Below, piece by piece: positions 1 through 64,000 of a stretch of DNA of 64,000 nucleotides. Made by a program: the position numbers and the translations under genes. The DNA comes from Mantamonas sphyraenae STR306. Lineage: Eukaryota; Protista; CRuMs. How positions within the stretch are numbered: position 1 is the first letter of the stretch; each line of letters begins with the position of its first letter. The stretch lies in assembly GCA_026936335.1 (NCBI GenBank), contig JAPMXV010000046.1:62001-126000 (forward strand). The letters are read 5' to 3'. The notes under the pieces are model-generated. The model was not told the origin of the DNA. It searched no databases and saw only the letters and a list, made by a program, of their open reading frames with translations.

Positions 1-92
1 GGTTGCGCTCGCAGGCAAACAGACGCAAGGCGGATGCGCAGCAGGAGATGCAACCGGCAGCATTTGTGGTTTGACAGGAATGGAACTTGCTC

Positions 93-1133
93 TCATTTGG
101 GCCGGAACACATCTCGGATGGCACCCCATACGCCCGATGATCGCTTCTTGGCCCCCTCCCAACGCCGCAGATCTTCTTCTCGGTCCACAGGCGTGTACCA
201 CGACGGGAAGTGTGCCTCGAGGTGTGGGTTGAATCGGTAGTTGAGAAGCAGCTCTGTTTGGTCATCTGTGTCGTGTCCAATGTATCGTGTGGCCACAGAA
301 ACGACCAAACGCACAGGGATACTCGCTCCAGCAGGGCCAGACGTGTCTACATCGCGGCTGTCGGGCTCAATAAAGTTAATGGAGGGCAACCAGTCCTCCA
401 GCGAAGCGTCTGGCAACTTTCCAGGTTCAATGTCCAGTGCATAGTTGACCACATTGGGTTGCTCCCCCGCGGGTGGGTGGTTGGCGTACTGGGCTATCGC
501 AAAGGCGTTGTGAGGCTTGGCGGCGATTCGCTGTGCGAGGCGTGCATTGATGCTTGGCGAGCCATCGTCTTCGTTGTCGTCTTGATCCAGCAGCTGGACA
601 GCAGCCTGGACCTCTGGGCGGCGATGCGTGGCCCACGCGTTTCCGTCGACAATTGTTCCGTCGTAGCAACTGTAGAGGAAGCCGTTCTCGTCGGCAATGT
701 TTGGGAAGCCTGGCAGGTGGCGAAACTGGGCTGGTCGAAAGACGACACCGGCATAGAGACCAACGACAGTGCCCTTTTCGGCCATGCCATGCAAGATGAC
801 GCCCAACCCGGCGTCGGGGATGTCGCTCGGTTGCAAGGAGAGAGAAAAGTCGGACTGGGAGCGCAGGGAACCCAGCTGAGCACAGATGTTTGTGTCAAGC
901 AAAGCCTTGAGGTCCGGGACAGGCAGTTGCATGATGCGCTTGGACTCGACCTCGACAAAGTGCTGGATGAGTTCGTCGGTGGGTTCGTGTGGGTCGTCAA
1001 GTTTGCTCTGCTCGGCATGAAAAGTGGTGAGCAGACACAGGCGGCGCATGTCGATTTCTTCTTGCAGCGTGCGTGTGGCAAAGCGTCTGTCCACCTCTCG
1101 GGTCACTGCGCGATCCAGCCACCTGCGGAACAT
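93..1133 (-). CDS. SETD9: SET-domain protein, SETD9-like (347 codons, MFRRWLDR...)
   Basis: SET motifs IPDAGLGV..G...GTVVGLYAG, YANHPP..QPNV and ELLLNYRF. ATG at 1133; the ORF-track extension to 1625 is antisense to the next gene. Confidence 0.75.
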   Translation of the reverse strand: MFRRWLDRAVTREVDRRFATRTLQEEIDMRRLCLLTTFHAEQSKLDDPHEPTDELIQHFVEVESKRIMQLPVPDLKALLDTNICAQLGSLRSQSDFSLSLQPSDIPDAGLGVILHGMAEKGTVVGLYAGVVFRPAQFRHLPGFPNIADENGFLYSCYDGTIVDGNAWATHRRPEVQAAVQLLDQDDNEDDGSPSINARLAQRIAAKPHNAFAIAQYANHPPAGEQPNVVNYALDIEPGKLPDASLEDWLPSINFIEPDSRDVDTSGPAGASIPVRLVVSVATRYIGHDTDDQTELLLNYRFNPHLEAHFPSWYTPVDREEDLRRWEGAKKRSSGVWGAIRDVFRPK

Positions 1134-1187
1134 CGGTGTCGTCGTGGGTTCGCCAGCGCGGCTTGGCACAACAACGGAGTAGAGTAG

Positions 1188-2051
1188 ATGAGCAGCAGCA
1201 GCAGCGACAACAACGGCGACAGCGGGATGCCCGGGAAGATGCGGTGTGTGAGTGTGCTGTACACGGGCAAGGTGCAGGTTCAAGTCAAGGAGGACGGCCA
1301 AGACGGCGAGGTGGAGTGGCGCGTGTTTGACGACGCGTGTGCCACGCAGAGCGTCGAGGTGCAACTGGGAAGCAACCAGTGTCTGCCCGTGCTGGAAGAG
1401 CAGTTGGCCAGCATGGCCGTCGGGGACAAAGGCGTGGTGCGTTGTGCGGCGTCGCTGGTACTGGACAAGGAACGCCGCGAGGCCCTGGGCGTGGCCGAGG
1501 AAGGCGAGGCCGAGTACAACGTGGAGGTGGTGGCAGAGAGGGAAGAACAGGCGGCACGGAAGCCTCAGAGTGCAGACGAGGCAGTGGCCATGGCAGAGGA
1601 GTGGAAGCGGGAAGGAAACACACACTACAACAAGCGAGAATGGAAGCAGGCCGGCAGCATGTACAGGATGGCCCTGATGGCCCTGGAGACAATGGAAAAG
1701 GACAGTGAACTGTCACAGCAGCTGGTTTCGGGTGGCCAGGGAAAGGTCAACAAGCTGCGTGTTGCACTGCTGAACAACTGGAGCACAGTGCTTTGCAAGG
1801 ACGACGCGTGGACGCAGAACAAGGCTGTGTGTGACCGTGTGTTTAAGAACAGCACCCAAGTGCTGCGCATTGACGATGTGTCAGCCAAGGCACTGTATCG
1901 TAGGGGCCAGGTGTATGCACTGCGCGAAGAGTGGCAACAGGCCGTGGACGACCTGGAACGCGCCATGCAGCTCGCTCCAAAGGACTCTGCCATACGCACA
2001 GAGTACCAGCAGGCAAAGGAGGCGTTGAACGAGTCGCTCAAAGTGTTTTGA
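1188..2051 (+). CDS. FKBP-like domain + TPR co-chaperone (FKBP4/8/AIP-like)
   Basis: Degenerate FKBP fold (VQLGSNQCLPVLEEQLASMAVGDK..YNVEV) followed by TPRs (AEEWKREGNTHY; KALYRRGQVY..AVDDLERAMQLAPKD). Confidence 0.75.
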   Translation: MSSSSSDNNGDSGMPGKMRCVSVLYTGKVQVQVKEDGQDGEVEWRVFDDACATQSVEVQLGSNQCLPVLEEQLASMAVGDKGVVRCAASLVLDKERREALGVAEEGEAEYNVEVVAEREEQAARKPQSADEAVAMAEEWKREGNTHYNKREWKQAGSMYRMALMALETMEKDSELSQQLVSGGQGKVNKLRVALLNNWSTVLCKDDAWTQNKAVCDRVFKNSTQVLRIDDVSAKALYRRGQVYALREEWQQAVDDLERAMQLAPKDSAIRTEYQQAKEALNESLKVF

Positions 2052-2132
2052 GCGAGCACCGCGAGATGGCGGGCGAGCAAATACAGGCAGTTGGAGTGCG
2101 CTTGCGCAGACACCCACAACACAGAAATATCC

Positions 2133-2804
2133 ATGTTTGCACGTCGGGCAGGCGGAACATGTGGCATTCTACAGCGATGCAACATGAGCACGCTGGCTCT
2201 TGACTCTGTGGTGGATCTGGACAAGCTGAGGGCGGAAGAAGCGGAAACGATTGAGCGGATCTGGACGGAGCACCACAGCACGAAGGAAGGGTGTTCGGCA
2301 TGCATCCCAACAAGCACATACGAGACAATGATTGAACGTGCGCGGGAACACCCCAACTTTGTGTTGCCTGTGCTTCGTGGAGGAGAAAAGGTGCAGTTCC
2401 AATTCCTGCAGTGGCGGTTCGGCGACGAAGCAGCCCAGCGGGGCAACCAAGGCGCCATGGTGGTGGGTCAACAGGCAGCATCGACAATGCATGGAATAAG
2501 CTCTGTGCCTTCGAGCACGGTGCTCATCACGTCCCTGGATGCCTTCAAAACGCAGGGCACTGCCGCTCAGCCGAGCCTGACCCTGGAGCACTTTCCGGAA
2601 CTGAGCGAAACCAAGGGGCTGGTGCTCATGCGTGGTTCTCTGCACGACCACAACGTGGACAGCACCGATGCAAAGTGGCTGGCGAACCAACTGTCGCTGT
2701 ACTACCTTGCGGAGCAGGGCACCGAGCGTGCAAAGCTTCTTGACACATTCACCAACCGGCCAGAGGAGTTTGAATGGGGGGAGCTGCTTTCCATTGCCAC
2801 GTAG
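2133..2804 (+). CDS. ATP11: Mitochondrial F1-ATPase assembly factor 1
   Basis: LDSVVDLDKL..IERIWTEHH, HPNFVLPV, FLQW, TSLDAFK and FPELSETKGLVLMRG match ATP11/ATPAF1; Arg-rich N-terminus MFARR. Confidence 0.85.
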   Translation: MFARRAGGTCGILQRCNMSTLALDSVVDLDKLRAEEAETIERIWTEHHSTKEGCSACIPTSTYETMIERAREHPNFVLPVLRGGEKVQFQFLQWRFGDEAAQRGNQGAMVVGQQAASTMHGISSVPSSTVLITSLDAFKTQGTAAQPSLTLEHFPELSETKGLVLMRGSLHDHNVDSTDAKWLANQLSLYYLAEQGTERAKLLDTFTNRPEEFEWGELLSIAT

Positions 2805-2845
2805 GCAGCGACTTGTCAAGACACACCCACACACCCTCAACGTCT

Positions 2846-4498
2846 TCAATCCAGCGTGGCCAGAAACACCTCCATGGCTTCTGTGTCGAGAACGTCCACC
2901 AGATCTTCGTCGTCACGCAGTTCGTCTGCCGTGAGCTCACCGAGGGCCTGTGCTTGTTCCAGGTGCGTCACAACCGCTTCGGGTCCCTTTCCGAGCATGG
3001 CAGCAGCGCAGGCTGCATTGTACGCTGTTTCGTGTTGTGGATCGTTCTCCAGGCAGGCAACAAAGCCCTGGTAGGCTGTGTGGAGTGCTTGGACGCAGTT
3101 GGTGGTGGCTTCGTCGCCTGACTGGCGTTTGTACAATTTGGCCAATTCGAAATGAACTTCGCTGTTCTTGAGATCCACCTGGGGCGTGTTCTTGTCGATG
3201 GACTTGACGGTCTGCACGACAGCCGCAGCCCTGAGCAGCTGTTCGATTCCCTCGTGCACATCATCATCGTCTTGAGTTTCGCTCACCACGTTTGCATACG
3301 ACACATGCGCATCAATGAGGTTCTGCAGCGTCTCCAGGTCCATGTTCTGCATCTTGTGTGCCGCCAGGATCTGTTCTACGCCCAGGCGGCTGTGCTCCAT
3401 GGCCAGATCTGCGTCATCCAGAGCCAGGCTGATGTTGGCTGCGACTTGATGCGCCTGGCCAAGGTGCAGTGCCACTGTGTGCTTCCAGCGCTTGGAGGCG
3501 GCCGAAGCAGCAAGGTTGGTGCTGAGGGAGACGCCCAGGCGCAAGGCGGCGGAGCTGACCTGCACATTGTCCTGGTCGGTGCTTTCGAGCTCGGAGCAGG
3601 CATGGAGCATGTTCATGGCCACCTGAGTGGCAAGCAGACGCAGGGAATTGGGCTCGGTGGCTTCTTGCAGCTGCATTTGCAGCGCTTCGTCTGCATACAC
3701 GGAGGAAGCCAGGCTGCCCAGGACAGCGTACGCCTGTGGCTCTTCCATAAGTTCGACTTGGGTGTCGGTGAGCACCTGCTGTTGGAACTCGACGCGTTGC
3801 AGGATCACAGAGGCGCTGGTGAACAAGGTGCTTCGGTCGGCGAACGCGCCTTCGTTGGCCTCACACAGGGACGAGGCACACTTGGTTGCGGACAACAACA
3901 GATCGTCCACTTGTTCGGGCGCTCGTGTCTCCTCTTCGCGTGTGGCTTGCCACAAGAGGGCGCTCATGGCGTTGGCCAAGCCTTCCTGGTGGTCCGGCTG
4001 CAGCTGCAGAACACCAAAGTACGTGGAGATGCACGCGTGCAGGGCAGTGGTGCAGGCATCTCGCTCGTCACTCTCCTCCTCACCCTCCTCATGCTCCCCG
4101 TTCGGTTTCCCCGCCTCTGTCTCGTCTTCTTCCAGAAGCAGGGCGTACTCATGTTGGCAGGCGGCCTGATTGAACAACAGATCCGCTGCACTCAGCATCC
4201 CGTCAGCCGTTCGTTCGCTCTCCTCGGCTGCTTCATACGCGGCCACCACGGCTTCGTACTGTTCCAGGGCAGCACGGAACGCCTTTCCCTTTTGTTTCCT
4301 CTCTGCGGCTTCGTGGGCCGCCACGGCAGCCTTGATCTGCTCCAGCAGACCGGTGGAGCTAGAGGAGCTAGAGGACGAGGACAACGATGAAGAACTGCCT
4401 GCTTCTTTGTTTTCTGCCCCTTTGCCTCCTCTGGCCTTGGCCTTGGCCTTGCCATTGCTCTTGCCAAAGCCCTTTTGCTTTTTGCCAAACCCAGCCAT
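2846..4498 (-). CDS. TPR-like helical repeat protein with basic N-terminus (550 aa)
   Basis: Long ATG-started ORF; TPR-like segments (LLFNQAAC; LQLQPDH; AYNAACAAAMLG...DEDL). Confidence 0.65.
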   Translation of the reverse strand: MAGFGKKQKGFGKSNGKAKAKARGGKGAENKEAGSSSSLSSSSSSSSSTGLLEQIKAAVAAHEAAERKQKGKAFRAALEQYEAVVAAYEAAEESERTADGMLSAADLLFNQAACQHEYALLLEEDETEAGKPNGEHEEGEEESDERDACTTALHACISTYFGVLQLQPDHQEGLANAMSALLWQATREEETRAPEQVDDLLLSATKCASSLCEANEGAFADRSTLFTSASVILQRVEFQQQVLTDTQVELMEEPQAYAVLGSLASSVYADEALQMQLQEATEPNSLRLLATQVAMNMLHACSELESTDQDNVQVSSAALRLGVSLSTNLAASAASKRWKHTVALHLGQAHQVAANISLALDDADLAMEHSRLGVEQILAAHKMQNMDLETLQNLIDAHVSYANVVSETQDDDDVHEGIEQLLRAAAVVQTVKSIDKNTPQVDLKNSEVHFELAKLYKRQSGDEATTNCVQALHTAYQGFVACLENDPQHETAYNAACAAAMLGKGPEAVVTHLEQAQALGELTADELRDDEDLVDVLDTEAMEVFLATLD

Positions 4499-4530
4499 GT
4501 TTTCGTTTGCGTGTGCAGTGCAACACTTCC

Positions 4531-5853
4531 CTACTTGGGTTCGACTTGCACCAGTCGGATGTTTCGAGCGTGGTGCAAACGCCCGTTTGCATCTCGGCTC
4601 TCCTGAATTGAGGAGGCAACCTGGACGTGACCTTCGAGCAGCTGGGCAGCGGGCGCATTGGTGTCAAAGTGGCGCAGGTGTTCGTTGCGCACAATGGCCA
4701 TGACCATGGGGGTGTTGCTGTTTTGTGCGTGTCGTTTCGCATCTGGGGTGAATCCTGCGTCCGAGGAGAGGATGCCCAGGCGAGGCAGAGCCGACTCGGC
4801 CGCTTGTTGCAAAGCGCCTTCAAACTCGCGCACCACGCCGGCGGACACGCGTCTCTTTGTCTTCTTGCACTGCACAACCACAGAGAGTCCTTGGACAGCA
4901 GGCCACTCGCCGTGCAGATCGATGCCTCGGTCGTAGGCTGCCCCTGTGCGCGAGAGAACCATCCCTTGCGCTTCGAGCGCGTGCTGGCATTCGTACTCGT
5001 ACACTGTGCCCACGTGGTATGTCGACTCTGTGTCTGCGTCGTTGCTCTCTTGGAACGCCAGGAAAGAGGCCAGGTCGCTGTGCTGCTCTGTCTTGAGCGG
5101 TGCCCTGGTCCGCAGCTGGTCCGCACGGGCCGAGGTTCTTGTCGTCCTGTCCGGCGTTGCAGTCACGAGGTCGTCTGAGAAAAAGTCCACGTATTGCACG
5201 CTGTTGCCTGTGTTTCCTGTGTTGTTGTCGTTGTTGTCGTTGTTCATGGTGGATGGCTGTGCATCCTGGGAGTGTTGCCAGTCCTGTTCCCGTTCCAGCT
5301 CCTCCAGCATCTCCAACACGCCTTGTGTGGGTGGGGGCGGAGTGCCCATGCCATTAAATATGCCCCCCGGTGATGATTGCGCGTGCGTGGCCTGTGCCAC
5401 CGTCTCCTCCTCCTGGTGCATGGTCGCCACTGTGGTTTCTGCTTTGGTGTTCGTCTCGAGCTCGTTTGATTCAGCCCCTGCGGGCTTGTTGGTCGGCCTG
5501 GGAGTGCCCCTTTCCCCTCCGTACGTCTCTTTCTGTGTGCCGATGTGTGGGGAATCGTGTAGCACCGCCCGTTCCTGCCCCGACGGCTGTTGCACGTGTT
5601 GCGGAGCGGAATGCGGAGCAAGTTCCGCTTCGGCCAGCAGCGAGACCACTCCCTGCTGCATGTGTTCCAGGGACACAACCTGAGGCTGCCACTGGGCATC
5701 CGTGCCATCTACGTGCGACTCGTGTCGACGCTCCTCCGCCTTTGTTTCCTCCCCATTGTCTTTCTTGGTCACTTCATTGCATGTGTGCAAGCTCGCCCAA
5801 CGTCCGGCTCCGCCTACGCGTATGTGTTCGAAGCTTCGCACTCCCCGCAACAT
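4531..5853 (-). CDS. RRG7: RRG7/DUF2034-like mitochondrial protein with restriction-endonuclease-like (PD-(D/E)xK) domain
   Basis: HSDLASFL...STYHVGTVYEY...LSRTGAAYDRGIDLHGEW..VVVQCKK..VVREFEGA resembles fungal DUF2034; presequence-like start MLRGVRSF at 5853. Confidence 0.7.
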   Translation of the reverse strand: MLRGVRSFEHIRVGGAGRWASLHTCNEVTKKDNGEETKAEERRHESHVDGTDAQWQPQVVSLEHMQQGVVSLLAEAELAPHSAPQHVQQPSGQERAVLHDSPHIGTQKETYGGERGTPRPTNKPAGAESNELETNTKAETTVATMHQEEETVAQATHAQSSPGGIFNGMGTPPPPTQGVLEMLEELEREQDWQHSQDAQPSTMNNDNNDNNTGNTGNSVQYVDFFSDDLVTATPDRTTRTSARADQLRTRAPLKTEQHSDLASFLAFQESNDADTESTYHVGTVYEYECQHALEAQGMVLSRTGAAYDRGIDLHGEWPAVQGLSVVVQCKKTKRRVSAGVVREFEGALQQAAESALPRLGILSSDAGFTPDAKRHAQNSNTPMVMAIVRNEHLRHFDTNAPAAQLLEGHVQVASSIQESRDANGRLHHARNIRLVQVEPK

Positions 5854-5885
5854 CCGAGATGGAAAAGTATGCGTTGCTTTTGATA

Positions 5886-5887
5886 TG

Positions 5888-5918
<31 letters not shown>

Positions 5919-5945
5919 TGTCTGTCTGTGTCTCTGTGTGTGTGC
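5886..5945. repeat. (TG)n microsatellite
   Basis: Imperfect TG run in the UNC50/RRG7 spacer. Confidence 0.9.
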
Positions 5946-5989
5946 GCACTGTGCTTGGCAAAACTCCACTCCTGGCCCTGGCAGCGCAC

Positions 5990-7075
5990 TCAGCTGAAAT
6001 AGAACCAGACCAGCAGACGGGTGGAATTGATGCCTGCAATGTTCCACATGATAAACACAATGCCCAGGGGAGCAATGGGGCTCAGGAAGTAGTTTGCGCT
6101 CTCGACAAAGGGCAACACGGAGAAGCCCACGTATGTCTGGTAGTAGTAGACCGAGATGGCGCCGTAACACACGGCGTTGGCCAGAATGGTGCTGAAGATG
6201 GAGTCGGTGAGCAGCACGGGCAGCAGGACGTACTGCAGAATGTACACAATCTGTGTGGGGCGCGCAGAGGTCAGCACGGCGGCGCAACACGGAAGCGCAG
6301 AGGCCACAGTCTCCTTGTGCTCTCCACAAAGGAGGACCCACACTGGCCCAATCATGAAAACAAACGTACCACAAAGGTGCTGAAGAAGGAGTTGCAGTGG
6401 ACGTCAAAGGCGTACGCCCATTCCACACGTTGCTCGACGCTATGCGACGAAGGAGCTTCGCGCACTCGAAGATACTTGTTGGCCAGCCACCAGGTAATGG
6501 TGGCGGTGACAATACCCACCAGCAGCAGGTCGACAAACACGGTCCACAGGAGCAGGCGTACGAAATCCAGAACCCCGGCGTTGTGGAAGCAGATGCCCCA
6601 GCCTCCGGCCGCCGCCAGAATGAAGCCGGCCATGAGCACAAGAAAGGCTGGGTCGTCACGAGCCCACTGGTTCTTGGTTTCTGCACAGGGGCCAACAGTA
6701 CGTGCAAGCATGCACGTGCAATCCTCCAGGTGTCAGTGTTTTTGCTGTTGACTCGGGCCCAATTCCGACTCCCGCCCTGCACACGAGGGCGGCGGCTGCG
6801 CGTGTGGCTGGATGGCCGCCGGCTCCCAACCTACGCTTGTGATACTTGATGATTTGGTACATGTACCATGGATCGACGAGCAGGTAGATCATCTGCCACA
6901 GCGCCTGTTCAAAGTCCATCTGCTGGAAGTTCAGCACGCGTCGAAGGTACTGTGGCAGCTGCGAACTCGCGCTGTACCGCAGGCCAGGCAGGCCTTGAGT
7001 CGACCCTGCACCAGACCCGTTCCCAGGCGACCCTGGCACAGCTGTGTACCTGTTGCTGGTTGAGCTGCCGAGCAT
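5990..7075 (-). CDS. UNC50: UNC-50/Gmh1 Golgi membrane protein; exons 7075-6835, 6680-6370, 6250-5990
   Basis: QMDFEQALWQM, spliced YHK|QTKNQWARDDPAF, VEWAYAFDVHCNSFF; GT-AG introns 6681-6834 and 6251-6369 restore the frame. Confidence 0.92.
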
Positions 7076-7139
7076 GTGGCGCCGAGTGTTTGGTTGCTGC
7101 CGCGCCGAGCCCTCGCTTCGCCATCCATATTCAAACACC

Positions 7140-8225
7140 ATGTCCGAGCAGGTATGTGCACGACCCACCTTCTTCCACCACACCTTCTGCACACTGCACA
7201 CACAGCACATCCAGCGTCCATGGGTGTTCGCACCATGGCTCTGTGTCCTGCTCCAGTCGTGGCAGAGACCAACCTGGCTGCAAAAAGCAAGCTGCTTGCA
7301 ATTTGGCACCGTCGTTTCGTCCTCCTCCACGACGTACAGCTTCGCCTGTGCCTCCACATGGCCACCTTTGCGTGCCACGTCGATGCATGCATCGCCCCAC
7401 ACCCATGGACCAGTGTCTATCGCGCCTCGTTGGCCGTGCAGCGGCGTCTGTGTGCTTTGGCTGCAAATTCGCATGCGCCAGGCCCCACCTCGCTCCGCCG
7501 CAAAACGGTGCAAACACCCTGTGCACGCCTGTGCAGCACTTGCATGCCTTGCCACGCCTGTCTAAGCCACGTTGCACATGTCAGCCATGGCTCGCCATGC
7601 CCTGCTGCTGCTGTGCGGCGCTGTCCCAAGCCTTGATGCTTTTTTCGCATGCGACCCTCGTGAGGCTTCCGTCGCTCGTGCCAGGTCACACATACGTCGA
7701 ACACTCTTCGCATGCACTCACACACCTCTATCACGCCCGTCTCCACCCTACCCGCAGAACGAGCGAGCATTCCAGCAGCAGCCGCCTATCTTTGTGGGCT
7801 CCAAGCGCCTGTTGGCCAAGGGCAGCCAGGGCAAGCTGGGTCGCTACACGCGCAACGTGGGTCTGGGCTTCAAGACCCCCCAGGAGGCCATCGAGGGCAA
7901 CTACATTGACAAGAAGTGCCCCTTCACCGGCAACGTCAGCATCCGTGGCCGCATCCTCCGTGGTATCGTCGTCAGCAACAAGATGAACCGCACCATTGTC
8001 GTCCGCCGCAACTACCTGCACTACCTCAAGAAGTACAACCGCTTCGAGAAGCGCCACAGCAACGTCAGCGCTCACCTCAGCCCGGCCTTCATCAACGTCA
8101 AGGAGGGTGACATCGTGACCGTCGGCCAGTGCCGCCCGCTGAGCAAGACCGTCCGCTTCAACGTCCTGGACGTCAAGCCCCAGCTCATCATTGGCAACCC
8201 CAAGAAGTCCTTCCAGCTGTTTTAA
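7140..8225 (+). CDS. RPS11: 40S ribosomal protein S11 (uS17); exons 7140-7151, 7758-8225
   Basis: MSEQ|NERAFQ...[19 protein letters not shown]...[14 protein letters not shown]; donor GTATGT at 7152, acceptor CAG at 7757; strong C-ending codon bias. Confidence 0.97.
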
Positions 8226-8341
8226 ATTGCGGAACTGAAATGCAAAGCCATGTTTTGCCTGCCTCGTGCCTCCCTCCTGCTCCTCGTTTCCTTCTCCTTC
8301 TCCTCCTTCTCTTCGCCAACCCCGCCAACACCGCCACCCGC

Positions 8342-11300
8342 TCACTTGCGAAACTGCCGGAGCCGTGAGATCCTCCATGCGTCTTGGTGCTCGGCATACC
8401 TGTCGTACAGCGGCACAATCTTCTCCTGGCGCTTGCGCTTTGAGAGCTGGCTCGCGTCCGCCGACTTGTAAAACTTCCCGGCAAGCTCTGTCAGCCACTC
8501 GGGCTTGATCATTGTACACTCGTTCATGTACGCCTTTGTTGTTTCACGAATGGTGTGGAACACCACCCATTCGGGGTTCTTGCCAAACAGCGACGATCCG
8601 GGATGGATGTACACCACCTGGTTGTCCACCAGCTTCCTGTACCCCTCCTGTGGGTCCCGCTTGGCAACGTTGCGGAACATTCCAGACACAATAGCCTTGC
8701 GCACAGACACCCAGTCCTTGCCCACCGACTCGATAGGCAGTGAGAACCGCGAAAATAGATTCGCCAGTTGCAGCCGCACGTCGCTCGCTCGTCGCAGCCC
8801 TCGGCTCTGCACGTAGTTCTCTTGCGCCCACGCGTTGCTGCAGTTGTTTCTCTTCCACGCGTTGTACACTGCCAGAAGCGTAAGGTGGTCTCCTTCGGGC
8901 TGAAAGAATCGCGACTTTCGCTGGTCTGCAACTGCCTGCTTCTCCCGTGGCCTGTAGAACACACTTTGCACAGACAACATGCCCACAATCGTCAGGATTT
9001 CCTCGGCACATCCAAAGTCCACGCTCTTGATCAGCATCTTGCTCATCGCCGGCTCCAGCGGAAACTCGGCCATCTTGCGCCCCAAGCGCGTCAGCAGTCC
9101 CTCCTCATCCAGTGCCTCCAGGTGGTAAAGCGACTCCATGGCTGCCACCAGCGTCTGCATGGGCGGCGGATCCATAAAGTCAAAGTGGAGAAGGTCGTTG
9201 ATGCCCATTGCCTTGAGCATCAGCACCGTGTTGCCCAGGTTTGTGCGCTGGATTTCAGGCACGCTGTTTGGCAGCATTTCGTTGTTGTATGCACTTTCCG
9301 TGTACAAACGGTAGCATTTGCCCGGGCCCGTGCGTCCTGCTCGGCCCATGCGCTGTTGCGCGCTTGCCTTGGAAATGGGCGTCACAACCAGGCTGTCCAT
9401 ACCCATCTGTGCGTTGTACACGTTTTGCTTGGCAAATCCGGGATCCACCACGTAGTAGATGCCATCGATTGTCAGCGAGGCTTCGGCGATGTTGGTTGCA
9501 ATCACCACCTTGCGCTTGCCACGAGGAGTTGGCTCGAAGATGCGCGTCTGCATCTCGCTCGGCAGCGCAGAGTACACCGGCAGGATGATCAGCTCGGGCA
9601 CACTCGACGGCAATGCTTTCATGCGTTCGTACAGAATTTGGCACGCCGTGTCGATTTCCTCCTGGCCCGTCAGAAACAGCAGGATGTCTCCCGGCGGCTC
9701 TTGCAGATGCACCTGCATCACCGTGATGAGCGCCGCTTCCAGGTAGTCTGCCTCTGCGTCCTTCGTGAACATCACCTCCACCGGGTAGGATCGGCCCGGG
9801 ATGCGGAAGATGGGACAATTGTTAAAATAGCGCGAAAACTTTTCCGCGTCCAGCGTGGCACTGGTCACAATCAGCTTCAAGTCCGGCCGCTGGGCTGCTG
9901 CCGCCTTCAGCAGACCAAACAGCACGTCCGTGTGGATGGTTCGCTCGTGCGCCTCGTCCAGAATGATCACCGAGTACTGCGACAAACTCGAGTCCACCAG
10001 ACACTCGCGCAACAGCATACCGTCCGTCATGTACTTGATCACCGTCTCCTTGGACGTGCAATCTTCGAAACGGATGCTGTACCCGACCTCGGCCCCAACA
10101 ATCACACCCATCTCCTCCGCCACGCGCTTGGCCACACTCATCGCAGCCACACGACGTGGCTGTGTGCAACCCACTCTGTGCCGTGCGTCAACCAGGCCAT
10201 CCTCCACCAAGTATTGTGTCATCTGCGTCGTTTTCCCGCTTCCAGTCTCACCAATCACCACCAGGATCTGATACTCCTTGATCGCGTCCATCAGCGCCTC
10301 TCGCAGCGCGTAGATGGGCAGCCCAGCACGCTGTTCCGCCATCGATTGTGTGCTCACCTTGCCAAAGCTCACGTTCTTCCCGTACGCATTGTCCTTCCAC
10401 TCTTCCTTGGGCGCCATGGCTGCTTGGTATCCTTCCCCTTGCAGCTCCTCAGCAAGGTGTCGCCCGCCCTGCGGCATGGGGTCGATCCACGGCGTTGTCA
10501 CGTCCTGTTTCACTGCATCCATGGCTGCCTGCTGTTCAGCCATCTTCATCTCGCGGCGTTCCCTCGCCAGCTCCATCTGTCGCTCCGCCGCGTCGGCCAT
10601 CGAACCCTGCATCGCCACCACCTTGACGGGCGAAAAGTCCTGCACTACCTTCTCGTGGTTGCGCAGGAACGTGGGCGCCACCTCAATCAGCTCCACTTCC
10701 ACCTCCTCCTGGTTCTCCAGATCCTCCTGTTGCAGCTCGCCCGTCTCTTCGTCAAACAAGGGATTGTCGCGCGGATCCAGCACTCCCGCCTGCACCAGCT
10801 GCTTCAATTCCCACCGGTCTTGTTCTGTCATGTGCTTGCGTGCACGCTTGGACTCGTGCTGTCCGTACGGTGTCTTTGTTCCAAAATCCAGTGTGGAGCG
10901 CACCGTGGACGACGAGGACGAGGACGACGCCGACGACCCAGGGTACGACGGATTCGATCCGCTGTTGCTGCTGCTGAATGCCATGTTGGCCAGTGCCGTT
11001 TGAGGATCCACCTTCATCAGCGGGCCCTGGTTGGCCGAGTAGTCTTGGATGGACAGGTCCTCTCCCGTGCGCTGGTCAATGTCCTTGCACGTCAAGCTGA
11101 TCTTGTGGCCGTTGATGGACTGCACCTTGACCTTGAGCACTTGGTTGCGTGCAACTGCCTCCTCCGCCACCACTCTACCCTGCGATCCAGGCGGCTGGGG
11201 CATCTGTGTCACGTGCAGCAGACCTTCTCGGTGTCCGTCCACTCCAAGCAAAAGCACAAACGCCCCGTACTCCTTGATGTTACGTACGCGTCCTTCATAC

Positions 11301-12052
11301 ACCTTTCCCTCGATGGGTTCCGGGTCCAAACGCTCTGCAGACGATCTCCTTTCTCCCTGAGACCGCCTGTATCCGTCGTACTCGTCGTCGCCTCGGTCCA
11401 TCTCTTCGTACCGGCGTTTGCGCGATCCACCCTCGTCCCAACCACCCGCAGAGCCTCGTTCACTGCCATGGGTTTCACGTGGATATCCACGTGACGACGA
11501 CGAGGAGGAAGAGGAGGAAGAGGAGGAGGAGGAGGAGGAGGAGGACGAAGACATCTCGCCCGCGGAATGCGCGCCCCGTTCTCGCGACGCCTCCCACTTA
11601 CGGGCTTCCTCCTGGGCAATCTCCTCGATGGTGATGGGCTGTGTGTTGGGCAGAGCCAGCTGTGGCACTTGCTGGGCGACTCGCTCGCGACGCTCTCGTT
11701 CCTCATTGCTCAGGTGGGCCAAGTTGGAGGAGCCAATGACCATGCCCTGTGCCCCGGACGAGGAGGAAGAGGAGGACGACGCGGACGAGCTCAGTCCGCC
11801 GCCTGGATTGCTCAGTAGTCGGTTGCCTCCCATTTCCTGGATGATATTGTACAGGTTGTGCGTAAACTGTCCCGGGTAGCTGCTCCCGGTCATGCTCTCC
11901 AGCATGGCGCCAAACTCGTGGCCGCTCCCACACGATTGTGCCTGTTCGATCAGAAACTCCGCCAGGTCCTCGTCATCCGTGCCCATGTGGTTCTTCACCT
12001 CGTCGCGCACCCGTTTCACCAACGCCAGGTGCTGCAGGTCTGCCACCGACAT
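8342..12052 (-). CDS. DHX8: Pre-mRNA splicing DEAH helicase Prp22/DHX8 (intronless, ~1236 aa)
   Basis: N-terminal PWI-like region, S1 domain, [32 protein letters not shown]-terminal WRISR. Confidence 0.95.
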
Positions 12053-12106
12053 GCTCTCGAGACGGCTTGTTTGGCCCTGCCCTCGCTCCGCCAGCCGTCT
12101 CCCCGC

Positions 12107-13019
12107 ATGTCCTCCACCATCCTGTTCCAGGACATCTTCCTGGTCAAGAGTGTAGATAAGGATGGCAAGAAGTTTGACAAAGGTCCGTGCTGCGCGCTGC
12201 CCACATGCCCTGCTTCCCTCCCCGGTCCTGCCTCCCGTGCAACATCCTGCCCCACCACTTCTCGTCTCCATGCTTGCATGCTTGCATGCCCCAACCTCCT
12301 CCCCACATGTCACCCTCCCCTCCCTATTAGTCACCCCACACCCCGTTGTGTGCCACACGCACTCCATTGTTGCCGTGCGGCAAGCCTCCGCCTCCCGAGT
12401 CCGACCACTTGCATTTCGCCTACCCGACCCCACCCTCTCTGCACCATTCGTACGCCCGTTTTCATGTAGGCACCGGGTGCATCTATGTGCATTGTACACT
12501 CCACACCCGTCAGCAAGCCTCCATGTGTCCATGCCAGCCCTTGCGGACCGGCTCCACTGTGTTCTCTCTGCAACCACGCGCTGACACCCGGCGTTTCCCG
12601 CCCCTTTGCCTACCTCCTACCACGTGTTGTCCTGCTCAGTCTCCCGTGTCGATGCACTCGGCGAGAATTACGAGATGGAGTTGACGCTGGATCTGCACTC
12701 CGACCTGTATCCTGTCAAGGAAAACGAGCGCTTTGCGCTTGTCCTTGCCCCCACTCTCTCCACAGACGGTACCCTGGACGAGGGCAAGTACGACCCGCAA
12801 ATGTTCGACTCGTCTTCTCTCATGAACGAGTATGAGTATGTCATGTACGGCACCGTGTACCGCTTCGAGCAGCAGGACAAGGGGTCCCAAAGCTCCAACA
12901 TCACCATTTACGCCTCCTTTGGCGGTCTGCTCATGTGTCTCGCCGGCGACTACCGCAACCTGCAGGGAATCGACAAGGACGCCAGTCTCTACCTTCTCAT
13001 GCGTCCCGCCACAGGGTGA
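12107..13019 (+). CDS. RPB8: RNA polymerase I/II/III shared subunit RPB8; exons 12107-12182, 12640-13019
   Basis: [20 protein letters not shown]|VSRV..., [20 protein letters not shown]; GT-AG intron 12183-12639. Confidence 0.95.
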
Positions 13020-13093
13020 GCGTGTGGAACAGCGCCGCAGAAGAAAACTCCACGTCCATTTCTCCATCCAGCTCTCCTTCACAGATCCTTCCC

Positions 13094-14369
13094 TCACAAC
13101 TCCTCCTTGTGATGTGCTGTGTCCTGGCTGGTCTGTCCAGCTTGGCCGCCCTGCTGCTCGCCAATCTTCTCCCGCACCAGTTCTTGCCGTTCCAATTGGT
13201 TGGCAAACTCCTCCGTGTGTCCACCGTGTGCAAACGGACTCTTCTTCTCAATCAGCCCGCGAGCCACGCTTGCGTAGTGCACACGGTCGGCCATGTACTC
13301 CATGAAACGCTGCTGCGTCTCCGAGTTTGGATCAAACCAAAAGTTGGCCGCCACGCTACGGCCCACACTGCGCACCTCGTGCCACCAGTTGGACGGCAAG
13401 TACAGGATGTCTCCTTTGGCCACTTCGATGCGTGTCGGCGTGGCGTGACGGTACAAGGGGAAGCGGCGCAGGTCCACGTTGTTAAAGTCTGTGATCTCGC
13501 TCAAGAGAGCACTTTCACGGTCCCTTTCCACCGGGTAGATGTAGTTGGTGTCTGCAGGCTCAAACAGCAACAGCTGCTTCTTGCCGTCCATCATGCACAG
13601 AAGGTTCTCGTGGTTGTCAAAAGTGCAACGGCGTCACCTCGTCACCGGCTCCAATCCACACGTTGCTGGCGTGCGGAGTAAGGAACGCGGCAATCTTGGG
13701 CATGGGCACGTCGCCCTCCAGGTGCATCAGCTCTCGTGTTGGGTGCTGTGCAAGGTACAAATTGCGAGTGCGGTTCGGCGATCGGTACTCGTCCAGAAAG
13801 TCGCGGAAGCGCATGCGAGTCAGCTTGACCTTTTTACCATAGAAGTGCATCACGTTGGTGTCGCTCAGCGTCGGCTCCACCCACGTGTCGCCGAGGTTGC
13901 GTCGAAGGAACTCGTCCGTCCACTTTCGGGTTGAGCCCCACTTGCGCGTCCCTCCCTTGATGATCACCGGCCGTCCATGGCGCACAAAGTCGCGGTAAAA
14001 TACTTGCATGGTCATTTCCTTGGCAGGCACTTCCGGCACGTAGATGTTGCCGTCCTCGTCGCGGGGCGTGTCGAACACAGGAAGCAAAGGGCACCCTGCC
14101 AAATCCCAACGCCGCACGTCCTCAGCTCGCTGTGGATCGTCGCCCTCCACCTCCTCATCCTCTGACTCGCTTCCTGATTCGCTTTTAGCGTCCTCATCAG
14201 AAGCACTGGCGCCTGCCACTTCGTCATTGTCATCGGTCGCCTGAGGGAGTTCCTCCGCGGCGTCTGCTTGCGCTGCAGCCGCGGCCCCCATCACGACGTG
14301 CATCATCAACGAGAACAAAAGAAGGATAAAGAAGCCTGTCTCTGCGCGGGTTCGCTTGGACGGTGGCAT
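13094..14369 (-). CDS. JmjC/cupin-8 2-oxoglutarate oxygenase with N-terminal signal/TM and C-terminal KEEL; one apparent +1 indel at 13619-13622
   Basis: FYRDFVRHGRPVIIKG, NVWIGAGDEVTPLHF|DNHENLLC (HxD), GDILYLPSNWWHEV..VAANFW; the two ORFs join on removing one T. Confidence 0.8.
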
Positions 14370-14436
14370 GAGAGAAAAGAAAAGGTGTGTTTGCGGCACG
14401 CGCCGCCGCGCGAACCAAACCCATTTCTCGATCCTC

Positions 14437-16457
14437 ATGAGCAGCCGAACGTCGCACACAAAGGTGTTTTGGTCGCGTCCTTCGATCACAGGGCCATCTC
14501 CACCCGCACGCACGGCGCATACAACCACAGTGGACTCTGAAGGGCAGCGGCTGTACATCTTTGGCGGTTGGAATGGCAGCAAAATGCTGGGAGACCTGCA
14601 CATGCTGGAGAGCGAGAGCACAACCTGGTCGCGATGCAAGTACAGTGGTGACTCGCCGTGCTCACGTGCCGGACACACGTGCACAGCCGTGGAGGACAAG
14701 CTGTACTTGTTTGGCGGTGGCGACGGCTCAAACTACCTCAACGACCTCTTTATGCTGGACATCGAGAGCATGGTGTGGTCGCGTGCCTACGTGGCAGGCT
14801 CGACACCCTCTGCGCGCTCTCGACACACGGCCACTCTGGTGGGGTCCAGGCTGGTTGTTTTTGGAGGTGGCGACGACACCCGTGTGTACAACGACGTCTA
14901 CCTGCTTGACCTGGGTACGTGGATGTGTGCCTGTGTGTGCCTGTGTTTTGTTTCACGCCTGTGTGTGTGTGTGTTATGGAGACATGGTGGATGGAACTGG
15001 AGAGGGATGCCCATGCCGTCTCCGGGTGGTTGCTGAACAGGAATGGCCCTCTGTTGCACCCGGCGTTCCTTTCGGCGCAACCGGGGTCTGTTCACAATGA
15101 CTGACACGACACACGGGTGCAACACACGCGAAACCGCTGCGAGGACAGAAACAATGGAGTGGACACGGCCACAGATCAACCAGCAGCAGCCGCAACCTGC
15201 AGCACGCTGGGGACACACCGCCACGCTGATCAACAATGACAAACTGGTGATTTTCGGCGGACGCGACGGCGAGCGCATGTTGAACGATCTGTGGATCTTG
15301 GACACCGATTCATGGAACTGGTCGCAGCCGTCCATGAGCGGCGAGGTGGCTGCGCCGCGGGCTGGCCACTCTGCTTCCTTGTACAAAACGTCTCTGTTTG
15401 TGTTTGGCGGCGGCGACGGCTCGGACATGCTCAGTGACATGTGTGTGCTGGATTTGGAGAGTATGCGCTGGACCAACGCCAACATCAAAGGCCAGCAGGT
15501 GCCAGCAGCCCGCAGCGCTCATTCGGCCAGCGTCCTCGACGACAAAATCTTTATCTTTGGCGGAGGAGATGGCACGCGCCGATTCAAAGATTTGTACATG
15601 TTTGATGCTGACAAGTATATCAAGGCGCAGGAGGAGGCGGCCAAGGAGCAGGCGCGAGCAGAGAAGCGTCGCCGACGCGCAAGCATGAACGCAGGCGAAC
15701 TCGAAGTCGATCCGCTCGCACAAGGTAGGTGACATCGTGGGGGAAGTGGACGTGAGTGGACACATGGCGTGGCAGACACTCACACTCTCTCGTTTCAGTG
15801 TTTCGGGAGGCAATGGGGGCGCGCAATGTGGACGAGTGGCTGGACGCTCTGGGCTGTTCCCAGTTCCAGCAGATCTTCCGAGAGAACGAAATCGACATGG
15901 TGACCATCCCGTTGCTGAGCGACTACGATCTGCTCAGCATGGGCGTGGTTGCTGTGGGTGCACGACGCAAACTCATGCAGGCTGTGGAACACCAGAAGAA
16001 GCTGAGCAGCTCGCTGAGCGGCGGCTCATCAGGCGGAAGTGTCTCGGGTGGATACGACAGCAGCTCTTCTCCTCACCAGTCGGGCGCCTCGTCGGACACG
16101 GGCAGCAACAGCAAACGGCCTCGCTCGCATTCGCAGAGGCGCTCGCGAAGTGACATTGCTGTGCAACAGCAAAAGGTTGAGCATGAAGAGACGCTCAAGA
16201 GACTTGTGATGGTCACCGAGACGCTTAGCACATCCATGATGCAGCTGAGTGGGGCCATGATCAAACTTGCGGAGGAGGTCAACGGTATCCGGCTTCAGCA
16301 GCAGTTTCTCATGCAGTCTCCAAGCCCTTCCGCATACCCTTATGCACCGGCCCCTTTCTGGGACATGTATGCACAGGCTGCACAGGCACAGCAGGACAAA
16401 CCAAACTCGCCGTCCGTCGGCAACAGCAAATCCATGACTGGTCCGGGTCCATCGTGA
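14437..16457 (+). CDS. Kelch-repeat beta-propeller + SAM-domain protein; exons 14437-14914, 15149-15724, 15799-16457
   Basis: Six PxxRxxHT...FGG kelch repeats, then SAM (VDEWLDALGCSQFQQIFRENEIDM..LLSMGV..VGARRKL); GT-AG introns in frame. Confidence 0.85.
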
Positions 16458-16579
16458 ACCATGGGTCGTAGAAGCCACAATACACCTCGTTGCCCGAGTC
16501 ACACTTTGGTTGGCGTGGGAGGGTGACGCACACGGAAGCACAGAAACCCAAACAACCACCCCCCCACACACACTTTGTC

Positions 16580-19500
16580 ATGTCAAATGCCTCGCCGTCC
16601 GTTAACCAAGACTGGGTGCCTACCCAGCGAGCAGCGTTCACTACAGTGATCCAAGAGGAGTTTGGCCAGGCCAACCGGTCGCTGAGTGACCTCGACGAGC
16701 TGAAGAACGGCGCCAAGCTGGCCGAGCTTGTGGAAATCATGTCCGGCAACGCCGTGGCTTATAAGAAGGGCGACAGCAAGTTCCAGAACCGCGAGACCAT
16801 CGAGAAAGCGCTCACCGTGGCCGGCGACGAGTTTACGCAGAACATCTCGGTGGATGGTAGGTTGTGGGCGTATGTGGGCGTGGCGTCGACGTGGCTGATC
16901 GCGTTTCCCCTCTCGGACGTCTGGTCCGGCCGCACACAGGCGAGGGCGCTTGTGCATGCGCTGTGGACGTGAGCCATACCCTCCCACACACATGACTAAC
17001 TCGGCCTTTGTACGCGTAGCCATCGAGAAGGGTGATGAGAAGGCCATTTTGAGCCTGGTGTTTGCGCTGATCAGGAAGTACCGCATGGTGGGCATGACCA
17101 ACGCCAAGCAGGTCAAGAAATGGGCCAAGGCCACCCTGAAGGACTTTGAGGGGCTGGACCAGATCAACTGGAAGGGAGAGCAGTTCACCAACGGCCTCTT
17201 CTTTGCCGGTCTCACTGCGTACCTCGACCCGGAGGGCTTCCCGTACGAGGAGAAAACCAAGGTGGGTTTAATTGGTGTGCCAGCCCTGCGCCGTTTGCGG
17301 CCCCTGTGCGCGAGATACAGAGATGCACACATGTGTGCAAGACAGCACATGGTCTCTCGTCTCGTGTTGCGGCACATGCGTGAGTGTGTCGTGTGCAAAC
17401 AGTCTGCATGCATGTGCGATGCGTCGCTGTCGGTGCGTCCTGCCCTCTTTTGCTCACGAGATTCTTTTCATGCGCACAGGCTCTGCAAGGAGAAGCTCTC
17501 ATCGCGGCAGCGTTCGAACACGCCGCCACCAAGGGCGTACCTGCCATCCTGAGTGTCGAGGACAGTGTGGCTGGCAACTTTGACCCCAAACTGCTGGACA
17601 TGTATGTTGCCCAGGTGCGTGATCGCAAGGAAAACGGAGACCGCGTGGTGTCGGTGTCTACTGTTGCCGACAACAGCAGCAGCAGCAACAAGCAGCAGCA
17701 GCAACGACAACGACAACAACAGCAGCAGCAGCAGCAGCAGCGACAACAGCGCAGAGGTGGCTGAGCTCAAGGCAAAGGTCGCCACGCTGGAGGAGCAGCT
17801 TGCAGCTGCAAACAACGCCAGCGGGGACAACGACGCACAGCTCAAGATTCTTCAGGACAAGAACAAGGAGTTGGAAGGGTCATTGTCACAATCGCAAAAG
17901 GCACACGACGAGCTCAAGCAGCAGCTGGAAACGCAGGCAGCCAACTCGGCCAACGCCGACGCCGAGCTGCAGAAACAGCTGTCCACCCTTCAGGACACCC
18001 TCAAGGACACACAGGCTGCAAACCAGGCTCTGGAGACACAGCTGGCAGACGCCAAAAAGGCCTCGGAGGAGACGCAGGCCAAACTGGACGCAGCCACAAG
18101 CAACGCTCAGGGAGCAGAGGCGCAGCTGCAGGAGCAGGTGAAGAAGCTGCAGGCCGACGTGGAGGCTGCCGGTAAGGCCAAGACCGACGTGGAGGCACAG
18201 CTGGCAGAGGCTACCAAGCAGAGTGCCGCCCTGCAGCAGCAGCTGGAGACGCAGGCAGCCAACTCGGCCAACGCCGACGCCGAGCTGCAGAAACAGCTGT
18301 CCACCCTTCAGGACACCCTCAAGGACACACAGGCTGCCAACCAGGCTCTGGAGACACAGCTGGCCGACGCCAAAAAGGCGACGCAAGAGGCGGAGGGCAA
18401 GCTCGCTACAGCCACAAGCAACGCTCAGGGAGCAGAGGCGCAGCTGCAGGAGCAGGTGAAGAAGCTGCAGGCCGACGTGGAGGCTGCAGGGAAAGCCAAG
18501 AACGAGCTGGAGGCACAGCTGGCAGAAGCTACCAAGCAGGGCCAAGGTCTGCAACAGCAACTGACCAAGGCGCAGGCCGAGGCAGCCGATGCAAGCAAGA
18601 AGGCGACGCAGCTGGAGAGCGCAGTGGAGGCAGCCAAGGCAGAGACAGCCAAGGCGGAGAAGGCCGCGGGGCAACAGGCGGATGCCTCGTCCAAGGTGCA
18701 GGAGGCGCTTGCGGCAGCCGAGGCCAAGCTGGCAGATGAAACCAAGGCACACAAGGACGCCGAGGCAGCATTGGCACAACAGAGCAAGCAGAACGAGGCG
18801 CTGAACAAGCAGGTGGAAGCGCTGGAAAAGGCCAAGGCAGAGTCGGAGGCCAAAGCTCAACAGGCGGGCAGCGACGCAGCGTCGCAGCAAAGGAAGCTGG
18901 CATCGACGGAAGAGGAGTTGAAGAAAGCCAAGAAGGAGCTGAACATGCTGAGCGAGTCCAACAAGGATCTGGAGTACGAGAAGGAGGCGTTGCAGCAGAA
19001 GCTGTCGAAGAAGGAGAAGGAGGTGGAGGCACGCGTGGCCGAGGTGCTCAACGAGGCGAAGGAGCTCAAGGCAGACCAAGAGCTAATCGAATCGCTGAAG
19101 AAGGAGCTGAAGAGCGCACAGGAGGCAGCGAAGCAGGCGGAAAATGCAGAGAAGGACGCACGCGAGTCGAAGCTGGCCAGCCAGCGTCACCTGAACGAAG
19201 TCAACGCGACGGTGAAACAACTGCGCAGCAAGCTGGAGTCGCAGCACAAGCGCTTTGCCGAGGTGAATGCCATGCGCAACAACCAGGTGAACGAGTTGTC
19301 GGAGGCCAACCGTCAGGTCAAATCGCTGAAACGCAAGTACCTGAGCATGCAGGAGCAGTTGGCAGCCAAGACACGACAGCTGGCAGCGACGGAGGAGATG
19401 AAACACAGCCACGCACAGCTGAAAAAGCAGGTGGGCAAGCTGGAAGTGGCCAACAAGGAGTGGAGCTCGCTCGCCAGCAAGGTGGAGCGTGAGGTTGACT

Positions 19501-19859
19501 CTGCGCTGACGTCGCTGGAGCAGGTGACAGGCGTGAGTGTAGGCCGCAGCGGCGACGAGGCAGGCAGCAGCGACGCGCCGACTATGGTGCGCCGTGGCAA
19601 GAACGGCGCTACGTCGGGCCATGGCAAGGGCAAGGCTAAGAACGAGTTTGCAGACCGTATTTGGAAGGCCACCAAGGAGCTGTCGGAACAGTCGCTGGGT
19701 ATGGCCAAGAGCACCAAGCAGGTGAGCAAGACAACTCCTAAGCGCCAGACTCAGGACCAAGGCGAGACGATCAAGAGCGTGATTATTATGGTGCTGGTTT
19801 GTTTTGTGCTGTATCTCATGTACGTGGGTGCTTGCCCGCAGACCGTGGACACGGTGTGA
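16580..19859 (+). CDS. Tandem calponin-homology (actinin-type) + long coiled-coil + C-terminal TM protein; exons 16580-16856, 17020-17261, 17480-19859; apparent +1 indel at ~17690
   Basis: CH1 (WVPTQRAAFT..DLDELKNGAKLAELVEIMS..GDEKAILSLVFALIRKY), CH2 (KKWAK..FTNGLFFAGL..GVPAILSVED), ~600-aa heptad region, terminal hydrophobic helix. Confidence 0.75.
17918..18553 (+). repeat. Intragenic 318-bp (106-aa) tandem duplication, 2 copies
   Basis: QQLETQAANSANADAELQKQLSTLQDTLKDTQAANQALETQLADAKKA... recurs at offset 318 with near-identical DNA. Confidence 0.92.
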
Positions 19860-19957
19860 GCTGAGCCACGAAAAGGGAGGCGCGGCGGGGAGGAGTCCGG
19901 AGTCGCAGAACGTTCTGGCCGCCACCCACGCACGCAATCTATTTTGAATTTCCCCTC

Positions 19958-21039
19958 ATGTCATCCGACGGTAAGCATAGTGTGTATTCTTGCAAGATTA
20001 TGGCGTGGTCCACACGCTGCTGCTTGGCCGCGTTTGGCTTGCCTGGGCAATCGCCCCGCGCTCGGCCACGTCGACCACGAGGTTTGGCGCACGGTTCTCT
20101 CGATGTGGCCATGCACACGCTCCATATTATGCATTGCCGTGTTACACGTGTGTTTGTAAAAGCAGAAAACTGCGTCCCAGGTTGCGTACATGCACAGGTG
20201 CATTCAGAACGGACCGGGTTAACATGCGGGCGGCAGAGGGAAATTTGCGCTTGGCGACCAAAACGCGTCTGCGCGGCTACTAACACGTCGGCCGCGCCAC
20301 ACACACGGTTTGGATACACTGTGCAGCCGCATCCACGGCCTCAAACGAGAATGCGTTTGTGGATGCGCGCGACGAATTTACGCCAAACAAACGTCTGAGT
20401 GTGCAGGAGATGGAGGCGCAGTTTGACGAGCTGCAAAGCGCCCCCCTCGCTGGACAGGGATCACAGGAGGGCGCAGAGGATAGTGAAGGCGAAGGAAAGC
20501 AAAGCCTGAACGTAAAGCTGGAGGAGGCAGTGAAGGACGGCCTGAGCAGCAGTGTGGAGCAGCAATTGTTGCTGGAGAAAAGGGAGGCTGTGCTCGTGTA
20601 CCGCCTGATGGCGTTCCTGGAGCACCTGTCCGTGCACGACCCAGACTTGCCCTTCAACGTGAACGAACGCAAGTTGACGGCATGGGACATCCGCAAGATG
20701 ACCTTCTTCTCACACGACATGGAGTCGGAAAACCTGGTGCAATGCGTAAAGGATCTCTTTGCTTTGGACGACATGGCCGCCATTGTCCGGTCTGTACATA
20801 CTGACTGGCAGGCTGTGTTGCAACAAGATGAGCTCCTCAGTGCCGAGCTGGCCAACCACCGCCTGAGTTCGTCAGCCCTTGCCACGGCCAACTCGACCGG
20901 AAGCCAAGAAACGGAAGGCAACGGCCACGGATCAACAAACGCGAGCGAGGACAACGACGACGATGAGGATGAAGACGACGACGAGGATGATGAAGAGGAC
21001 CAAGACAGCAACGACACAGAAGGAAAGAGCAAAGCAGGT

Positions 21040-21071
<32 letters not shown>

Positions 21072-22995
21072 TTCGGGCACGTTTCCCAACCGATCGTACG
21101 GCACGACGTGCCTGGACGCCGACTTTGAGGACGAACTGTTTGACGCACACCTGGTACTGCTGGAGATCCTGTTTTCCGTTCAGGAGCATCTGAACCACCA
21201 GGACAACGTGAACGAGTACACAGTGCGCAAGCTGCGAGACGAGGACGACGTGCTTCGCAACGAGCCGTCGGACCAGCTGGAAAACTTCCTTCAGGAGTGG
21301 CACCTGGACAAGTACGAGCCCCTGTTTGCAGACCTGGACGAAGACAAAATGATCCACCAGCAGTGGAAGCGATGGAGGCGACTGTACATTTGGAACGACC
21401 CTTCGTGGATTCTGAGCGACCTGCCCGACGGTGTGGGCCAGCAGATCGTCGACAGGCTCAACTTTGTCATTACGGCGCTGATGACAGGGCGTGCCAGCAG
21501 CTTGCTGGGCGAGGATCCGATGGTGGAAAACGGCCGCGGAGCACCTGCCAGCAAAGCATCGCGGTCTGGCAGCGGGAAGGAGCGCAAGGCAAGTTCAGGC
21601 AACGACAGCGTGCACAGCAACGACAGCGACACAAGCACAGCCAGCAACACAACAACAGGCAGCGGTGGAGGGGCAACCGTCAGCAACACCGGCAACGCAA
21701 GCGGTGGAAAGAGCCACAAGCGAGGCAAGTCGATGAGCGAAGCCACGCGGCAGCGGGTCAACAAGCAGCTGTGGAGCGAAGAGCAGATGCGCGAGGGAGC
21801 GCAAAAGCCCGACGTGGAGGCATTCCAGATCAAAGACGATGGTGACGACATGATCTTTGTTTACCACGACACAAAGATGAACAGCGCCGAGGCCAAGTCG
21901 CCCAGCTTCCAGCGCTTCCGTGCATTCCGGCACCTTTCGCACAACAACCAACTGGGTCACTACGGTCTGGTCAAAATGCTGCAGAAGCACGTGGGCCCGC
22001 TCACAGTGTCCGGCATCACCAACTTCACACAGATTTTCCTCGTCGTCCGCGACCGTTTGAGGCTCAAGGGCTGGCATCAGGGCAAGCACCAGCGCCATTC
22101 CATCCACACTCTGGACGAGAAAATGCACGAGCTGCGACGCCTGATTGCATTGTGGCCTCCGTTTCTGGAGTGTGCAGATGCGTTTACGCAAAGCAAGGCG
22201 CCGTGCAAGCTGCGTGTGCACGAACACCCCAACTATGGCTTGTTGTACGACGACACCATGGCCACCCTGCGCCAGTATTACTACGACTCGGGCCTGGATC
22301 TGAAGGAACTCAGCAAGGTGCGCATGGAGCCGCGGCGTGGGCGAGCTCTGCGCCGCTCCAAGTCCAACTCGAGTGTAGGTGAGCGCAAAGCGAACCACAG
22401 GCGAGCACGCAACCGCAACCGACTGTCAGATATCGACGCAGCGACCACAGACAACGAGGACGAGTATGTGATGTCGCGTAGGCGCAACGACTCGTTGTGG
22501 AGCACACGCTCGAGCGACAACGGCGCCACGCTGTCGAGCACGGCAACAGCAAGCAACTCGCAGGTATTGAGTGCAGCCGAGGCAGACGGCAATTGGCGCA
22601 ACAGCTCGGGCTCGTCTGTGGCGTCGCTGAATTGGCGTGACAGCGGAGACAGCTGGCTGAGCCGCAGCAGTAGCCAGAGCAGCGAAGTGGGGGGTGTTCA
22701 GGCGAGCAGCTTTGGAGCACACAGCACGGGAAGCAGCTTGGGAGCACACAGCACAGGCAGCAGCCTCGGCGCAAACAGCACAGGCAGCAGCCTTGGCAGC
22801 CGGGGAAGTTGGCGCAAGAGCACAAGCAGCCGCAGCAGCCGCAGCACAGGCACAGAGGGCGATTTTGAAGACACCTTCCTCACCTGTCGCCTCTGCGGCA
22901 AGGAATTTATGTTTGGCACGCGCGACCAGGCCTTTTTCGCAAAGCGAGGCTTTGAAGCGCCGAAAAAGTGCAAAAAGTGTCGCAAGACTCGCTAA
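19958..22995 (+). CDS. Uncharacterised ~890-aa protein with C-terminal zf-trcl-like zinc ribbon; exons 19958-19970, 20327-22995
   Basis: ATGTCATCCGACG|GTAAGC donor joins in frame to the TGCAG acceptor at 20326; C-terminus LTCRLCGKEFMF..DQAFFAKRGFEAPKKCKKCR. Confidence 0.7.
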
Positions 22996-23005
22996 AGTAA
23001 GCAAT

Positions 23006-23075
23006 GCAAATGCAAAAGGATCATCCCCAGGACCAGTTGCAAATGCAAAAGGATCATCCCCAGGACCAGTTGCAA
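23006..23075. repeat. 33-bp direct tandem repeat x2 (GCAAATGCAAAAGGATCATCCCCAGGACCAGTT)
   Basis: Exact copies at 23006-23038 and 23039-23071 in the convergent intergenic gap. Confidence 0.9.
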
Positions 23076-23107
23076 GACCAGTTTCATTGATCACTCCAGC
23101 ATGGGCC

Positions 23108-26100
23108 TCAGAAGCCGCGTTTTGCTTGCTGCTGTTGGCGCCTGCGTGCTTGCTGGCGTCGCAGCAAGGAGGCCTGGTCGTCATCACTGTCGTTGTCGCT
23201 GTCGTCCACAGAACTCATGGGCGAGTCCGGCACGCGCAGTTCATCCTCTGGGATGGAATCAAACTGAGACTCCCACTGCTCGAGTGAGGCCATAAACTGC
23301 CGCTTCTTCTCCGACTGGCCTCCCACCACGTCCAAATCGTACATCACTGTGGCCGTGTTGTCGTACAGTGAATCTGCGCGTCGCCTGCGTCGAGGGCGCG
23401 CACGTGTGGGTGGCGCATTGCGCTTCAGTTCACCCTTACGCGCCTGGACACGCACACGCTTCCATCGACTGCTCGCTGCGCCCGGTTGATTCTCTCCACT
23501 TTCGGTGCCACTGTCGCCGCCACCACTGCTGGCACCTGGTCGCGGGCTTCCTGGCGGGCTGCTCGGCGGCGTTGCGTCGCCGTCGCTGCCATAATCGTCG
23601 ACGCTGCCTCGCGTGCCGCGCGGCGCACTCAGCGCAGTCATTCCCAGTGCCACGTGTGTTCCGTTCTTGACCCCTCCAGTCAAGCTCATCGGCACAAAGC
23701 GTTTGTCCATGGGCTGCAAAAAGTCGTCCAGCTGCATGTCTTCGATGAACCGGTTGCGGTCGGCGTCCACCGAGTTGTCTGCGTCTGCCTGCGACTGCGG
23801 GTTATGCTTTGCCAATCTGCCCACGAACGAACGCACACTCTTGGCTTGCACCCCGGCAGACACGGTGTCCAGGCTTGCCTGCGACATGGTGTCCATGCTG
23901 CTCCATCCGTCGGCTCCACCTACACCCATGCCGGGCGAGAAGGCTCCGCCGTTGCTCGACGACAGGGACCACCTCTTCGGAGGCGTTGGTGTCGGCGTGC
24001 TTCCACTCACACGCACCCTGTGGTCGTTGTAGCCCACTCCTGGAGTGGTGGCAGGCGAAGGCGCGTCGTCGTGCGAGCTGCCGCCGCTGGCATTGTTGCC
24101 TCCCATCAACTCCGCCGCCGTGTTGGTCGTAGGTTCGTCCGATCGTCTGCGGCCCATGACTGCTCGCCCATCCTTGCCACTCTTACCCAGGTATCGCATA
24201 GCCACACGTTGGTACGCGGTCGACGAACCCAGCAGCAGTTGCAGCCTGCGTCGCAGCAGGAAGCCACGTGCCGCCGCATTGATCAACGTCGCCGCAATCT
24301 CGCGGTCCAGCTTCTGCAGCTGGTGCTGCCTGCGCAGAGCACGCTCAAACTCCAGCGACTCCAACCCGACAATCGAACGGGCCAGAATCAGCAACAGCGT
24401 GCGGAACTTGATGCGATCGTACCTGCGCGGGATCGTCGTCTTGTAGATGCCGTGCTGTCGCATACGTCGCAACAGCTTGTGGCGGCATTCATAGTACAGA
24501 CGAAGGTAGCGGAACTTTTCGCGTGTGTTGCGCACCTGCAATCCCATAGGTGGCCCGATATGCCGCAGGAACGGCAAAAGAGAGTACAGGCGGATGTACC
24601 CCTTTGCCTTGGGGTCAAACATGAGCCACACCTGCTTGAAGCGAGCCAGATCTTGTTCGCCAATCATGCTCACCTCCTTGTTGTAGCAGTACGAAAAGTT
24701 TTCCAGAATGACAGCAATGAGCAGGTTGAGGAACACGTACGCACCGAGGATGTAAAAGGTGACAAAATAGATGGGAGCAACCACGGGCTGGCCACAATCC
24801 ACCCACGAGGCCGTGTCCGAGCAGTATGGCCGCTCCACCTGCAGATCGTGCATGATGCCGTTCCAGTCTTCGCCCGTCAGCACGCGGAACAACGTCAGGA
24901 ACGCGAGGCCGATGTGGTTAAAGTTCACCAAGCGCTTGGTGAAGTGGCCGTACTTGACCTCGCCAAACAGCTGCACGCCAATCACCGCGTACACGAAAAT
25001 GCACAAGATCAACAGAGCGCCGACGTTGAGCATGGACGGCAGAGAGGTGAGCAGCGTGTTGAACAGTGTGCGCAGACCCTTGGCCGAACGGATGATGCGA
25101 ACAATGCGCAGGATGCGAAAGGCTCGCACAAACGCGTTGCGGCGCAGCGAAAACTCGGCCAACTCGAAAATGAGCGAGCCCACCACCACTGCGGCATCAA
25201 ACACGTTCCACCCGTTCTTCAAGTAGTTCTTCAGATTCAACGCCATGATCTTGATGACCATTTCCACCGTGAACACGCCCAGGAAGAACCAGTTGGCCTG
25301 GGTGAGAAAGTCGGTCCAAGTGCGTGGCTGTCCGTTGTACTCGGTGGCCATGAGCAGCACGTTGATAAGGATGGCAATCATGATCACTTTGTCGAACGAA
25401 GGGTGCGCAATGAAATCAAACAACGCCGCGCGGAACCCGTTCTTGGGTCGTGGCGGGCGTTTGGTGGGTCGCACCTGCACCATCACCTTGCGCATGTCCA
25501 GCCATCGCTTTTGGGCATTGGTCATGCGCGAACTGCCGTTGATCTTTGTAAAGTTGTCGATGATGACACCCACAAACAGCTTCACCACAAAGAAGGAGCC
25601 GATGAAGATGAAGATGATAAAGTACAGCGAGTTGAGCTTGGAGTAGTTCTCGCGCGGGTTCTTGTCCAGGCCAACCATGTCCATGGCGCCGTACATGACG
25701 CTGATCCAGCCCTCCAGCGACGAGACCTCAAACAGGGTGAGCATGGACGCGGGGAAGTCGTCGAAGCTGTAGGGAGGATTTGTCCAAACGCGTGGCACAA
25801 GGATGCCCAGTTCGTTGACAAACGATCCCACACACTCTGCACGTCCATCCACAGACAGGTCGGTGCAGTGGTAGTACAGACCGGCAAACAGGTTGATGCC
25901 CAGAATTGCAAAGATCGTCAGGAAGGCCACCCACAGCATGACCACGTTGAAGATATCCTGGCGTGACTCGATGATGGAGTTGATGATGTCCTTCATCCCC
26001 TCGTTGCGGTTGATAAAACGCAACGGGCGCAGGGCGCGGCCAATGCGAAAGGCGCGTCCGACGGAGCCTGCAGACACACCCGTGCCCTCGGAGGCAAAGA

Positions 26101-29100
26101 AAGCAAGGTAGGAGAACACGAGCACAGCCGCGTCGAGCCTGTTCCACGAATCACTCAAATAGGATTCGGGCGTCAGCCAGATGCCCTTGGCAACCACTTT
26201 GATGACCAACTCCACGGAGAAGATGATGAGGAAGATGAGGTCGGCCGTGCTTGAGATTTGGCTGAACGTGGGGTCGCGTCGTGTCTCTGGATTCTCCATG
26301 GCCAAAAACACGGAGGACACGAGAATGGAGACGAGGATGAGGTGATCGAACCACTTGATGTCCACAATGCGGATGCAGATGCGACGGATCGGGTTCTGCG
26401 GCGTGAGGCAGAACAGGCTCTTGTTGTACGCCTCGTTCTCCTTCCAGATCTGCGAGTTGAGCAGCATGTTCTGGTGCTCGCGGCGCTTCTCTTCGTGTGC
26501 CGCCTCGCGCTTCTTGGTAAAGGCCTTGAACATGGAGAGAAACTCCTTGTCCTCGTCGACGTCGGAATCGTCCTGGTCATCCAGAATCATGCCGTCGAGG
26601 TCGTTCTCGCCGCTCTCGTTGGCAATCTCGTGAGCTGCGCTCTCCTCGTTGAAGGCCATCTCCTTGAGTTGACGTGCGTTTGTGCGCAGATAGGTGACTT
26701 CGCGCGGGCCCGTTTGGTTGTTGGCAGACAAGAGGTCGACGACGACAGACTTGCGCTGGCGCAGGCGAGTACGCGGATTGTTGATGTTGAATGCGAGGCT
26801 GCTGGCCGTGTCGTTGGCAGGGCCGAGCGATGCGCCCTTGCGTTCCGCCTCCTGCAGAGACTCGTCGTACACCTCGCGCTCCTTGTTCATCAGCGGCTCG
26901 GTCATGAGGTAGCGGTCGACAAAGCGGCGGGGCAGCTCGGCGGTGAGTTCCCTGCTGATGCCGTTGATTTTGACGACTTCGTTGCTTTGCGAACCGACGT
27001 AGCGGTTGTAAAGGCCAATGAGACGATCTGTGGCTGTGCTGTGTCGCTGCAGGCCCACACCTCGTTTCTCCCAGAAGGCGCGTCGCTGAAGCTCGTGCTT
27101 CTCATTCTCCTTGAGCTCAAAGTTCTCCAGAATGACGGCAATGAAGAGGTTGAGCAGGATGTAGTTTGCAAAGAGGTAAAAGGTGATGAAGAAGAAGGGC
27201 GCGGCCCAGCCTGCAGACGATCGCATGGCGTTGTAGTACGGATCGATCCAGTTCTCGCCCGTAAGGACAATAAAGAGGGTGATGACGGCGTCGTCGAAGC
27301 GGTCAAAGTTCTCGCGTGGCTTGGGATCAAAGTTGTACGTGCCTCCGAACAGCTGCATGCCAAGGATGGCGAAAACGAGAAGGGAGAAGGTCATGAAAGC
27401 CAACAGGTTGGTGATGGCAATGAGAGAGCCGAGCACGGTTTTGAGGAGCTTCTGCACGCGTGGGTAGCGCTTCATGAGGCGGACGACACGCAAAAGGCGA
27501 AAGGTGCGCAGCACGGTGAAGGAGTTTTGTACGTCGTTGATGACCATGGCGGGAATGGTGGTGACGACAATGACAAAGTCGAAGCGGTTGTCGCTGCGGC
27601 TGATGTACTTCATGAAGCCATTCATGCCCAGGATCTTGATGACCATTTCGAGGAGGAAGATGCCGTTGAAGACATACTCTGCAATTTGCAGGGCAAGGAC
27701 AAAGTCGGCGCTCATGTTGTGGTGTTCCATGGCCAGAAAGATGGTGTTGACAATGATGCACAGGTTGATAAAGAGGTCGAAGCGCTCCGCGGTCGATTTT
27801 GAATCGACGTCCTTGTTGCTGTACTCCTGCGTGACAAAGCGGGCAAACGTGGACACTACAGACTGAGGCAAGTCGGCTGTGGGCGAGGGAAGGAAGGCGT
27901 CAGCAAATGGAGATGAGAGGCGGCAGGGATGGGCGGAGAAAAGCGAAACGTACGAAAGTAGGAGCCGAGATCGGAGAAGAACTGAACAACAGGGTTTGGG
28001 CTGGTCTGCTCCTCCTCCTTCTTCTCGAGGTAGTACTTGCCGTTGCGCTCGACAATCATGGTGCTCTTTGCGGCAGCGTTCTTTGCACGCACAAAGGCAG
28101 ACCTGTTTTCCTGTTCGCGGACGCGGGAAAACGTGGCGCTGATGACGGCGACGAAAAGGTTGATGACCAGGAAGGAGATAAGGACGACAATGAGCACAAA
28201 CCAGATCCAGGCTATCTCGTACTCTGCGTCCATGGTGCTGTACATGATGGAGGTCCAGCCCTCGAGCGAGATGCACTGGAAAATGGTGTTGAAGGACAGC
28301 ACAATGTCGTCGAAGCTGTTGAAGCCATAGTTGGGATACTCCTGGGTGTCCTTGCAGAATTGGTTGGACGGACACGTGTGACCCTTGTTTGCAGAGCGAG
28401 GCGCACAAAAGGTCTCTGGAAAGGCGACCTCGCCCGTGTCTTTCATGGCGCAGCGACGCGCGAGCGATCCCTGGAACAGCTGGATGGCTGTGATGCCAAA
28501 GAAGGCAAAGAAGAAGATCATAAACAGGAGGACGTCCACGAGGAGCTTCAAACTCTCGTTCAGCGAGTCGAGGATGGCCTGCATGGATTCAAAAGGGGGG
28601 CAGGAAACAAAGTCAGTGAGCGGGCAGCGCAGAACGGTTGGCACGCAGCACGAGACACACACTTGTGTGGACCACAGATGCGACCAAGGGGAAATAGATG
28701 GCCAGTGGGCAATTCGGACGCGGAAGGGAAGCACAAAGAGTGAAGGACAGATTGGGAAACGGGACACAAACGTACGCGGATGCCATCAAAGAACTTGAGG
28801 GCTTTGAGCGGGCGCAAGGCACGGAGGGCTCTGAAAGCCTGGAGGTTGAAGCTGAGAAAGGGCAGCTGGCCGACCCAGGAACTGATGACGACGACGAAAT
28901 CGAGTCTGGCGAGACGCAATGACGAGGGACGGCGGGCGGCGTGAGCGGCGTGGCCGAGAGAGGGAAGAGGCGAGGCCGTTTTCAGGGAACCATCCAGGAA
29001 AAGCACGCTGGAAGCACGCAGCGAGCACTCACCGGTACCAGGGATCGCGCAAATATACAGTAGTGGACAGCGCAAACATATAGAGGATCATTTCGATTCT

Positions 29101-29839
29101 GTGGCAAGGACGTGAGGAGCGGGCAGCGGGAGGAAAGTTAGCGGGCAGCGCGGCGCGTGGGCGGATGCTGAAAGGCACGGAAACGCACGTGAAGATGATG
29201 GAGACAACCAGATCAAAGATGTTGAAGGCTGTGCGAAGAGTGGGTGTGACAGAGCCCTTGGCAGCGGGCGAGTCGATGGCCAGCACGATGACGTTGGCCA
29301 TGATACAGAAGAGGATGAAGTTCTTGGACCACGAGTGATTCACAAACTTGTGCACTGCAATGCGGTATCTGTTGGACGGTTTGTACTTCCAGCAGGACAC
29401 GCCCTCGAGCGGTGGCAGATTGCTGTCGTTGAGGATGCGGTTGTACTCCAGCTCCTTTGTGTTGCGGCTGTCAAGAGGAACGAACCGGCGCGCAAATTGC
29501 GAGCCTCGCGTGTCAGACCAGACTCAGTTCCGCTTCCAACCCCATCTGCCATGCCCGTAGGCCTACTTACATCATGCCGGCCACCTTGTCCAGCTCATCG
29601 TCGTCGCCGGACATGGATCCGTAGCGAGACGTATTGGTTGTGCCGTTCTCGCCCTTGTTGCTGTCGTCGGAATCGTAGTCGTCAGAATCGTCTTCGTCGA
29701 GCAGACTCGATGCGTTTTCCAGCTCGCTCAGCTCGATAGTCAGCTCATTTCCTGAGCTGCCGTTGGAACCACTTCTGCCGACTAGCCTACGACCTACTGC
29801 ACCAAGCTCCATGCGCATGGAGGCGCGATTGTTGGACAT
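23108..29839 (-). CDS. Four-domain cation channel alpha subunit, NALCN/Cch1-like, EEEE filter; exons 29839-29571, 29467-29189, 29098-29033, 28905-28776, 28578-27954, 27876-23108
   Basis: 4x6TM; pore loops ISLEGW, LTGENW, SSLEGW, LTGEDW; PRVWTNPPYSFD before the DIII pore; IQ-like AATLINAAARGFLLRRR; five GT-AG introns in frame. Confidence 0.88.
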
Positions 29840-29898
29840 CGGGGGTCTTGGAAGCAAAGTTCGTTACTGTATTGTTGCGTGGCGGGGGCATGGCCTGC

Positions 29899-29932
29899 CA
29901 CACACACACACACACACACACACACACCACAC
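29899..29932. repeat. (AC)n microsatellite
   Basis: AC run in the ~100-bp spacer upstream of the channel gene. Confidence 0.9.
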
Positions 29933-29941
29933 AAACACCTC

Positions 29942-32900
29942 TCACTCAAAAAAGTACCGCGGGTGCACGTACATGGATCCTTCCCAAACGCTGCTGGACG
30001 AGAGCAACTCCGAAGAGCGACTGACGTTGGATTCGCTCACGACGTCCAGCAGTGTACGCGTAGGGCGCACAATTTCGTCGTCATTCTCGTAGCGACCCTT
30101 TGTGTTGAAGTATTCCATCAGCTCCGGGTGGCGGATGCCAAAGTCGTTGGGAAGCATGGACATGGAGGCGATTTTGCGTGTGCGGAGCGCGTACTCGTGC
30201 TCGCAGATGCGGTCGATGCAATGTTCACACTCACGCACAAGCGCCGCCTTGGCTTGCTCACGCATGTCCACTGTGTCGTCGTAGGCCTCAGCGGCGCCAA
30301 ATGTGCCGTCGTTGCGCTGGGCAGCCTCGCTCACGGCCGCGGCAAATTCCTTGGCCATGCGATGGGCTCTCTTCGATGTGCGTGCTTCAACACGCGTATT
30401 GCCGCCACGACGCGCTGTGGCCACATAATCCACCTGTTCCGCACGCTTCAGCGCCAAGTCAAGGTCAACGTACTCCTCCCGGGCGTTGGATTCCTTCTGC
30501 AGCACGTAGCGTTCGTACATGATGACCGCCTGCGAAATCAGACCCGAGTTGAACAGCAGCTGGTTGACCAGAGGATCGTTCAGCTGGATCAACACTGGCA
30601 CAAGGCTGATCACCGAACGCTGCAGGTAAAGGTCGTCCGTCTGAGTCAGCAGGTGGCGCTCTTCTTCACATACGCTGTGACGTTTGAACAGCTTGCCCAG
30701 CTCCACGCGCAGCTCCTCCGTGGTGTTTGGGTTCTGAGCAATGATACGCACAATCTCCACTGCTTCCGAGCGGATAGGGAAGCGCAAGTTGTACTTCAGG
30801 AAGCCCGTCGGCAGTCGGCTGTACTGGATGTCGTAGAAGTACGTACACGACAGCAAATCCGTCACCAACGTCTCGATCAAGTCGCTTTGCATAATCTGGC
30901 TTACCAAAAGCGCTTGTGCCTTGGATCGCTTGTGGCCACCAGCTGCTGCCGTGCGCGGTTGGCCGTCGCCCGCCTTGTGGTCCTCAAACCCGATGCACAG
31001 CTCCAGCGTCAGCAAACGCACCTCGATCTCAAACGGGTATCGATCCAGCTGGTACAGTTGCAATGTGTTCGTCTCAAAGTTCTGTTTGATCAGCTCATAC
31101 TGTTGCAGGATCACTCGCACCAGCCTCTCCCCAAAGTTGTGTGCGGCCAGAATCTGGAACACACGCGTGCTCATGGTCTGCATCAGGCGCAACAGCAGCA
31201 ACTGCACGTGATTCTGCACCTCGAACAGCGGGTGCACCTTGTACAGCTCAAACTCCAGCGTCTCGTCGTAGTGGAGGGTGAGAAACTCCACGACGTGGTT
31301 GTTGATCAGCAGTGACTCGAAGCCGTAGTGCACAAACAGCATAAACTGGTCCAGAATCTGATGCATCTGCGACAACAACCTGCACATGAGCTCACGCTCC
31401 TCCACTTGCTGCTGCGCGCTCAGCGTCACAAAGCTGACCCCGTTGTTCCAGCATCGGTCAAAGATCTGCAGCACAAACTGCATCACGTCGCGCATGCCAG
31501 CAGACCCAGCAATGTCCACGCGCTCCACCTCCCACAGGTACTCGTGGTTGTTGGTCAGGATGCGCAGTTTGTCCAGAAACTCTTCCACCTCGTCAAACTG
31601 CGGCACGTCGTAGTCTCGCGCAAAGTCAATCAGATCCTGCAGCGTGAACGGGCCCCGAGACTTGATGTTGTGACTCAGCAGCAGTCTACGCAGGCTAGGG
31701 ATGTTGTTGATGGCACGCAGGATCGGAGGTCCGCCGCTGACAAATACATCCCGGAACACCTCCTTCACCACTTCCGTCAGCGACGGGATGCGGTTACCGA
31801 TGTAGCGAATGACGGCGCGCAGGGCATCGGACACCACCAGTGCGTTGCAAAAGTCCTCACCGCCCAGCATGACGTTGTGCAGCGAGCGGATGGCTGTTTC
31901 CAGGTTGTCCGTTTCCTCCTTTTCGTCGCGCAACCGCCTGCCCATGGCCGCTGTGAAGGTGGGAACCGAGTAGCACGTGCACACGGCCCACTGAAACGAC
32001 AGATGGTTCTGCGACGGGATGCTCTTGCTGATTTCGTAAAACAGCTGCAGGGCCTCGCGGCGCACGTCTGCGTCGTCGTCGTCCAGCAATGCAAGCACCT
32101 TTTGCACTGCGCGAAAGTCCAGGCACAGCTTCACACGCTGGTCTTTGCCTCCTTTGACCAGGCTGGTAATGTAAATCACCCCTGATCGGCGCTGCCTGTG
32201 GTTCGCTCTGCTACTCACGTCACAAATGCGCTTCAGATTGTCGCCCAGTCGTTCCATGTTGCTGTAGTACTCTGCGTTGCGATGGAAAAAGTCGCTCGTT
32301 GTCGATTCCATGGCCTCGATGCCGTGGTCGCCCTTGATGTAATCACGAATGACCACATACGCGTGCGACCCTGTGCCGTCGTTGCCAAACACATCCCGCA
32401 CCAGCGGACCCACTGTGTCTGCCAGAGACGGAATCCAGTGCGATGAGTCGACTCCCCAGTAGCACTGCATAAACTCCCTCTGGAACAGACGCCAGCGTTC
32501 GGGCACACTCATCTCAGCGTCCCCGGACACGTGTACCGGGATTTGCTCCAACAGGTACTCTTCGCCCATGTACAGCTTGACGATGTTTTGCACAATCGAT
32601 TCCACGTACGCACTGACAAAGGAAAAGTGTTGCTGCAAGCCCGGCAGCAGCTCGTAGAACAGTTCGACGAGCATGCGCACAACACGCACGTCGCTTGTGT
32701 TGCTCGTATCGATGTATCTGCTACTTCGTGTGCTGCGTGTCATGCTGCTGCTGCTGCTGCTTGTGCTCGTGTTGGCTGCTGCACTCGGTCCGGCCTTGCG
32801 CGAGTTGGTCAGATTGCGCAATGCGATCACAACCAGCTGGTCCAGCACTCGCTGTTGGAAGATCTCCTTGGTCACCAGCGCCTGTGATTTGCGCTCCACG

Positions 32901-35900
32901 TGGGACATTTGGTACGCGTCGTCCTCGCTGATCACAACTTGCTCTTGAAAGTTGGCCGTCACGTCTGCAAACATGCGCAGGTCAACCACCATCCCCTGTT
33001 CCACCTCACGCATCATCTGCTCCAGAGGTGACTTGAAGAACGTATTGACCACTTTGAATGGATTCACGCGGCGCACATAGCTTGTGGCTTGCAGTCGTGC
33101 CTGGCTCACCTCGCTCGGTGTCAGGTTGAAAAAGTCGCTCTTGAGCAGCAGCTCCAAGTCGATGCGCTCCGCCGGCACCACCTGCAGACACAAACTGATG
33201 ATGTCCAGCTCGTTGAGAAAGCCCTCTTCCGCTTCGTCCCCCGCTCGCTGCACGTCGCCTCCATCCGTGCTCGCTGATCGCAGTCGGTTACCACCGCGCA
33301 CCATCCTTGATGACATGCTGCGTGACGAAGCCGTGGAACTGACCAAATTGGAGGAAGTGTAGGCTCCGGAATCGCCCCCACGACCTGCACTGTGTCCGCT
33401 TGTGTGCACATTCGAGGTGGTATTGGAGTGCACAATCACATTGCCGTCCTGATCGACAAGCGGCACCACAGAGAACAAGGACAGCTGAGAGACCATGGGT
33501 GTCGTATCCGTACTCTGTGTGTACAGAATGGCCTCTCCCTGAGGTCCGATGTTGTCCGAAGAGGTGGTGGTGGGCAAACCCTGCAGCCAGTCGTAGAACG
33601 GGTTGTACTTTGCACTCTGTTTGCTGCTGGCCCCGTTTCCGCCATCTCCGCCATGGAATCGGTGCGACGCATGTTGAGAATGTTTGTTGTGGCGCCCGTG
33701 GCTGCTGCTGTGGTGAGCGGAGACGGCGTGGTGGGATGCCGAGTTGGTCGACTGGGCCGACTGCAGCAGCTCCACCTGACTCTGCAGAGCCGCTGTCTCC
33801 TCTCCCGTGGTACCCACAATGAGAGAATCGCCGTAAAGAGGCGGTGCACGTCCAAAGAGCATTTCGTAGAGGAGGGAGCCAAAGTTCCACGTGTCGTACG
33901 CTTGTGTGTGGCGGAACACACTCTCGGCGTACCATTCGGGCGGCAGATACACAGAGGACTTTTCCGAGTACAAACTGTACTCCTGTGCAGACTCCTTGGG
34001 CGTGTTGGCTTGGTCAAGCGTCGGGTCGGGCATGTCTGGAACGGTTTTCAAGCGCCCGTGCGTGTCCACCAGACCCATGCAGCTGAGCGACACCAGCTTG
34101 AGCAGGGTGCCGTCGGACGAAACAAGGATTTGGTCGGGTGTCAGGTTGCGCACGACGACACCCTCGCGATGAAGCGACACAAGCAGTTCCAGCAGCTGGT
34201 AGCCCCAGTAGCGGATCAACAGTTGGTTCTCTTGGCCACCCAGGTAGCCGCAGTTGCGAAACATCTGCGACAGAGGCAGGAAGCCTTCCAGTCGTTCAGT
34301 GATGATGTGGCGTGTCCATGACACCGTGCTGCGTCGTCCCGAGTTTCGGTGACCAAGGTTGTCGTCGTCGCCGTACCCACGCTGGTCGTCCTCGTCAAAC
34401 ACACCAACGACGCGCACGAGACGCGGGTGCATAAACAGCTGTCTGTGGATCTGCAGCTCGTTGGCCAGGTGAGCAGACAGTGGGTTGCCGTCGTTCTGCA
34501 CCGTTTCGACGTCCTGGCTGCCAATGGCAAACACCAGCACATTGCGTTGCATGCTGCCATCCCAGCCCTCGAGCACGCGTCGGTTTGTGCCGCGAAGCCA
34601 GTCCACCTCCCGGTCGTCGTAGATTTCCAGCTCGTCGTAGCTCTGGATGCGCTCCTTCAGGTACACCTGTTCCGCGTGTTCAGGGTCAATTTCAAACATG
34701 AAGGGTTCCGACTCGGAGGCGCGTTCGAGCGCAAGCGATACTTTGTGCTGGTGGATTTTGACCACACGTTCGCGCAGGGCTTGCAGCACGCCGTCGATCT
34801 GCTCGTGGATCGACTTGAGGTTGGTGCCCCACTGCGAGTAGAACATGCTGTTGACTGCCTGCGACAAGCCCTCCTTGTTGGCCACGTCGGTGGATTTGTA
34901 GTCCGTAAGGTGCTCCCGAATGAGCTCTGCGTCGAAGCGCAGCGCACTGAGCGGATCCAGGGTGCTGATGATCTTCATGAACGCCTCCTCGTTCACCAAC
35001 ACAATGGGTTCATCGTCCAAGGGGCGAGGAGGCAGCATTTCGTTGCCCATCTCGTCCACTTCAGGCTGCAGCAGGGCTTCGTGGAGCTCGTCCAAAGTCG
35101 AGCCAACTTCGCGCGTGCGCTGCTGAGCGTAGTCGACAAAGTACTCCACCACATCAAAGGGCGGGTGTAGCAGCGAGCATCGGTCAAGGATTACAAACAG
35201 TTCCGGAGCGGTGAGGGCATTGGCAGACAGGATGCGCTGCTTGTTGAAGCCTTCAAACACGTCGCGGTGAGGCATGTCCAGCGCCATCTCAAAGATTCGA
35301 TGCAACGGCCCATCGGTTTGCAGATGCAGCGGACGAGGATCAACTGCAGCGACACGGTACAGGGCGTACACTTGGTCGTAGAATTCGTTGAGGCGACCAA
35401 AGGCCTCCATGCTGCGCTGGAGTTGAAGCTGGACGTCGTGTGCATACATGGACATCTGATGCTTAAAGTTGGCCATGACAGCGTACTCGCACTCTTGATA
35501 GATCTGCGCAGGGATGTGCAAGTCCACCTGGTTGGCTTGCACTTTGGCTGGGTTGTTGCCCACGACCCAGCCAAAAGTTGTGCTCTTGTCCCCGTGTCGC
35601 TCCGTGCTCGCAAACAACATTTCCAGGCCGTCGCGCTCGTTGACCACTCCCAGTTGCATGGCAGGCGACTTCAAGTGAACTGTGTGACCCGAAGCAAACG
35701 GCACATTGGTGGTAGTGTACAGGGGCGGGTGTTGGGCCTCGTAGATGCCCGGCCACACGCGCTTGTAGCGATAGGCCTTGGGGTCGGTGAGCAAGTACGG
35801 CTCGCCGTCCAGGTTCCAAAAGCGGATGGTGTGGTCGAGCGAGGACGACACGATGAGCTCGGCCTGGCGCAAAAAGACAATCGAGGTCACACGGTCCTTG

Positions 35901-38900
35901 TGACCTGTCATCACGAGACTGCTCTCGATAATGGGCACGTTGTCCTGCGATGTGAGCAGCTTGCTGCTGTGTGCATGGCTGTCGTTGCCGCCGCGATGGT
36001 TTGGGCTGGCGATGGCATCAAGACCCCACAGTCGCAACTCGCTGTCGATCTGTCCACGGTGCATGCCGTCGCGAATACGCCCTGCACCACCGCTGACAAT
36101 GCAGTCCAGCTCCTCGATGTACACAATGGCCGGCGCGGAGCCGCGGTGGCCGCGCATGACGGCGCAAACCTGAGCAGAGGCGGTGTTGATGACAAAGATG
36201 TCTGCGATGTAGCGAGAGGTGACGATGAGGAGGTTGCGGCGAGCGAGATAGATGAAATTGTGCACAAATTGCTCGGCAATGGCGATGTCACGGCTAAGGT
36301 GGATCTTGTCCAGGACGCTGATCTTGCTGATGAGGTGGCAGGCCACGGGCTCGTAGAAACGAATGCAGCGATCGACGGCCGAGGTGTTGATGAGAATGGT
36401 GGAGGTGACCGGGCACACCTGGAGCAGGTTGATCTGAGCCCCCTGCATGAGCGAGGCCAGCTGGCCCGAGAGGCTCTCGACAACCTGAATGGAGAGTACA
36501 AACTGGCGGGCATGGCCGTCCCAGACGTAGAGAACGCCCTGGGCGGTGAGAATGTACAGTCTGCCCGTGCGTGGGTCGGTGGTGATTGAGTGTGGGTCCG
36601 AGTTGTTGAACGGTGGACGAGGCATCAGATCGGTGATCTCGTCTCCAGAGATGATGTCGATGAGACGTGTGGAGCCGCCGTCTGTGATGAGCATGGTAGA
36701 CACAGCGGGTAGAAAGCACATGTTGTGTGGTTGGGCCGCGCTGAAGGTAGCCGAGACGTGCGTCGTGGTGGTCACGCAATTCTTGGTGACCAGGCGAGAC
36801 TCGAAGCGCGCCTGCATGTCCATGTCGTAAATCACATCCTCTGCACGGGTCACTGCCTCGGTGAGAATGTCTTCGAGGATCTCGCGGACGTCGCGGACTG
36901 CCGTGAGGTCGTCGTTGAGCTCGATGCGGTCGATGGTGCGTCGGAACAGCTCGGTTGCGCTGACCTTTTTGCGCGGTGTGCGTCGCTTGAGCGAGCGACC
37001 TGGCGAAGGCCCGCGCGAACGGGAGCGCGATCGAGGCCCACGCGCAGAGAGGGAACGAGGGGTGCGCGGCGTGCGCGGTGTGTTGGAACGTCGTCGCGGA
37101 GTGCGAGCTGACTGGGAACCCTTGCGCGGGGTGCGGCTCTTGCTGCGTCGCTTGCGGCTGGTGGAACGTGCTGAGCGTGGTGGAGGCGAGGATGATGAAG
37201 ACGAGGACGTGGCTGCGTTCACCGCGTCCATGTCCAGGCCGAGGCTGCCGGGTTTGGCGGATCGCCGTTTTGAGGTTCGTCCACGTACTCCTGCGCCTGT
37301 ACCTGTGCCTGTGCGCTTTGTGCGACGCTTTGTACCTGTGCGTCCGGTCTTGCTGGCGACGCCACGCTTCTTCTTTTTCCCCTTTTTCTTCTTCAGGCGT
37401 GGCTTGTCCAGTTCGTCGTCGTCCTCGTCGTCCTCGTCAAACGGCTCCTGGTGGTCACCTACACGATGACCCTTGCGGCCGCCGTGCTTTGTCTTTGTAC
37501 CCCGCTTCTTGTGAGCGTGCCCCTTTGTATACTGAGCGGTGCTGCTCATCTCGTCAATGTCCACCTGCTGGTCGTTCGAATCCAGGACGGGCGTGTCCAC
37601 GCTGTCGATATCGCTCAGGTCTGTGCTGTCGTACATGTGCAGCCGTGCTGCTTTCCCCTTGCCCTTACCCTTGCCCTTGAGGGTCCCCTTGTACTGTGTT
37701 GAGCCCTTGGTCGGGGAAGTGCCCTTTGCGCCTTGCCCAGTTGTGAGGTTGCAGATGTGCCATGGCCTGTGCGCATGGATGCGGCACGACGTGACGAAGA
37801 GCCGAGGCCGCGTGTGCGACGGCGTTCGTCACGCAGTCGGCGCAACTTGGAGCGCATGCGGCGTTCACGGTGGCGCAGCCATGCGCTTTGGATCTTTGTG
37901 GCTGCTTCGTACTCGCGCAATTTGGCGTTCTGGGAGCGCAGCTTGTGGCGCAGGTGGCCCTCGTGACCAACACGTGTGTAGGCACTCAGGGGATACTCGA
38001 GGCTTTGCACTTCCTCCACACTCATGGTTTTGACCTGGTTCATGGCCTGCTCGATCTCTCGCTGCTGCTTTTGCAGCATGCGGGCCTTTTCCTCGTACTG
38101 ACGCATCAGCTTGGTCTTTTTCTGGTTGTCAAAGTGTCGCGCGCGCGCACGACGCTTGTTCTCGAGCAGATTGCTGTGGCGGACACGATAGCCGCGGAAC
38201 CAGGCCTGGATGAGTTCGGCAGCCTTGTGCATGTGTCTTCGCTTGCGCAGACGAGCCATTTCGGGCTCCATCTCCCTGCGCACGAGGAATCCACGCATGA
38301 TACGCTGGACGGCGGTGGCAGCAATGGTTTCGCGTGCCAGTTGGCGCATGTAGTTGCTCAGCTCGATCTCCATGCCCGTTTCGTTCTTGGCCAGGCCAAG
38401 CGAAGTGAGGTCCAGCGAGTGAGTGCTCGATGTTTCCACAAAGGTTTTGAAGGAACCAACCGAGCGGCGGTTGGGAAACTCCTCCAGCAGGTTCCAGCGA
38501 TGGGAGACGTCGGTGAGAATGTGCTTGACGTCCTCGATCATGATGACGTAGTGGACATTCTTCATGACCATGTACCACATGAGTGAAGGCGAAAGACGCA
38601 GGCCGTCATCCTGGAGCAGGTTGCCCATGAGCATGGAGAGATGCTTGTGGAGGAGATGCCAGCGGGTGAGGGCGTTGGCCCGCGACGGGTTGCTCACGTG
38701 GGTGGCCGCACTCTGGATGCTAAATAGGAGCATGCGCACCTTGAGCAGTTTGGCCTTGAAGCGTCGGAGACGGGTGGAGGTTTTGTACCAAGAGGACGGA
38801 TAGGGCTTGAGGATGTCGGTGTACTCGTCCTCGTAGCGGATGGCTTCCTCATTGAAGGAGGGGCTGTGCATCTCGAGGAAGAAGGCCTTAAGGACACCCA

Positions 38901-39611
38901 GAGGCACGTCGATGCTGTCCTCAAGCCAGTGGGGCGAGTCACCAAAGATGCTGCTGTGGTGTTGGTGTTGGGCGGCTGGCCTGAGCGAGGGCATGGCAAG
39001 CATGCGGACGAGTTTAAGCGGAGAAACAGAAATGACGTGCTGGAAGGAGAGGCCAGCGGGCATAATGGATTGGTGGTGAGGGTTCTCGGCGACGGGAACG
39101 CTGGTGTCGAGCTCGAGCGGGAACTGGCGGTCGGTGACAAGTTCGCTCGCACGGAGCGGGGCGCTGGAGGAGGCGAGGGAGGAGGACGGCGAGGCATGGT
39201 GATGGTGACGATGGCGTAAGGAGGAGGATGAAGAGGAGGATGGAGATGGTGGGGAGCGGGAGCGTCTGCTAGAGTGGCCAAAGGAGGACGGCGAATGGTG
39301 TCCTGTGGCGCGCTTTGCCAACGGTCCACGTTGACGATGGGCATGTCGTAGGGCGAGTCTGCCTCGTCGTCCATGTCGTCGTCGGAATATGTGTACAGCG
39401 GTTCCTCATCCTCCAAGGCCTGATGTGCCGACTGGCTGGCCTCGTACTGCGCAAGGAGGCCGCTGGTGGAGCTGTGCTTGGCGCTCCCGGCTGGTCGGTG
39501 TCTACTGTGCGCACGCGGTGCAGAGGCACTCAACACAGCCCCGTGCACTGACGATGCTTTGGAATCATTGCTCCGACGACGCTCAGGACGCTTGCGTGTT
39601 CGGCTGTGCAT
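29942..39611 (-). CDS. Giant (~3220 aa) IQ-motif / WD40 / pseudokinase / ARM-HEAT-like protein; two apparent 1-nt deletions (~39320, ~37741)
   Basis: Three IQ motifs (AATAVQRIMRGFLVRR, AAELIQAWFRGYRVR, AATKIQSAWLRHRERR); WD repeats (GHKDRVTS..DHTIRFWN); kinase fold (YLPPE, DTWNFGSLLYEMLFG, P.ERI). Three ORFs join by single-base restorations. Confidence 0.7.
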
Positions 39612-39664
39612 TGGGTGGGCAGAGTTTGGCGACCCGGGCGCGGCCAAGGCCAAGACGTCCAGGG

Positions 39665-42298
39665 ATGAGTAGCAGCGATGCGGTGGCTGTCAAAGTGGCC
39701 GTGCGTGTCAGGCCGATGAATGGTGGGTACAAGGCGAGAAGAGAGACGTGGACGGAACCCGTGATTCTGTGTGTGATGGAGTGGGGGCGCCCGCAGAGTG
39801 CGTAACGGCTGACCCTGCGACGGCTTTTTGGCCGTGCTTCTCATGCAGAGACAAAGGAGGCTGGATGCGAGGTGGTGATTGAGATGGATGGAGGCGAGAC
39901 GCGCATCACGGATCCATCCACGAACAAGACGGTAGGGGAACGCGTGCGCAGGAGGGTGGGATAGAGGCTTGGCGCAGGCTCACACGTTGCTCGCAACTCC
40001 ACCGGCACACTTCACCCTCGCACAATGCACACAGGAGCGCTTTACCTTTGACTACTCGTACTGGTGGGACACGCCACAGGACAAGGTGTACCAGGATCTG
40101 GGCCGTCCGATGCTGGAGAATGCTCTGGACGGATACAACGGCACAGTGTTTGCCTACGGCCAGTGCGTTTTTCAGGGTGCTGTGTGGACGCGCGGGACTC
40201 GAGGGCGATGAACAGGTGCAGATGGCTCACACACAACGGGGGTGGGATCATGACGCGTATTTCTCTGTGGCGGTTGGCCACTGTCGTGTCTGCCTGGTGT
40301 GTTCCCTTTCTGCGCACAGGACCGGATCGGGAAAGTCGTTTTCAATGATGGGAGGTCCGAACGATTTGCGCGGTATCACGCCCCGGCTCAACGAGGACCT
40401 GTTCAAGCTTATTTCAGACAAACCCAAGAACCAGGAGTATTCTGTTTACGTCACATATCTGGAGATCTACCAGGAAAAGCTCCGGGATCTGTTGAACCCG
40501 AGCAGCAAGTGAGTTGTGTGGTTCTGCGGTCACCGACGACGCGCGAGGGACGGGGAACGAGAGGGGAGGGCGGTGGGGTTGATGTGGGGGGGAAGGGGGC
40601 ACACACGACACGATCACACGTACACATGTGCACACAAACGCCAAACACTGACACGACGAGCTTGTTGTGCGCTCGCCACACAGGGAGCTGAAGATCCGTG
40701 AGTCGAAGAAGCTGGGTTTCGTGGTGCCTGACTTGTACAAGGCACCCGTAAAGACAACCGAAGAGATTGTGTCTCTGATGGAAGAAGGCAACGCTGTGCG
40801 TGTGGTGGCCGCAACCAAGATGAACGACCACTCGTCACGCTCTCACTCTGTGTTCACCATCCACTTGCGCATGGTGGACAAGAACGACGTGCAGGCAGGC
40901 GCCCTGACAGCCAAGATCAACCTTGTGGATCTTGCCGGTTCCGAGCGAGCCGACTCGACAGGTGCCACGGGAGAGGTGCTGAAGCAGGGTGCGGCCATCA
41001 ACCAGTCGCTGACGGCTCTGGGACGTGTGATCCGCGTGCTTGCGGGTGAACGCAAGAAGGGCGAGTTTGTGCCGTATCGTGACTCGGTACTGACCAAGGT
41101 GCTGCGCGAGTCGCTCGGTGGCAACTCGCAGACTGTGATGCTTGCCGCCTTGTCGCCCGCCGACAAGAACCACGACGAGACCCTGTCTACGCTCAAGTAT
41201 GCCAACAGCGCCAAGAACATCAAGAACAAATCGCGAAAGAACGAGGACAAGAACACAAAGCTGATCCGAGAGCTGCGCGAACAGATCGAGGCTCTGAGGT
41301 CTGGAATGATGGGCGGGTCGAGCAGCGGCGGAGGCTTGGACGCGTCGTCAATGGCCGAGTACCAGGAGAAGATGGAGGAGCTGGAGTTGGCTAAGTCGCA
41401 GACGTTTGAACAGGTGGAGCAGCAGAAGAAGGAGCTTGAGGAGGAGCGACAGCGCAATCTGCGTCAGCGCGGTGTGATGGAGGCGCTGAAGACGAACCTG
41501 AAGCAGCAGAACGAGGAGCGCATTGAACAGCTGCGCTCGGCAAAGGAGGCCAAGCTGGCCAAGTTCCAGGAGGCCAAGTCGAAGCTGATGGCCGTGAAGG
41601 AGCAGTACCAGAAGGATGTGATGGCCTTCCAAGAAAGCGGCCAGCAGGACGAACAGCTGCGGGCCAAGATTGCCAAGGAGAAGAAGTTCCTGGAGAACGG
41701 TGGACGTGCCATGGAGCAACTGAAGGCAGAGTACACAGTGGTGGAGCAGGAACTGCAGGACGAGATGGCGCTTGGCCAGACGGACGATCTGCTGACGCTC
41801 CAGCAAAAGGAGATGGAGCGACTGAAGGAAAAGCAGGCTCGAGAGCTGCAGTTGATGCAGAACAAGATGCAGGCAGCGATGCAGGCACGCAAGCAGGCCA
41901 TGGAGGAAAAGTTCCAGCAGATGGCGTCGGACAGTGTGAGCAAAGAAGAGCACTACCAGATGCAGGTGGAGTTGGAAGAGATGCGTGGCGCCAAGGAGAT
42001 GCTGGAGGCGCAGCTGAAGATGGCACAGAAGGAAAACGCACGGTTGCAGAGCGTCATTGACGAGGAGCAACTGAAGCACGAGCACGAGATGGAAAAAGAG
42101 CGCTTGAGTCTGTTTCGCATGTTCCGCAAGTACCGCGAGTTTGCAGAGGAAGAGTACCGCGACAGGGAGCGCAAGCTGCTGGTCATGGTGGAGCACAGCG
42201 TCACCGACGCGATTTACCTCAACGCCAAAGTCCAGGAGCTGGAAGCCGCTGCAGGGAGCAGCAGTGGAGGAGGAGGAGGTCAATCCAGCAGTGGTTAA
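39665..42298 (+). CDS. Catalytically intact N-terminal kinesin (kinesin-3-like head) with coiled-coil tail; exons 39665-39722, 39849-39931, 40035-40162, 40320-40508, 40684-42298
   Basis: [19 protein letters not shown]|[39 protein letters not shown]; GT-AG introns. Confidence 0.92.
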
Positions 42299-42439
42299 GG
42301 GCTCAAAGATGTGTGTGAGGTACTGCAGATGGAGTCAAATGGAAGCAAATGATCATGTGGTGTGCATTGCTGCGCATTGTGGCTGGCGCTGTGGTCTCCA
42401 GTTGCTTGTGGCTGGCTCGTGCTCTTCCCAACGTCCTCC

Positions 42440-43309
42440 CTACTTCAACATGGACTGCAGCTCGGCAGCCATATCCTCTGCCTCAACCTCGATGCCCTCT
42501 CCGACAGCAAAACGGACAAAGGCGATGTGGTCTGCGGACGGCAAGTGGTCCGAAAGCAGGATGTCAGGGTTGGTTACCAAATTCTGCTGGAGCATCTCAG
42601 CAGCGTCGGCAGGCTGCATGCCAACCACGTGCACGGCAAGGTCCGACGTAGAGACACCCTGGGGCAACGTGGAAGGAGTTCGGAGGGCGACGAGCGAAGA
42701 AAGCATGCCGGCGTTCTTGTCCTTGCCGACGGCGTTGTGGACGTATGCACCGAGGAGGTCGGGAGTGGAAGCAAAAAGGGCGGCGGCGCGGCGGACAATG
42801 ACGTTCTCGCCTGTGGTGTACGCCTGTTCGTTCATGAGTTCTTCGATTTTTCGATCGTGGTTGTCCGCAGAGGCCATCGGCAGCAGCTGCTCAGGTTCAA
42901 GGTCCAGATGGCTGATGTACACGCCTTCAGGGAGGGTAGCCTGAGAAGCTGCAGTGACAGCAGCCTGCGTCACCTGTGTGGCCAGATTGACAAAGGCGTC
43001 GGTGCGAGCCACAAAGTCCGTGACGGTGTTGATTTCGGCCATGGCTCGGCAAAAGATGGGTGCTGAAGATGTGCTCGACGCATGTTCCACTGCTTCAGAC
43101 ACACACACAAGTCCCGAAGCGGCCACGCGTTCCTTGACATTCGACGACTGGCCCTTTTGGCGGAGCAACTTGGCTGCCTCCTGAACGTCGCCCTCGGCCT
43201 CGACCAGAGCCTTTTTACAGTCCATCATTGGAGCGCTGGTGATTGCGCGCAGTTCCTTAATTGCAGCAGCGCTGACGGCAGCTCGGTTGACGGTGGTACG
43301 AACAAACAT
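42440..43309 (-). CDS. TSFM: Mitochondrial elongation factor Ts
   Basis: IKELRAITSAPMMDCKKAL, EINTVTDFVAR, TGENVIVRR, GAYVH, LAVHVVGMQP, FVRFAVGEG. Confidence 0.9.
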   Translation of the reverse strand: MFVRTTVNRAAVSAAAIKELRAITSAPMMDCKKALVEAEGDVQEAAKLLRQKGQSSNVKERVAASGLVCVSEAVEHASSTSSAPIFCRAMAEINTVTDFVARTDAFVNLATQVTQAAVTAASQATLPEGVYISHLDLEPEQLLPMASADNHDRKIEELMNEQAYTTGENVIVRRAAALFASTPDLLGAYVHNAVGKDKNAGMLSSLVALRTPSTLPQGVSTSDLAVHVVGMQPADAAEMLQQNLVTNPDILLSDHLPSADHIAFVRFAVGEGIEVEAEDMAAELQSMLK

Positions 43310-43398
43310 TGGTGCGGGTGTGGGCGAAGTTGGCTTTTTGGTTGCGATGCTGTGGACAGCGCATGTGGTGTCCAGCCCTTTATGCAGGGAGGGATTTG

Positions 43399-43455
43399 TA
43401 TGTGTGTGTGTGTGGGGGGGGGGGGTGGGTGGGTGGGTGGGTGGGTGGGTGTCTG
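43399..43455. repeat. (TG)n-poly(G)-(GGGT)n tract, potential G-quadruplex
   Basis: A run of about 12 G followed by about 6 TGGG units in the spacer upstream of EF-Ts. Confidence 0.8.
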
Positions 43456-43490
43456 TGTCTGTGCAGGGATGGGTACAAATTGGAGCTCTA

Positions 43491-45211
43491 CTACTTCTTG
43501 CTCTTCTTCTTGCTCTTTCCCTTGTCCTTCTTGGCTGACTTGTCCTTCTTGGCCTTCCCCTTGTCCTTTTTGCCCTTTTCCTTCTTGCCCTTGTCCTTCG
43601 TCTTCTCCTTGCCCTTCTTGGGCGACTTTTTCGAAGCCTTCTTCTCCTTGCCTTTGCCCTTGGACTTGCTCGATTCCCCCGAGGACTTGCCAACCTTGAC
43701 AGTGAGCTGTTTAGCTTTTCCGGACGAGCCTGACGTGGAGCCTGAGCTGCTTCCTGCGCCCGAGGCCTCTGCCCCGTTGCCGTCGTCATCGTCTTCGTCG
43801 TCGTCGTCGTCGCCCTCGTCGTCGCCCTCGTCATCGCTGCTGCCACTGGAGCTGGAAGAGCCACTCTTCTTGAGGGCCTTTTTGTAAGCGATTTCCTGCT
43901 CGATTTTGCGCTCCTCGTCCTCGTCCAGCACGAGGTTGGCGAGCATATTGTGCGCAGTTGTCTTTTTCATGACCGTGCGTGTGATCTTGTTGCCGACAAT
44001 CTTGGCAGAGTTGACCAAGGCACACAGTTTGTCGTTTGTGTCGGCCAGGGATGTGTCACGCCTGGGCAGGACAGGCACAAAGCAAGTGAACGCTGGGCCT
44101 CCAAGCGCCTCTGCGTTGCACATGCAGAGGGTGGAGTTGATGTACGAAGCCTGTTGGCCCTTGAGCAGTGCGTCATACACTCCCTCCATAGCCTCCAGTT
44201 CAGAGACGGCGTCCTTGTGGGAGTTGACCTCGACAACGGACAACTCAAGAGAGCCCATGTGCACCGCAGCCACTCCTATGCGCTGTACCTCGATGCCCAG
44301 CACCGTGTGCACGGGGCCCGGGTGGTCGTCGCGCCACTGCTTAAGGCATTGGTGTGCGGTGCGAGTCAGCCTGCGTAGTGCCAATTGGCCGCGGATGATC
44401 TGCCACTTGAGGTTTGTTTCGACGCTGCGCCGAAAACACGCACACACGCACACACGCATGCAGAGTGAGCACGATCCGGTGTGAGCATCCAATACGTCGC
44501 TGCATGCTTATGGGCGACGTCTATGCAGTGGTGGGCCTCGGCGGGCAGCCGAGACATGGGCCACGAAAGCCGGATAAGGAAGGCAGAGCCGTGAGGGGAA
44601 AAACTCACAAGCCACGACGATCTCTGCGCATCGGCAGCTTTTCGGCGCCCTGCAGCAGGTCGTACACGGTGTCTTCGTGGACCATCAGATAGCTGGCTTT
44701 CATGGCAAACCTGTTGGCCATGCGGTCTGCTGACGAAAGGGTGGCAAAGAGGGCAGACACCACCTCGTCGACGATGGTCGGCTCCTCCCCAGCTTCCTGG
44801 CCACTGGCTCGCAAATAATCAGGTGCCTGTTCCGCAGCGACCATGGCCAGGACAGATACTGGGCAGTTGTGATGCATGGGGTGTGTCTGAGTGTCAATGG
44901 ACTGCCTGCCATGCGCACGTGCGCCCTGGAACGTGCAACTGACCGTTTCCTCCCTCCATCAGCTGCTCCAAGCGCAGGCTGTCGGTGTGCTCAGCCAACG
45001 AGGCCTTGTCGACAGCAATGCCATCAAACTTGTACGATGACGATGTGCCTCCTTCCTTGATGATCTCTGCGTCGTGGTCGCCCGTGACTTGGATTAGATC
45101 GACGTCGCTTTCCCCTTGCGCGTCGTGCACCAGCAGGATGCTCCGCACTTGCGCTGTTTCGGCCACCACCGCTCCTGCCTCCCCACTGGAAGCATTGTCA
45201 GAGGTGCTCAT
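43491..45211 (-). CDS. Highly degenerate kinesin-motor-like protein (no P-loop) with acidic and Lys-rich tail; exons 45211-44944, 44858-44609, 44424-43491
   Basis: Kinesin landmarks in order: YKFDGI, MKASYLMVHEDTVYDLL, RG|FVETNL, SYINSTL..EALGGPAFTCFV, SAKIVGNK. Two GT-AG introns join the frames. Confidence 0.6.
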
Positions 45212-45317
45212 GCTCTGGTGGGTGGCTGGATTGTGTGTTCAGTTCAGTTGGGGGAACGAGAGACTGAGACGCTTTTGTTGGTTTCGGATTGCACCTGAGC
45301 ACATCCACTCCTCACAC

Positions 45318-46333
45318 TCACTCCACACGTGTGCACGTCCCGTTTCCCAGGCTCGTCATGTACTTGAGCGTGGTGCGCGTCTCGTCTGCGACCAGATCCG
45401 CCGGAGACACGCTGCCGATGCACAAAGTGTGTCCACCGCCACACATGGCCTGCTTGAGCAGCTTGGTCAGTGTGCTGTCGCGGTAAGGCACGACTGTGCT
45501 GCTGGATCCGCTCGCACGCTTCTCGTGCAACACCTCAGCCATGGCCTTGAGCGCCTGCTGGCCCTCGTACACCGCCGCGTCCTGCCTGCTCGCGGGACGG
45601 AACGACGCAAGAAGCACAAGCTGCAGGCGACTGGTCACCTCTTCGTCGTTTTCCTCAAACGTGAGGTCCAGCTCAACAAGGGTGTGGCACACCGAGACGA
45701 CACCCCCGTTCTCGCCATCGCTTCCGACGCTGCAGTTCTCCAGCGCAGCCTCGATCTTCTGCATCGCATCTTCATATGACGCGACGCTGTGCGTGCTGAT
45801 GCCTTCCACGAAAGCACCCGTCTTGGGCTGGATGCGCACACGCAAGTTGGCATTCTCGGTTTCCACAAGGTCTCGCACCGAATCACCCACCTCCAACACC
45901 TTGAGTTCCACCTGCAGGTTTTCCACATTGTCCGCCTGCGCAAACACGTCCATGCACGCACGCGGCACAATGCCTCGATTCTCGCCGTAGCCCAAGGCCG
46001 CGTACGCCTTGCCCGAGCCTTGCGCTCCACAGGCAATCACGCACACGTCCTCGCCCTCCATGAGGCAGTCCACCAGCTGCTTGCCCACTTGATCGTACAC
46101 GTCCTCCTGCTCAAAGTTCTCGTACACGTGGTCGAATTCGTACTTCTCAACCAAGGGTCCGCCGCTGAACTCATCGCTCAAACTCAGTGACAGCGATTTG
46201 GGCCCCTCAACGGTCACCGCAGCCGTGCTCTTCACATCTTTCTCAAGTGTGTTGAACGGGCGCACCGTGATTACGCTTGTGCAAGGGCCCAGTGTCGAGC
46301 GCTTTTCGTGCTGCGGCTTTGCGCCGCTGCTAC

Positions 46334-46372
<39 letters not shown>

Positions 46373-49300
46373 CTGCCACACGGCTCTTGCCATCGACCAA
46401 GTACTTAAGGAAGCGCAAGGTGTCCCTGGACTCCTTGGCGACCATGTCGGCGGGCGAAACGGCTGCAATGAACAAACCGTGCCCAGAGCCGCTCAGACTG
46501 TTCTTCAACAGCATGGTGAGTGGGGTGGTGCGGTAGGTCACGACGGCATTCTTGGCCTTGTTGTGTCGCTTCTGGTGAAGAGCTTTGGCCACGTTGCCCA
46601 GGGCTGACAAGGACAGGCTGATCTCTGCGTCGATGGTGTCGGCGATCGATGCGACGGACGCCAGATCAACCATTTGCAGAACACTGCTCACCTCTTCGTT
46701 GTCCTTTTCAAACGTGATATGCAACTCGAAGATGGTGTGGGCCATGGACGCCGTGGAGTTTCGCTCAGTGGCGCGGATGCTGCGGTTTTCTGAGGCCCGT
46801 TCCATGAGCTGTTGGACCTCGTCGTACGAGTTCACCCGGTGACTGCTGAGTCCGTCCACGTAGTAGCCTGTCTTGGGTTGCAAGCGCACACGCAGCGACT
46901 TGTTGCCCGTGTCGATCAGATCTTGCACCGAATTGCGCACTTCCATGGCCTTCAACTCCACCTGCAGGTTGTCCACCTGGTCTCCCAGGCTGAACACCTC
47001 GGAACAGATGCGCGGCACAATGCCTGGCTTGTCGCCGTAGCCCACCATGGCGTACGACTTGCCAGAACCGGTTGCGCCGTACGCCAGAACCGCCACGTCC
47101 TGACCTTGCAGCAGCTGCTCCAACAGCGGACGACCCACCTGCTCGTACACTTCTTCCTGCTCGAATCCTCGTACACGTGGTCAAACTCAAACGTCTCTGG
47201 CGCGCGCTCCTCCCCCAGGTCGACCGTGATGCTCGTGGCGTTTTCCACCGTCACAGCACGTTTGCATCCGCTCGTCTTTTCCAAATGGTTGAACGGACGC
47301 ACAGTCACCATGCCCATGGTGGTGCCGGTTGCCTTCTTCTCCTTCTTGGAACGTTTGGGCTTGCTGCTGCTGCTTCCGCCGCTGCTGCTGCTGCTTCCGC
47401 CACCGCTGCCACTGCTGCCTTCGTCGTTCATGTCATTGGTCACCGACCCACCTGTCAGCAGAGAGACAAACCTGAGAGTGGAGCGCGATTCCGAGGCGAC
47501 CAAGTCCGCAGGCGAGACTGCGCCAATGAAGACGGTGTGTGTGCCCGCCGCCCAGGCCATTCTGCAGCAACCTGGTCAACGCGCTGTCTCGGTAGGGCAC
47601 GAGAATCTTCTTGTTGGGGTTCTTCCGCTGTTTGTTCAGCGAAGACGCCACGTTCGAGAGCACTGTCAAGGAGGTATTGCACTCCGTGATCAACTTGAGG
47701 ATGTGCGGATCCGAGGATGTGTGGTAGGAAGACAAGTCGACAAGCTGCAACTTGCTGGTCACAGTTTCGTCTTTGGTCTCAAAGGAGAAGTCCACCTCGA
47801 TGATGGTGTGACCCAAGGACGACGTCGAGTTCTGATCGGTCGACACAACCGTGCGGTTTGCAATCGCGCTCTGAAGCAGAGCCTCCACTTGCGTGTAAGA
47901 CTCCACCACCTTGCTTGTGAGTCCTTCCACAAAGACACCATGCTTGGGGCTGGTGCGGACCTTGAGGGCCTTCCTGGACGAGTCCAGAAGGTCGAAAACA
48001 CCGCCCATCACCTCCATGACCTTCATCTGCACGTTGAGGTTGTCCACTTTGTCGCCCAGGCCGAACATTTCGTTGCAGATGCGCGGCACAATCCCAGGCT
48101 TGTCGCCGTAACCGATAAAAGCGAACGACTTGCCCGAGCCGGCAGCGCCGTATGTGATTACGCACACATCCTCGCCTTCCAGCAAACGGTCCAAGAGTGG
48201 ACGGCCCACCTCTTCGTACACGTCGGCTTGATCAAAGTCCTCGTACACGTGGTCAAAGGTGTAGGTTTCCGAGCCGCGTCCCTCACCCCGGTCCACCGTC
48301 ACCGTGGTTGCACTGGTCACGCTCACTGCTCGCCCACTGTTGGAGGATGTCTCGAGACGGTTGAACGGGCGCACGGTGATCATGCCCATGATCGTGCCCC
48401 CCTTCGTCTTCTTGCGACGTAGGGGTTTTCCGCTTTCGCTGCCACTGCTGCTGCCACTGCTGCTGCCACTGCTGCTGTTGCCACTTGCAGACGAAGACGA
48501 GGCCTTGGACGCCTTGGAGGAGGACGACAGGCTGCTGACGTCGTCGACCTGAGAGGCTCCAAACGCCGTCAGGAATCGCAGCGTGGACAGACTCTCTTCA
48601 AACATGATGTCTGCTGGCGACACAGCTCCGATAAACAGGCGTGTGCCGTGGCCGTTGAGGGAGCGCTTGAGCAGCATGGTGAGGGGCGAGTTGCGGAATC
48701 CGACGACATTCTTTTTCGCCCTCCCCTTGCCTTTGCCCTTGCTTTGGGCGCTAGCGGCCACCACACGGCCGAGGATGTTGAGCGATCGGTTGACATCGAT
48801 GGCTGCCTTGTCAGAGGTGTCGATGATGTGCTGCTGGCCGACCAGATCCACCAGTTGGAGCGTGGCGGAGGTGGTTTCGCCGTCGCGTTTGTGGGAAACG
48901 TTAACGGACACCACAGCGTGCTTTGACAACGCCAGTGAGTTCATGGCGCTGGATCGCGTTTCTCGCTGTCGCTGTCCAACCTCCATCACTCGCCGCAGGT
49001 GGTCGTAGTCATCGACTTTCTTGGTCACCACGCCGTCCACAAAAGGCCGTTTGTCACGACCTTCGCGCACGCGCAGTTCGCCCTTCTTCTTGGTCAACAG
49101 ATCCGTAACGCCGCCCATGCACATCTCCACCATGCTGATGGTCACCTCCAGTCCTTCCAGCTCACCCTCCTGGGCAAATACCTCGGTGCAGACCCGCGGC
49201 AACAGGCCCGGATTCTCGCCGTACCCAATGGCCGCATACGATTTGCCTGAGCCTGTTGCTCCATACGTCATGATGCACACATCGTCGCCGTTGAGAAGTG

Positions 49301-49529
49301 ATTCCACGAGCGTGGTGCCCACGTCGGCGTACACGTCTTCCTGCGAAAAGTCCTGGTACACGTGGTCAAACGCAAACGCGTATGACAAACTTTCGTCGTC
49401 GGGGTTTTGCAGCGTAATGGTCGAATCATCGACACGCTGAACAATTGCGGAACATCCCATGGTGCGCTCACGATTGTTGAACGGTCTGATGGTCAGCACC
49501 GTTGTCGAAGAAGTGTGCTTCGAAGACAT
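45318..49529 (-). CDS. Protein of four tandem kinesin-3 (KIF28/KLP-6-like) pseudo-motor domains, ~1403 aa; compensating indels at ~47545 (+G) and ~47164 (-T)
   Basis: Four units (about 49500-48570, 48400-47465, 47320-46400, 46290-45360), each TxRPFNxxE..FDHVY..GxxGSGK..GYG...G[IL][VL]PR..LTxLL..VSPAD..TL[RK][FY], separated by Ser/Gly linkers. Confidence 0.85.
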
Positions 49530-49583
49530 TTTTGTTTGGGTGGAGGACAGGTCGCTGCCATTTTTTGCCCCACTTGCATGTGC

Positions 49584-51129
49584 TTACACAGGCATCTCCC
49601 GGTGACGTGTCACCTTTTTCTTGCGCCCTGCAAGCAAGGCGCTGTAGTCCAGCGTTCGAATGGACTCTCCCATGCGCTTCTTGTCGTTTGTTCCCGTCAC
49701 ACAAAACACGGTCGAGATGGCCGCCCCACTGTCGAATGACTCGCGCAGCAGACGCGTCAGCACGTGATTGCGATACGGGATACGCTTCTTGTTGTCAGCG
49801 CGCGCTCGGATGCACTCTTTCAAGGAGAGCAGCGAGGAGTTGATGTGTGCTGCCTCTTGCCTCGTCAGCGACTCCATCGTGTCCATGGACTGCACCTCGT
49901 TGCCCGCAAGGTCCACAAAGTTGAGCGTGTTGTTCATCAACAGTGCGTTCTCGTCCTCATCCATCACTGCCTGCACATTGGCACGGGCCTGGTCGACGGC
50001 GACGGACTGGGCAGCGTAGGTCTCCTCCAGTTCCTCCAGTGCTTGTTTCGTCTCGCTGTCCATTGCATCCATCATGCGATGGGCGTGCGAGTTTCCACCT
50101 CCCACGACCTGCTCGTCCACATCGGCATTTGATTCCTGCTCTTGCGCCGCTGCGCTCTCCATTGCTTTTCCAATCTCCACAATCAGCCCATCCCGGGCGT
50201 ATCCAATTTCAGTCAACGTGTCTTCAGCCTCCACGACTGCCGCCTCTGCATCCAACAGAGCTTGCGTGACAACCGCGAACCTGATCAAGCAGTGCGACCG
50301 CGAGCTCTGGTCATGCACATGATTGGCCTTGGTTTGCCTCATCTCACGACCTACGTCTATCAGAGCAGACGCCTCGTCCACTGACTTGACCAGAGTCTGT
50401 TCGAGCCCACGCACGTGCGTTCGTCGGTCGCTTGACGTCAGCACCGCCACTTCCGCCCGCCCGTTCAGCAGATCGAATGTCGATTTGCCATACACTTCCA
50501 CCATCTCCATACGCAGCTCATACTCTCCTTGCAGCTGCTCCAGCGTCTCCAACATCGCCTGTGCCCCAAGCAGTGCCAGTCCTGGCTGCTCCGGGTTTCC
50601 AAAGATTGTGTGGGTCTTGCCACTGCCTGTGTAGCCATAGCAGAAGCATGTTCCTGTGCGACCACCATGCCCATTCTGAAGCGTCAGTCACCTGGAATTC
50701 CGTTGTTGCCGTTGGCAATTGGCGCGCCAAGGGAATTCCCCGTCTCCCGCACATACCACATCCTCCCAATTGCAGTCGCTCCACCAGAGGCAGGCACACA
50801 CTCTCGAAAAGACCTTGGGTGTCCACTTCGGGCCCAAAGGCCTCGTCCATGGAGAAACAATGGGTGATGGGTTCGTTGAATTCAATCCCTCGCCTGGAGA
50901 TGCGCAGGTGATCCAACGTCATGGTGACCTTGCCCCTTCCATCCTCATCGTCATCCAAAATCCGCTCGTCAAACTGGCCCGGCTCGTCATCCAGAAGTGG
51001 GCGGATGCGGCAAAACACCTTTGCTTTCGGTGCCTCGTTCTCCGCAATGGCTATGCGCTTGCGCACAGACTGCCCGGCGACAGGCAGAACGGTGTTGCCG
51101 CTGTCATTTTCTGAGCGGGTGGTGGACAT
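49584..51129 (-). CDS. Motor-only orphan kinesin with ~100-aa helical insert; exons 51129-50757, 50653-49584
   Basis: VFCRIRP, CYGYTGSGKT (spliced), VHDQSSRSH, FVDLAGNE, INSSLLSLKECIRA, IPYRNHVLTRLL. Confidence 0.88.
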
Positions 51130-51199
51130 GGTCGATACCTTTGTGTGTTGGCTGCCGCGGCGCAGCCGCACACAACCCTGCAACCTCTCCTTGCCTCCC

Positions 51200-54100
51200 A
51201 TGAGCAAGAGCAAGGCTTTCTCCAACTCTGGAGAGTTTCTTGCAAGTAAAGACAGAATACTCACCGTGACGGCCATACGGCCGTTCAATTCGAGGGAAAC
51301 GAACCGCGACGCAAAGAAGGCGATTTCAAAGCGCGACGCCAACACAGTCGTGTGCACAAACGCAGAGGGCGAGGAGAGGGAGATCGAGCTGGACTATGTG
51401 TACGAAGACTTCACTCAAGCGGAGGTGTTTGAAGACATCGGCCAAGATATCCTGGAATCCGTACGAGAGGGAAACAACGTCCTCTTCCTCGTTTTCGGCC
51501 AAAGCGGCTCGGGCAAGAGCTACATCGTCATAGGATTCGGCGAGAACAAAGGCATTTTCCCGCGTGTGTGTGAAACCCTGTTTGGATCGACCGAACTCCA
51601 GAGTGCCGCCATTTCCATGGTGGAGGTCGGCCACATGGGCGTGCACGACCTCCTCTCCGGCGAAAAGATAGCACGCACAGACTCAAATTGGTCCAACGTG
51701 CCAGAACGTGTCGTGGAAACACACGAGCAGGTGATGGAGGCCATCGACACCGGCTCCATGAACCGTTCCGTGGCCGCTACAAACATGAACGCGACGTCCA
51801 CACGCGGTCACACCCTCATTCGGCTCCACTTTACGTTTCGTGGAGGACAACAATCAAATCTCTGCATCGTGGACATGGCTGGCAGCGAGCGCGTGGCTTT
51901 GTCTGGTGTCACGGGGATCCGGTTGAAGGAGTCGTCGTTCATCAACACGTCGTACGTCAGGCTGCGCAACGTGCTTACCGCCGTCCGTCGTCGCGGACAA
52001 GATCAAGCCAACTTCCATGTGCCCTATCGTGAATCGATCTTCACACAGCTTCTGCAGCCGTACCTGGACTGGGGGCGGGTGGCCCTCTTTGGCGCCGTGG
52101 CTCCAACCCTGGACACGTACGACGAAAGCATGATGACTCTCCGCACCCTGGACGAACTGAAAGACCCCGAGTCTGTCGCTGAGAGCAGACTGAGGAGTGC
52201 TAGGCGACTGAAGGCACAAGCCGAGGCAAACCTAAATAGCGGCAGCGCGGGCAGCACCAATGCCAATGTCGACACGCACGGCGAGCACGACGACGGATGG
52301 AAAACGCAGGACGGATTGTTGGACATGTGGAATGCCCACCTGCAGGCTCTTGGCAGTCTGCAGAACGCATCCACAGTGCCAAAAAGCGACTCGGGAAGCC
52401 GGTTGCACCTGGCATGGCTCTCCGACGAAGCGACCAGCAACATTGGTGACATTGGACGTATGGTGGCAGTCCACGTGCACTCCGGGTTGATGCGTGGACT
52501 CAATGCGTGTGTGATGACTACGGGAAACGCCTCGACCACATCAGCAGACGGAATGGCATGCATCGACGAGGAGGTTGTCCGACAGCTGGTCTTGTGCCGG
52601 CAAGGAGAATGGCAAGGACAGTTGAATGTGTTCTCGATCTGGATTCGAACAGACGACGCCGTGATCGACCTTGGCATGGATGATAGGCAAGAGGTTATGG
52701 TCACCTACACGGACGGGATGGTGATTGAAAACTGCACCATGGCCACCATTGCATGTGTACGGGAGTGGCAAACGTGGCGCACAGCGTGTGAGGCTCGTGT
52801 AGATCAACTGGGAGGCCTCCAAGGGCCGCAAACACTCAAGAACGGGATCGTGGTCCATTTGCTCAAACCACATGGTGCTCAAGGCGCAGCTGTGGCGATG
52901 GTTCACTTGGCGAACGACGCAGCATCTTCACTGAAGGAGTATCGCTGCAACCAAGACTTGGCGTTTGCGGACGTGCTCGACAGTATGAGTCACATGGCGG
53001 TGCAGCAGGTGTTGAGGCTCAAGTTGACGCAACAGCAGAGGGTGGTGTGCGACATCTTGCGAGACTGCTTGACGGGAAACGTGGCGCTGGTGCACCGCGG
53101 CGCGTTGAAAGATGGCTGGGAGGCCCTGGACTCCATCTCCGAAGGAGGTTGCAGGCCGGTGGTGCGACCGATGAATCATTGGTCAACATGGGTGCAAGCA
53201 CAAGCAGAGACGGTGGAGCGAGTGGCAACGCTCGCGGCGGCGCTGTGTTCGTCTCGACGGGACGCAGGCGTGTTGCTCGTGGATCAGGACGACGAGACAG
53301 TGCGCAGGGTGTTGAGCACAGCCGCTGAAGCCGTGTTTGCACAGGCGCTGGAAGGAGACACGCTGTGGGTGAGTGCATTTGCATGGACCGAGCAGGACCA
53401 GGTTGGAGACACAAGGCAGGCGAAGAGGTTGCACACAGGCGTTGCGTCCGAACTGCAGCAGTTTGTGGAGACAGAGTGGGAACACACCGTGCATTGGGAG
53501 TGGGCAGTGTGGTCAGAAACCACACACGAACAGCGATCGCTGCACGTGCACGTATCACAGGATGCGAGCAAGGCTGATGGCACAGAGTGGCCGCTGGCCG
53601 AGTGGTCCGTGCTGGTGAACAGTGCCGATGCAGCCAAGGCATGGCAAAGCGAGCCACAACGGGACCTGGTGCGATGTGTACGCGTGCGTCCCGTGCTGGA
53701 AAGGGAGATGGTGCACGAGGACAACAGAGACCCGTCGTCATACAGCAACGTGGACGTGGGTGGAGCGTGTGTGAGGTGGCGACCTGGCTTGCTGGCGGAA
53801 GCCGAGCACGTGTTTCACAATGCGTCCTGCGGCGATATGTGGAAGTCACTTGGACCGGGATTGGTAGAGGCGGTTTTGCACGGGGAGAGGCCAGCGATGG
53901 TGAGTGCGTTTGGGGGAGTGGGCACGGGCAAGTCGTACGCGCTGTTGGGGGTTGAGGGCAAAGAGTACGGGTTGATTGCCCGCTTTGTGCAGCAGGTGCT
54001 GGAAGAGAGCGATGGGGAGGCACGTGTCGATGTGGGTGTTCTCATGTGTCGCTACAAGGCAACCGGGGTGATGGATCTGCTGGCGGACGACGAGCCCCAG

Positions 54101-55681
54101 AAGCGCAGGTTGCGTCAGACTCGCAACGAACCCCATGCACACGTGGAGGACGAGGTGCGCGTTGCAGTCCACAGTGCAGAAGACGTCCACAAGCAATTGA
54201 ACAAGGCGATGCTCACCCTTCGACGATGGGTGACGCTCATGGGCACGCGTTCGTCCGATTTCATGTGGATGGCCGAGGTACAAGTGAACGGCATCCCTGT
54301 GCAGTTTCTGCACCTAAAGGTGATGGACCCTTCAATGACTGCGTACCGCACGCTGATGATGGATCGCATGCACCTTGCTTTCCACCTGGTAACCGGGCAT
54401 TTGGACAAGCCGTTCCTGCGCTGGCGCGAATTGCCCCTGACGCGCCTGGTACAGCGCGTGCTGGACCATCCACATTCCTATGAGGTGCAAATGGCCTGTG
54501 TTGCCCCGACCAAAACGAACGCCAAGTCGGAACTGGCACTGACAGAGGCGACGCAGTCCACACTGGAATTCCTCAATGGCTTGGTGGACGCTCGCGACCT
54601 ACCGCAGCTCAAGACCCTGCTGCGCAAACACAGCAGCGACTATGAGCTGGTCACCATGGACGAGCTGGCACAAGAAGAGCGAGACGCAAGGTGGGACTCT
54701 TCCTCCACGCTCTCCTCCTCCTCCTCATCGTCGTCGTCGTCGTCTTCACAGGCATGGATGCAGGAGTTGAACGAAGTTATGGTGGAGAACATCATGAGAG
54801 AGTACTCGGTGATGGTAGACGAGCGCTCGGAAGATGGCATGGACTGTTTGAGCGTGCAGGACGAGCAGACGCTGGTGTTCAAGGAAGACGAAAGGACGTT
54901 TCAGTTTGACCGCGTCATGGCACACAAGCACCCAAGCGAGGTGTGGAGCGGCATTCGGACAGGTATTGTGGGTCAGTTTGTCAAGGGCAGCCACGACGGC
55001 GTGGTGATGCTGTATGGGCAGACTGGAGCCGGCGACGAGGCCTTTGCAAGCCACCTCGCCAATTTCGCGAAAGACTCGCTGGCGTGCATGCAGGCGGAGA
55101 CCAAGCTGTCAGTGAGTATGTCTGTCGTGCGTGGTGGCCAGTGGATTGACTTGTTGGTGGAGGACGGAGTCATGGACAGCAACGACAGCAAGCGTGCTTT
55201 CACCCGAGTCAAGTGGGTGGAATTGGACACAATGGTCGAGCTGCAGCACTGGTACAAAACGGCATTCGGTACAAAGATGCAGGACGGAGGCGTGGCTGGT
55301 TCCTCGGACGACACCGCAGTCGTGGCCATTCGCAACTCGAACAACACCTTTTACTTTGTGCGACTGCCCGGTTCGCAGCGCCTGTACAGCAATCAGGGTG
55401 ACGAGAACGAGCTCAAGGCGCACAGGGAAGCTCAGTACGCACTGTCCAGTGTACTGAATGTGCTCGCGGAGCTCCTGAAGGAGTCCAGCCGCAGCCGCTT
55501 CATTCCGTGGCGCGATTCCATCCTGGCCAGGAACTTGCAGGCTCCTTTGACAGAAGGCCATCTGTTCTTCTTCACCCATGTGCTGTCACATGTCACCGCG
55601 TACGAGGAGTCACTTTCGTCGGTGCGTTGTTTGGACCGCCTGGCAAGTTCCGGTGGGGGGGGTTCGAAGCGACGCAGGTGA
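51200..55681 (+). CDS. Multi-head kinesin (1493 aa): one intact motor followed by 3-4 degenerate motor domains
   Basis: Head A has AIRPFNSRE, GQSGSGKS, NATSTRGH, DMAGSER, VPYRES. Later heads have VRVRP/GGVGTGKS/WRELPLTRLV and FQFDRV/LYGQTGAG/RLPGSQR/IPWRDSILAR. Confidence 0.82.
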   Translation: MSKSKAFSNSGEFLASKDRILTVTAIRPFNSRETNRDAKKAISKRDANTVVCTNAEGEEREIELDYVYEDFTQAEVFEDIGQDILESVREGNNVLFLVFGQSGSGKSYIVIGFGENKGIFPRVCETLFGSTELQSAAISMVEVGHMGVHDLLSGEKIARTDSNWSNVPERVVETHEQVMEAIDTGSMNRSVAATNMNATSTRGHTLIRLHFTFRGGQQSNLCIVDMAGSERVALSGVTGIRLKESSFINTSYVRLRNVLTAVRRRGQDQANFHVPYRESIFTQLLQPYLDWGRVALFGAVAPTLDTYDESMMTLRTLDELKDPESVAESRLRSARRLKAQAEANLNSGSAGSTNANVDTHGEHDDGWKTQDGLLDMWNAHLQALGSLQNASTVPKSDSGSRLHLAWLSDEATSNIGDIGRMVAVHVHSGLMRGLNACVMTTGNASTTSADGMACIDEEVVRQLVLCRQGEWQGQLNVFSIWIRTDDAVIDLGMDDRQEVMVTYTDGMVIENCTMATIACVREWQTWRTACEARVDQLGGLQGPQTLKNGIVVHLLKPHGAQGAAVAMVHLANDAASSLKEYRCNQDLAFADVLDSMSHMAVQQVLRLKLTQQQRVVCDILRDCLTGNVALVHRGALKDGWEALDSISEGGCRPVVRPMNHWSTWVQAQAETVERVATLAAALCSSRRDAGVLLVDQDDETVRRVLSTAAEAVFAQALEGDTLWVSAFAWTEQDQVGDTRQAKRLHTGVASELQQFVETEWEHTVHWEWAVWSETTHEQRSLHVHVSQDASKADGTEWPLAEWSVLVNSADAAKAWQSEPQRDLVRCVRVRPVLEREMVHEDNRDPSSYSNVDVGGACVRWRPGLLAEAEHVFHNASCGDMWKSLGPGLVEAVLHGERPAMVSAFGGVGTGKSYALLGVEGKEYGLIARFVQQVLEESDGEARVDVGVLMCRYKATGVMDLLADDEPQKRRLRQTRNEPHAHVEDEVRVAVHSAEDVHKQLNKAMLTLRRWVTLMGTRSSDFMWMAEVQVNGIPVQFLHLKVMDPSMTAYRTLMMDRMHLAFHLVTGHLDKPFLRWRELPLTRLVQRVLDHPHSYEVQMACVAPTKTNAKSELALTEATQSTLEFLNGLVDARDLPQLKTLLRKHSSDYELVTMDELAQEERDARWDSSSTLSSSSSSSSSSSSQAWMQELNEVMVENIMREYSVMVDERSEDGMDCLSVQDEQTLVFKEDERTFQFDRVMAHKHPSEVWSGIRTGIVGQFVKGSHDGVVMLYGQTGAGDEAFASHLANFAKDSLACMQAETKLSVSMSVVRGGQWIDLLVEDGVMDSNDSKRAFTRVKWVELDTMVELQHWYKTAFGTKMQDGGVAGSSDDTAVVAIRNSNNTFYFVRLPGSQRLYSNQGDENELKAHREAQYALSSVLNVLAELLKESSRSRFIPWRDSILARNLQAPLTEGHLFFFTHVLSHVTAYEESLSSVRCLDRLASSGGGGSKRRR

Positions 55682-55687
55682 AGAATG

Positions 55688-56560
55688 TCATTCCTTGCTC
55701 ACGATCCACTCGGGGAAAGGAGATCCGTCTTGGCGTTGCAACCAGTTGGCCTCATCCCACGTGTCCTTGCCGTTGCCATCAATAGCGTGCAACGTGAAGG
55801 CGTTGCGTGGCTTCTCCGACCGATTGTCGTAGGACTGGTGCACCAGTGCGCCATGGAGGAGGATGGCTGTTCCAGAGGGCACCTCAACTGGCACGTACTC
55901 TTCCTGGGCATAGTCCACGGGCCGGCGAGCGTTGTTGTCGTCCACATCGACGCATTCTGTGGATCCCTTGCCGTCACGGACAAAGCGTTGGGGAATTCCT
56001 GTCTTGTGCGAGCCTGGGACCACATACAAGCACCCGTTCTCCACGGTGGCGTCATCCAGCGCCACCCAAATGGCGGTCAGCGAATGAGCGGAATCCCACA
56101 GAAAAGTGGAGTCCATGTGCGGCAGCACTTCGCTCCCAATGCTCGGGTTCTTCATGATATACATGCTCTGAACCACGTGTGGGTCACTGAGACCAGCCAC
56201 GTCTGTGTAGCATCTCTTCATCGACTTTTGGTAGCAAATCGACCGGAAAACGTCGTCCAGCTCGTGCATGGCATGGCCAATCTTGTTGATGGACAGTGTC
56301 AGGTCTTGCACCAGGTTTCCCTGTTCGTCAAACGCGTCCTGCTCGTAAAACAGCCTGATCTTGTCGCCGGACTCCAGAAAGTAGGCGTCCCGAGAGTGCT
56401 CGCCGCTCTTGAACGTTCCAATGCTCTCGTGCTCGCTGTACAACTCGTTGATCAGTTCCACGGCACGTTCACGCATGCGCTGCACGTCTTCCGCAGAAAG
56501 CACGTCCGGCAACACGCAGTAGCCGTTGTTTGCAAAAAATTCTGCGTCGTCTTGGCTCAT
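55688..56560 (-). CDS. PHYHD1: Phytanoyl-CoA dioxygenase domain protein
   Basis: YFLESGDKIRLFYE, SINKIGHAMH, QSMYIMKNPSIG..PHMDSTFL, WVALDDATVENGCL, LVHQS..NRS..R. Confidence 0.88.
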   Translation of the reverse strand: MSQDDAEFFANNGYCVLPDVLSAEDVQRMRERAVELINELYSEHESIGTFKSGEHSRDAYFLESGDKIRLFYEQDAFDEQGNLVQDLTLSINKIGHAMHELDDVFRSICYQKSMKRCYTDVAGLSDPHVVQSMYIMKNPSIGSEVLPHMDSTFLWDSAHSLTAIWVALDDATVENGCLYVVPGSHKTGIPQRFVRDGKGSTECVDVDDNNARRPVDYAQEEYVPVEVPSGTAILLHGALVHQSYDNRSEKPRNAFTLHAIDGNGKDTWDEANWLQRQDGSPFPEWIVSKE

Positions 56561-56606
56561 CTTTTGGGCTTTGCTGCCCCGCGCGGCGCGTCCAAACAAA
56601 ATAGTG

Positions 56607-58268
56607 ATGACGACACGCTCCTCTCTCGCCATCTTTTTCGCTGCCTCTCTGCTTGTTTCTGCACTGGCCCACGTGGACATCCACTTTGAGCCGCTGCAGC
56701 GCATCGACGACGGTCCGGAACTGCGCGACGCCGCAGCGGACAAGATCACCAACCTGCCGTGTGAGTTGCAAAGAAACGGGCGTGAGGCTTGCTTGACACG
56801 CCGCGGGTGTGGATGGCAGCAGGCGCCGCGGTGGACACTGACACGGGTGTGCTTGTGTGTGTCAAACGCGACGACGCGCGTTCCTCCAACGGCGCATTTT
56901 TGCGTGGATGGATCGTGTCGGTGACGATGGACCACGACACGACGTACAGACGTGAAGGGCAACCTGGACTTTGACATGTACTCGGGCTATGTGACGGTGG
57001 ACGAAGCCCACGGTCGCCAACTGTTCTACTGGTTTGCAGAGAGTGCAAACCAGCCGTCGACGGATCCGCTGGTGGTGTGGCTGAACGGAGGCCCCGGCTG
57101 CTCGTCGCTGGGAGGCCTGCTGACAGAGAACGGTCCACTGTGGGCCGGATGCAACGGTGACTGCGTGGAGACCAACCCGTACAGCTGGAACCGAGTGGCC
57201 AACGTGATCTGGATCGAGTCGCCGGCTGGTGTGGGCTTCTCCTACAGCAACACGACATCGGACTACACCGTGGGCGATGCTCGCACCACGGAGGACCTCG
57301 TGACTTTTATGCAGGGATTCCTCAAGCGCTTCCCGCAGTTCAGCGAGAGCCCCCTGTGGGTGACCGGCGAGTCGTACGGCGGCCACTACGTGCCCAACTT
57401 TGCGGCGGGACTGGTGCGTGCCAACGAGGCAGGCAAGGCCAAGTTCAACTTTAAGGGCTTCATGGTGGGCAACGCATGGACAGTGGCCGAGATTGACAAC
57501 CGCGGTACTGCCAACGACTGGTACTCGCACAACCTCATCAGCAAGGCCACCATCGACGGAATCAACCAGTATTGCAACTTCTCGGACATCGGACCCCTCA
57601 AAGCCAACGAGTTTGAGGCATCGATGGTGGGCAACGCAGACTGCAGCAGCTACACGTACGAGGCCTCCCAGGAGATGGGCAACATCAACATCTACGAAAT
57701 CTACGCAGATGTGTGCCACAAGCAGGGCATGAACCAGGCAGACATGCTGCGCGCTTACCTGTCGGACATGAAGAACAGTGTGCACCGCATGCCAGAGCAG
57801 CAGCCGGCCGGGGATGCCACTCCGACGGATCCGTGCATCGGCAACTGGGCTCAGACTTACCTGAACAAGCCTGAGGTGCAGTCGGCCATCCATGCTCGCA
57901 AGTTCAGCTACCAGTGGACAGACTGCTCGCCGCGCGTGCAGTACAGCCGTTCCGACCTGCTGAGCAGCATGCTGCCCACGTACGAGTTTCTGCTGAGCAA
58001 GAACATCAAGATGCACGTGTACAGCGGCGATGTGGACGGCATTGTTGCCACTCCGGGCACTCGGGAGTGGATGGCCAAGCTCAACCCAAAGGTCACCGAC
58101 CATTGGCGCCCGTGGTCCAGCGGCGGCCAGGTGGGCGGCTACGTCCAATACTACAACAACGGCTTGTCTTTCAACACAGTGCGTGGTGCGGGACACATGG
58201 TGCCGGGTATCCAGCCCCAGCGTGCGTTTGACATGTTCTCTCGCTTCCTGGCCAACAAGCCCCTGTGA
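56607..58268 (+). CDS. Secreted serine carboxypeptidase (S10); exons 56607-56760, 56950-58268
   Basis: Signal peptide, ITNLP|Y, WLNGGPGCSS, GESYGG, YSGDVDGIV, GAGHMVP. Confidence 0.93.
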
Positions 58269-58382
58269 TGATCGTGTGCAAGATTCCACAATGAACAAGG
58301 ATTTCCAACAACAACAACAACAGCAACAGTCACTTGTTCCATCCATGTGTGTGCGCACGGTGGGGCAACCCGCCAAAAGGAG

Positions 58383-58611
58383 ATGAGGAGACCGCGCCAG
58401 TCGCCAAGTCCGCTTATCACGCGGCAGCGCATCATCTACCTCCTTGGATTCACGTTTGCCTTGTACATGGTCTACCTGAGCATGTTTGTCAGCCGAAGTG
58501 GCCACGCAGATGGTAAGCATGTCCAGGGTGGCCAAGGGCAGGTCTCAACCCGCTATCGCGTCGACGACGCCGCCTCCTCAAGCTCGCTGGATCAAGACGA
58601 ACAGAGCAACA

Positions 58612-58642
<31 letters not shown>

Positions 58643-60333
58643 CGAGTACAACTCCACGAACAAGGGGGATGAAAAGGACAACGATGACAAAGATGAAAAG
58701 GCCAGCAGCAGCTCCACCTCGTCCTCCACGGCTGACAAGGAGGCGGAAGACGAGGACGAGGAGACGCCAGCCCCGAAACCCACGCCCGAGGCCAAGCAGG
58801 ACGCCCAGGAGCGCCCAAGCGACTCTTCAAGCACAGGCGCCACGCATCCAGACGTCACCATCGACGCAGTCGCCAAGAACAACGCGGCGTATTTTGAACA
58901 CACCAGCAAGAAAGAGGACGAGGACGCGGAAGACGTGGACGATGGTGCGCGCGCCCTTGGGCCACATTGGGCCCCGAATTTTCCCCCTCCCCCACGCACA
59001 CCTGCCCGCGTTTTCACATGTGTCGATTGTGGTGCATGAGATGCACGCGTGGCAGTGGTGTGTGTGGAGTCGCGCTTGTTTCCGCTTGGCCAGAGAGAGA
59101 CTGACACGGGAGCGCGATCGCGCAGCATACACCTTTTGGAGCAACGACTTTCACATCTCGCCCATTGCCGATCTGAAGGACATCTTCAAGGAACTGAAGA
59201 TGAACGTGATCGACAAGAGCTTCTCGGGCCATTGCCACATGAAGGGCACGTGTGCGCAAGGGGTGCAGGTGATCAACAGGGACAACGGCATCACACTGCA
59301 CCCAGACCCGTGCAACACGCGCAGGAGGTTCTTTGACGCCTACAAAGACAACGCAGAGATGAACACGGTGGATGCATTTGTGTGCAACCACCCAAGTGCC
59401 ATGTGTGAACTGTTTATGCCGTTCAACCGCTCGCTGATTGTCTACGCCACCACTCGCTTTGAAATGGGCCGCCACGACCCGAAATACTGGACAGAGTGGG
59501 TGGAAAACGTGAGGCGCATTGCACGCAATCCTCGCAACGTCATTGCAGCCAACAACCTGTACGACGCAGAGTACGTAAAGTACTTTACGGGCCTGAAGGA
59601 CGTGCTGGTCATCCCCAACTATTGCGGATACACAAACGTGCAGTACAACCCGAGCCGCCCGGAAATCCTGATTGGGCCCAGCCATTCGGATGGTGGTCTT
59701 ATGAACGAGCTCAAGGCAGCAGGGGCCGCCAGTGGCAACAAGTTCATCTTTGCACACATCCGCGAAAAGTACCCGCACTACGAGTTTACCGACCTGGCTG
59801 CACATCCGGCCATTGTCAATCTGCCCTACCAGGTCTCAGTCATGTCCTTCTTTGAATACTATCGCATGAACATTCCCCTGTTCTTCCCGTCGCTGGACCT
59901 GCTGGCCAAGTGGCATCACGAGCGCGCCATCCTCAAGGAACGCACCTGGGACCGCGTCTATGGCAAACCTGCGGCCCAATCAGCCATCTCCAGGCATCCC
60001 GAGTCGGACATCCCTTACGACCCCAACAACGAGTTTGACCTGGACGCCATCCGCTACTGGGTCAAGTATTCGGACTTTTACCAATGGCCGCACGTGCAGA
60101 TTTTCGACTCGTGGGACGACCTCATCGACAAGCTGGGAAAGGCCGACTTGAAAGCCATCTCGGCAAAGATGGCCGAGCACAACAAGAAAGCCAAGGACGA
60201 TCTCAAGTCCCTGTGGCGCCGTCTGTTCAGGCGCATGTTCCACGGCCGCAAACCTGGCTCAGCAACCTCTCCGGCTTCGTTTGATGTTGCCATGAAGGAT
60301 CTGTACGATGCCGAGGTGCCTGAGCACTGCTAG
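58383..60333 (+). CDS. Type II membrane protein with acidic stem and uncharacterised glycosyltransferase-like luminal domain; exons 58383-58944, 59126-60333
   Basis: Basic N-tail + TM + D/E/S stem; domain with WSNDFHISPIADLK, HPSAMCELF, HPAIVNLPYQVSVMSFFEYYRMNIPLFFPS. Confidence 0.65.
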
Positions 60334-60425
60334 AGCGGAAGAAGGCAGGCGTGCGAAACACCCAGTGTATTTACAGTAAACGATGGTCGACACCCACTCA
60401 TCTCATCTCATGTCGAGCACTCCCA

Positions 60426-61256
60426 TCACATTGCAGCAGCGAGGCTGGCCACAAAGGCGCGGAACTCACGCAGGCCATGGCCTGAATGAGCGCTGACGGC
60501 CCAAACCTGCGGATAGGCAACGGGCATGGCCTGATCGACCACTTCTTGAGTTTCACGCACCACTTGCTCCAGCTTGGGGGCTTTGCACTTGTCCGTCTTG
60601 GTGAGCACAAGCTGGAAGGGCAGGCCGTGCGAGTACAAGGTGCCCAGCAGCTCCAAATCGACTGCCTTGCACCCGTGCCGTGCGTCAATCAGCACCATTG
60701 TATGCGACAGACTGGGACTGTTCTGAAGGTACCGCATGCTGAGCTGTTGCCACGAGCGCACAGTGGCCTTGGGTGCTTTGGCGTACCCGTACCCGGGAAG
60801 ATCCACAAGCTGCAGTCCGCGCACGTGCGCGCTGCCAAACACGTTGATTGTCTGGGTTCGCCCGGGTGTGTTGGATGTCCGACACAGTTTGCTGTTTTCC
60901 GTCAATGCGTTCACCAGGGACGACTTGCCCACGTTGGAGCGGCCCAGAAAAGCAAGTGTCCGTGTTGTTCCCGCTTTTCCTCGCTCCAGTGCCAGCCTCT
61001 CCTCCACTTGCTCCTCTGTGGCCAAACAATCTACAATGTCCCATGGCTTTGTCCTCACTGCTTCTGCCATGGCCCATTCAGCCTTGGAAAAGCGGTGCGC
61101 CGCCCCCAGTTCATGCCTCTGCTGCGCCTCTCCCATGGACTCGTGCTCCTCCATGGCCTCTACCACCTCCCTGCCGCTTTCTGTACCAAATCTCCTCCTG
61201 CAACCAACCATGGAGTGTGCTCGCGTGCCCATCCGGCTTCCCCTTCGTGCAAACAT
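60426..61256 (-). CDS. engB: EngB/YihA/YsxC family GTPase (GTPBP8-like, probably mitochondrial)
   Basis: G1 GRSNVGKSS, G2 TPGRTQTIN, G3 DLPGYG, G4 TKTD; presequence-like MFARR. Confidence 0.9.
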   Translation of the reverse strand: MFARRGSRMGTRAHSMVGCRRRFGTESGREVVEAMEEHESMGEAQQRHELGAAHRFSKAEWAMAEAVRTKPWDIVDCLATEEQVEERLALERGKAGTTRTLAFLGRSNVGKSSLVNALTENSKLCRTSNTPGRTQTINVFGSAHVRGLQLVDLPGYGYAKAPKATVRSWQQLSMRYLQNSPSLSHTMVLIDARHGCKAVDLELLGTLYSHGLPFQLVLTKTDKCKAPKLEQVVRETQEVVDQAMPVAYPQVWAVSAHSGHGLREFRAFVASLAAAM

Positions 61257-61307
61257 TGCCCAACACAATCCGTTGGCCAAACCAGAGGCAATCGCTCCTT
61301 TTCTTTC

Positions 61308-61310
<3 letters not shown>

Positions 61311-61356
<46 letters not shown>

Positions 61357-61360
61357 TCTC
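61311..61360. repeat. (TC)n microsatellite
   Basis: About 24 TC units in the spacer upstream of engB. Confidence 0.92.
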
Positions 61361-61366
61361 CCTGTC

Positions 61367-62980
61367 TTAATTGCCGGCTTGTGCATCCACTGCGGCAATG
61401 GTGTGGTGAACAACCTCCTGCAGCTCGTCGAGATCGGTCTTGAGCACGTTGAGCTGTCGAGTGTAGTACTCGACGCTCTCACGGCTCTCCTTCCACTTGG
61501 CCTTAAACTCTTTGCGCTCGTGGTTGACCTTCTCCAGCCGATCGCCCAACTTCTTTGCCTCCTGCTCGCAGGCAACGTGCTCGCTGTACGCCTTTTCGTA
61601 CAGGTACTTCTGGTGCTGGTACTCCTGCTCCAGCACCTGTTCCTGCTTCGCCAGGTCCTTCTTGTACTTGCGCATGTTCTTCAGCTCCTTCTTCAGCTCC
61701 AGCTTGCGGCGGTTCTCCACCTCAAACTCGTGCTTCGCCGACTGGTACTCCTCCTGGATGGCCACATTCGCGTCGCACGCCTGTGCGTACTCCCGCTTCT
61801 GCTTCTTCAGCTGCGCCTTGAGCTTCTTCAGCTGCGACTGATACGTGTCCCGCTGGTGCGTGCGTTCCGCAAGATCGTGCTTCACCTTGACAAAACGCAC
61901 CGTAAACTCCTCCAGCAGTGCGTCACGGCCCGTGCGATGCGACAGCTTCTCACTGCTTGCTTGTTGCTCCGCAAACGTCAGCTTGTGTGGCGAGCGCGAG
62001 GCCCCACCCAGGTCCAGCGAGCGACCGTGCGCAGGTGCGCTTTGAGGACGCTTGCGACGGCCCTTGCTGCTGCTGCTCATGTCCATGTGGGATGCGTGGT
62101 AGCTACTGCTGGCTCCTCCCTGGCGTCCGGGCGATCGCTGCTGAGCCCCCTTGCGTCCACGTCCAGACGCAGACGCCGTGCTTGGGCGCGTGGACCCTCG
62201 CTTTCCGCCTCCGCTGCGCGAGTTGCGCGATGCTGCTGCAGACTTTTCCACAAAGATCCCTCCGTTGTCTTCTTCCTCGCTGTCCTCCTCCAGTGTCTTG
62301 CTCAGGCCGTCGCCGTAGTTCACAGTGCTAAATCGCGTCACACCCCCTCCGTCGTGCCGTCCACGTCCTCCATGGCTGCTCGTCGTGCCAGTGCCACCCA
62401 TGCTTCCCCCGTATCCACTCCCCTGCACATTCGTGTTCACGCCGCCGGCCTCGCTGCTTGCCACGCCCGTGCCGCGTGCCTTTTTGCTCTTGCCTTTTTT
62501 CGATTTGCTTTTCGTGCTTTTCAGACTCACTGGCTCACTCGCCATGCCGCCCATGCCTCCTTGCGACACACGCGACGATCCGCCTCCGCGTCCACCGTTG
62601 CTCGTGTCCTTTCCACTGCGTGTCACTCCTCCTCCGTTGCCTCCTCCTCCGCCCTGGCGTCGACCCCGGCTCCCGCCGCCGCTCATTTGGCCGTTGGAAA
62701 ATCCGCCCTCGCTCCCTCCCCCGCTTGCCTTGCTACTGGGAGTCCCTGCGCTTGTCGCCTCGCCTCCATCGTTCCCATTGCTCAGTGCGTCCAAGTAGCT
62801 TCCACTTCCGCTTCCCGTGCTGGTCTGCGTGCCGCCCATCACCGCGTCGTAGTCCGTGTCATTTTCTGACAAGTTGCTTCCTCCCTGGGCCTCGCCCACG
62901 CTCCCTGTGCTGATGCCCAGGCGCGCCAGCTCCGAGTCCAGTTCCCGATCCAAGTTCAAGTACGACGAGTTGTTGGCCAT
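61367..62980 (-). CDS. Gly/Ser-rich low-complexity protein with C-terminal coiled coil (537 aa)
   Basis: Long ATG ORF; RPSTA/RPQSAP motifs; heptad-rich last ~190 aa. Confidence 0.65.
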   Translation of the reverse strand: MANNSSYLNLDRELDSELARLGISTGSVGEAQGGSNLSENDTDYDAVMGGTQTSTGSGSGSYLDALSNGNDGGEATSAGTPSSKASGGGSEGGFSNGQMSGGGSRGRRQGGGGGNGGGVTRSGKDTSNGGRGGGSSRVSQGGMGGMASEPVSLKSTKSKSKKGKSKKARGTGVASSEAGGVNTNVQGSGYGGSMGGTGTTSSHGGRGRHDGGGVTRFSTVNYGDGLSKTLEEDSEEEDNGGIFVEKSAAASRNSRSGGGKRGSTRPSTASASGRGRKGAQQRSPGRQGGASSSYHASHMDMSSSSKGRRKRPQSAPAHGRSLDLGGASRSPHKLTFAEQQASSEKLSHRTGRDALLEEFTVRFVKVKHDLAERTHQRDTYQSQLKKLKAQLKKQKREYAQACDANVAIQEEYQSAKHEFEVENRRKLELKKELKNMRKYKKDLAKQEQVLEQEYQHQKYLYEKAYSEHVACEQEAKKLGDRLEKVNHERKEFKAKWKESRESVEYYTRQLNVLKTDLDELQEVVHHTIAAVDAQAGN

Positions 62981-63075
62981 GACCGCACAATGTCAAAAAT
63001 TGGACAAAGAGAAATTTGTTTTGGGTGCTGCGCCGCTTCGCTCGTGGCCACCCATTCAACCTCACCCCTGCCATC

Positions 63076-64000
63076 TCACCCTCGCCGAAACAAGCCTCCA
63101 CTTCTCTTTGCTTGCGGCAGACTCTTGCCTGCTTTTGACACTGCAGGCAGACTCGGTGCCACGGGCGGTTTCTCTGTGTCCATCCACAGCGACGACGCGT
63201 CCACAGTGCCACCTGTGCTCGTCGACGTCGTCGTCATGGTCGTTGTCGATGTCATAGTTGTTGTTGTCGTCGTCGACCTTGTGGCCGTTCCGCCGCCCAT
63301 TGCACTGCGGCTGTCGTGACGGTAACTTGGCATCTCCGCCTCGGGCGATGCCTTGCGTGTCACAGACACCCGCTGAGCTGAGCGACCACGTGCTGTCGAC
63401 GCCCCAGATGCACTTGACCTTGACGATACACCTGCAGAGCCGTTGGCAGACGAGCCCGAGCTCTGCGATCCACGCGAGCTGCGCGAACTGGCACTGCCAC
63501 TGCGCGACGTTGTCCTCTTTGTTTTGCGTCCCTTGCTCCTGCCTCGCGACGATCCGCGCGACGATCCACGCGACGATCCACGGCTTCCTGTGGATCCACG
63601 GGAACCAATGGACGACGTCGACGACCGCGAATTGGTGCGAGTCAACAACTGGCCCTGCCTTGACACACGTCCCGTGGCCAATGACAACTCGTGTGCTTCC
63701 ATCTCTGCTTGCAATTGCTCCTTGCTCACGCCAAGGCGGTCAAACGCAGTGTCACGCACCCCGAGCAGCATGATGGGCATGTCGTTGCGCAGCCACTCTC
63801 CCAGGAGCACATTGTAGTACCGCGGCGTTTCAAAGAACGTCTCATACTCTGCATAACGCGGCGTAGGAAACACTCGGCGAAACTCGCCCCGCCGGTGGTA
63901 CTCATCAATGGTCTCGCGCAGCACCTCCAGATCCGCCGGCTGCAGATCCGCCAGCGGCGACTCGCCAGACAACATCACAGCCTGGCGCTTCTCCCGAAAC
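63076..64000 (-). CDS. Tubulin polyglutamylase TTLL4/5-like, C-terminal part (runs off the window)
   Basis: DLEVLRETIDEYHRRGEFRRVFPT..YETFFETPRYYNVLL resembles the post-catalytic TTLL4/5 segment. Confidence 0.65.
   Translation of the reverse strand, partial: FREKRQAVMLSGESPLADLQPADLEVLRETIDEYHRRGEFRRVFPTPRYAEYETFFETPRYYNVLLGEWLRNDMPIMLLGVRDTAFDRLGVSKEQLQAEMEAHELSLATGRVSRQGQLLTRTNSRSSTSSIGSRGSTGSRGSSRGSSRGSSRGRSKGRKTKRTTSRSGSASSRSSRGSQSSGSSANGSAGVSSRSSASGASTARGRSAQRVSVTRKASPEAEMPSYRHDSRSAMGGGTATRSTTTTTTMTSTTTMTTTSTSTGGTVDASSLWMDTEKPPVAPSLPAVSKAGKSLPQAKRSGGLFRRG

What the first reader, a model, noticed from the sequence alone, without database searches (positions are those of the whole stretch)
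39665..55681. Kinesin island: five kinesin-family genes and about 11 motor folds in 16 kb
Seen: an intact kinesin-3-like motor (+), a P-loop-less pseudo-kinesin (-), the four-head protein (-), an orphan motor-only kinesin (-) and the multi-head kinesin (+), interrupted only by EF-Ts. They differ in intron content and subfamily signatures, so this is not one recent tandem array. The orphan kinesin and the multi-head gene share a 70-bp divergent spacer. Inference: a co-regulated module or a local birthplace of active and pseudo-motor microtubule proteins, a candidate undescribed cytoskeletal system.
Basis: partly seen in the sequence, partly recalled or inferred. Interest (0 to 1): 0.8.

Follow-up and report, generated by a model that had tools for sequence, protein, structure and literature searches.

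The report
Kinesin gene island with multi-head kinesins
A 16-kb stretch of a small marine flagellate genome (apparently Mantamonas sphyraenae) really does pack five kinesin-type genes. Two of them encode single proteins made of several motor heads in a row, most of them catalytically dead; no such architecture has been characterised, and its function is still only inferred.

Summary
Window 39665-55681 holds K1 (a canonical five-exon kinesin-3), EF-Ts, a probable P-loop-less pseudo-kinesin, a four-head gene (4H), K4 (kinesin-13-like, motor-only) and a multi-head gene (K5). Nine motor folds pass Pfam's cut-off, one more is probable, and one is unverified.

In this assembly 4H carries two compensating 1-nt frameshifts. 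Independent short-read contigs remove both, giving one ORF of about 1,400 codons. 4H is transcribed and shows an excess of synonymous variants (11 of 17, P=4e-4). All four heads keep the P-loop but lack the switch I Arg and the switch II Glu. K5 has one active-looking head and at least two dead ones.

The 4H and K5 heads are each other's closest relatives and derive from a KIF28-like kinesin-3. They are old local duplications (35-52% identity). K1, K4 and the pseudo-kinesin belong to other lineages.

Clustering is non-random: P is about 7e-5, or about 0.01 once paralogues are collapsed. No orthologue appeared among 1.84 billion protein representatives.

Co-regulation and a "cytoskeletal system" remain untested. 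The scan had already noted this same stretch (not other DNA) several times.

The parts
39665..42298 (+). K1: a canonical kinesin-3 with five exons. Motor pieces lie at 40017-40166, 40300-40503 and 40664-41221; exons 1-2 lie upstream, from the ATG at 39665. The tail is a coiled coil.
   Evidence: Pfam Kinesin E 4e-62 on the last exon. HMM pieces. The P-loop GQ|TGSGKS is split by an intron; SSRSH, DLAGSE and the [12 protein letters not shown] neck are present. Best solved structures are KIF13B and KIF1A.
42440..43309 (-). EF-Ts (mitochondrial-type elongation factor Ts), the only non-kinesin gene inside the island.
   Evidence: Pfam EF_TS E 3.6e-16. The likely start Met is at 43309.
43491..45211 (-). 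Probable pseudo-kinesin (PK). It has at least three exons and no P-loop, and ends in an acidic then Lys-rich tail.
   Evidence: Pfam Kinesin 22.2 bits, E 8e-5, below the cut-off. The three exons match a kinesin profile in order, at template positions 24-86, 98-156 and 253-314. The language-model neighbours are all kinesin clusters at 0.87, a lead only. Frame-compatible GT..AG sites exist.
45318..49529 (-). 4H: a four-head kinesin with no stalk and no intron. Heads lie at 49490-48570, 48374-47465, 47302-46407 and 46196-45354, joined by 40-60-aa Ser/Gly-rich then Lys-rich linkers.
   Evidence: Pfam E 3e-124 and 2e-107 on the two large ORFs. Four HMM domains. The P-loop is kept; the switch I Arg and switch II Glu are lost in all four heads. 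Synonymous vs nonsynonymous variants: 11 vs 6.
47163..47544 (-). Segment read in another frame in the window, bounded by two compensating 1-nt frameshifts at about 47544 and 47163-47165. These are most likely errors of this assembly.
   Evidence: Three-frame reading. Contigs of X1 and X2 lack one base at 47544. Both allelic contigs in X1 and X2, and the one X3 contig listed there, carry one extra base at 47163/47165.
48725..48742 (-). Lys-rich L12 loop ('K-loop') of head 1. Short-read contigs carry 42 more bases here, in frame.
   Evidence: table 5c (X1, X2, X3). Sequence context SKGKGKGRAKKN just before the FRNSPLT motif.
49584..51129 (-). K4: a motor-only, kinesin-13-like kinesin. Exon 1 is 51129-50757, the intron 50756-50654 (103 nt, GT..AG) and exon 2 50653-49584. 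An acidic insert of about 100 aa lies between switch I and switch II.
   Evidence: The intron is skipped by an X3 contig. Motifs: GYTGSGKTHT, SSRSH, DLAGNE, LKECIRA. Pfam E 8.5e-54. Best solved structures are KIF2C/MCAK, 106 bits.
51130..51199 (.). The 70-nt divergent spacer between the K4 and K5 start codons.
   Evidence: Sequence reading.
51200..55681 (+). K5: a multi-head kinesin with no intron, 1,493 aa counted from the ATG at 51200. Head 1 (51275-52147) looks active. The middle (52163-53680) is unassigned. Two dead heads lie at 53681-54583 and 54803-55648.
   Evidence: Pfam E 2e-81 for the whole ORF; 6.9e-15 and 1.3e-12 for the two dead heads. hhalign probability 99% for both dead heads. 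Motifs. Best solved structures for head 1 are kinesin-3.

Best explanation
The island is a real, lineage-specific hotspot of kinesin diversification in a compact 25-Mb protist genome, apparently Mantamonas sphyraenae.

A motor-only unit derived from a KIF28-like kinesin-3 was duplicated in place and the copies were fused head to tail. This produced two intron-less proteins without a stalk. 4H has four heads joined by flexible Ser/Gly/Lys linkers. K5 has one catalytically competent-looking head plus at least two dead heads. These two genes sit beside three kinesin genes of other lineages: K1 (canonical kinesin-3), K4 (kinesin-13-like) and a degenerate pseudo-kinesin.

Shown: 4H is one intact ORF in independent data. 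It is transcribed and evolves under purifying selection.

Inferred: the 4H heads keep the P-loop, the alpha4/L12/alpha5 microtubule-binding elements and Lys-rich K-loops, but lack the switch I Arg - switch II Glu pair needed for hydrolysis. They should therefore bind nucleotide and microtubules without turning over ATP. 4H would then act as a covalently multivalent, non-motile lattice binder, stapling or cross-linking microtubules, with tandem heads doing the job that coiled-coil dimerisation does in ordinary kinesins. K5 would be one ATP-gated head tethered by dead heads.
For: Kinesin folds and coordinates.

Intactness: the frameshifts at about 47544 and 47163 in the window are absent from the contigs of independent runs.

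Transcription: an X3 contig skips a 103-nt GT..AG intron in K4, ends about 23 nt past the K4 stop, and X3 contigs cover 4H to within 3 nt of its stop. Three 151-nt contigs from an aquatic metatranscriptome match 4H without a mismatch.

Selection: 11 synonymous vs 6 nonsynonymous variants in 4H against an expected synonymous share of 0.24, binomial P=3.8e-4.

Motif status of every head.

Common origin: the heads are mutual best hits at 36-52% identity; the next best are L016 and L020 at 33-43%, not K1 at 29-35%. The four 4H heads form a clade with support 0.76-0.82. Kinesin-3 affinity.

No stalk: only 11 aa follow head 4, and the linkers are low-complexity.

Clustering. Flanking genes are unrelated housekeeping genes.
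Against: No biochemical or localisation data exist, so microtubule binding and the lack of ATPase are inferred from motifs alone.

Short-read contigs break at the low-complexity linkers between heads 1-2 and 3-4. A single mRNA spanning all four heads is therefore not directly shown; only the 2-3 linker is bridged by a transcript contig.

The grouping of K5 heads with 4H heads in the tree has low support (0.27-0.39). The tree uses only the C-terminal half of the motor.

Some variants counted for selection may be assembly errors rather than alleles.

The run taken as a transcriptome (X3) is labelled 'DNA?'. Its RNA nature is inferred from the skipped intron and its contig profile.

No relatives could be examined, so conservation is unknown.
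Confidence: 0.6

Rival explanations
1. One reading: the five genes form a co-regulated functional module, a dedicated cytoskeletal system whose active and dead motor proteins work together on one microtubule structure, and are kept together by selection.
For: Kinesin lineages that appear independent (K1, the multi-head group, K4, the pseudo-kinesin) lie within 16 kb. P is 7e-5 counting four Pfam-supported genes, and about 0.01 for three lineages. K4 and K5 share a 70-nt divergent spacer. K4, 4H and the pseudo-kinesin follow each other on one strand with gaps of 54-106 nt. 4H and K4 are both transcribed in culture.
Against: No co-expression, synteny or localisation data are available. EF-Ts sits inside the island. 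Contig depths differ (about 12-18 for 4H vs 57 for K4) and cannot be used as expression levels.
Confidence: 0.15
2. The multi-head ORFs are not used as single polypeptides. They would be polyprotein-like precursors that are cleaved, or they would be translated from internal Met codons, giving single-head kinesin-like proteins.
For: Heads 2 and 3 of 4H are each preceded by a conserved Met-Gly-Met just before the first beta-strand, and by a Lys/Arg-rich stretch that could be a cleavage site. A two-motor ORF also occurs in a transcript of a dinoflagellate, Biecheleria; from my own knowledge, dinoflagellates are known for polyproteins.
Against: Head 4 has no such Met. There are no stops between the heads. 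A transcript contig bridges linker 2-3. The linkers have been kept in frame despite 35-52% divergence between heads.
Confidence: 0.1
3. The multi-head genes are decaying duplicates, or an assembly artefact of a tandem kinesin array, with no function.
For: The window sequence of 4H has two frameshifts. Catalytic motifs are eroded in 6 of the 7 recognised multi-head folds. No orthologues were found anywhere.
Against: Both frameshifts disappear in independent contigs. The ORFs run for about 1,400 and 1,493 codons without a stop. There is an excess of synonymous variants. 4H is transcribed. The P-loops and microtubule-binding motifs are selectively retained while the switch residues are lost, a pattern typical of pseudo-enzymes rather than of random decay.
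Confidence: 0.05

Closest known systems
KIF28 / KLP-6-type kinesin-3 motors, and the same genome's paralogues on contigs C60 (L016) and C6 (L020)
   Same: These are the best database and PDB matches of the 4H and K5 heads, at 30-43% identity. Lys-rich L12 'K-loops' are present in 4H heads 1-3.
   Different: 4H and K5 have no neck linker or neck coil, no FHA domain and no tail. They carry several heads in one chain. The switch I and II catalytic residues are lost in all 4H heads and in two K5 heads.
Kar3-Vik1 / Kar3-Cik1 (kinesin-14 paired with a non-catalytic motor-homology domain); from my own knowledge
   Same: One catalytic head is combined with a nucleotide-dead kinesin-fold domain that still binds microtubules. 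This is the arrangement I propose for K5.
   Different: In Kar3-Vik1 the two folds are separate polypeptides joined by a coiled coil, and Vik1 has no P-loop. Here the folds are covalently linked in tandem, derive from kinesin-3, and most keep the P-loop. I tested no homology to Vik1.
Immotile or rigor-like kinesins (KIF26A/B of kinesin-11; switch-mutant 'rigor' kinesins); from my own knowledge
   Same: The motor fold is kept for microtubule binding while ATP turnover is lost. Mutating the switch I Arg or the switch II Gly/Glu in kinesin-1 gives tight, non-cycling microtubule binding.
   Different: Those are single-head domains in dimeric proteins with tails. 4H has four such heads in series and nothing else.
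Predicted tandem-motor proteins in other taxa: Achlya hypogyna OQR84285.1 (2 motors), a Biecheleria cincta transcript EP00930_P040102 (2 motors), and Acanthoscelides obtectus gene models (3-7 motor stretches)
   Same: Each has more than one Pfam kinesin domain in one predicted protein.
   Different: They are only 29-36% identical to 4H, so they are not orthologues. They are uncharacterised, and the genome-derived ones may be gene-model fusions. I did not check whether their heads are catalytically dead.
Kinesin-13 (KIF2C/MCAK), for K4
   Same: K4 has GSGKTHT, DLAGNE and the LKECIRA motif, and KIF2C is its best solved-structure match.
   Different: There is no KVD finger in loop 2 by inspection. 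K4 has only about 120 aa before the motor's P-loop and almost nothing after the motor. It carries an acidic insert of about 100 aa. Its margin over other kinesin families is small (106 vs about 97 bits).

Membership tests
Kinesin motor domain superfamily (PF00225) | Profile match above Pfam's gathering score (29.3 bits) | tested here: met
   Met for K1, all four 4H heads, K4 and three K5 heads. Not met for the pseudo-kinesin (22.2 bits) or for the K5 middle (no hit).
Kinesin motor domain superfamily (PF00225) | P-loop GxxxxGK[S/T] | tested here: met
   Present in K1, K4, 4H heads 1-3, and K5 heads 1 and 3. 4H head 4 has GSGKA, K5 head 4 has GAGD, and the pseudo-kinesin has none.
Kinesin motor domain superfamily (PF00225) | Catalytic switch I (SSRSH) and switch II (DxxGxE) | tested here: not met
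   Canonical only in K1 and K4, and near-canonical in K5 head 1 (STRGH, DMAGSE). All four 4H heads lack the switch I Arg and the switch II Glu. K5 heads 3 and 4 are degenerate. These heads have the kinesin fold but are not predicted to be active ATPases.
Kinesin motor domain superfamily (PF00225) | Microtubule-stimulated ATPase or motility | not testable with these tools
   This needs purified protein.
Kinesin-3 | Closest similarity to KIF1A, KIF13, KIF16 or KIF28 motors | tested here: met
   Holds for K1, 4H head 1 and K5 head 1. In the C-terminal-half tree only K1 sits inside the kinesin-3 clade. The multi-head clade sits apart on long branches.
Kinesin-3 | Lys-rich insertion in loop 12 (K-loop) | tested here: met
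   By inspection, 4H head 1 has SKGKGKGRAKKN, plus 14 more residues in the read contigs. Head 2 has NKQRKNPNKK and head 3 has QKRHNKAKN. I did not score these statistically.
Kinesin-3 | Neck linker and neck coil, followed by an FHA domain | tested here: not met
   K1 has the [12 protein letters not shown] neck, but no FHA domain was found in its tail. 4H and K5 have neither.
Kinesin-13 (K4 only) | Family motifs: KEC in alpha4, DLAGNE in switch II, GSGKTHT in the P-loop | tested here: met
   LKECIRA, DLAGNE and GSGKTHT are all present.
Kinesin-13 (K4 only) | KVD finger in loop 2, and a positively charged neck N-terminal to the motor | tested here: not met
   There is no KVD in exon 1 by inspection. 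The spliced model was not joined, so loop 2 was read from exon 1 alone.
Kinesin-13 (K4 only) | Phylogenetic placement with kinesin-13 | tested here: inconclusive
   Best PDB hits are KIF2C at 106 bits, against about 97 bits for the next family. K4 groups with paralogue L023 at support 0.67, and L023 was not itself classified.

The most novel reading that the evidence does not exclude
4H and K5 would represent a new architectural class of kinesin-derived proteins, in which multivalency comes from covalent tandem heads rather than from coiled-coil oligomerisation. 4H would be a four-site, nucleotide-locked ruler or staple spanning about four tubulin dimers. K5 would be a single-chain analogue of Kar3-Vik1, one ATP-gated head with dead tether heads. 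Together with the neighbouring kinesin-13-like K4 and the pseudo-kinesin, they would build or remodel a lineage-specific microtubule structure of this gliding flagellate.
Probability: 0.2. Interest if true: 0.8.

Novelty: new variant of a known kind. Interest (0 to 1): 0.55.

Why it matters
Kinesins are textbook dimeric motors. A natural protein made only of four motor heads in series, all selectively stripped of the hydrolysis switch but keeping the nucleotide pocket and the microtubule-binding face, would be a clear case of a motor fold reused as a multivalent microtubule-binding module. Its sister gene may show an intermediate state, with one live head and several dead ones.

The organism appears to be Mantamonas (CRuMs), a deep branch near the base of Amorphea, so the genes also bear on how cytoskeletal repertoires diversify. 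The genes are cloneable and the predictions are directly testable in vitro.

The value is limited in two ways. The family seems confined to one little-studied lineage, and the function is inferred from motifs only.

Tried and rejected
- IQ-TREE with bootstraps failed on thread count and then timed out. I used FastTree on the C-terminal half of the motor instead.
- AlphaFold2 on the K5 middle (52163-53680) without an alignment gave pLDDT 39, unusable, so I ran no fold search on it.
- hhalign and BLAST of that region against kinesin profiles and against the island's own heads were not significant.
- The language-model search returned only kinesin clusters, but at 0.83, which is a lead only.
- The look-up of encoding contigs found no record of K5.
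- Rfam found nothing in the window.
- The metagenome scan with 4H heads 1-2 found no relative.
- Four full-text literature searches and a read of Wickstead et al. 2010 found no description of tandem-motor kinesins or of Mantamonas kinesins.
- I considered stop-codon read-through fusing K4 to 4H, because both are in the same frame, 54 nt apart, with a single TAA between them. The variant allele still has a stop (TAG), and the coincidence has a chance probability of roughly 0.14, so I rejected it.
- I rejected K1 as the parent of the multi-head genes: it is 29-35% identical to their heads, against 33-43% for L016 and L020.
- The spliced models of K1, K4 and the pseudo-kinesin were never joined. 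Their exons were searched and aligned separately by reference, so no whole-protein search or fold of these three was done.


Full report
**Source.** The window is G000:C46:62001-126000 of a genome of 25,061,354 bases in 78 contigs at about 59% GC. These figures match exactly the FALCON PacBio assembly of Mantamonas sphyraenae: 25.06 Mb, 78 primary contigs, GC 59.19% (PMC10492846). I therefore take the organism to be this marine gliding flagellate of the CRuMs group. This is an inference from assembly statistics, not a sequence identification. That paper does not mention kinesins, and no paper in the library links Mantamonas to kinesin biology.

**What is in the region.** I scanned all six frames with Pfam and with a kinesin HMM built from 11 canonical motors of the same genome. 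In order, the region holds:
- **K1 (+, 39665-42298).** It has five exons, with the P-loop split by an intron (AYGQ | TGSGKS). It carries canonical SSRSH and DLAGSE, a kinesin-3 neck ([15 protein letters not shown]) and a coiled-coil tail without an FHA domain. Its best solved structures are KIF13B and KIF1A.
- **EF-Ts (-, 42440-43309)**.
- **A probable pseudo-kinesin (-, 43491-45211).** Its three exons match a kinesin profile in order, at template positions 24-86, 98-156 and 253-314 (hhalign P 0.017, 6.6e-6, 0.0084). It is below Pfam's cut-off (22.2 bits) and has no P-loop. A language-model search of the last exon returns only kinesin clusters at 0.87, which is a lead only.
- **4H (-, 45318-49529),** with four complete motor domains.
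- **K4 (-, 49584-51129).**
- **K5 (+, 51200-55681).**

The flanking genes are unrelated: a PhyH dioxygenase, a GTPase, a Cav-type channel, a DEAH helicase and ATG16.

**The four-head gene is intact.** In the window, 4H is broken into three reading frames. Head 2 loses its last 25 or so positions, and head 3 its first 48 or so, to a second frame between about 47544 and 47163. I laid contigs of independent public runs on 45301-51300. In X1 and X2 one base is missing at 47544. Both allelic contigs in X1 and X2, and the one X3 contig listed there, carry one extra base at 47163/47165. These two changes are exactly what restores a single frame. The gene is therefore one ORF of about 1,403 codons. 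A further 14 codons come from a 42-nt in-frame Lys-rich expansion at 48725-48742 that all three runs carry. The window's frameshifts are most likely residual PacBio consensus errors.

**Transcription.** Run X3, labelled 'DNA?', behaves as a transcriptome. One of its contigs skips 103 nt with GT..AG ends on the minus strand (50756-50654) inside K4 and ends about 23 nt after the K4 stop. Another ends 3 nt after the 4H stop. Its contigs cover 4H and bridge the head 2-3 linker. An aquatic metatranscriptome (X5) holds three 151-nt contigs that match 4H without a mismatch.

**Selection.** Of 17 single-base variants in 4H across the runs, 11 are synonymous, against an expected share of 0.24 (binomial P=3.8e-4). 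This argues for purifying selection on the protein.

**Anatomy of the heads.**
- **4H:** every head keeps a P-loop (GATGSGKS, GAAGSGKS, GATGSGKS, GAQGSGKA) and the alpha4/L12/alpha5 motif (VPYRDSxLT or close variants). Heads 1-3 have Lys-rich L12 loops. All four lack the switch I arginine (LALSKH, TSSLGH, TASMAH, VVSVCH) and the switch II glutamate (DLVGQQ, DLSSYH, DLASVA, LLASFR). The heads are joined by 40-60-aa Ser/Gly-rich then Lys-rich linkers. There is no neck linker, no coiled coil and no tail; 11 residues follow head 4.
- **K5:** it has one active-looking head (GQSGSGKS, STRGH, DMAGSE; residues 119-414 of the ORF that opens at 50921). Two clearly recognisable dead heads follow (residues 921-1221 and 1295-1576; Pfam E 7e-15 and 1e-12, hhalign probability 99%). 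About 500 aa between head 1 and the dead heads could not be assigned.
- **K4:** its gene model comes from the transcript intron. It has GYTGSGKTHT, SSRSH, DLAGNE and LKECIRA, and its best solved-structure matches are KIF2C/MCAK. It lacks a KVD finger and carries an acidic insert of about 100 aa.

**Origin.**
- By BLAST, the four 4H heads are each other's best matches at 36-52% identity.
- Their best match outside the island is L016 on contig C60. Over the C-terminal half of the motor, L016 and L020 (contig C6), which group with the KIF28 reference, score 32-43% identity against 29-35% for K1.
- K5 head 1 is closest to 4H head 2 (34.5%) and to L016 (36%). The second recognised K5 head, the dead head at residues 921-1221, is closest to 4H heads 1 and 4.
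- A FastTree of the C-terminal half of the motor recovers the four heads as a clade (support 0.76-0.82). The K5 heads attach to it only weakly (0.27-0.39). K1 sits inside the kinesin-3 clade, and K4 sits elsewhere.

So 4H and K5 are old, local products of duplication and head-to-tail fusion of a KIF28-like motor-only unit. None of their seven recognised heads contains an intron, whereas K1 has four and K4 has one. K1, K4 and the pseudo-kinesin are separate lineages.

**Clustering.** One search gives 39 Pfam-supported kinesin genes. Outside this island no two lie closer than about 48 kb. With random placement, P(>=4 in any 16 kb) = 7e-5 and P(>=3) = 0.011. If 4H and K5 are counted as one origin and the sub-threshold pseudo-kinesin is left out, the conservative figure is about 0.01. 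The island holds all the multi-head ORFs seen in the genome.

**Relatives.** Word-based searches with 4H heads 1-2 and with K5 found only single-head kinesin-3s (KIF28 and similar) at 30-40% identity over one head. An exhaustive phmmer search of 1.84 billion cluster representatives gave at best 205 bits and 29-43% identity. An orthologue with several heads would have scored far higher. JGI metagenome contigs gave nothing. The Mantamonas vickermani and M. plastica transcriptomes could not be queried directly, so absence from close relatives is not established.

The search did show that predicted proteins with two or more kinesin domains exist sporadically elsewhere: an Achlya hypogyna gene model, a Biecheleria cincta transcript and some beetle gene models. 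None is close to 4H and none is characterised. Full-text searches found no description of a tandem-motor kinesin.

**How it probably works (inference).** From established kinesin enzymology (my own knowledge), the switch I Arg - switch II Glu salt bridge and the switch II Gly are required for hydrolysis. Mutating them gives nucleotide-bound heads that bind microtubules tightly. 4H retains the pocket and the microtubule face but not these residues. I therefore predict a non-motile protein with four microtubule-binding sites on flexible tethers, that is, a lattice staple, ruler or cross-linker. K5 would combine one ATP-gated head with dead tether heads, working like Kar3-Vik1 but within one chain. 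K1 and K4 look like ordinary active kinesins, for transport and possibly depolymerisation.

Whether the five products act together is unknown. The data show transcription of 4H and K4 only. Contig depths cannot rank expression.

**Limits.**
- The single read-laying run covered 45301-51300 only, so K1, the pseudo-kinesin and most of K5 have no transcript evidence here.
- Spliced models (K1, K4, pseudo-kinesin) were analysed exon by exon by reference. The joined proteins were not built, searched or folded.
- Short-read contigs break at the low-complexity linkers 1-2 and 3-4.

**Verdict.** The 'local birthplace' reading is supported for the two multi-head genes. The 'co-regulated cytoskeletal system' reading remains a hypothesis. 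This is a new architectural variant within the kinesin superfamily, of moderate-to-good interest.

Noticed in passing
window 47163-47165, 47542-47544, 48725-48742: Compared with the contigs of three independent runs, the assembly differs by a missing base, an extra base with two adjacent substitutions, and a collapsed 42-nt Lys-codon repeat. Other long ORFs in this genome may be split by similar residual long-read indels.
   Followed up: yes
window 49529-49586: The K4 stop (TAA, 49586-49584) and the 4H ATG (49529) are only 54 nt apart and in the same frame, with no other stop between them. The K4 transcript contig ends at about 49561, so the 4H 5' UTR must be under about 30 nt or the two are co-transcribed. 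The variant allele keeps a stop (TAG).
   Followed up: partly
window 49544-49584: One haplotype (run X2) differs at 8 positions within 40 nt in the K4-4H spacer, far above the roughly 0.3% divergence seen in the adjacent coding sequence.
   Followed up: no
window 45315 and 49561: Transcript contigs end 3 nt and about 23 nt after the stop codons of 4H and K4. This suggests extremely short 3' UTRs in this organism.
   Followed up: no
window 46691-46841, 46914-47064, 48128-48278: An aquatic metatranscriptome (X5, 2025) contains 151-nt contigs that match 4H without a mismatch. The same or a near-identical strain therefore occurs in an environmental sample.
   Followed up: no
P0022, P0025, P0018, P0027: Predicted proteins with 2 to 7 kinesin-domain stretches occur in Achlya hypogyna, Biecheleria cincta (a transcript) and Acanthoscelides obtectus. 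Whether they are real multi-head proteins or gene-model fusions was not examined.
   Followed up: partly
window 23108-28408 (-): A 1,766-aa ORF carries several Ion_trans domains and a GPHH motif. It is a Cav/Nav-type voltage-gated channel, and lies about 11 kb upstream of the island.
   Followed up: no
window 50921-51199 (+): The K5 open frame extends 93 codons upstream of the likely ATG at 51200, running antisense across K4 exon 1. This is probably not translated. K5 is therefore 1,493 aa rather than 1,586.
   Followed up: partly

What the first reader, a model, noticed from the sequence alone, without database searches (positions are those of the whole stretch)
45318..49529. Four-headed, stalk-less kinesin: four tandem motor domains in one polypeptide
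Seen: one intronless ~1403-aa reading frame (after two compensating 1-nt indels) made only of four complete ~310-aa kinesin heads joined by ~30-45-aa Ser/Gly linkers ending in basic patches (KPLRRKKTK, KPKRSKKEKK, KPQHEKR). There is no coiled coil or cargo domain. Established: kinesins normally carry one head per chain and dimerise through a stalk; RPFNxxE and GYG...GIVPR resemble KIF28/KLP-6-type kinesin-3 heads. Inference: a covalently multivalent microtubule binder or cross-linker, for example for a protist cytoskeletal root or pellicle array. I know of no description of this architecture.
Basis: partly seen in the sequence, partly recalled or inferred. Interest (0 to 1): 0.93.

Follow-up and report, generated by a model that had tools for sequence, protein, structure and literature searches.

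The report
Four-headed, ATPase-dead kinesin chain
A tiny marine flagellate (Mantamonas sphyraenae) has an expressed gene for one protein made only of four kinesin motor heads in a row, all missing the residues needed to split ATP, so it most likely grips or bundles microtubules instead of walking on them; I found no other protein built this way.

Summary
Both frame breaks (47544, 47163-65) are assembly errors: two deep DNA runs lack them, and an RNA-like run covers the gene without introns. The read-supported ORF is 1403 aa: four full kinesin heads (Pfam; AlphaFold models of heads 1 and 4) joined by 40-58-aa Ser/Gly linkers with basic patches, no stalk or tail. The genome matches Mantamonas sphyraenae (CRuMs). 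The finding's text omits the key point: all four heads have lost the switch I Arg, the switch II Glu, the L7 YNE motif and the conserved neck-linker motif, while keeping P-loop glycines and lysine, tubulin-facing elements and a basic loop 12. They are pseudo-motors derived from a KIF28-like kinesin-3; an intact paralog remains in the genome. The gene is under purifying selection (11 synonymous vs 6 replacement differences). Best reading: a non-motile multivalent microtubule binder or cross-linker. No four-headed kinesin ranked among 1.84 billion protein representatives or appeared in the papers searched; two-headed natural chains, an engineered tandem kinesin and single-headed pseudo-kinesins exist. 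No ortholog found. Earlier scan notes on this same stretch saw the switch loss; none on other DNA had this architecture.

The parts
45318..49529 (-). Read-supported single ORF, 1403 aa, about 151 kDa, no introns seen
48561..49505 (-). Head 1 (aa 9-323): P-loop GATGSGKS intact; switch I NSLALSKH; switch II DLVGQQ; basic loop 12 at 48711-48743
48387..48560 (-). Linker 1, 58 aa, Ser/Gly-rich, basic patch at 48402-48428
47456..48386 (-). Head 2 (aa 382-691): P-loop GAAGSGKS; switch I NSTSSLGH; switch II DLSSYH
47542..47544 (.). Assembly error 1: one extra base beside a variable site; absent from contigs of DNA runs X1 and X2
   Evidence: tables 3, 4, 8
47315..47455 (-). Linker 2, 47 aa, basic patch at 47333-47362; bridged by one X3 (RNA-like) contig 47166-47541 that also spans the apparent stop at 47433
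46398..47314 (-). Head 3 (aa 739-1044): P-loop GATGSGKS; switch I NSTASMAH; switch II DLASVA; loop 11 shortened
47163..47165 (.). Assembly error 2: one base missing; both haplotypes in X1, X2 and X3 carry it
   Evidence: table 4
46278..46397 (-). Linker 3, 40 aa, poly-Ser, basic patch at 46299-46319
45321..46277 (-). Head 4 (aa 1085-1403), most eroded: P-loop GAQGSGKA lacks the Mg-binding Ser/Thr; switch II LLASFR lacks even the Asp; still models as a kinesin fold (pLDDT 93)

Best explanation
A lineage-specific pseudo-kinesin array. A KIF28-like kinesin-3 was duplicated, lost stalk and tail, lost its hydrolysis machinery, and its head was repeated four times in one reading frame. The protein most likely acts as a monomeric, non-motile microtubule-associated protein: each head docks on tubulin through the retained loop 8, helix 4, loop 12/helix 5 and helix 6 surface, helped by basic loop 12 and the basic patch before heads 2-4; avidity from four heads replaces dimerisation through a stalk. 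Linkers (contour 15-21 nm, relaxed about 4 nm) let neighbouring heads reach the next tubulin dimer, the next protofilament or a nearby microtubule, so it stabilises a lattice or bundles a fixed array. Heads 1-3 may hold nucleotide without splitting it. SHOWN: ORF, transcription, fold, ancestry, motif loss, purifying selection. INFERRED: no ATPase, microtubule binding, bundling, cellular site.
For: Intact ORF and RNA cover. Switch I Arg 0/4, switch II Glu 0/4, switch II Gly 1/4, L7 YNE 0/4, against 361 of 364 full heads among fetched relatives with both motifs. The switch II Glu-to-Ala change almost abolishes hydrolysis and traps kinesin-1 on microtubules (PMC12005725); switch I Arg or switch II changes decouple microtubule binding from nucleotide state (PMC2064809). 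Tubulin-facing invariants are better kept: loop 8 region 4-6 of 6, loop 12/helix 5 6-9 of 9, versus switch II/loop 11 4-6 of 14. Neck-linker I-x-N motif lost. Selection: 11 synonymous vs 6 replacement differences, pN/pS 0.17, p=4e-4; between heads dS 1.2-1.65 vs dN 0.41-0.72. Intact KIF28-like paralog elsewhere in the genome (L013). Precedents: KIF26B binds microtubules without ATPase (PMC3387196); Vik1/Cik1 (PMC4338441); degenerate KinesinWW in the diplonemid feeding apparatus (10.64898/2026.03.30.714256).
Against: No binding, ATPase or localisation data. The helix-4 Asn that contacts tubulin is kept only in heads 1-2, and heads 2-4 are net acidic, so some heads may bind weakly or not at all. 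No ortholog was found, so conservation across species cannot back the function. The basic patches also look like nuclear localisation signals (own knowledge).
Confidence: 0.62

Rival explanations
1. Nucleotide-gated binder or decoy: heads 1-3 bind ATP/ADP through the intact P-loop and change affinity without hydrolysis, or the protein mainly occupies kinesin-3 sites and so regulates traffic by the intact KIF28-like paralog or the neighbouring multi-head kinesin.
For: The P-loop/helix 2 block is the best-conserved stretch among all four heads (60-70% pairwise) although hydrolysis residues are gone; head 1 of the neighbour at 50921-55678 is the sister of these heads and keeps near-canonical switches.
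Against: The elements that carry the nucleotide signal to the tubulin face (L7, switch I, switch II/loop 11) are the ones lost; the P-loop block may be kept for fold stability; head 4 lacks the Mg-binding residue.
Confidence: 0.14
2. A scaffold whose heads bind partners other than microtubules (in the way yeast Smy1 acts with myosin-V), possibly nuclear because of the basic patches.
For: Net acidic heads, eroded helix 4 in heads 3-4; Smy1 precedent (PMC4966985 abstract).
Against: Loop 8, loop 12 Arg, helix 5 and helix 6 motifs and a basic loop 12 are retained in all or most heads.
Confidence: 0.1
3. A slow but active single-chain walker with non-canonical catalysis, a natural version of the engineered tandem kinesin.
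For: An engineered two-head tandem kinesin-1 walks processively (10.1101/2025.06.11.659012); P-loops of heads 1-3 are intact; both models place a short strand after helix 6 where a neck linker docks.
Against: Each head lost the Arg-Glu pair with different residues and no common substitute; linkers are 40-58 flexible residues, unlike the short rigid linkers needed in the engineered case.
Confidence: 0.06
4. A decaying by-product of local duplication in a kinesin-rich island, with no current function.
For: Long branches, progressive erosion towards head 4, several other degenerate kinesins in the genome, no ortholog.
Against: 4.2 kb open frame kept while synonymous sites between heads are near saturation; pN/pS 0.17; transcribed.
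Confidence: 0.05
5. Assembly artefact or several separate genes.
For: Two frame breaks in the assembly; the read tool skipped the Ser repeats of linkers 1 and 3, so no listed contig bridges them.
Against: Both breaks vanish in read contigs; depth is even; no stop or intergenic space between heads; linker 2 is bridged by an RNA-like contig; the skipped repeats are triplet repeats.
Confidence: 0.03

Closest known systems
Kinesin-3, KIF28/KLP-6 subfamily
   Same: Best sequence and structure matches; GYG signature after the P-loop; basic loop 12; heads nest in kinesin-3 (SH-aLRT 99) and beside KIF28-named proteins (94).
   Different: Four heads instead of one; no neck coil, FHA, stalk or tail; catalytic switches lost.
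Non-motile pseudo-kinesins (KIF26A/B, Vik1/Cik1, Cos2, Smy1, diplonemid KinesinWW)
   Same: Kinesin fold kept, hydrolysis residues lost; several bind microtubules without ATP turnover.
   Different: All have one head plus stalk or partner domains and come from other families; KIF26B and KinesinWW also lose the P-loop, which heads 1-3 keep.
Engineered tandem kinesin-1 (10.1101/2025.06.11.659012)
   Same: Heads joined head-to-tail in one chain with no coiled coil.
   Different: Artificial, two active heads, short poly-proline linker, walks.
Natural two-headed kinesin chains in databases (P0098 Polykrikos, P0074/P0168, P0026, P0109; P0018 Paulinella)
   Same: More than one kinesin head per polypeptide.
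   Different: Two heads only, catalytic motifs intact, mostly separated by 700-900 aa and of different families; not related to this gene.
Tandem tubulin-binding arrays such as TOG arrays (XMAP215/CLASP) and doublecortin repeats (own knowledge)
   Same: Works like: repeated tubulin-binding folds with basic linkers give avidity in a monomer.
   Different: Unrelated folds; analogy only, not tested.

Membership tests
Kinesin superfamily (fold) | PF00225 domain above the curated cut-off over most of the profile | tested here: met
   Four heads at 169-219 bits vs cut-off 29.3
Kinesin superfamily (fold) | Kinesin motor fold | tested here: met
   Head 1 pLDDT 88, TM 0.83-0.87 to KIF1A/KIF13B/KLP-6; head 4 pLDDT 93 with the same element order; models lean on an alignment of kinesins
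Active kinesin motor | P-loop GxxxxGK[ST] | tested here: met
   Met in heads 1-3; head 4 has GKA
Active kinesin motor | Switch I NxxSSRSH with the Arg | tested here: not met
   Arg absent in 4 of 4 heads
Active kinesin motor | Switch II DLAGSE with Gly and Glu | tested here: not met
   Glu absent in 4 of 4, Gly in 3 of 4
Active kinesin motor | Conserved neck-linker motif after helix 6 | tested here: not met
   I-x-N motif lost in all four; head 2 keeps one Asn in the latch register; models show a short strand there
Active kinesin motor | Microtubule-stimulated ATPase and movement | not testable with these tools
   needs bench assay
Kinesin-3 | Head falls in the kinesin-3 clade | tested here: met
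   SH-aLRT 93 and 99; quick trees, long branches
Kinesin-3 | Basic K-loop in loop 12 | tested here: met
   6, 5, 4 and 2 basic residues in heads 1-4
Kinesin-3 | Neck coil and FHA domain after the head | tested here: not met
   No Pfam match besides the head; Ser/Gly linkers follow instead. Filed as kinesin-3-derived, not as a kinesin-3 motor
KIF28/KLP-6 subfamily | Groups with KIF28-named proteins | tested here: inconclusive
   Clade support 94, under the 95 mark; top hits KIF28P, but fungal Unc104-type heads score as well with the profile
Non-motile pseudo-kinesins | Fold kept, hydrolysis residues lost | tested here: met
Non-motile pseudo-kinesins | ATP-insensitive microtubule binding | not testable with these tools
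   needs co-sedimentation

The most novel reading that the evidence does not exclude
The kinesin head has been turned into a repeated structural module: a single chain of four non-hydrolysing heads that reads or sets microtubule lattice spacing (several dimers along a protofilament, or a fixed inter-microtubule gap), with binding tuned by nucleotide held in heads 1-3. Together with its multi-head neighbour it would define a class of kinesin-fold array MAPs that build the Mantamonas cytoskeleton.
Probability: 0.3. Interest if true: 0.82.

Novelty: new variant of a known kind. Interest (0 to 1): 0.62.

Why it matters
Kinesins get their valency from coiled-coil stalks; here it is written into one chain, and the motor has been traded for a binding module four times over. 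If it binds as predicted, it shows a route from motor to structural MAP by domain repetition, gives a ready natural test of what switch I/II loss does with the P-loop left intact, and offers a first molecular handle on the cytoskeleton of CRuMs, a deep eukaryote branch. It also shows that the public assembly splits a real gene by two one-base errors, so automated annotation will miss the architecture. Limits: one species, no ortholog, no bench data.

Tried and rejected
True frameshifts or programmed recoding: rejected, reads lack both indels. Collapsed repeat or misjoin: rejected, even depth and diverged heads. Read-through from the in-frame upstream kinesin (a fifth head): rejected, both read alleles keep a stop at 49584-86 and RNA contigs and depth differ. 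Ortholog searches: three word searches, a full HMMER scan of 1.84 billion representatives, JGI metagenomes (best 31%, no multi-head ORF), ESM Atlas: only canonical kinesins. The top multi-stretch hits P0017, P0021, P0020 look like duplicated or broken gene models. 'KISc-KISc' rows in the Wickstead 2010 table that I could see are a head plus the 'kinesin-related' domain, and no three-head row exists; only 2 of 14 occurrences were shown. Paper searches for tandem or multiple motor domains found only the engineered construct. Gene conversion among heads: heads 2 and 3 are closest or tied in five of six windows, no clear mosaic. A joint in loop 12 of head 1 (48725-48742) has RNA depth ten times the gene's and probably comes from another Lys-rich locus; unresolved. 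The putative second head of the neighbour and the last exon of the downstream gene gave only weak profile matches.

Full report
Observation. On the minus strand from 49529 to 45318 the assembly holds three frame pieces that together encode four kinesin heads. Pfam PF00225 matches each, at E 9e-65, 1e-56, 7e-60 and 2e-49. The heads are 35-54% identical in protein and 63-71% in DNA, spaced 1050-1113 nt.

Source. The assembly has 25,061,354 bases in 78 contigs. The FALCON assembly of Mantamonas sphyraenae has 78 contigs of mean length 321,299.41, which multiplies to the same total; it is diploid, built from PacBio reads and mostly mono-exonic (PMC10492846). The identification rests on this match, not on a marker gene. 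Mantamonas is a small gliding biflagellate of the CRuMs group.

The two frame breaks are assembly errors. Contigs of two deep DNA runs (X1, X2) cover the gene at even depth, lack one base at 47544 and carry one extra base at 47163 or 47165 in both haplotypes. Both errors sit at variable sites, where polishing of a diploid often fails (inference). Run X3 is labelled DNA by guess but behaves as RNA: it skips an 85-nt intron of the downstream gene and has a gap between genes. Its contigs lie along the gene from 45315 to 49382 with no splice joint, carry the extra base at 47163-65, and one of them spans linker 2 and the apparent stop at 47433. For the 47544 site the RNA evidence is indirect (contigs break there). 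The tool skipped the Ser repeats in linkers 1 and 3, so these are not bridged by a listed contig; they are triplet repeats in a long-read assembly. These runs come from one study, probably the strain assembled. With the read-supported bases the frame is 4212 nt, 1403 aa, one stop. I built this model only inside scripts; public tools were queried with its pieces by reference. The upstream kinesin is in the same frame, but both read alleles keep its stop at 49584-86.

The gene is maintained. Seventeen single-base differences between the assembly and read contigs are 11 synonymous and 6 replacement, pN/pS 0.17, p = 4e-4; they are a mix of alleles and possible consensus errors. Between heads dS is 1.2-1.65 and dN 0.41-0.72, yet no stop has entered.

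The heads are pseudo-motors. Switch I (canonical NxxSSRSH) reads NSLALSKH, NSTSSLGH, NSTASMAH and NGGVVSVCH; switch II (DLAGSE) reads DLVGQQ, DLSSYH, DLASVA and LLASFR. The Arg and the Glu are gone in every head, each time with a different residue. The L7 YNE motif is gone too, loop 11 is altered or shortened, and the I-x-N neck-linker motif is lost. The P-loop is intact in heads 1-3 and lacks its Ser/Thr in head 4. For control, 361 of 364 full heads among fetched relatives carry both switch motifs. In kinesin-1 the Glu-to-Ala change almost abolishes hydrolysis and traps the microtubule-bound state (PMC12005725), and switch I or II changes decouple microtubule binding from nucleotide (PMC2064809). 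Tubulin-facing parts fare better: of family-invariant residues the heads keep 4-6 of 6 around loop 8, 6-9 of 9 in loop 12/helix 5 and 4-5 of 8 in helix 6, against 4-6 of 14 in switch II/loop 11. Loop 12 is basic. Heads 1 and 4 model as kinesin folds (pLDDT 88 and 93); head 1 matches KIF1A, KIF13B and KLP-6 at TM about 0.85. These models lean on alignments of normal kinesins and say nothing about activity.

Ancestry. The four heads form one clade (SH-aLRT 97), inside kinesin-3 (93 and 99 in two quick trees), beside KIF28-named proteins (94). Their sister is the first head of the oppositely oriented neighbour at 50921-55678 (97-99), a 1586-aa frame with one near-canonical head followed by at least two eroded ones; long-branch attraction may contribute to that join, though shared sequence around the first strand-loop and P-loop region supports it. 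A normal KIF28-like kinesin-3 with intact motifs and neck remains on contig 60 (L013). Head 1 is the outlier; heads 2-4 duplicated later. The likely history (inferred): duplication of the KIF28-like gene, loss of tail and catalysis, serial head duplication.

Mechanism (inferred). Linkers of 58, 47 and 40 residues, half Ser/Gly, have contour lengths of 21, 17 and 15 nm and relaxed spans near 4 nm. That is enough for successive heads to sit on neighbouring tubulin dimers (about 8 nm along, 5-6 nm across; own knowledge) or on an adjacent microtubule. Without a hydrolysis cycle the heads would bind statically or diffusively; four heads plus basic loop 12 and three basic patches give avidity without a stalk. 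This is how KIF26B behaves as a single head (PMC3387196) and how Vik1/Cik1 heads act as footholds (PMC4338441); a degenerate kinesin sits in the microtubular feeding apparatus of a diplonemid (10.64898/2026.03.30.714256). I put a non-motile binder or cross-linker at 0.62, a nucleotide-gated binder or motor-site decoy at 0.14, a non-microtubule scaffold at 0.10, an active walker at 0.06, a relic at 0.05 and an artefact at 0.03.

Is it known? A profile of the four heads run over 1.84 billion representatives, where extra heads add to the score, put no protein with more than two near-complete heads at the top, and all 150 best hits have canonical switches. Word searches, metagenomes and the ESM Atlas gave only ordinary kinesins at 37% identity or less to head 1. 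Natural two-headed chains do exist: a recurring type in dinoflagellate and marine transcripts with two active-looking heads far apart, and a Paulinella model with two close heads. The 2010 survey of 1624 kinesins shows no three-head architecture in its table (PMC2867816). An engineered two-head tandem kinesin-1 walks (10.1101/2025.06.11.659012). I found no paper on a natural four-headed or multi-pseudo-head kinesin within the library searched.

Verdict. Real, expressed and selected; a kinesin-3-derived array of four catalytically dead heads. It is a new variant built from known parts (pseudo-kinesin heads, tandem repetition), so far in one species and without bench support. Interest 0.62.

Notes on procedure. 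The spliced downstream gene was examined exon by exon only; the joined search was left out.

Noticed in passing
window 50921-55678 (+): Second multi-head kinesin, 1586-aa frame: head 1 near canonical (NATSTRGH, DMAGSE) and sister to the four heads; at least two further eroded heads by HMM, a possible further one too weak to call. Not checked against reads.
   Followed up: partly
window 43494-45211 (-): Spliced downstream gene; intron 44859-44943 confirmed in run X3, contig depth 316-475; weak kinesin-like matches exon by exon, no P-loop seen, acidic then Lys-rich tail.
   Followed up: partly
window 49584-51357 (-): Kinesin with canonical switches and an acidic insert of about 100 aa in the head; its stop is only 54 nt before the start of the four-head gene.
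   Followed up: partly
window 39665-55681: Five kinesin-family genes in about 16 kb, including an ordinary kinesin-3 at 39883-42295 (+).
   Followed up: partly
L024 (G000:C71), L028 (C27), L029 (C10): Other single-head kinesins of this genome with P-loop kept and switches eroded; L024 has a long coiled-coil-like tail.
   Followed up: partly
proteins P0026 (L036:87-4271), P0074/P0168, P0098, P0109, P0147: Recurring natural two-headed kinesins in dinoflagellate and marine transcript data: one DLAGSE head and one DCAGTE head, 30-37% alike, usually 700-900 aa apart; I found no description.
   Followed up: partly
window 49544-49584: Dense allelic differences, with one-base indels, in the short spacer between the upstream kinesin and the four-head gene.
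   Followed up: no

What the first reader, a model, noticed from the sequence alone, without database searches (positions are those of the whole stretch)
45600..49260. All four heads keep the P-loop lysine but lose the switch I Arg / switch II Glu catalytic pair
Seen: P-loops GATGSGKS, GAAGSGKS, GATGSGKS, GAQGSGKA. Switch I (canonical NxxSSRSH) reads NSLALSKH, NSTSSLGH, NSTASMAH, GGVVSVCH. Switch II (DLAGSE) reads DLVGQQ, DLSSYH, DLASVA, LLASFR, with a short L11. The L12/alpha5 microtubule interface is retained (GFRNSPLT, PYRDSALT, TYRTTPLT, PYRDSTLT) and heads 1-3 have Lys-rich K-loop-like L12 (KGKGKGRAKK, KQRKNPNKK, KRHNKAK). Established: the Arg-Glu salt bridge is needed for ATP hydrolysis, and the kinesin-3 K-loop binds tubulin acidic tails. 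Inference: nucleotide-binding, non-motile pseudo-motors; selective motif loss with fold conservation argues for function rather than decay.
Basis: partly seen in the sequence, partly recalled or inferred. Interest (0 to 1): 0.85.

Follow-up and report, generated by a model that had tools for sequence, protein, structure and literature searches.

The report
Four-headed, catalytically dead kinesin
A single intact gene of a small marine flagellate (most likely Mantamonas sphyraenae) strings four kinesin motor heads together with no stalk or tail, and all four have lost the residues needed to burn ATP, so the protein is probably a static multi-site microtubule binder rather than a motor.

Summary
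The minus-strand gene 49529..45318 encodes four tandem kinesin motor domains (Pfam PF00225). They are joined by Ser/Gly-rich, then Lys/Arg-rich, linkers of 36 to 58 residues. There is no stalk or tail.

All four heads keep the P-loop Gly and Lys. All four lack the switch I Arg and the switch II Glu. Both residues are present in 161 of 161 of the nearest kinesin heads from a library of 1.84 billion proteins. Heads 2-4 also lack the switch II Gly. Head 4 also lacks the P-loop Ser/Thr and the switch II Asp.

The window breaks the frame twice, near 47544 and near 47163-47165. Short-read contigs of the same organism correct both breaks, so the gene is an intact ORF of about 1,404 codons.

Four results argue for a working protein:
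- Differences between read contigs and window give pN/pS of about 0.17.
- Head 4 folds confidently (pLDDT 89) as a kinesin-3-type head.
- The P-loop is one of the two most conserved stretches among the four heads.
- A metatranscriptome holds identical pieces of the gene.

The four heads form one clade inside kinesin-3. Their sister is head 1 of the neighbouring multi-head gene, so the loss was probably one event followed by duplication. No orthologue was found anywhere.

Microtubule binding and nucleotide binding remain inferred, and both are doubtful for head 4. Other first-stage notes of this scan describe the same stretch.

The parts
45318..49529 (-). Whole gene: ATG at 49529, stop at 45318-45320. 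About 1,404 codons once the two assembly errors are corrected. Four kinesin heads, no stalk, no tail.
48564..49514 (-). Head 1. P-loop GATGSGKS, switch I NSLALSKH, switch II DLVGQQ, Lys-rich L12. It is the most canonical head and the basal one in the tree.
48390..48563 (-). Linker 1, 58 residues: Ser/Gly-rich, then a basic patch just before beta1 of head 2.
47453..48389 (-). Head 2. P-loop GAAGSGKS, switch I NSTSSLGH, switch II DLSSYH, Lys-rich L12. Contains the window's first frame break.
47542..47544 (-). Assembly error 1. The window has one base too many at 47544, beside two wrong letters at 47542 and 47543. Contigs of runs X1 and X2 omit the base at full depth, which restores the frame (reads ...G-G-G-A-H-T-V-F-I-G-A-V...).
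47318..47452 (-). Linker 2, 45 residues: Ser/Gly-rich, then basic.
46386..47317 (-). Head 3. P-loop GATGSGKS, switch I NSTASMAH, switch II DLASVA, Lys-rich L12. Contains the window's second frame break.
47163..47166 (-). Assembly error 2. The window lacks one base here. Both alleles in runs X1, X2 and X3 carry an extra base (behind 47163 or behind 47165), and both restore ...H-V-Y-E-D-F-E-Q-E-E-V-Y...
46278..46385 (-). Linker 3, 36 residues: poly-Ser, then weakly basic.
45321..46277 (-). Head 4, the most degenerate. P-loop GAQGSGKA, switch I NGGVVSVCH, switch II LLASFR, no K-loop, net charge about -23. The protein ends just after alpha6.
49530..49583 (-). 54-nt spacer between the stop of the upstream kinesin gene (TAA at 49584-49586, in frame with the four-head ORF) and the ATG. 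It is dense in SNPs and indels among read contigs. The stop is kept (TAA or TAG) in every allele, so the spacer is non-coding and the two genes are not fused.

Best explanation
This is one intact gene for a stalk-less protein of about 1,404 residues. It consists of four tandem motor domains derived from kinesin-3, joined by flexible Ser/Gly-rich linkers that end in basic patches.

The ancestral head lost the ATP-hydrolysis and microtubule-activation relay: switch I Ser-Ser-Arg, switch II Gly-Ser-Glu, the following Arg, and the L11/alpha4 Glu. It was then duplicated internally. The fold, the P-loop Gly and Lys, and the L12/alpha5 tubulin-contact Arg-x-x-x-Leu-Thr were kept.

The most likely mode of action is a non-motile, multivalent microtubule-binding protein. 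Heads 1-3 carry Lys-rich L12 loops and a P-loop that probably still binds nucleotide. They would dock on neighbouring tubulin dimers as rigor-like clamps. Linkers of 36 to 58 residues are long enough to span the 8-nm repeat. The protein would then staple, stabilise, mark or block microtubules. Head 4 is acidic and more eroded, and is more likely a non-binding or regulatory module.

Shown: the architecture, the motif loss, the intact frame, purifying selection, the fold, and the kinesin-3 ancestry. Inferred: no ATPase, nucleotide binding, microtubule binding, and the cellular role.
For: - Four PF00225 domains lie in one frame.
- Read contigs correct both frame breaks.
- The motif columns were compared with 161 canonical heads and with 93 family-conserved columns.
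- Seventeen of 19 other kinesin heads examined in the same genome keep SSR[S/A]H plus DLAGSE. The two exceptions are the neighbour gene's head 1, which still keeps the Arg and Glu, and a head on C71.
- pN/pS is 0.17, P = 4e-4.
- The P-loop block is one of the two most conserved stretches among the heads.
- The head 4 model has pLDDT 89 and pTM 0.88, and its best matches are KIF1A, KIF14 and KIF13B.
- The four heads are monophyletic and sit inside a kinesin-3-like clade.
- An aquatic metatranscriptome holds three identical 151-nt contigs.
- KIF5A R204Q/W mutants of the same Arg lose microtubule-stimulated ATPase and are non-motile, yet still hold microtubules on glass (PMC5498027).
- The R203-E236 salt bridge is described as universally conserved (PMC4383081).
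Against: - No biochemical datum exists.
- The KIF5A Arg mutants showed reduced, not increased, microtubule affinity in AMPPNP. Loss of the relay network could therefore weaken binding.
- The alpha4 and L11 contacts are eroded in heads 3 and 4. Head 4 is strongly acidic.
- The AlphaFold model is least confident in L11, alpha4 and L12.
- No orthologue was found, so long-term conservation cannot be shown.
- The RNA evidence is three low-depth contigs from a metatranscriptome that could contain DNA.
- The DNA runs may come from the culture that was assembled, so they are not an independent population sample.
Confidence: 0.6

Rival explanations
1. It is a tandem array of tubulin-binding or partner-binding modules that does not decorate the microtubule lattice. 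It might bind free or curved tubulin dimers, as TOG arrays or stathmin do. Or it might pair with and regulate active kinesin heads, for example those of the neighbouring genes, with the P-loop acting as a nucleotide sensor.
For: The P-loop is strongly conserved while the lattice-sensing relay (L11 Glu, alpha4 Asn) is eroded. Head 4 is acidic. The gene sits in a cluster of kinesin-family genes, and its sister is the neighbour's apparently active head.
Against: The L12/alpha5 Arg-Leu-Thr contact is kept in all four heads, and heads 1-3 have K-loop-like L12 loops. Both are features for binding polymerised tubulin and its acidic tails. No partner-binding element was detected.
Confidence: 0.2
2. 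At least one head, most likely head 1 (which keeps the switch II Asp and Gly), is still a slow ATPase using non-canonical residues. The protein would then be a very slow or conditional motor.
For: Head 1 keeps the P-loop GKS, switch II D-L-x-G, the alpha4 Asn and the richest K-loop. KIF5A R204Q keeps a low residual ATPase.
Against: Head 1 lacks both switch I serines, the Arg and the switch II Glu. All are 161/161 in the nearest kinesins. There is no neck linker consensus, neck coil or dimerising stalk.
Confidence: 0.08
3. It is a decaying pseudogene or an assembly artefact. A recent tandem duplication would be losing function, and the frame breaks in the window would be real.
For: The window itself has two frame breaks. 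Catalytic motifs are lost. No orthologue is known. Neighbouring kinesin genes are also split across ORFs in this assembly.
Against: Both breaks are absent from read contigs, and at 47163-47165 both alleles restore the frame. An open frame of 1,404 codons is extremely unlikely by chance at 59% GC. The estimate is roughly 1e-21, from a stop frequency of about 0.033 per codon (my calculation). pN/pS is 0.17. The heads are 35-55% identical to each other, so the duplication is old, yet the fold is still predicted confidently.
Confidence: 0.07

Closest known systems
Kinesin-3 motor domains (KIF1A, KIF13B, KIF14, KLP-6, KIF28P)
   Same: They are the best sequence matches in the PDB and in the protein collection, and the best structural matches. 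The heads fall inside a kinesin-3-like clade with 100/99 support. Heads 1-3 have a Lys-rich L12 like the kinesin-3 K-loop.
   Different: There is no FHA domain, neck coil or tail. Four heads sit in one chain. Switch I Arg and switch II Glu are lost, and L11 is shortened. Identity to kinesin-3 heads is only 29-35%.
Naturally ATPase-poor kinesin-like proteins (Drosophila Cos2, C. elegans VAB-8, yeast Smy1; KIF26 and KIF7 from my own knowledge)
   Same: They are kinesin-fold proteins reported or suspected to bind microtubules without normal motor activity. [quoted passage not shown]
   Different: Those proteins have one head per chain plus long non-motor regions. They belong to other kinesin families, and none is a tandem array of heads. 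No sequence comparison with them was made here.
Rigor or salt-bridge point mutants of kinesin-1 (KIF5A R204Q/W, S202N)
   Same: The same switch I positions are changed. The mutants are non-motile and lose microtubule-stimulated ATPase, but still tether microtubules (PMC5498027).
   Different: Those are single substitutions in an otherwise intact dimeric motor. Here the whole relay network is replaced, and the changes are fixed in a wild-type gene.
The neighbouring multi-head kinesin gene (window 50921-55681, + strand)
   Same: Its head 1 is the sister of the four heads (99/98 support). It is also a multi-head chain with degenerate later heads.
   Different: Its first head keeps the switch I Arg and switch II DMAGSE. 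Its later heads are far more eroded (HMM scores of 48 bits or less). It is longer and contains non-kinesin spacers.
Database gene models with two canonical kinesin heads in one chain (P0020, P0021, P0099)
   Same: They have more than one kinesin motor domain per predicted polypeptide.
   Different: Their heads keep SSRSH and DLAGSE. They have coiled-coil or other tails. They are not related to this gene beyond family level, and some similar models (P0019, P0022, P0023) look like duplicated-assembly artefacts.

Membership tests
Kinesin superfamily (motor-domain fold) | Significant match to the kinesin motor-domain profile over its full length | tested here: met
   PF00225 scores E = 3e-124 for the ORF holding heads 1-2 and 2e-107 for the ORF holding heads 3-4. 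Per-head scores are 169-219 bits.
Kinesin superfamily (motor-domain fold) | Three-layer alpha/beta kinesin fold | tested here: met
   The head 4 model has pLDDT 89 and pTM 0.88. Foldseek gives TM 0.85-0.88 to KIF1A, KIF14 and kinesin-8. Heads 1-3 were not modelled.
Catalytically competent kinesin motor | P-loop GxxxxGK[ST] | tested here: met
   Met in heads 1-3. Head 4 has GKA, so it is not met there.
Catalytically competent kinesin motor | Switch I NxxSSRxH with the Arg that bridges to switch II | tested here: not met
   The Arg is replaced by S, L, M and V. It is 161/161 Arg in the nearest kinesins.
Catalytically competent kinesin motor | Switch II DxxGxE | tested here: not met
   The Glu is replaced by Q, H, A and R. 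The Gly is kept only in head 1. The Asp is lost in head 4.
Catalytically competent kinesin motor | Microtubule-stimulated ATPase and motility | not testable with these tools
   Needs purified protein.
Kinesin-3 family | Motor domain groups with kinesin-3 in a phylogeny | tested here: met
   A clade with KIF28P, an FHA/PX kinesin, a Giardia kinesin (labelled kinesin-3-like only from its hits here) and the genome's own canonical kinesin-3-like gene has 100/99 support. The set of named references was small.
Kinesin-3 family | Lys-rich insertion in L12 (K-loop) | tested here: met
   L12 holds 6, 5 and 4 Lys/Arg in heads 1-3. Head 4 has only 2, so it is not met there.
Kinesin-3 family | FHA domain and neck coil after the motor | tested here: not met
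   Pfam finds only Kinesin and Microtub_bd domains, with no FHA. The sequence after alpha6 is a Ser/Gly-rich linker.

The most novel reading that the evidence does not exclude
This would be a new class of structural microtubule-associated protein built entirely from rigor-like kinesin heads. Four nucleotide-locked heads on flexible tethers would occupy consecutive tubulin dimers. They would act as a roughly 32-nm staple or ruler that stabilises or patterns the microtubular roots of a gliding flagellate. It would have evolved by inactivation and then internal amplification of a kinesin-3 head.
Probability: 0.25. Interest if true: 0.8.

Novelty: new variant of a known kind. Interest (0 to 1): 0.62.

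Why it matters
ATPase-dead kinesin-like proteins are known, but only as single heads attached to long non-motor regions. A natural polypeptide made of nothing but four tandem kinesin heads, all inactivated yet kept under purifying selection, would show that the kinesin head can be reused as a repeatable microtubule-binding module. It would also provide a natural counterpart to engineered tandem or rigor kinesins. Each head is a natural experiment on which parts of the motor are needed for binding and which for hydrolysis. The gene comes from a member of CRuMs, a poorly studied deep eukaryotic lineage whose cytoskeleton is almost unexplored at the molecular level. On the practical side, the public assembly has two frame-breaking errors in this gene, and they would split or truncate any automatic gene model.

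Tried and rejected
- **Orthologue searches.** All came back without an orthologue. The word-indexed search with the 698-aa ORF gave at best 33-34% identity, to fish KIF28P. The exhaustive HMMER search with a four-head profile against 1.84 billion representatives gave 51,643 kinesin hits. Its top multi-stretch hits are canonical kinesins or duplicated gene models. The metagenome contig scan gave at most 31% identity. Exact look-up showed that six proteins of the window are not in the collection. Cross-species dN/dS was therefore impossible.
- **Literature searches.** Searches for natural multi-head or pseudo-kinesins returned only work on dimers, engineered tandem kinesins and one fungal 'pseudoKinesin-21' mention. 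Nothing on Mantamonas kinesins was found.
- **Fusion with the upstream kinesin gene.** Rejected. The in-frame stop is kept as TAA or TAG in every allele, and the spacer carries indels.
- **Apparent insertion in the head 1 K-loop.** Read-laying table 5c shows one, but it comes from a different contig. The main contig spans the site without a gap, so I disregarded it.
- **My own IQ-TREE command.** It failed, and I used treekit instead.
- **Tubulin-head complex prediction.** Not attempted, because alpha-tubulin plus beta-tubulin plus a head exceeds the size limit.
- **The joined four-head protein.** It was used only inside scripts, with X at each of the two frame breaks. Searches were done on the pieces separately.
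Full report
**What is there**

The region lies in a GC-rich (about 59%) stretch. Two long minus-strand ORFs (47433-49529 and 45318-47150) and a short one in another frame (46952-47560) together encode four kinesin motor domains. Pfam PF00225 scores E = 3e-124 and 2e-107, with two domains in each long ORF.

Read across the two frame changes, with X at each break and in scripts only, the product is 1,405 positions long. It has four heads of about 315 residues each. The linkers are 58, 45 and 36 residues, Ser/Gly-rich and ending in Lys/Arg patches. Head 1 starts a few residues after the ATG. The protein stops just after alpha6 of head 4. There is no coiled coil, FHA or tail domain.

**Is the frame really broken?**

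The window needs a +1 shift near 47544 and a -1 shift near 47165. I laid Logan contigs of three DNA runs of the same organism on 45250-49650.
- At 47544, runs X1 and X2 lack one base at full depth, beside two substitutions.
- At 47163-47165, every contig in X1, X2 and X3 has one extra base. There are two alleles, and each restores Asp-Phe.

Both breaks are therefore consensus errors of the long-read assembly at heterozygous sites. The real gene is one ORF of about 1,404 codons.

The upstream kinesin gene ends with an in-frame TAA only 54 nt before the ATG. The stop is kept (TAA or TAG) in all alleles. The spacer carries 7 SNPs and indels in 54 nt, so it is non-coding.

**Which organism**

The assembly has 25,061,354 bases in 78 contigs at about 59% GC. 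These figures match the published FALCON assembly of Mantamonas sphyraenae: 25.06 Mb, 78 contigs, 59.19% GC, diploid (PMC10492846). This identification is an inference from assembly statistics. The run names are coded.

**The motifs**

Alignment to KLP-6 and KIF1A, and to KIF28P, Giardia and Bodo kinesins and the neighbour's head, places the quoted strings in the canonical columns. I then counted residues in 161 of the nearest kinesin heads from the 1.84-billion-protein library.

| Column | 161 nearest kinesins | Heads 1 / 2 / 3 / 4 |
|---|---|---|
| P-loop Gly, Lys | 161/161 | kept in all four |
| P-loop Gln | 157/161 | Ala in all four |
| P-loop Ser/Thr | 161/161 | S / S / S / A |
| Switch I Ser-Ser | 161/161 each | A-L / S-S / A-S / V-S |
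| Switch I Arg | 161/161 | S / L / M / V |
| Switch II Asp | 161/161 | D / D / D / L |
| Switch II Gly | 161/161 | G / S / S / S |
| Switch II Glu | 161/161 | Q / H / A / R |

Ninety-three columns are at least 90% conserved in 64 canonical heads. The four heads keep 55, 52, 50 and 48 of them.
- Lost in common: the first Arg of RxRP, the IYNE block, the Arg after DLAGSE, and the L11 Glu.
- Lost in heads 3 and 4 only: the alpha4 Asn.
- Kept in all four: the L8 Arg, the L12/alpha5 Arg-x-x-x-Leu-Thr, SPA, and the alpha6 residues.

L11 is 4 to 8 residues short. L12 holds 6, 5, 4 and 2 basic residues in heads 1 to 4. In the same genome, 17 of 19 other heads examined keep SSR[S/A]H and DLAGSE.

**Function or decay**

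Seventeen single-base differences between the read contigs and the window fall in the coding sequence. Eleven are synonymous and six are not. That gives pN/pS of 0.17 and a binomial P of 4e-4 against neutrality. Any residual assembly errors would inflate the non-synonymous count, so the estimate is conservative.

The tool that picks the most conserved stretches of the four-head alignment chose the block around FxQxxVY and the P-loop block. This suggests that the phosphate-binding loop is still constrained.

Head 4 is the most eroded head. It is nevertheless predicted with pLDDT 89 and pTM 0.88, and matches KIF1A, KIF14 and KIF13B at TM 0.85-0.88. The lowest confidence is in L11, alpha4 and L12.

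An aquatic metatranscriptome holds three 151-nt contigs identical to heads 2 and 3. This is weak evidence of transcription.

**Origin**

In two maximum-likelihood trees the four heads form a clade with 100/97 support. Head 1 is basal, and heads 2-4 group together (100/98-99). The sister is head 1 of the neighbouring multi-head gene at 50921-55681 (99/98), which still has the switch I Arg and DMAGSE.

The whole group sits in a kinesin-3-like clade (100/99) with KIF28P and the genome's canonical kinesin-3-like gene on contig 60. Long branches make the sister relation less certain, but the physical adjacency of the two genes supports it.

The simplest history is one inactivation of a kinesin-3-derived head followed by internal duplications. 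The inactivated sites then drifted freely, which explains the different replacement residues in each head.

**Mechanism**

Published work bears on the missing residues. The switch I Arg to switch II Glu bridge is described as universally conserved and as part of the network that links the microtubule face to the pocket (PMC4383081). KIF5A R204Q/W and S202N lose stimulated ATPase and motility but still tether microtubules, with somewhat reduced affinity (PMC5498027).

I therefore infer heads that cannot hydrolyse ATP in response to microtubules. Heads 1-3 plausibly still bind nucleotide and tubulin: they have a P-loop, the second Arg and the Pro of RxRP, the L12/alpha5 Arg and K-loop-like L12 loops. 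Head 4 probably binds neither well: it has GKA, Asp replaced by Leu, no K-loop, and a net charge of about -23.

With flexible tethers of 36 to 58 residues, the heads could sit on adjacent tubulin dimers. That would make a multivalent, non-motile clamp, stabiliser or roadblock. This step is inference.

**Comparison and novelty**

By fold and phylogeny the heads belong to the kinesin superfamily and to kinesin-3. They fail the tests for a competent motor, and they lack the kinesin-3 FHA and neck.

ATPase-poor kinesin-like proteins are known (Cos2, VAB-8, Smy1), but only as single heads. No orthologue or similar four-head dead array was found in the protein libraries, the metagenomes or the paper library. 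I class it as a new variant of a known kind.

Other first-stage notes of this scan describe the same stretch and its neighbours. None had been followed up.

Noticed in passing
window 49584-51357, minus strand: The upstream kinesin gene keeps SSRSH and has DLAGNE at switch II. It is split between two overlapping ORFs (49584-50555 and 50518-51357). The P-loop region reads out of frame, so there may be another assembly frameshift or an intron. Its stop codon is in frame with the four-head gene and only 54 nt from that gene's ATG.
   Followed up: partly
window 50921-55681, plus strand: A neighbouring 1,586-aa ORF has one near-canonical kinesin head (STRGH, DMAGSE) followed by several strongly eroded kinesin-like segments. 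Its first head is the phylogenetic sister of the four heads.
   Followed up: partly
window 43491-45211, minus strand: Downstream of the four-head gene lie further kinesin-like fragments in three ORFs. PF00225 gives a weak hit at 44605-44877. They end in a very Lys-rich tail and start only about 107 nt after the four-head stop.
   Followed up: no
L041 (G000 contig 71, 22599-23384): Another kinesin head in the same genome keeps a P-loop but matches neither the switch I nor the switch II pattern. It has a very long branch in the tree.
   Followed up: no
P0020, P0021, P0099: These public gene models from unnamed organisms carry two canonical kinesin motor domains in one chain. One is followed by MyTH4/FERM-like sequence. 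One combines an N-terminal and a C-terminal head. They may be real double-motor kinesins or fused gene models.
   Followed up: no
window 46812-48422, plus strand: A 536-aa open frame runs antisense to heads 2 and 3. It is most likely a by-product of GC-rich codon usage rather than a gene. It was not tested.
   Followed up: no
window 46321-46377 and 48428-48482: Short-read contigs of all three DNA runs break at the poly-Ser/Gly coding repeats of linkers 3 and 1. The repeat lengths there are not verified by reads.
   Followed up: no
window 47704 and 47711: All three DNA runs differ from the window at these two positions. The changes would be His to Pro and Asp to His in L11 of head 2. The window's letters may be further assembly errors. 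The switch II motif itself is not affected.
   Followed up: partly

What the first reader, a model, noticed from the sequence alone, without database searches (positions are those of the whole stretch)
51200..55681. Second multi-head kinesin: one apparently active motor followed by a train of degenerate heads
Seen: an uninterrupted 1493-aa ORF with no indel. Head A (~51255-52160) has GQSGSGKS, NATSTRGH (Arg kept) and DMAGSER. A very degenerate head follows (~52400-53130; GLNACVMTTG, DAVIDL, DILRDCLTG), then a possible fragment (~53230-53640), a head with P-loop GGVGTGKS but dead switches (~53665-54575), and a final head with GQTGAGDE, RLPGSQR and IPWRDS (~54830-55640). No stalk is visible. Head A shares RPFNxRE and GFGENKGIFPR with the four-head gene 1.7 kb away. 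Because this frame is intact, it independently supports multi-head kinesins being real in this genome. Inference: an older, more diverged paralogue, possibly a single-chain motor plus microtubule tether.
Basis: partly seen in the sequence, partly recalled or inferred. Interest (0 to 1): 0.85.

Follow-up and report, generated by a model that had tools for sequence, protein, structure and literature searches.

The report
Single-chain kinesin with several dead heads
An intact, transcribed 1493-residue gene in what appears to be the deep-branching flagellate Mantamonas sphyraenae strings one catalytically complete kinesin motor domain to at least two, probably three, degenerate motor-derived domains with no stalk or tail, an architecture I could not find described for any kinesin.

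Summary

- **Firm heads:** Pfam, a custom HMM and hhalign identify three kinesin motor domains. Head A (res 16-335) has all catalytic motifs. Head C (825-1126) keeps the P-loop but has dead switches. Head D (1206-1482) has lost the P-loop Lys and both switches.
- **Segment B (about 382-650):** probably a fourth, very degenerate head. hhalign and three MAFFT modes give the same colinear register, but shuffle p is only about 0.03-0.05.
- **Fragment F (651-817):** not established.
- **No stalk:** no linker exceeds about 80 residues.
- **Transcription:** contigs of a run that behaves as RNA cover 51190-55922 unspliced, broken only at the poly-Ser repeat.
- **Selection:** coding periodicity, the absence of stops and 10 of 20 synonymous allelic SNPs indicate the whole frame is under selection.
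- **Relatives:** heads A, C and D group with the four heads of the neighbouring gene inside a kinesin-3-like set. No orthologue of the architecture appeared in 1.8 to 5.8 billion proteins.
- **Organism:** assembly statistics match Mantamonas sphyraenae.

A microtubule-tether role for the pseudo-heads is inference. Verdict: a real new architectural variant of kinesin, with function untested.

The parts
51190..55922 (+). Stretch covered by two contigs of run X1, which behaves as RNA: 51190-54743 and 54712-55922. No joints. The break falls only in the poly-Ser repeat.
   Evidence: table 8. X1 alone carries a GT..AG-type joined form in the neighbouring gene, and removing that intron restores the neighbour's frame.
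51200..55681 (+). Coding sequence, 1493 codons plus TGA stop. The first ATG lies 10 nt inside the RNA contig.
   Evidence: GC3 periodicity is 0.67-0.74 in every segment.
51245..52204 (+). Head A (res 16-335): complete kinesin motor domain with P-loop GQSGSGKS, switch I NATSTRGH and switch II DMAGSER. It has a shortened L8/beta5 region and no recognisable neck linker.
   Evidence: Pfam 186.5 bits; custom HMM 308 bits; alignment.
52205..52342 (+). A-B linker (res 336-381): one short helix, then a Gly/Ser/Asn-rich stretch.
52343..53149 (+). Segment B (res 382-650): probable fourth, highly degenerate motor-derived domain. No P-loop (GNASTTSA), no switch I, and switch II reads HLANDA.
   Evidence: hhalign P 0.048, colinear over 283 columns. 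Same register in three MAFFT modes. Shuffles 3/120 and 5/100. AF2 with a kinesin alignment gives pLDDT 70.5, and the top fold match is KIF1A at TM 0.63 (not independent). No Pfam hit.
53150..53650 (+). Segment F (res 651-817): Trp-rich (6.4%) alpha/beta segment that opens with CRPVVRPMNHW. Possibly the N-terminal half of a head; not established.
   Evidence: hhalign shuffles 28/120 with the broad profile and 0/100 with the local profile. The register is inconsistent between methods. Nearest language-model clusters are kinesins at 0.80-0.83, which is a lead only.
53672..54577 (+). Head C (res 825-1126): full-length degenerate motor domain. The Walker-A P-loop GGVGTGKS is kept, switch I and II are lost, and RWRELPLTRL stands at L12/alpha5.
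   Evidence: Pfam 55 bits; HMM 58 + 6 bits; hhalign probability 99.0 over 305 columns.
54578..54814 (+). C-D linker (res 1127-1205), including a run of 12 Ser (54713-54748), where all short-read contigs break.
54815..55645 (+). Head D (res 1206-1482): full-length degenerate motor domain. The P-loop reads GQTGAGDE (Lys and Thr lost), switch II reads RLPGSQ, and alpha4-L12-alpha5 is well kept (IPWRDSILARNL).
   Evidence: Pfam 47.4 bits; HMM 27 + 32 bits; hhalign probability 98.7 over 291 columns; alignment.
55646..55678 (+). Eleven-residue C-terminal tail SSGGGGSKRRR. There is no cargo-binding domain.

Best explanation
SHOWN. Window 51200-55681 is one intact gene, covered unspliced by contigs of a run that behaves as RNA. 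It encodes a stalk-less, tail-less kinesin of 1493 residues. The N-terminal motor domain (head A) keeps every nucleotide-hydrolysis motif. At least two further full-length motor-derived domains follow in the same chain. Head C keeps the P-loop but has no functional switches. Head D has lost the P-loop Lys and both switches. Segment B is probably a third, more eroded pseudo-head, and a Trp-rich segment of uncertain origin (F) sits between B and C. Heads A, C and D are paralogues of the four heads of the gene about 1.6 kb away, and the whole group falls with kinesin-3-type motors. The frame shows signs of purifying selection along its whole length.

INFERRED. Head A is the only ATPase. The pseudo-heads have lost catalysis but keep the L12/alpha5 microtubule-contact motif: PYRES in A, RWREL in C, PWRDS in D, and a lone Arg in B. 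They therefore most likely act as nucleotide-independent microtubule-binding modules. Head C may instead be locked with nucleotide bound. Joined to head A by flexible Ser/Gly-rich linkers, they would hold the active head on the lattice, or bridge neighbouring tubulin dimers, protofilaments or microtubules. This is the role the non-catalytic Vik1/Cik1 head plays for Kar3, but here in cis and several times over. With no coiled coil and no cargo domain, the likely target is the microtubule array itself (bracing, bundling, sliding or dynamics) rather than vesicle transport.
For: - **Frame and motifs:**
- **Three firm heads:** Pfam, custom HMM, hhalign probability 99.0 and 98.7 over about 300 columns.
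- **Motif states:** alignment.
- **Segment B:** same colinear register from hhalign and three MAFFT modes. Shuffles reach the observed score 3/120 and 5/100 times. The nearest named language-model clusters are kinesins. The alignment-guided AF2 model has pLDDT 70.5 and matches KIF1A at TM 0.63.
- **Transcription:** X1 contigs cover 51190-54743 and 54712-55922 without joints. X1 alone carries the 103-nt GT..AG skip in the neighbouring gene, and that skip restores the neighbour's frame.
- **Independent assemblies:** Illumina-type contigs of X2 and X3 are colinear with the window.
- **Selection:** GC3 is 0.67-0.74 in every segment. P(no stop) is about 3.5e-10. Of 20 allelic SNPs, 10 are synonymous against 23% expected (p = 0.008). 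In B to D, 8 of 14 are synonymous (p = 0.006). No variant introduces a stop or frameshift.
- **Paralogy:**
- **Functional precedent:** Kar3-Cik1/Vik1 (PMC4338441, PMC3384419).
Against: - No binding, ATPase or localisation data exist.
- No RNA contig bridges the poly-Ser repeat. The 3' contig has a higher mean depth (95 against 22), so a separate or additional transcript for head D cannot be excluded.
- Head A lacks a recognisable neck linker and has a shortened L8, so motility is uncertain.
- The kinesin ancestry of B is statistically marginal, and that of F is unproven.
- No orthologue is available to show conservation of the pseudo-heads.
- The SNP sample is small.
Confidence: 0.55

Rival explanations
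1. The downstream pseudo-heads no longer touch microtubules. They have been re-used as a scaffold, a protein-interaction platform or an intramolecular regulator (for example autoinhibition) of head A.
For: - Catalytic motifs are gone and branches are very long: 6.3 and 4.8 changes per column for C and D.
- The alpha4 helix of C is poorly conserved.
- F is Trp-rich and unlike any known family.
- Selection on the frame is equally compatible with a new non-microtubule function.
Against: Among the hallmark motifs compared by eye, L12/alpha5 is the one the degenerate heads keep best. This is the motif that contacts tubulin in canonical kinesins (established kinesin structural knowledge). There is also no added domain that would suggest another partner.
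Confidence: 0.25
2. Only head A matters. The rest is a decaying remnant of an ancestral multi-head gene that is still transcribed and translated but has no function.
For: Extreme divergence of B, F, C and D. No homologue anywhere for the B-F-C piece. The neighbouring four-head gene shows a frameshifted stretch.
Against: - A neutral remnant this diverged should have acquired stops or frameshifts. About 22 stops are expected and none is seen.
- Codon-position GC periodicity is as strong as in head A and in unrelated genes.
- Synonymous variants are enriched in B to D: 8 of 14 against 23% expected, p = 0.006.
- Both alleles sampled keep the frame.
Confidence: 0.08
3. It is not one polypeptide. 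Either an assembly misjoin at the poly-Ser repeat or internal transcription starts mean that head D (or other parts) are separate products.
For: No short-read contig, DNA or RNA, bridges 54712-54748 with 31 or more letters on both sides. The X1 contig downstream of the repeat has a roughly four-fold higher mean depth.
Against: - The frame runs straight through the repeat with no stop.
- The window comes from a long-read assembly (FALCON/PacBio if the organism assignment is right), for which a 36-nt repeat is trivial.
- One RNA contig already joins A, B, F and C.
- The neighbouring gene has the same Ser-rich linkers between its heads.
- Higher depth at the 3' end is usual in poly-A libraries, and a convergent gene overlaps there.
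Confidence: 0.07

Closest known systems
Kar3-Vik1 / Kar3-Cik1 (budding-yeast kinesin-14 heterodimers with a non-catalytic motor homology domain; PMC4338441, PMC3384419)
   Same: One catalytic kinesin head works with a kinesin-fold head that cannot hydrolyse ATP but binds microtubules. The non-catalytic head gives tethering and processivity.
   Different: Kar3 and Vik1/Cik1 are two polypeptides joined by a coiled coil, with C-terminal motors of the kinesin-14 family and a single pseudo-head. Here everything is in one chain, N-terminal and kinesin-3-like, with two to four pseudo-heads and no coiled coil. Microtubule binding by the pseudo-heads is untested.
Kinesin-3 motors (KIF1A, KIF16B, KIF28, fungal Klp8)
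   Same: They are the best sequence matches of head A (39-40% identity). In a limited sample, the clade of A plus the neighbour's heads falls in one starred set with them (99/96).
   Different: There is no FHA domain, no neck coil, and no PH/PX or other tail. The neck-linker motif is not recognisable, and L8 is shortened.
The four-head kinesin gene in the same window (45321-49583, minus strand)
   Same: Tandem motor domains in one frame, Ser-rich linkers, no stalk, and shared RPFNxRE and GxGExxGxxPR motifs. Its heads form a clade with head A.
   Different: All four of its heads keep the P-loop but lack the switch I Arg and switch II Glu. They are 37-52% identical to each other. Its frame is disturbed between about 47510 and 47180. 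The gene studied here has one fully competent head, much more eroded followers and an intact frame.
Predicted two-motor kinesins in public proteomes: Achlya hypogyna OQR84285.1 (P0040), Paulinella micropora EP00808_P011517 (P0041), P0122, P0159
   Same: More than one Pfam Kinesin domain in one predicted polypeptide.
   Different: They have only two heads. Both score strongly against the Pfam motor model and show canonical P-loop, switch I and switch II motifs where I read the sequences. They also carry coiled coils or tail domains (MyTH4, RA, PDZ, EF-hand, hydrolase). They are gene predictions without published characterisation that I could find, and none is an orthologue of this gene.
Dynein heavy chain (analogy only, from general knowledge)
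   Same: One chain carries several copies of an ATPase module, of which only some remain catalytic while the degenerate ones serve structural or regulatory roles.
   Different: An unrelated fold (AAA+ ring) with fixed ring geometry and no homology.

Membership tests
Kinesin superfamily (Pfam PF00225 motor domain) | Motor-domain profile match above the curated cut-off | tested here: met
   A scores 186.5, C 55 and D 47.4 bits against a cut-off of 29.3. B and F have no Pfam match.
Kinesin superfamily (Pfam PF00225 motor domain) | Catalytic motif set: P-loop GxxxxGK[ST], switch I SSRSH-type with Arg, switch II DxxGxE | tested here: met
   Met for head A only (GQSGSGKS, STRGH, DMAGSE). C keeps only the P-loop. 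D and B keep none.
Kinesin superfamily (Pfam PF00225 motor domain) | Microtubule-stimulated ATPase and microtubule binding | not testable with these tools
   Needs protein biochemistry.
Kinesin-3 family | Phylogenetic placement of the motor domain with KIF1A, KIF16B and KIF28 | tested here: inconclusive
   A starred set of 13 rows (99/96) holds A, N1-N4 and the kinesin-3 references. However, only 14 outside references were sampled and A has a long branch of 1.83.
Kinesin-3 family | FHA domain and neck coil after the motor | tested here: not met
   No FHA or other domain in Pfam. Only a helix of about 20 residues follows head A.
Kinesin-3 family | Lys-rich K-loop in L12 | tested here: inconclusive
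   Head A has RRRGQDQ at that place, against the KNKKKKK run of the aligned fish KIF1A (L12 position also).
Kar3-Vik1/Cik1-type catalytic plus non-catalytic head pair | Coiled-coil heterodimer of two polypeptides with C-terminal heads | tested here: not met
   Single chain, N-terminal active head, no stalk. The resemblance is functional only.
Kar3-Vik1/Cik1-type catalytic plus non-catalytic head pair | The non-catalytic head has the kinesin fold, lacks a nucleotide site and binds microtubules | tested here: inconclusive
   Fold homology is shown for C and D. The nucleotide site is lost in D and partly kept in C. Microtubule binding was not tested.

The most novel reading that the evidence does not exclude
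The protein is a new class of microtubule-lattice device: a flexible chain of kinesin-fold tubulin-binding modules. The pseudo-heads dock on successive tubulin dimers or adjacent protofilaments as a staple or ruler, comparable in logic to tandem TOG arrays. The single live head at the N-terminus supplies ATP-driven loading, release or sliding. Together with the neighbouring four-head gene, it would define a lineage-specific family of single-chain multi-head kinesins. These would build or brace the gliding flagellate's microtubular cytoskeleton, and would show that kinesin processivity or anchoring can evolve without dimerisation.
Probability: 0.15. Interest if true: 0.85.

Novelty: new variant of a known kind. 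Interest (0 to 1): 0.66.

Why it matters
Every characterised kinesin I know of carries one motor domain per chain and gains a second head by coiled-coil dimerisation. Seven full-text searches found no description of a natural kinesin with several motor domains in one chain. Some of those searches addressed other questions, and subscription journals are not covered.

This gene is an intact, apparently transcribed and selected example in which an active head is joined in cis to several pseudo-heads, without a stalk or cargo domain. If the pseudo-heads bind microtubules, it is a natural single-chain 'heteromeric' motor. Biophysicists have had to build that kind of construct artificially to study head-head coordination and tethering.

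It also comes from CRuMs, an under-studied branch near the base of Amorphea. That makes it relevant to how motor repertoires diversify, and to pseudo-enzyme evolution in general.

Tried and rejected
1. **Alternative genetic code (TGA as sense).** I considered this because the neighbouring gene's ORFs are separated by single in-frame TGAs and the genome search reported TGA-only internal stops. I rejected it. The stretch between the TGAs reads as a frameshifted poly-Ser and head start (QQWQRWRKQQQQ...), and TGA dominance follows from TpA depletion: TGA occurs 911 times, TAG 189 and TAA 108.
2. **Kinetoplastid origin.** I guessed this from the GC content and long ORFs, then rejected it. Genes alternate strands, introns exist, and the assembly statistics match another organism.
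3. **AlphaFold2 without an alignment on res 336-824.** pLDDT was 39.7 and Foldseek found nothing at E <= 0.001. Uninformative.
4. **Sequence search of res 336-824 against PDB chains.** No hit at E <= 10.
5. **Orthologue searches.**
   - Whole protein against 5.8 billion proteins.
   - Residues 1-1200 against 1.84 billion representatives.
   - The B-F-C piece alone.
   - Exact-product look-up.
   - Result: no protein shares the architecture. The 7-stretch hit P0038 and the 3-stretch hit P0039 are near-identical repeat copies, most likely assembly or gene-model artefacts.
6. **Paralogues of B, F, C or D elsewhere in the genome.** All 33 other matches in the genome lie within residues 19-359 of the query, that is, head A.
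7. **Literature searches for tandem or multiple kinesin motor domains**. These returned only dimer-related papers and Kar3-Vik1/Cik1.
8. **X4.** Low-depth short contigs, no use for structure.
9. **Complex prediction with tubulin.** Not attempted. An alpha/beta-tubulin dimer plus a head exceeds the size limit.

Full report
**What is at the coordinates.**
- The mechanical ORF runs 50921..55681 on the + strand.
- On the whole protein, Pfam finds four matched stretches of the Kinesin motor domain.
- Scanned in pieces, head A scores 186.5 bits, head C 55 bits and head D 47.4 bits against a curated cut-off of 29.3. The pieces covering res 341-670 and 671-820 match nothing.
- A profile built from 43 motor domains (public hits plus the heads of this locus) places the domains at res 16-335 (A), 825-1020 plus 1073-1126 (C), and 1206-1278 plus 1379-1482 (D).
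- hhalign aligns C and D to the motor profile over 305 and 291 columns, with probabilities 99.0 and 98.7. Both are therefore full-length motor-derived domains, not fragments.

**State of the heads (alignments).**

| Head | P-loop | Switch I | Switch II | L12/alpha5 | Other |
|---|---|---|---|---|---|
| A | GQSGSGKS | NATSTRGH, Arg kept | DMAGSE | PYRESIFTQLL | Shortened L8/beta5; nothing resembling the kinesin-3 neck linker after alpha6 |
| C | GGVGTGKS, intact Walker A | none recognisable | none recognisable | RWRELPLTRLV | |
| D | GQTGAGDE, Lys and Thr lost | none recognisable | RLPGSQ | PWRDSILARNL | alpha4 region alignable |

- Among the hallmark motifs compared by eye, L12/alpha5 is the one the dead heads keep best. 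It includes the Arg that contacts tubulin in canonical kinesins (general structural knowledge).
- This retention is the only sequence-level argument for microtubule binding by the pseudo-heads. It is an inference.

**Segment B (res about 382-650).**
- HMMER does not see it.
- hhalign gives a colinear alignment over 283 columns at P = 0.048.
- Three MAFFT modes independently give the same register:

| Segment B | Canonical kinesin element |
|---|---|
| GLNACVMTTG | GYNxxxFAYGQTG |
| DAVIDL | VRDLL |
| IVVHLLKPH...AVAMVHLANDA | beta6-beta7 and DLAGSE |
| SLKE..CNQDL | RLKEG.NINKSL |
| QQRVVCDILRDCLTGN | PYRDSxLTxLLxxxLGGN |

- Against shuffled versions of B, the observed score is reached 3 times in 120 with the broad profile and 5 times in 100 with a profile of the local heads only. 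The evidence is marginal.
- Language-model features place B nearest to unnamed clusters. The nearest clusters with a Pfam family are kinesins at 0.86-0.88, which the tool rates as a lead only.
- AlphaFold2 without an alignment failed: pLDDT 39.7, and Foldseek found nothing.
- With a 60-row alignment of kinesin motors, B is modelled at pLDDT 70.5 and pTM 0.69. The order of helices and strands looks to me like that of a kinesin motor domain, and the best PDB matches are KIF1A motor domains at TM 0.63. The alignment itself carries the kinesin fold, so this shows compatibility and is not independent proof.
- I rate B as a degenerate head at about 0.75.

**Segment F (res 651-817).**
- It opens with CRPVVRPMNHW, reminiscent of the RVRPxNxxE start of a head, and it is 6.4% Trp.
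- The shuffle test is negative with the broad profile (28/120) and positive with the local profile (0/100).
- MAFFT and hhalign put its helices in different registers.
- Its nearest named language-model clusters are kinesins, but at only 0.80-0.83.
- Its origin is therefore open.

**No stalk, no tail.** The parts outside head-like segments are res 1-15, 336-381, 1127-1205 (including 12 consecutive Ser) and the 11-residue end SSGGGGSKRRR. Pfam finds no other domain. B, F and C abut one another directly.

**Is it one real gene?**
- Independent short-read contigs of two DNA-like runs (X2, X3; even depth) are colinear with the window over 50500-56380. They break only at the poly-Ser repeat.
- Run X1 is labelled 'DNA?' as a guess but behaves as RNA, for three reasons:
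  - Its contig depths differ several-fold between genes.
  - It leaves the 74-nt intergenic gap 51116-51189 uncovered.
  - It alone carries a 103-nt skip (50653-50755) whose ends read GT..AG on the minus strand. Removing the skip fuses two frames of the neighbouring minus-strand gene into a 480-residue kinesin starting at ATG 51129.
- In X1, one 3554-nt contig runs from 51190, ten bases before the ATG, to 54743 without any joint. It joins A, B, F and C.
- A second X1 contig runs from 54712 to 55922, which is 241 nt past the stop.
- Caveats: contigs cannot prove transcript ends. No RNA contig bridges the Ser repeat. The 3' contig has a higher mean depth.

**Selection.**
- Each segment has codon-position GC periodicity (GC2 0.40-0.50, GC3 0.67-0.74) like head A and like unrelated genes in the window.
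- At the window's stop-triplet density, about 22 stops are expected in the 1153 codons after head A, and none occurs (P about 3.5e-10).
- The three runs differ from the assembly at 20 single bases inside the ORF. I take these to be allelic.
  - Ten are synonymous against 23% expected (binomial p = 0.008).
  - In B to D, 8 of 14 are synonymous (p = 0.006).
  - None creates a stop.
  - The one indel is an in-frame 6-nt difference.
- The sample is small, but it argues against a neutral relic.

**Relatives.**
- Within the genome, only head A finds paralogues. B, F, C and D are unique.
- Head A is 26-35% identical to the four heads (N1-N4) of the minus-strand gene at 45321-49583.
- A maximum-likelihood tree puts {A, C, D, N1-N4} on one side of a branch with 98% SH-aLRT. 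C and D have very long branches, so their exact place is unsure.
- Without C and D:
  - {A, N1-N4} has support 99/97.
  - N1-N4 are monophyletic at 100/96.
  - The group sits with KIF1A, KIF16B, KIF28 and Klp8 in a set supported 99/96.
- The neighbour's heads thus duplicated, or were homogenised, after separating from A. 'More diverged' is right; 'older' cannot be decided.
- All four neighbour heads keep the P-loop but lack the switch I Arg and switch II Glu. Head A is therefore the only fully equipped head among the eight or nine in the two genes.
- The neighbour's frame is disturbed by a frameshifted stretch at about 47510-47180. This explains why its ORFs are split. It is not a sign of a variant genetic code.

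**Outside the genome.**
- No protein shares the architecture:
  - among 5.8 billion proteins by word-seeded search;
  - among 1.84 billion representatives by exhaustive HMMER with res 1-1200, where the best real hits match head A only;
  - and the B-F-C piece alone finds nothing.
- Predicted two-motor kinesins do exist, for example in Achlya hypogyna (OQR84285.1), Paulinella micropora (EukProt) and two unnamed sources.
- Those have two heads that score strongly against the motor model, plus coiled coils or tail domains. I found no paper describing them, or any natural kinesin with several motor domains in one chain.
- The closest functional precedent is the non-catalytic motor homology domain of Vik1/Cik1, which tethers Kar3 to the microtubule (PMC4338441, PMC3384419).

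**Organism.** The window's genome has 25,061,354 bases in 78 contigs, and the window's GC content is about 59%. The FALCON assembly of Mantamonas sphyraenae is reported as 25.06 Mb, 78 primary contigs and 59.19% GC (PMC10492846). The match of statistics is exact, but it remains an inference. That paper does not mention kinesins.

**Mechanism and verdict.**
- Shown: an intact, apparently transcribed and selected single-chain kinesin with one catalytically complete head and at least two, probably three, dead heads, without a stalk or tail.
- Inferred: the dead heads act as nucleotide-independent microtubule anchors or cross-bridges for the one live head. The target is the microtubule array rather than cargo.
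- Rivals: re-use of the pseudo-heads for non-microtubule interactions, a functionless relic, or separate products.
- I class it as a new architectural variant of a known superfamily. It would interest motor specialists, but its function is untested.

Noticed in passing
window 47180-47510 (minus strand), inside the four-head gene 45321-49583: The three ORFs of the neighbouring gene share one frame, split by in-frame TGA codons. The stretch between them reads as a frameshifted poly-Ser linker plus head start (QQWQRWRKQQQQ...). This implies two compensating indels: either residual long-read errors in an AGC repeat or a real lesion.
   Followed up: partly
window 49587-51129 (minus strand); intron 50653-50755: A separate kinesin gene lies between the two multi-head genes. 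An RNA-like contig skips 103 nt with GT..AG-type ends, and removing them yields a 480-residue kinesin from ATG 51129. Its start codon lies only about 70 nt from the ATG at 51200 on the other strand, so the two genes probably share a bidirectional promoter.
   Followed up: partly
window 55486: All three well-covered runs lack 6 nt relative to the assembly, one copy of a tandem AGCCGC (Ser-Arg) just before IPWRDS in head D. This is either an in-frame allele or an assembly error.
   Followed up: no
window 55681-55922 and 55688-56977 (minus strand): A phytanoyl-CoA dioxygenase (PhyH) gene converges on the kinesin gene with only 6 nt between the two stop codons. The RNA-like contig of the kinesin runs 241 nt into it, so the 3' UTRs must overlap.
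   Followed up: no
window 45324-49505 (minus strand), heads N1-N4: All four heads of the neighbouring gene keep GxxGSGK[SA] but lack the switch I Arg and switch II Gly/Glu. Head A of the gene studied here is therefore the only fully equipped head in the two genes.
   Followed up: yes
window 53150-53650: Segment F is unusually rich in tryptophan (6.4%, for example HTVHWEWAVWSE). It has no match in Pfam or among PDB sequences.
   Followed up: partly
PDB 9e5c chain 4y (fold search of the segment B model): The kinesin-fold matches include a 661-residue chain of the Trypanosoma brucei flagellar doublet 96-nm repeat. This suggests kinesin-fold proteins can sit as fixed parts of axonemal microtubules, a possible lead for the role of dead heads.
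   Followed up: no
P0038 and P0039: These public predicted proteins have 3-7 near-identical partial kinesin motor repeats. They look like assembly or gene-model artefacts rather than true multi-head kinesins.
   Followed up: no
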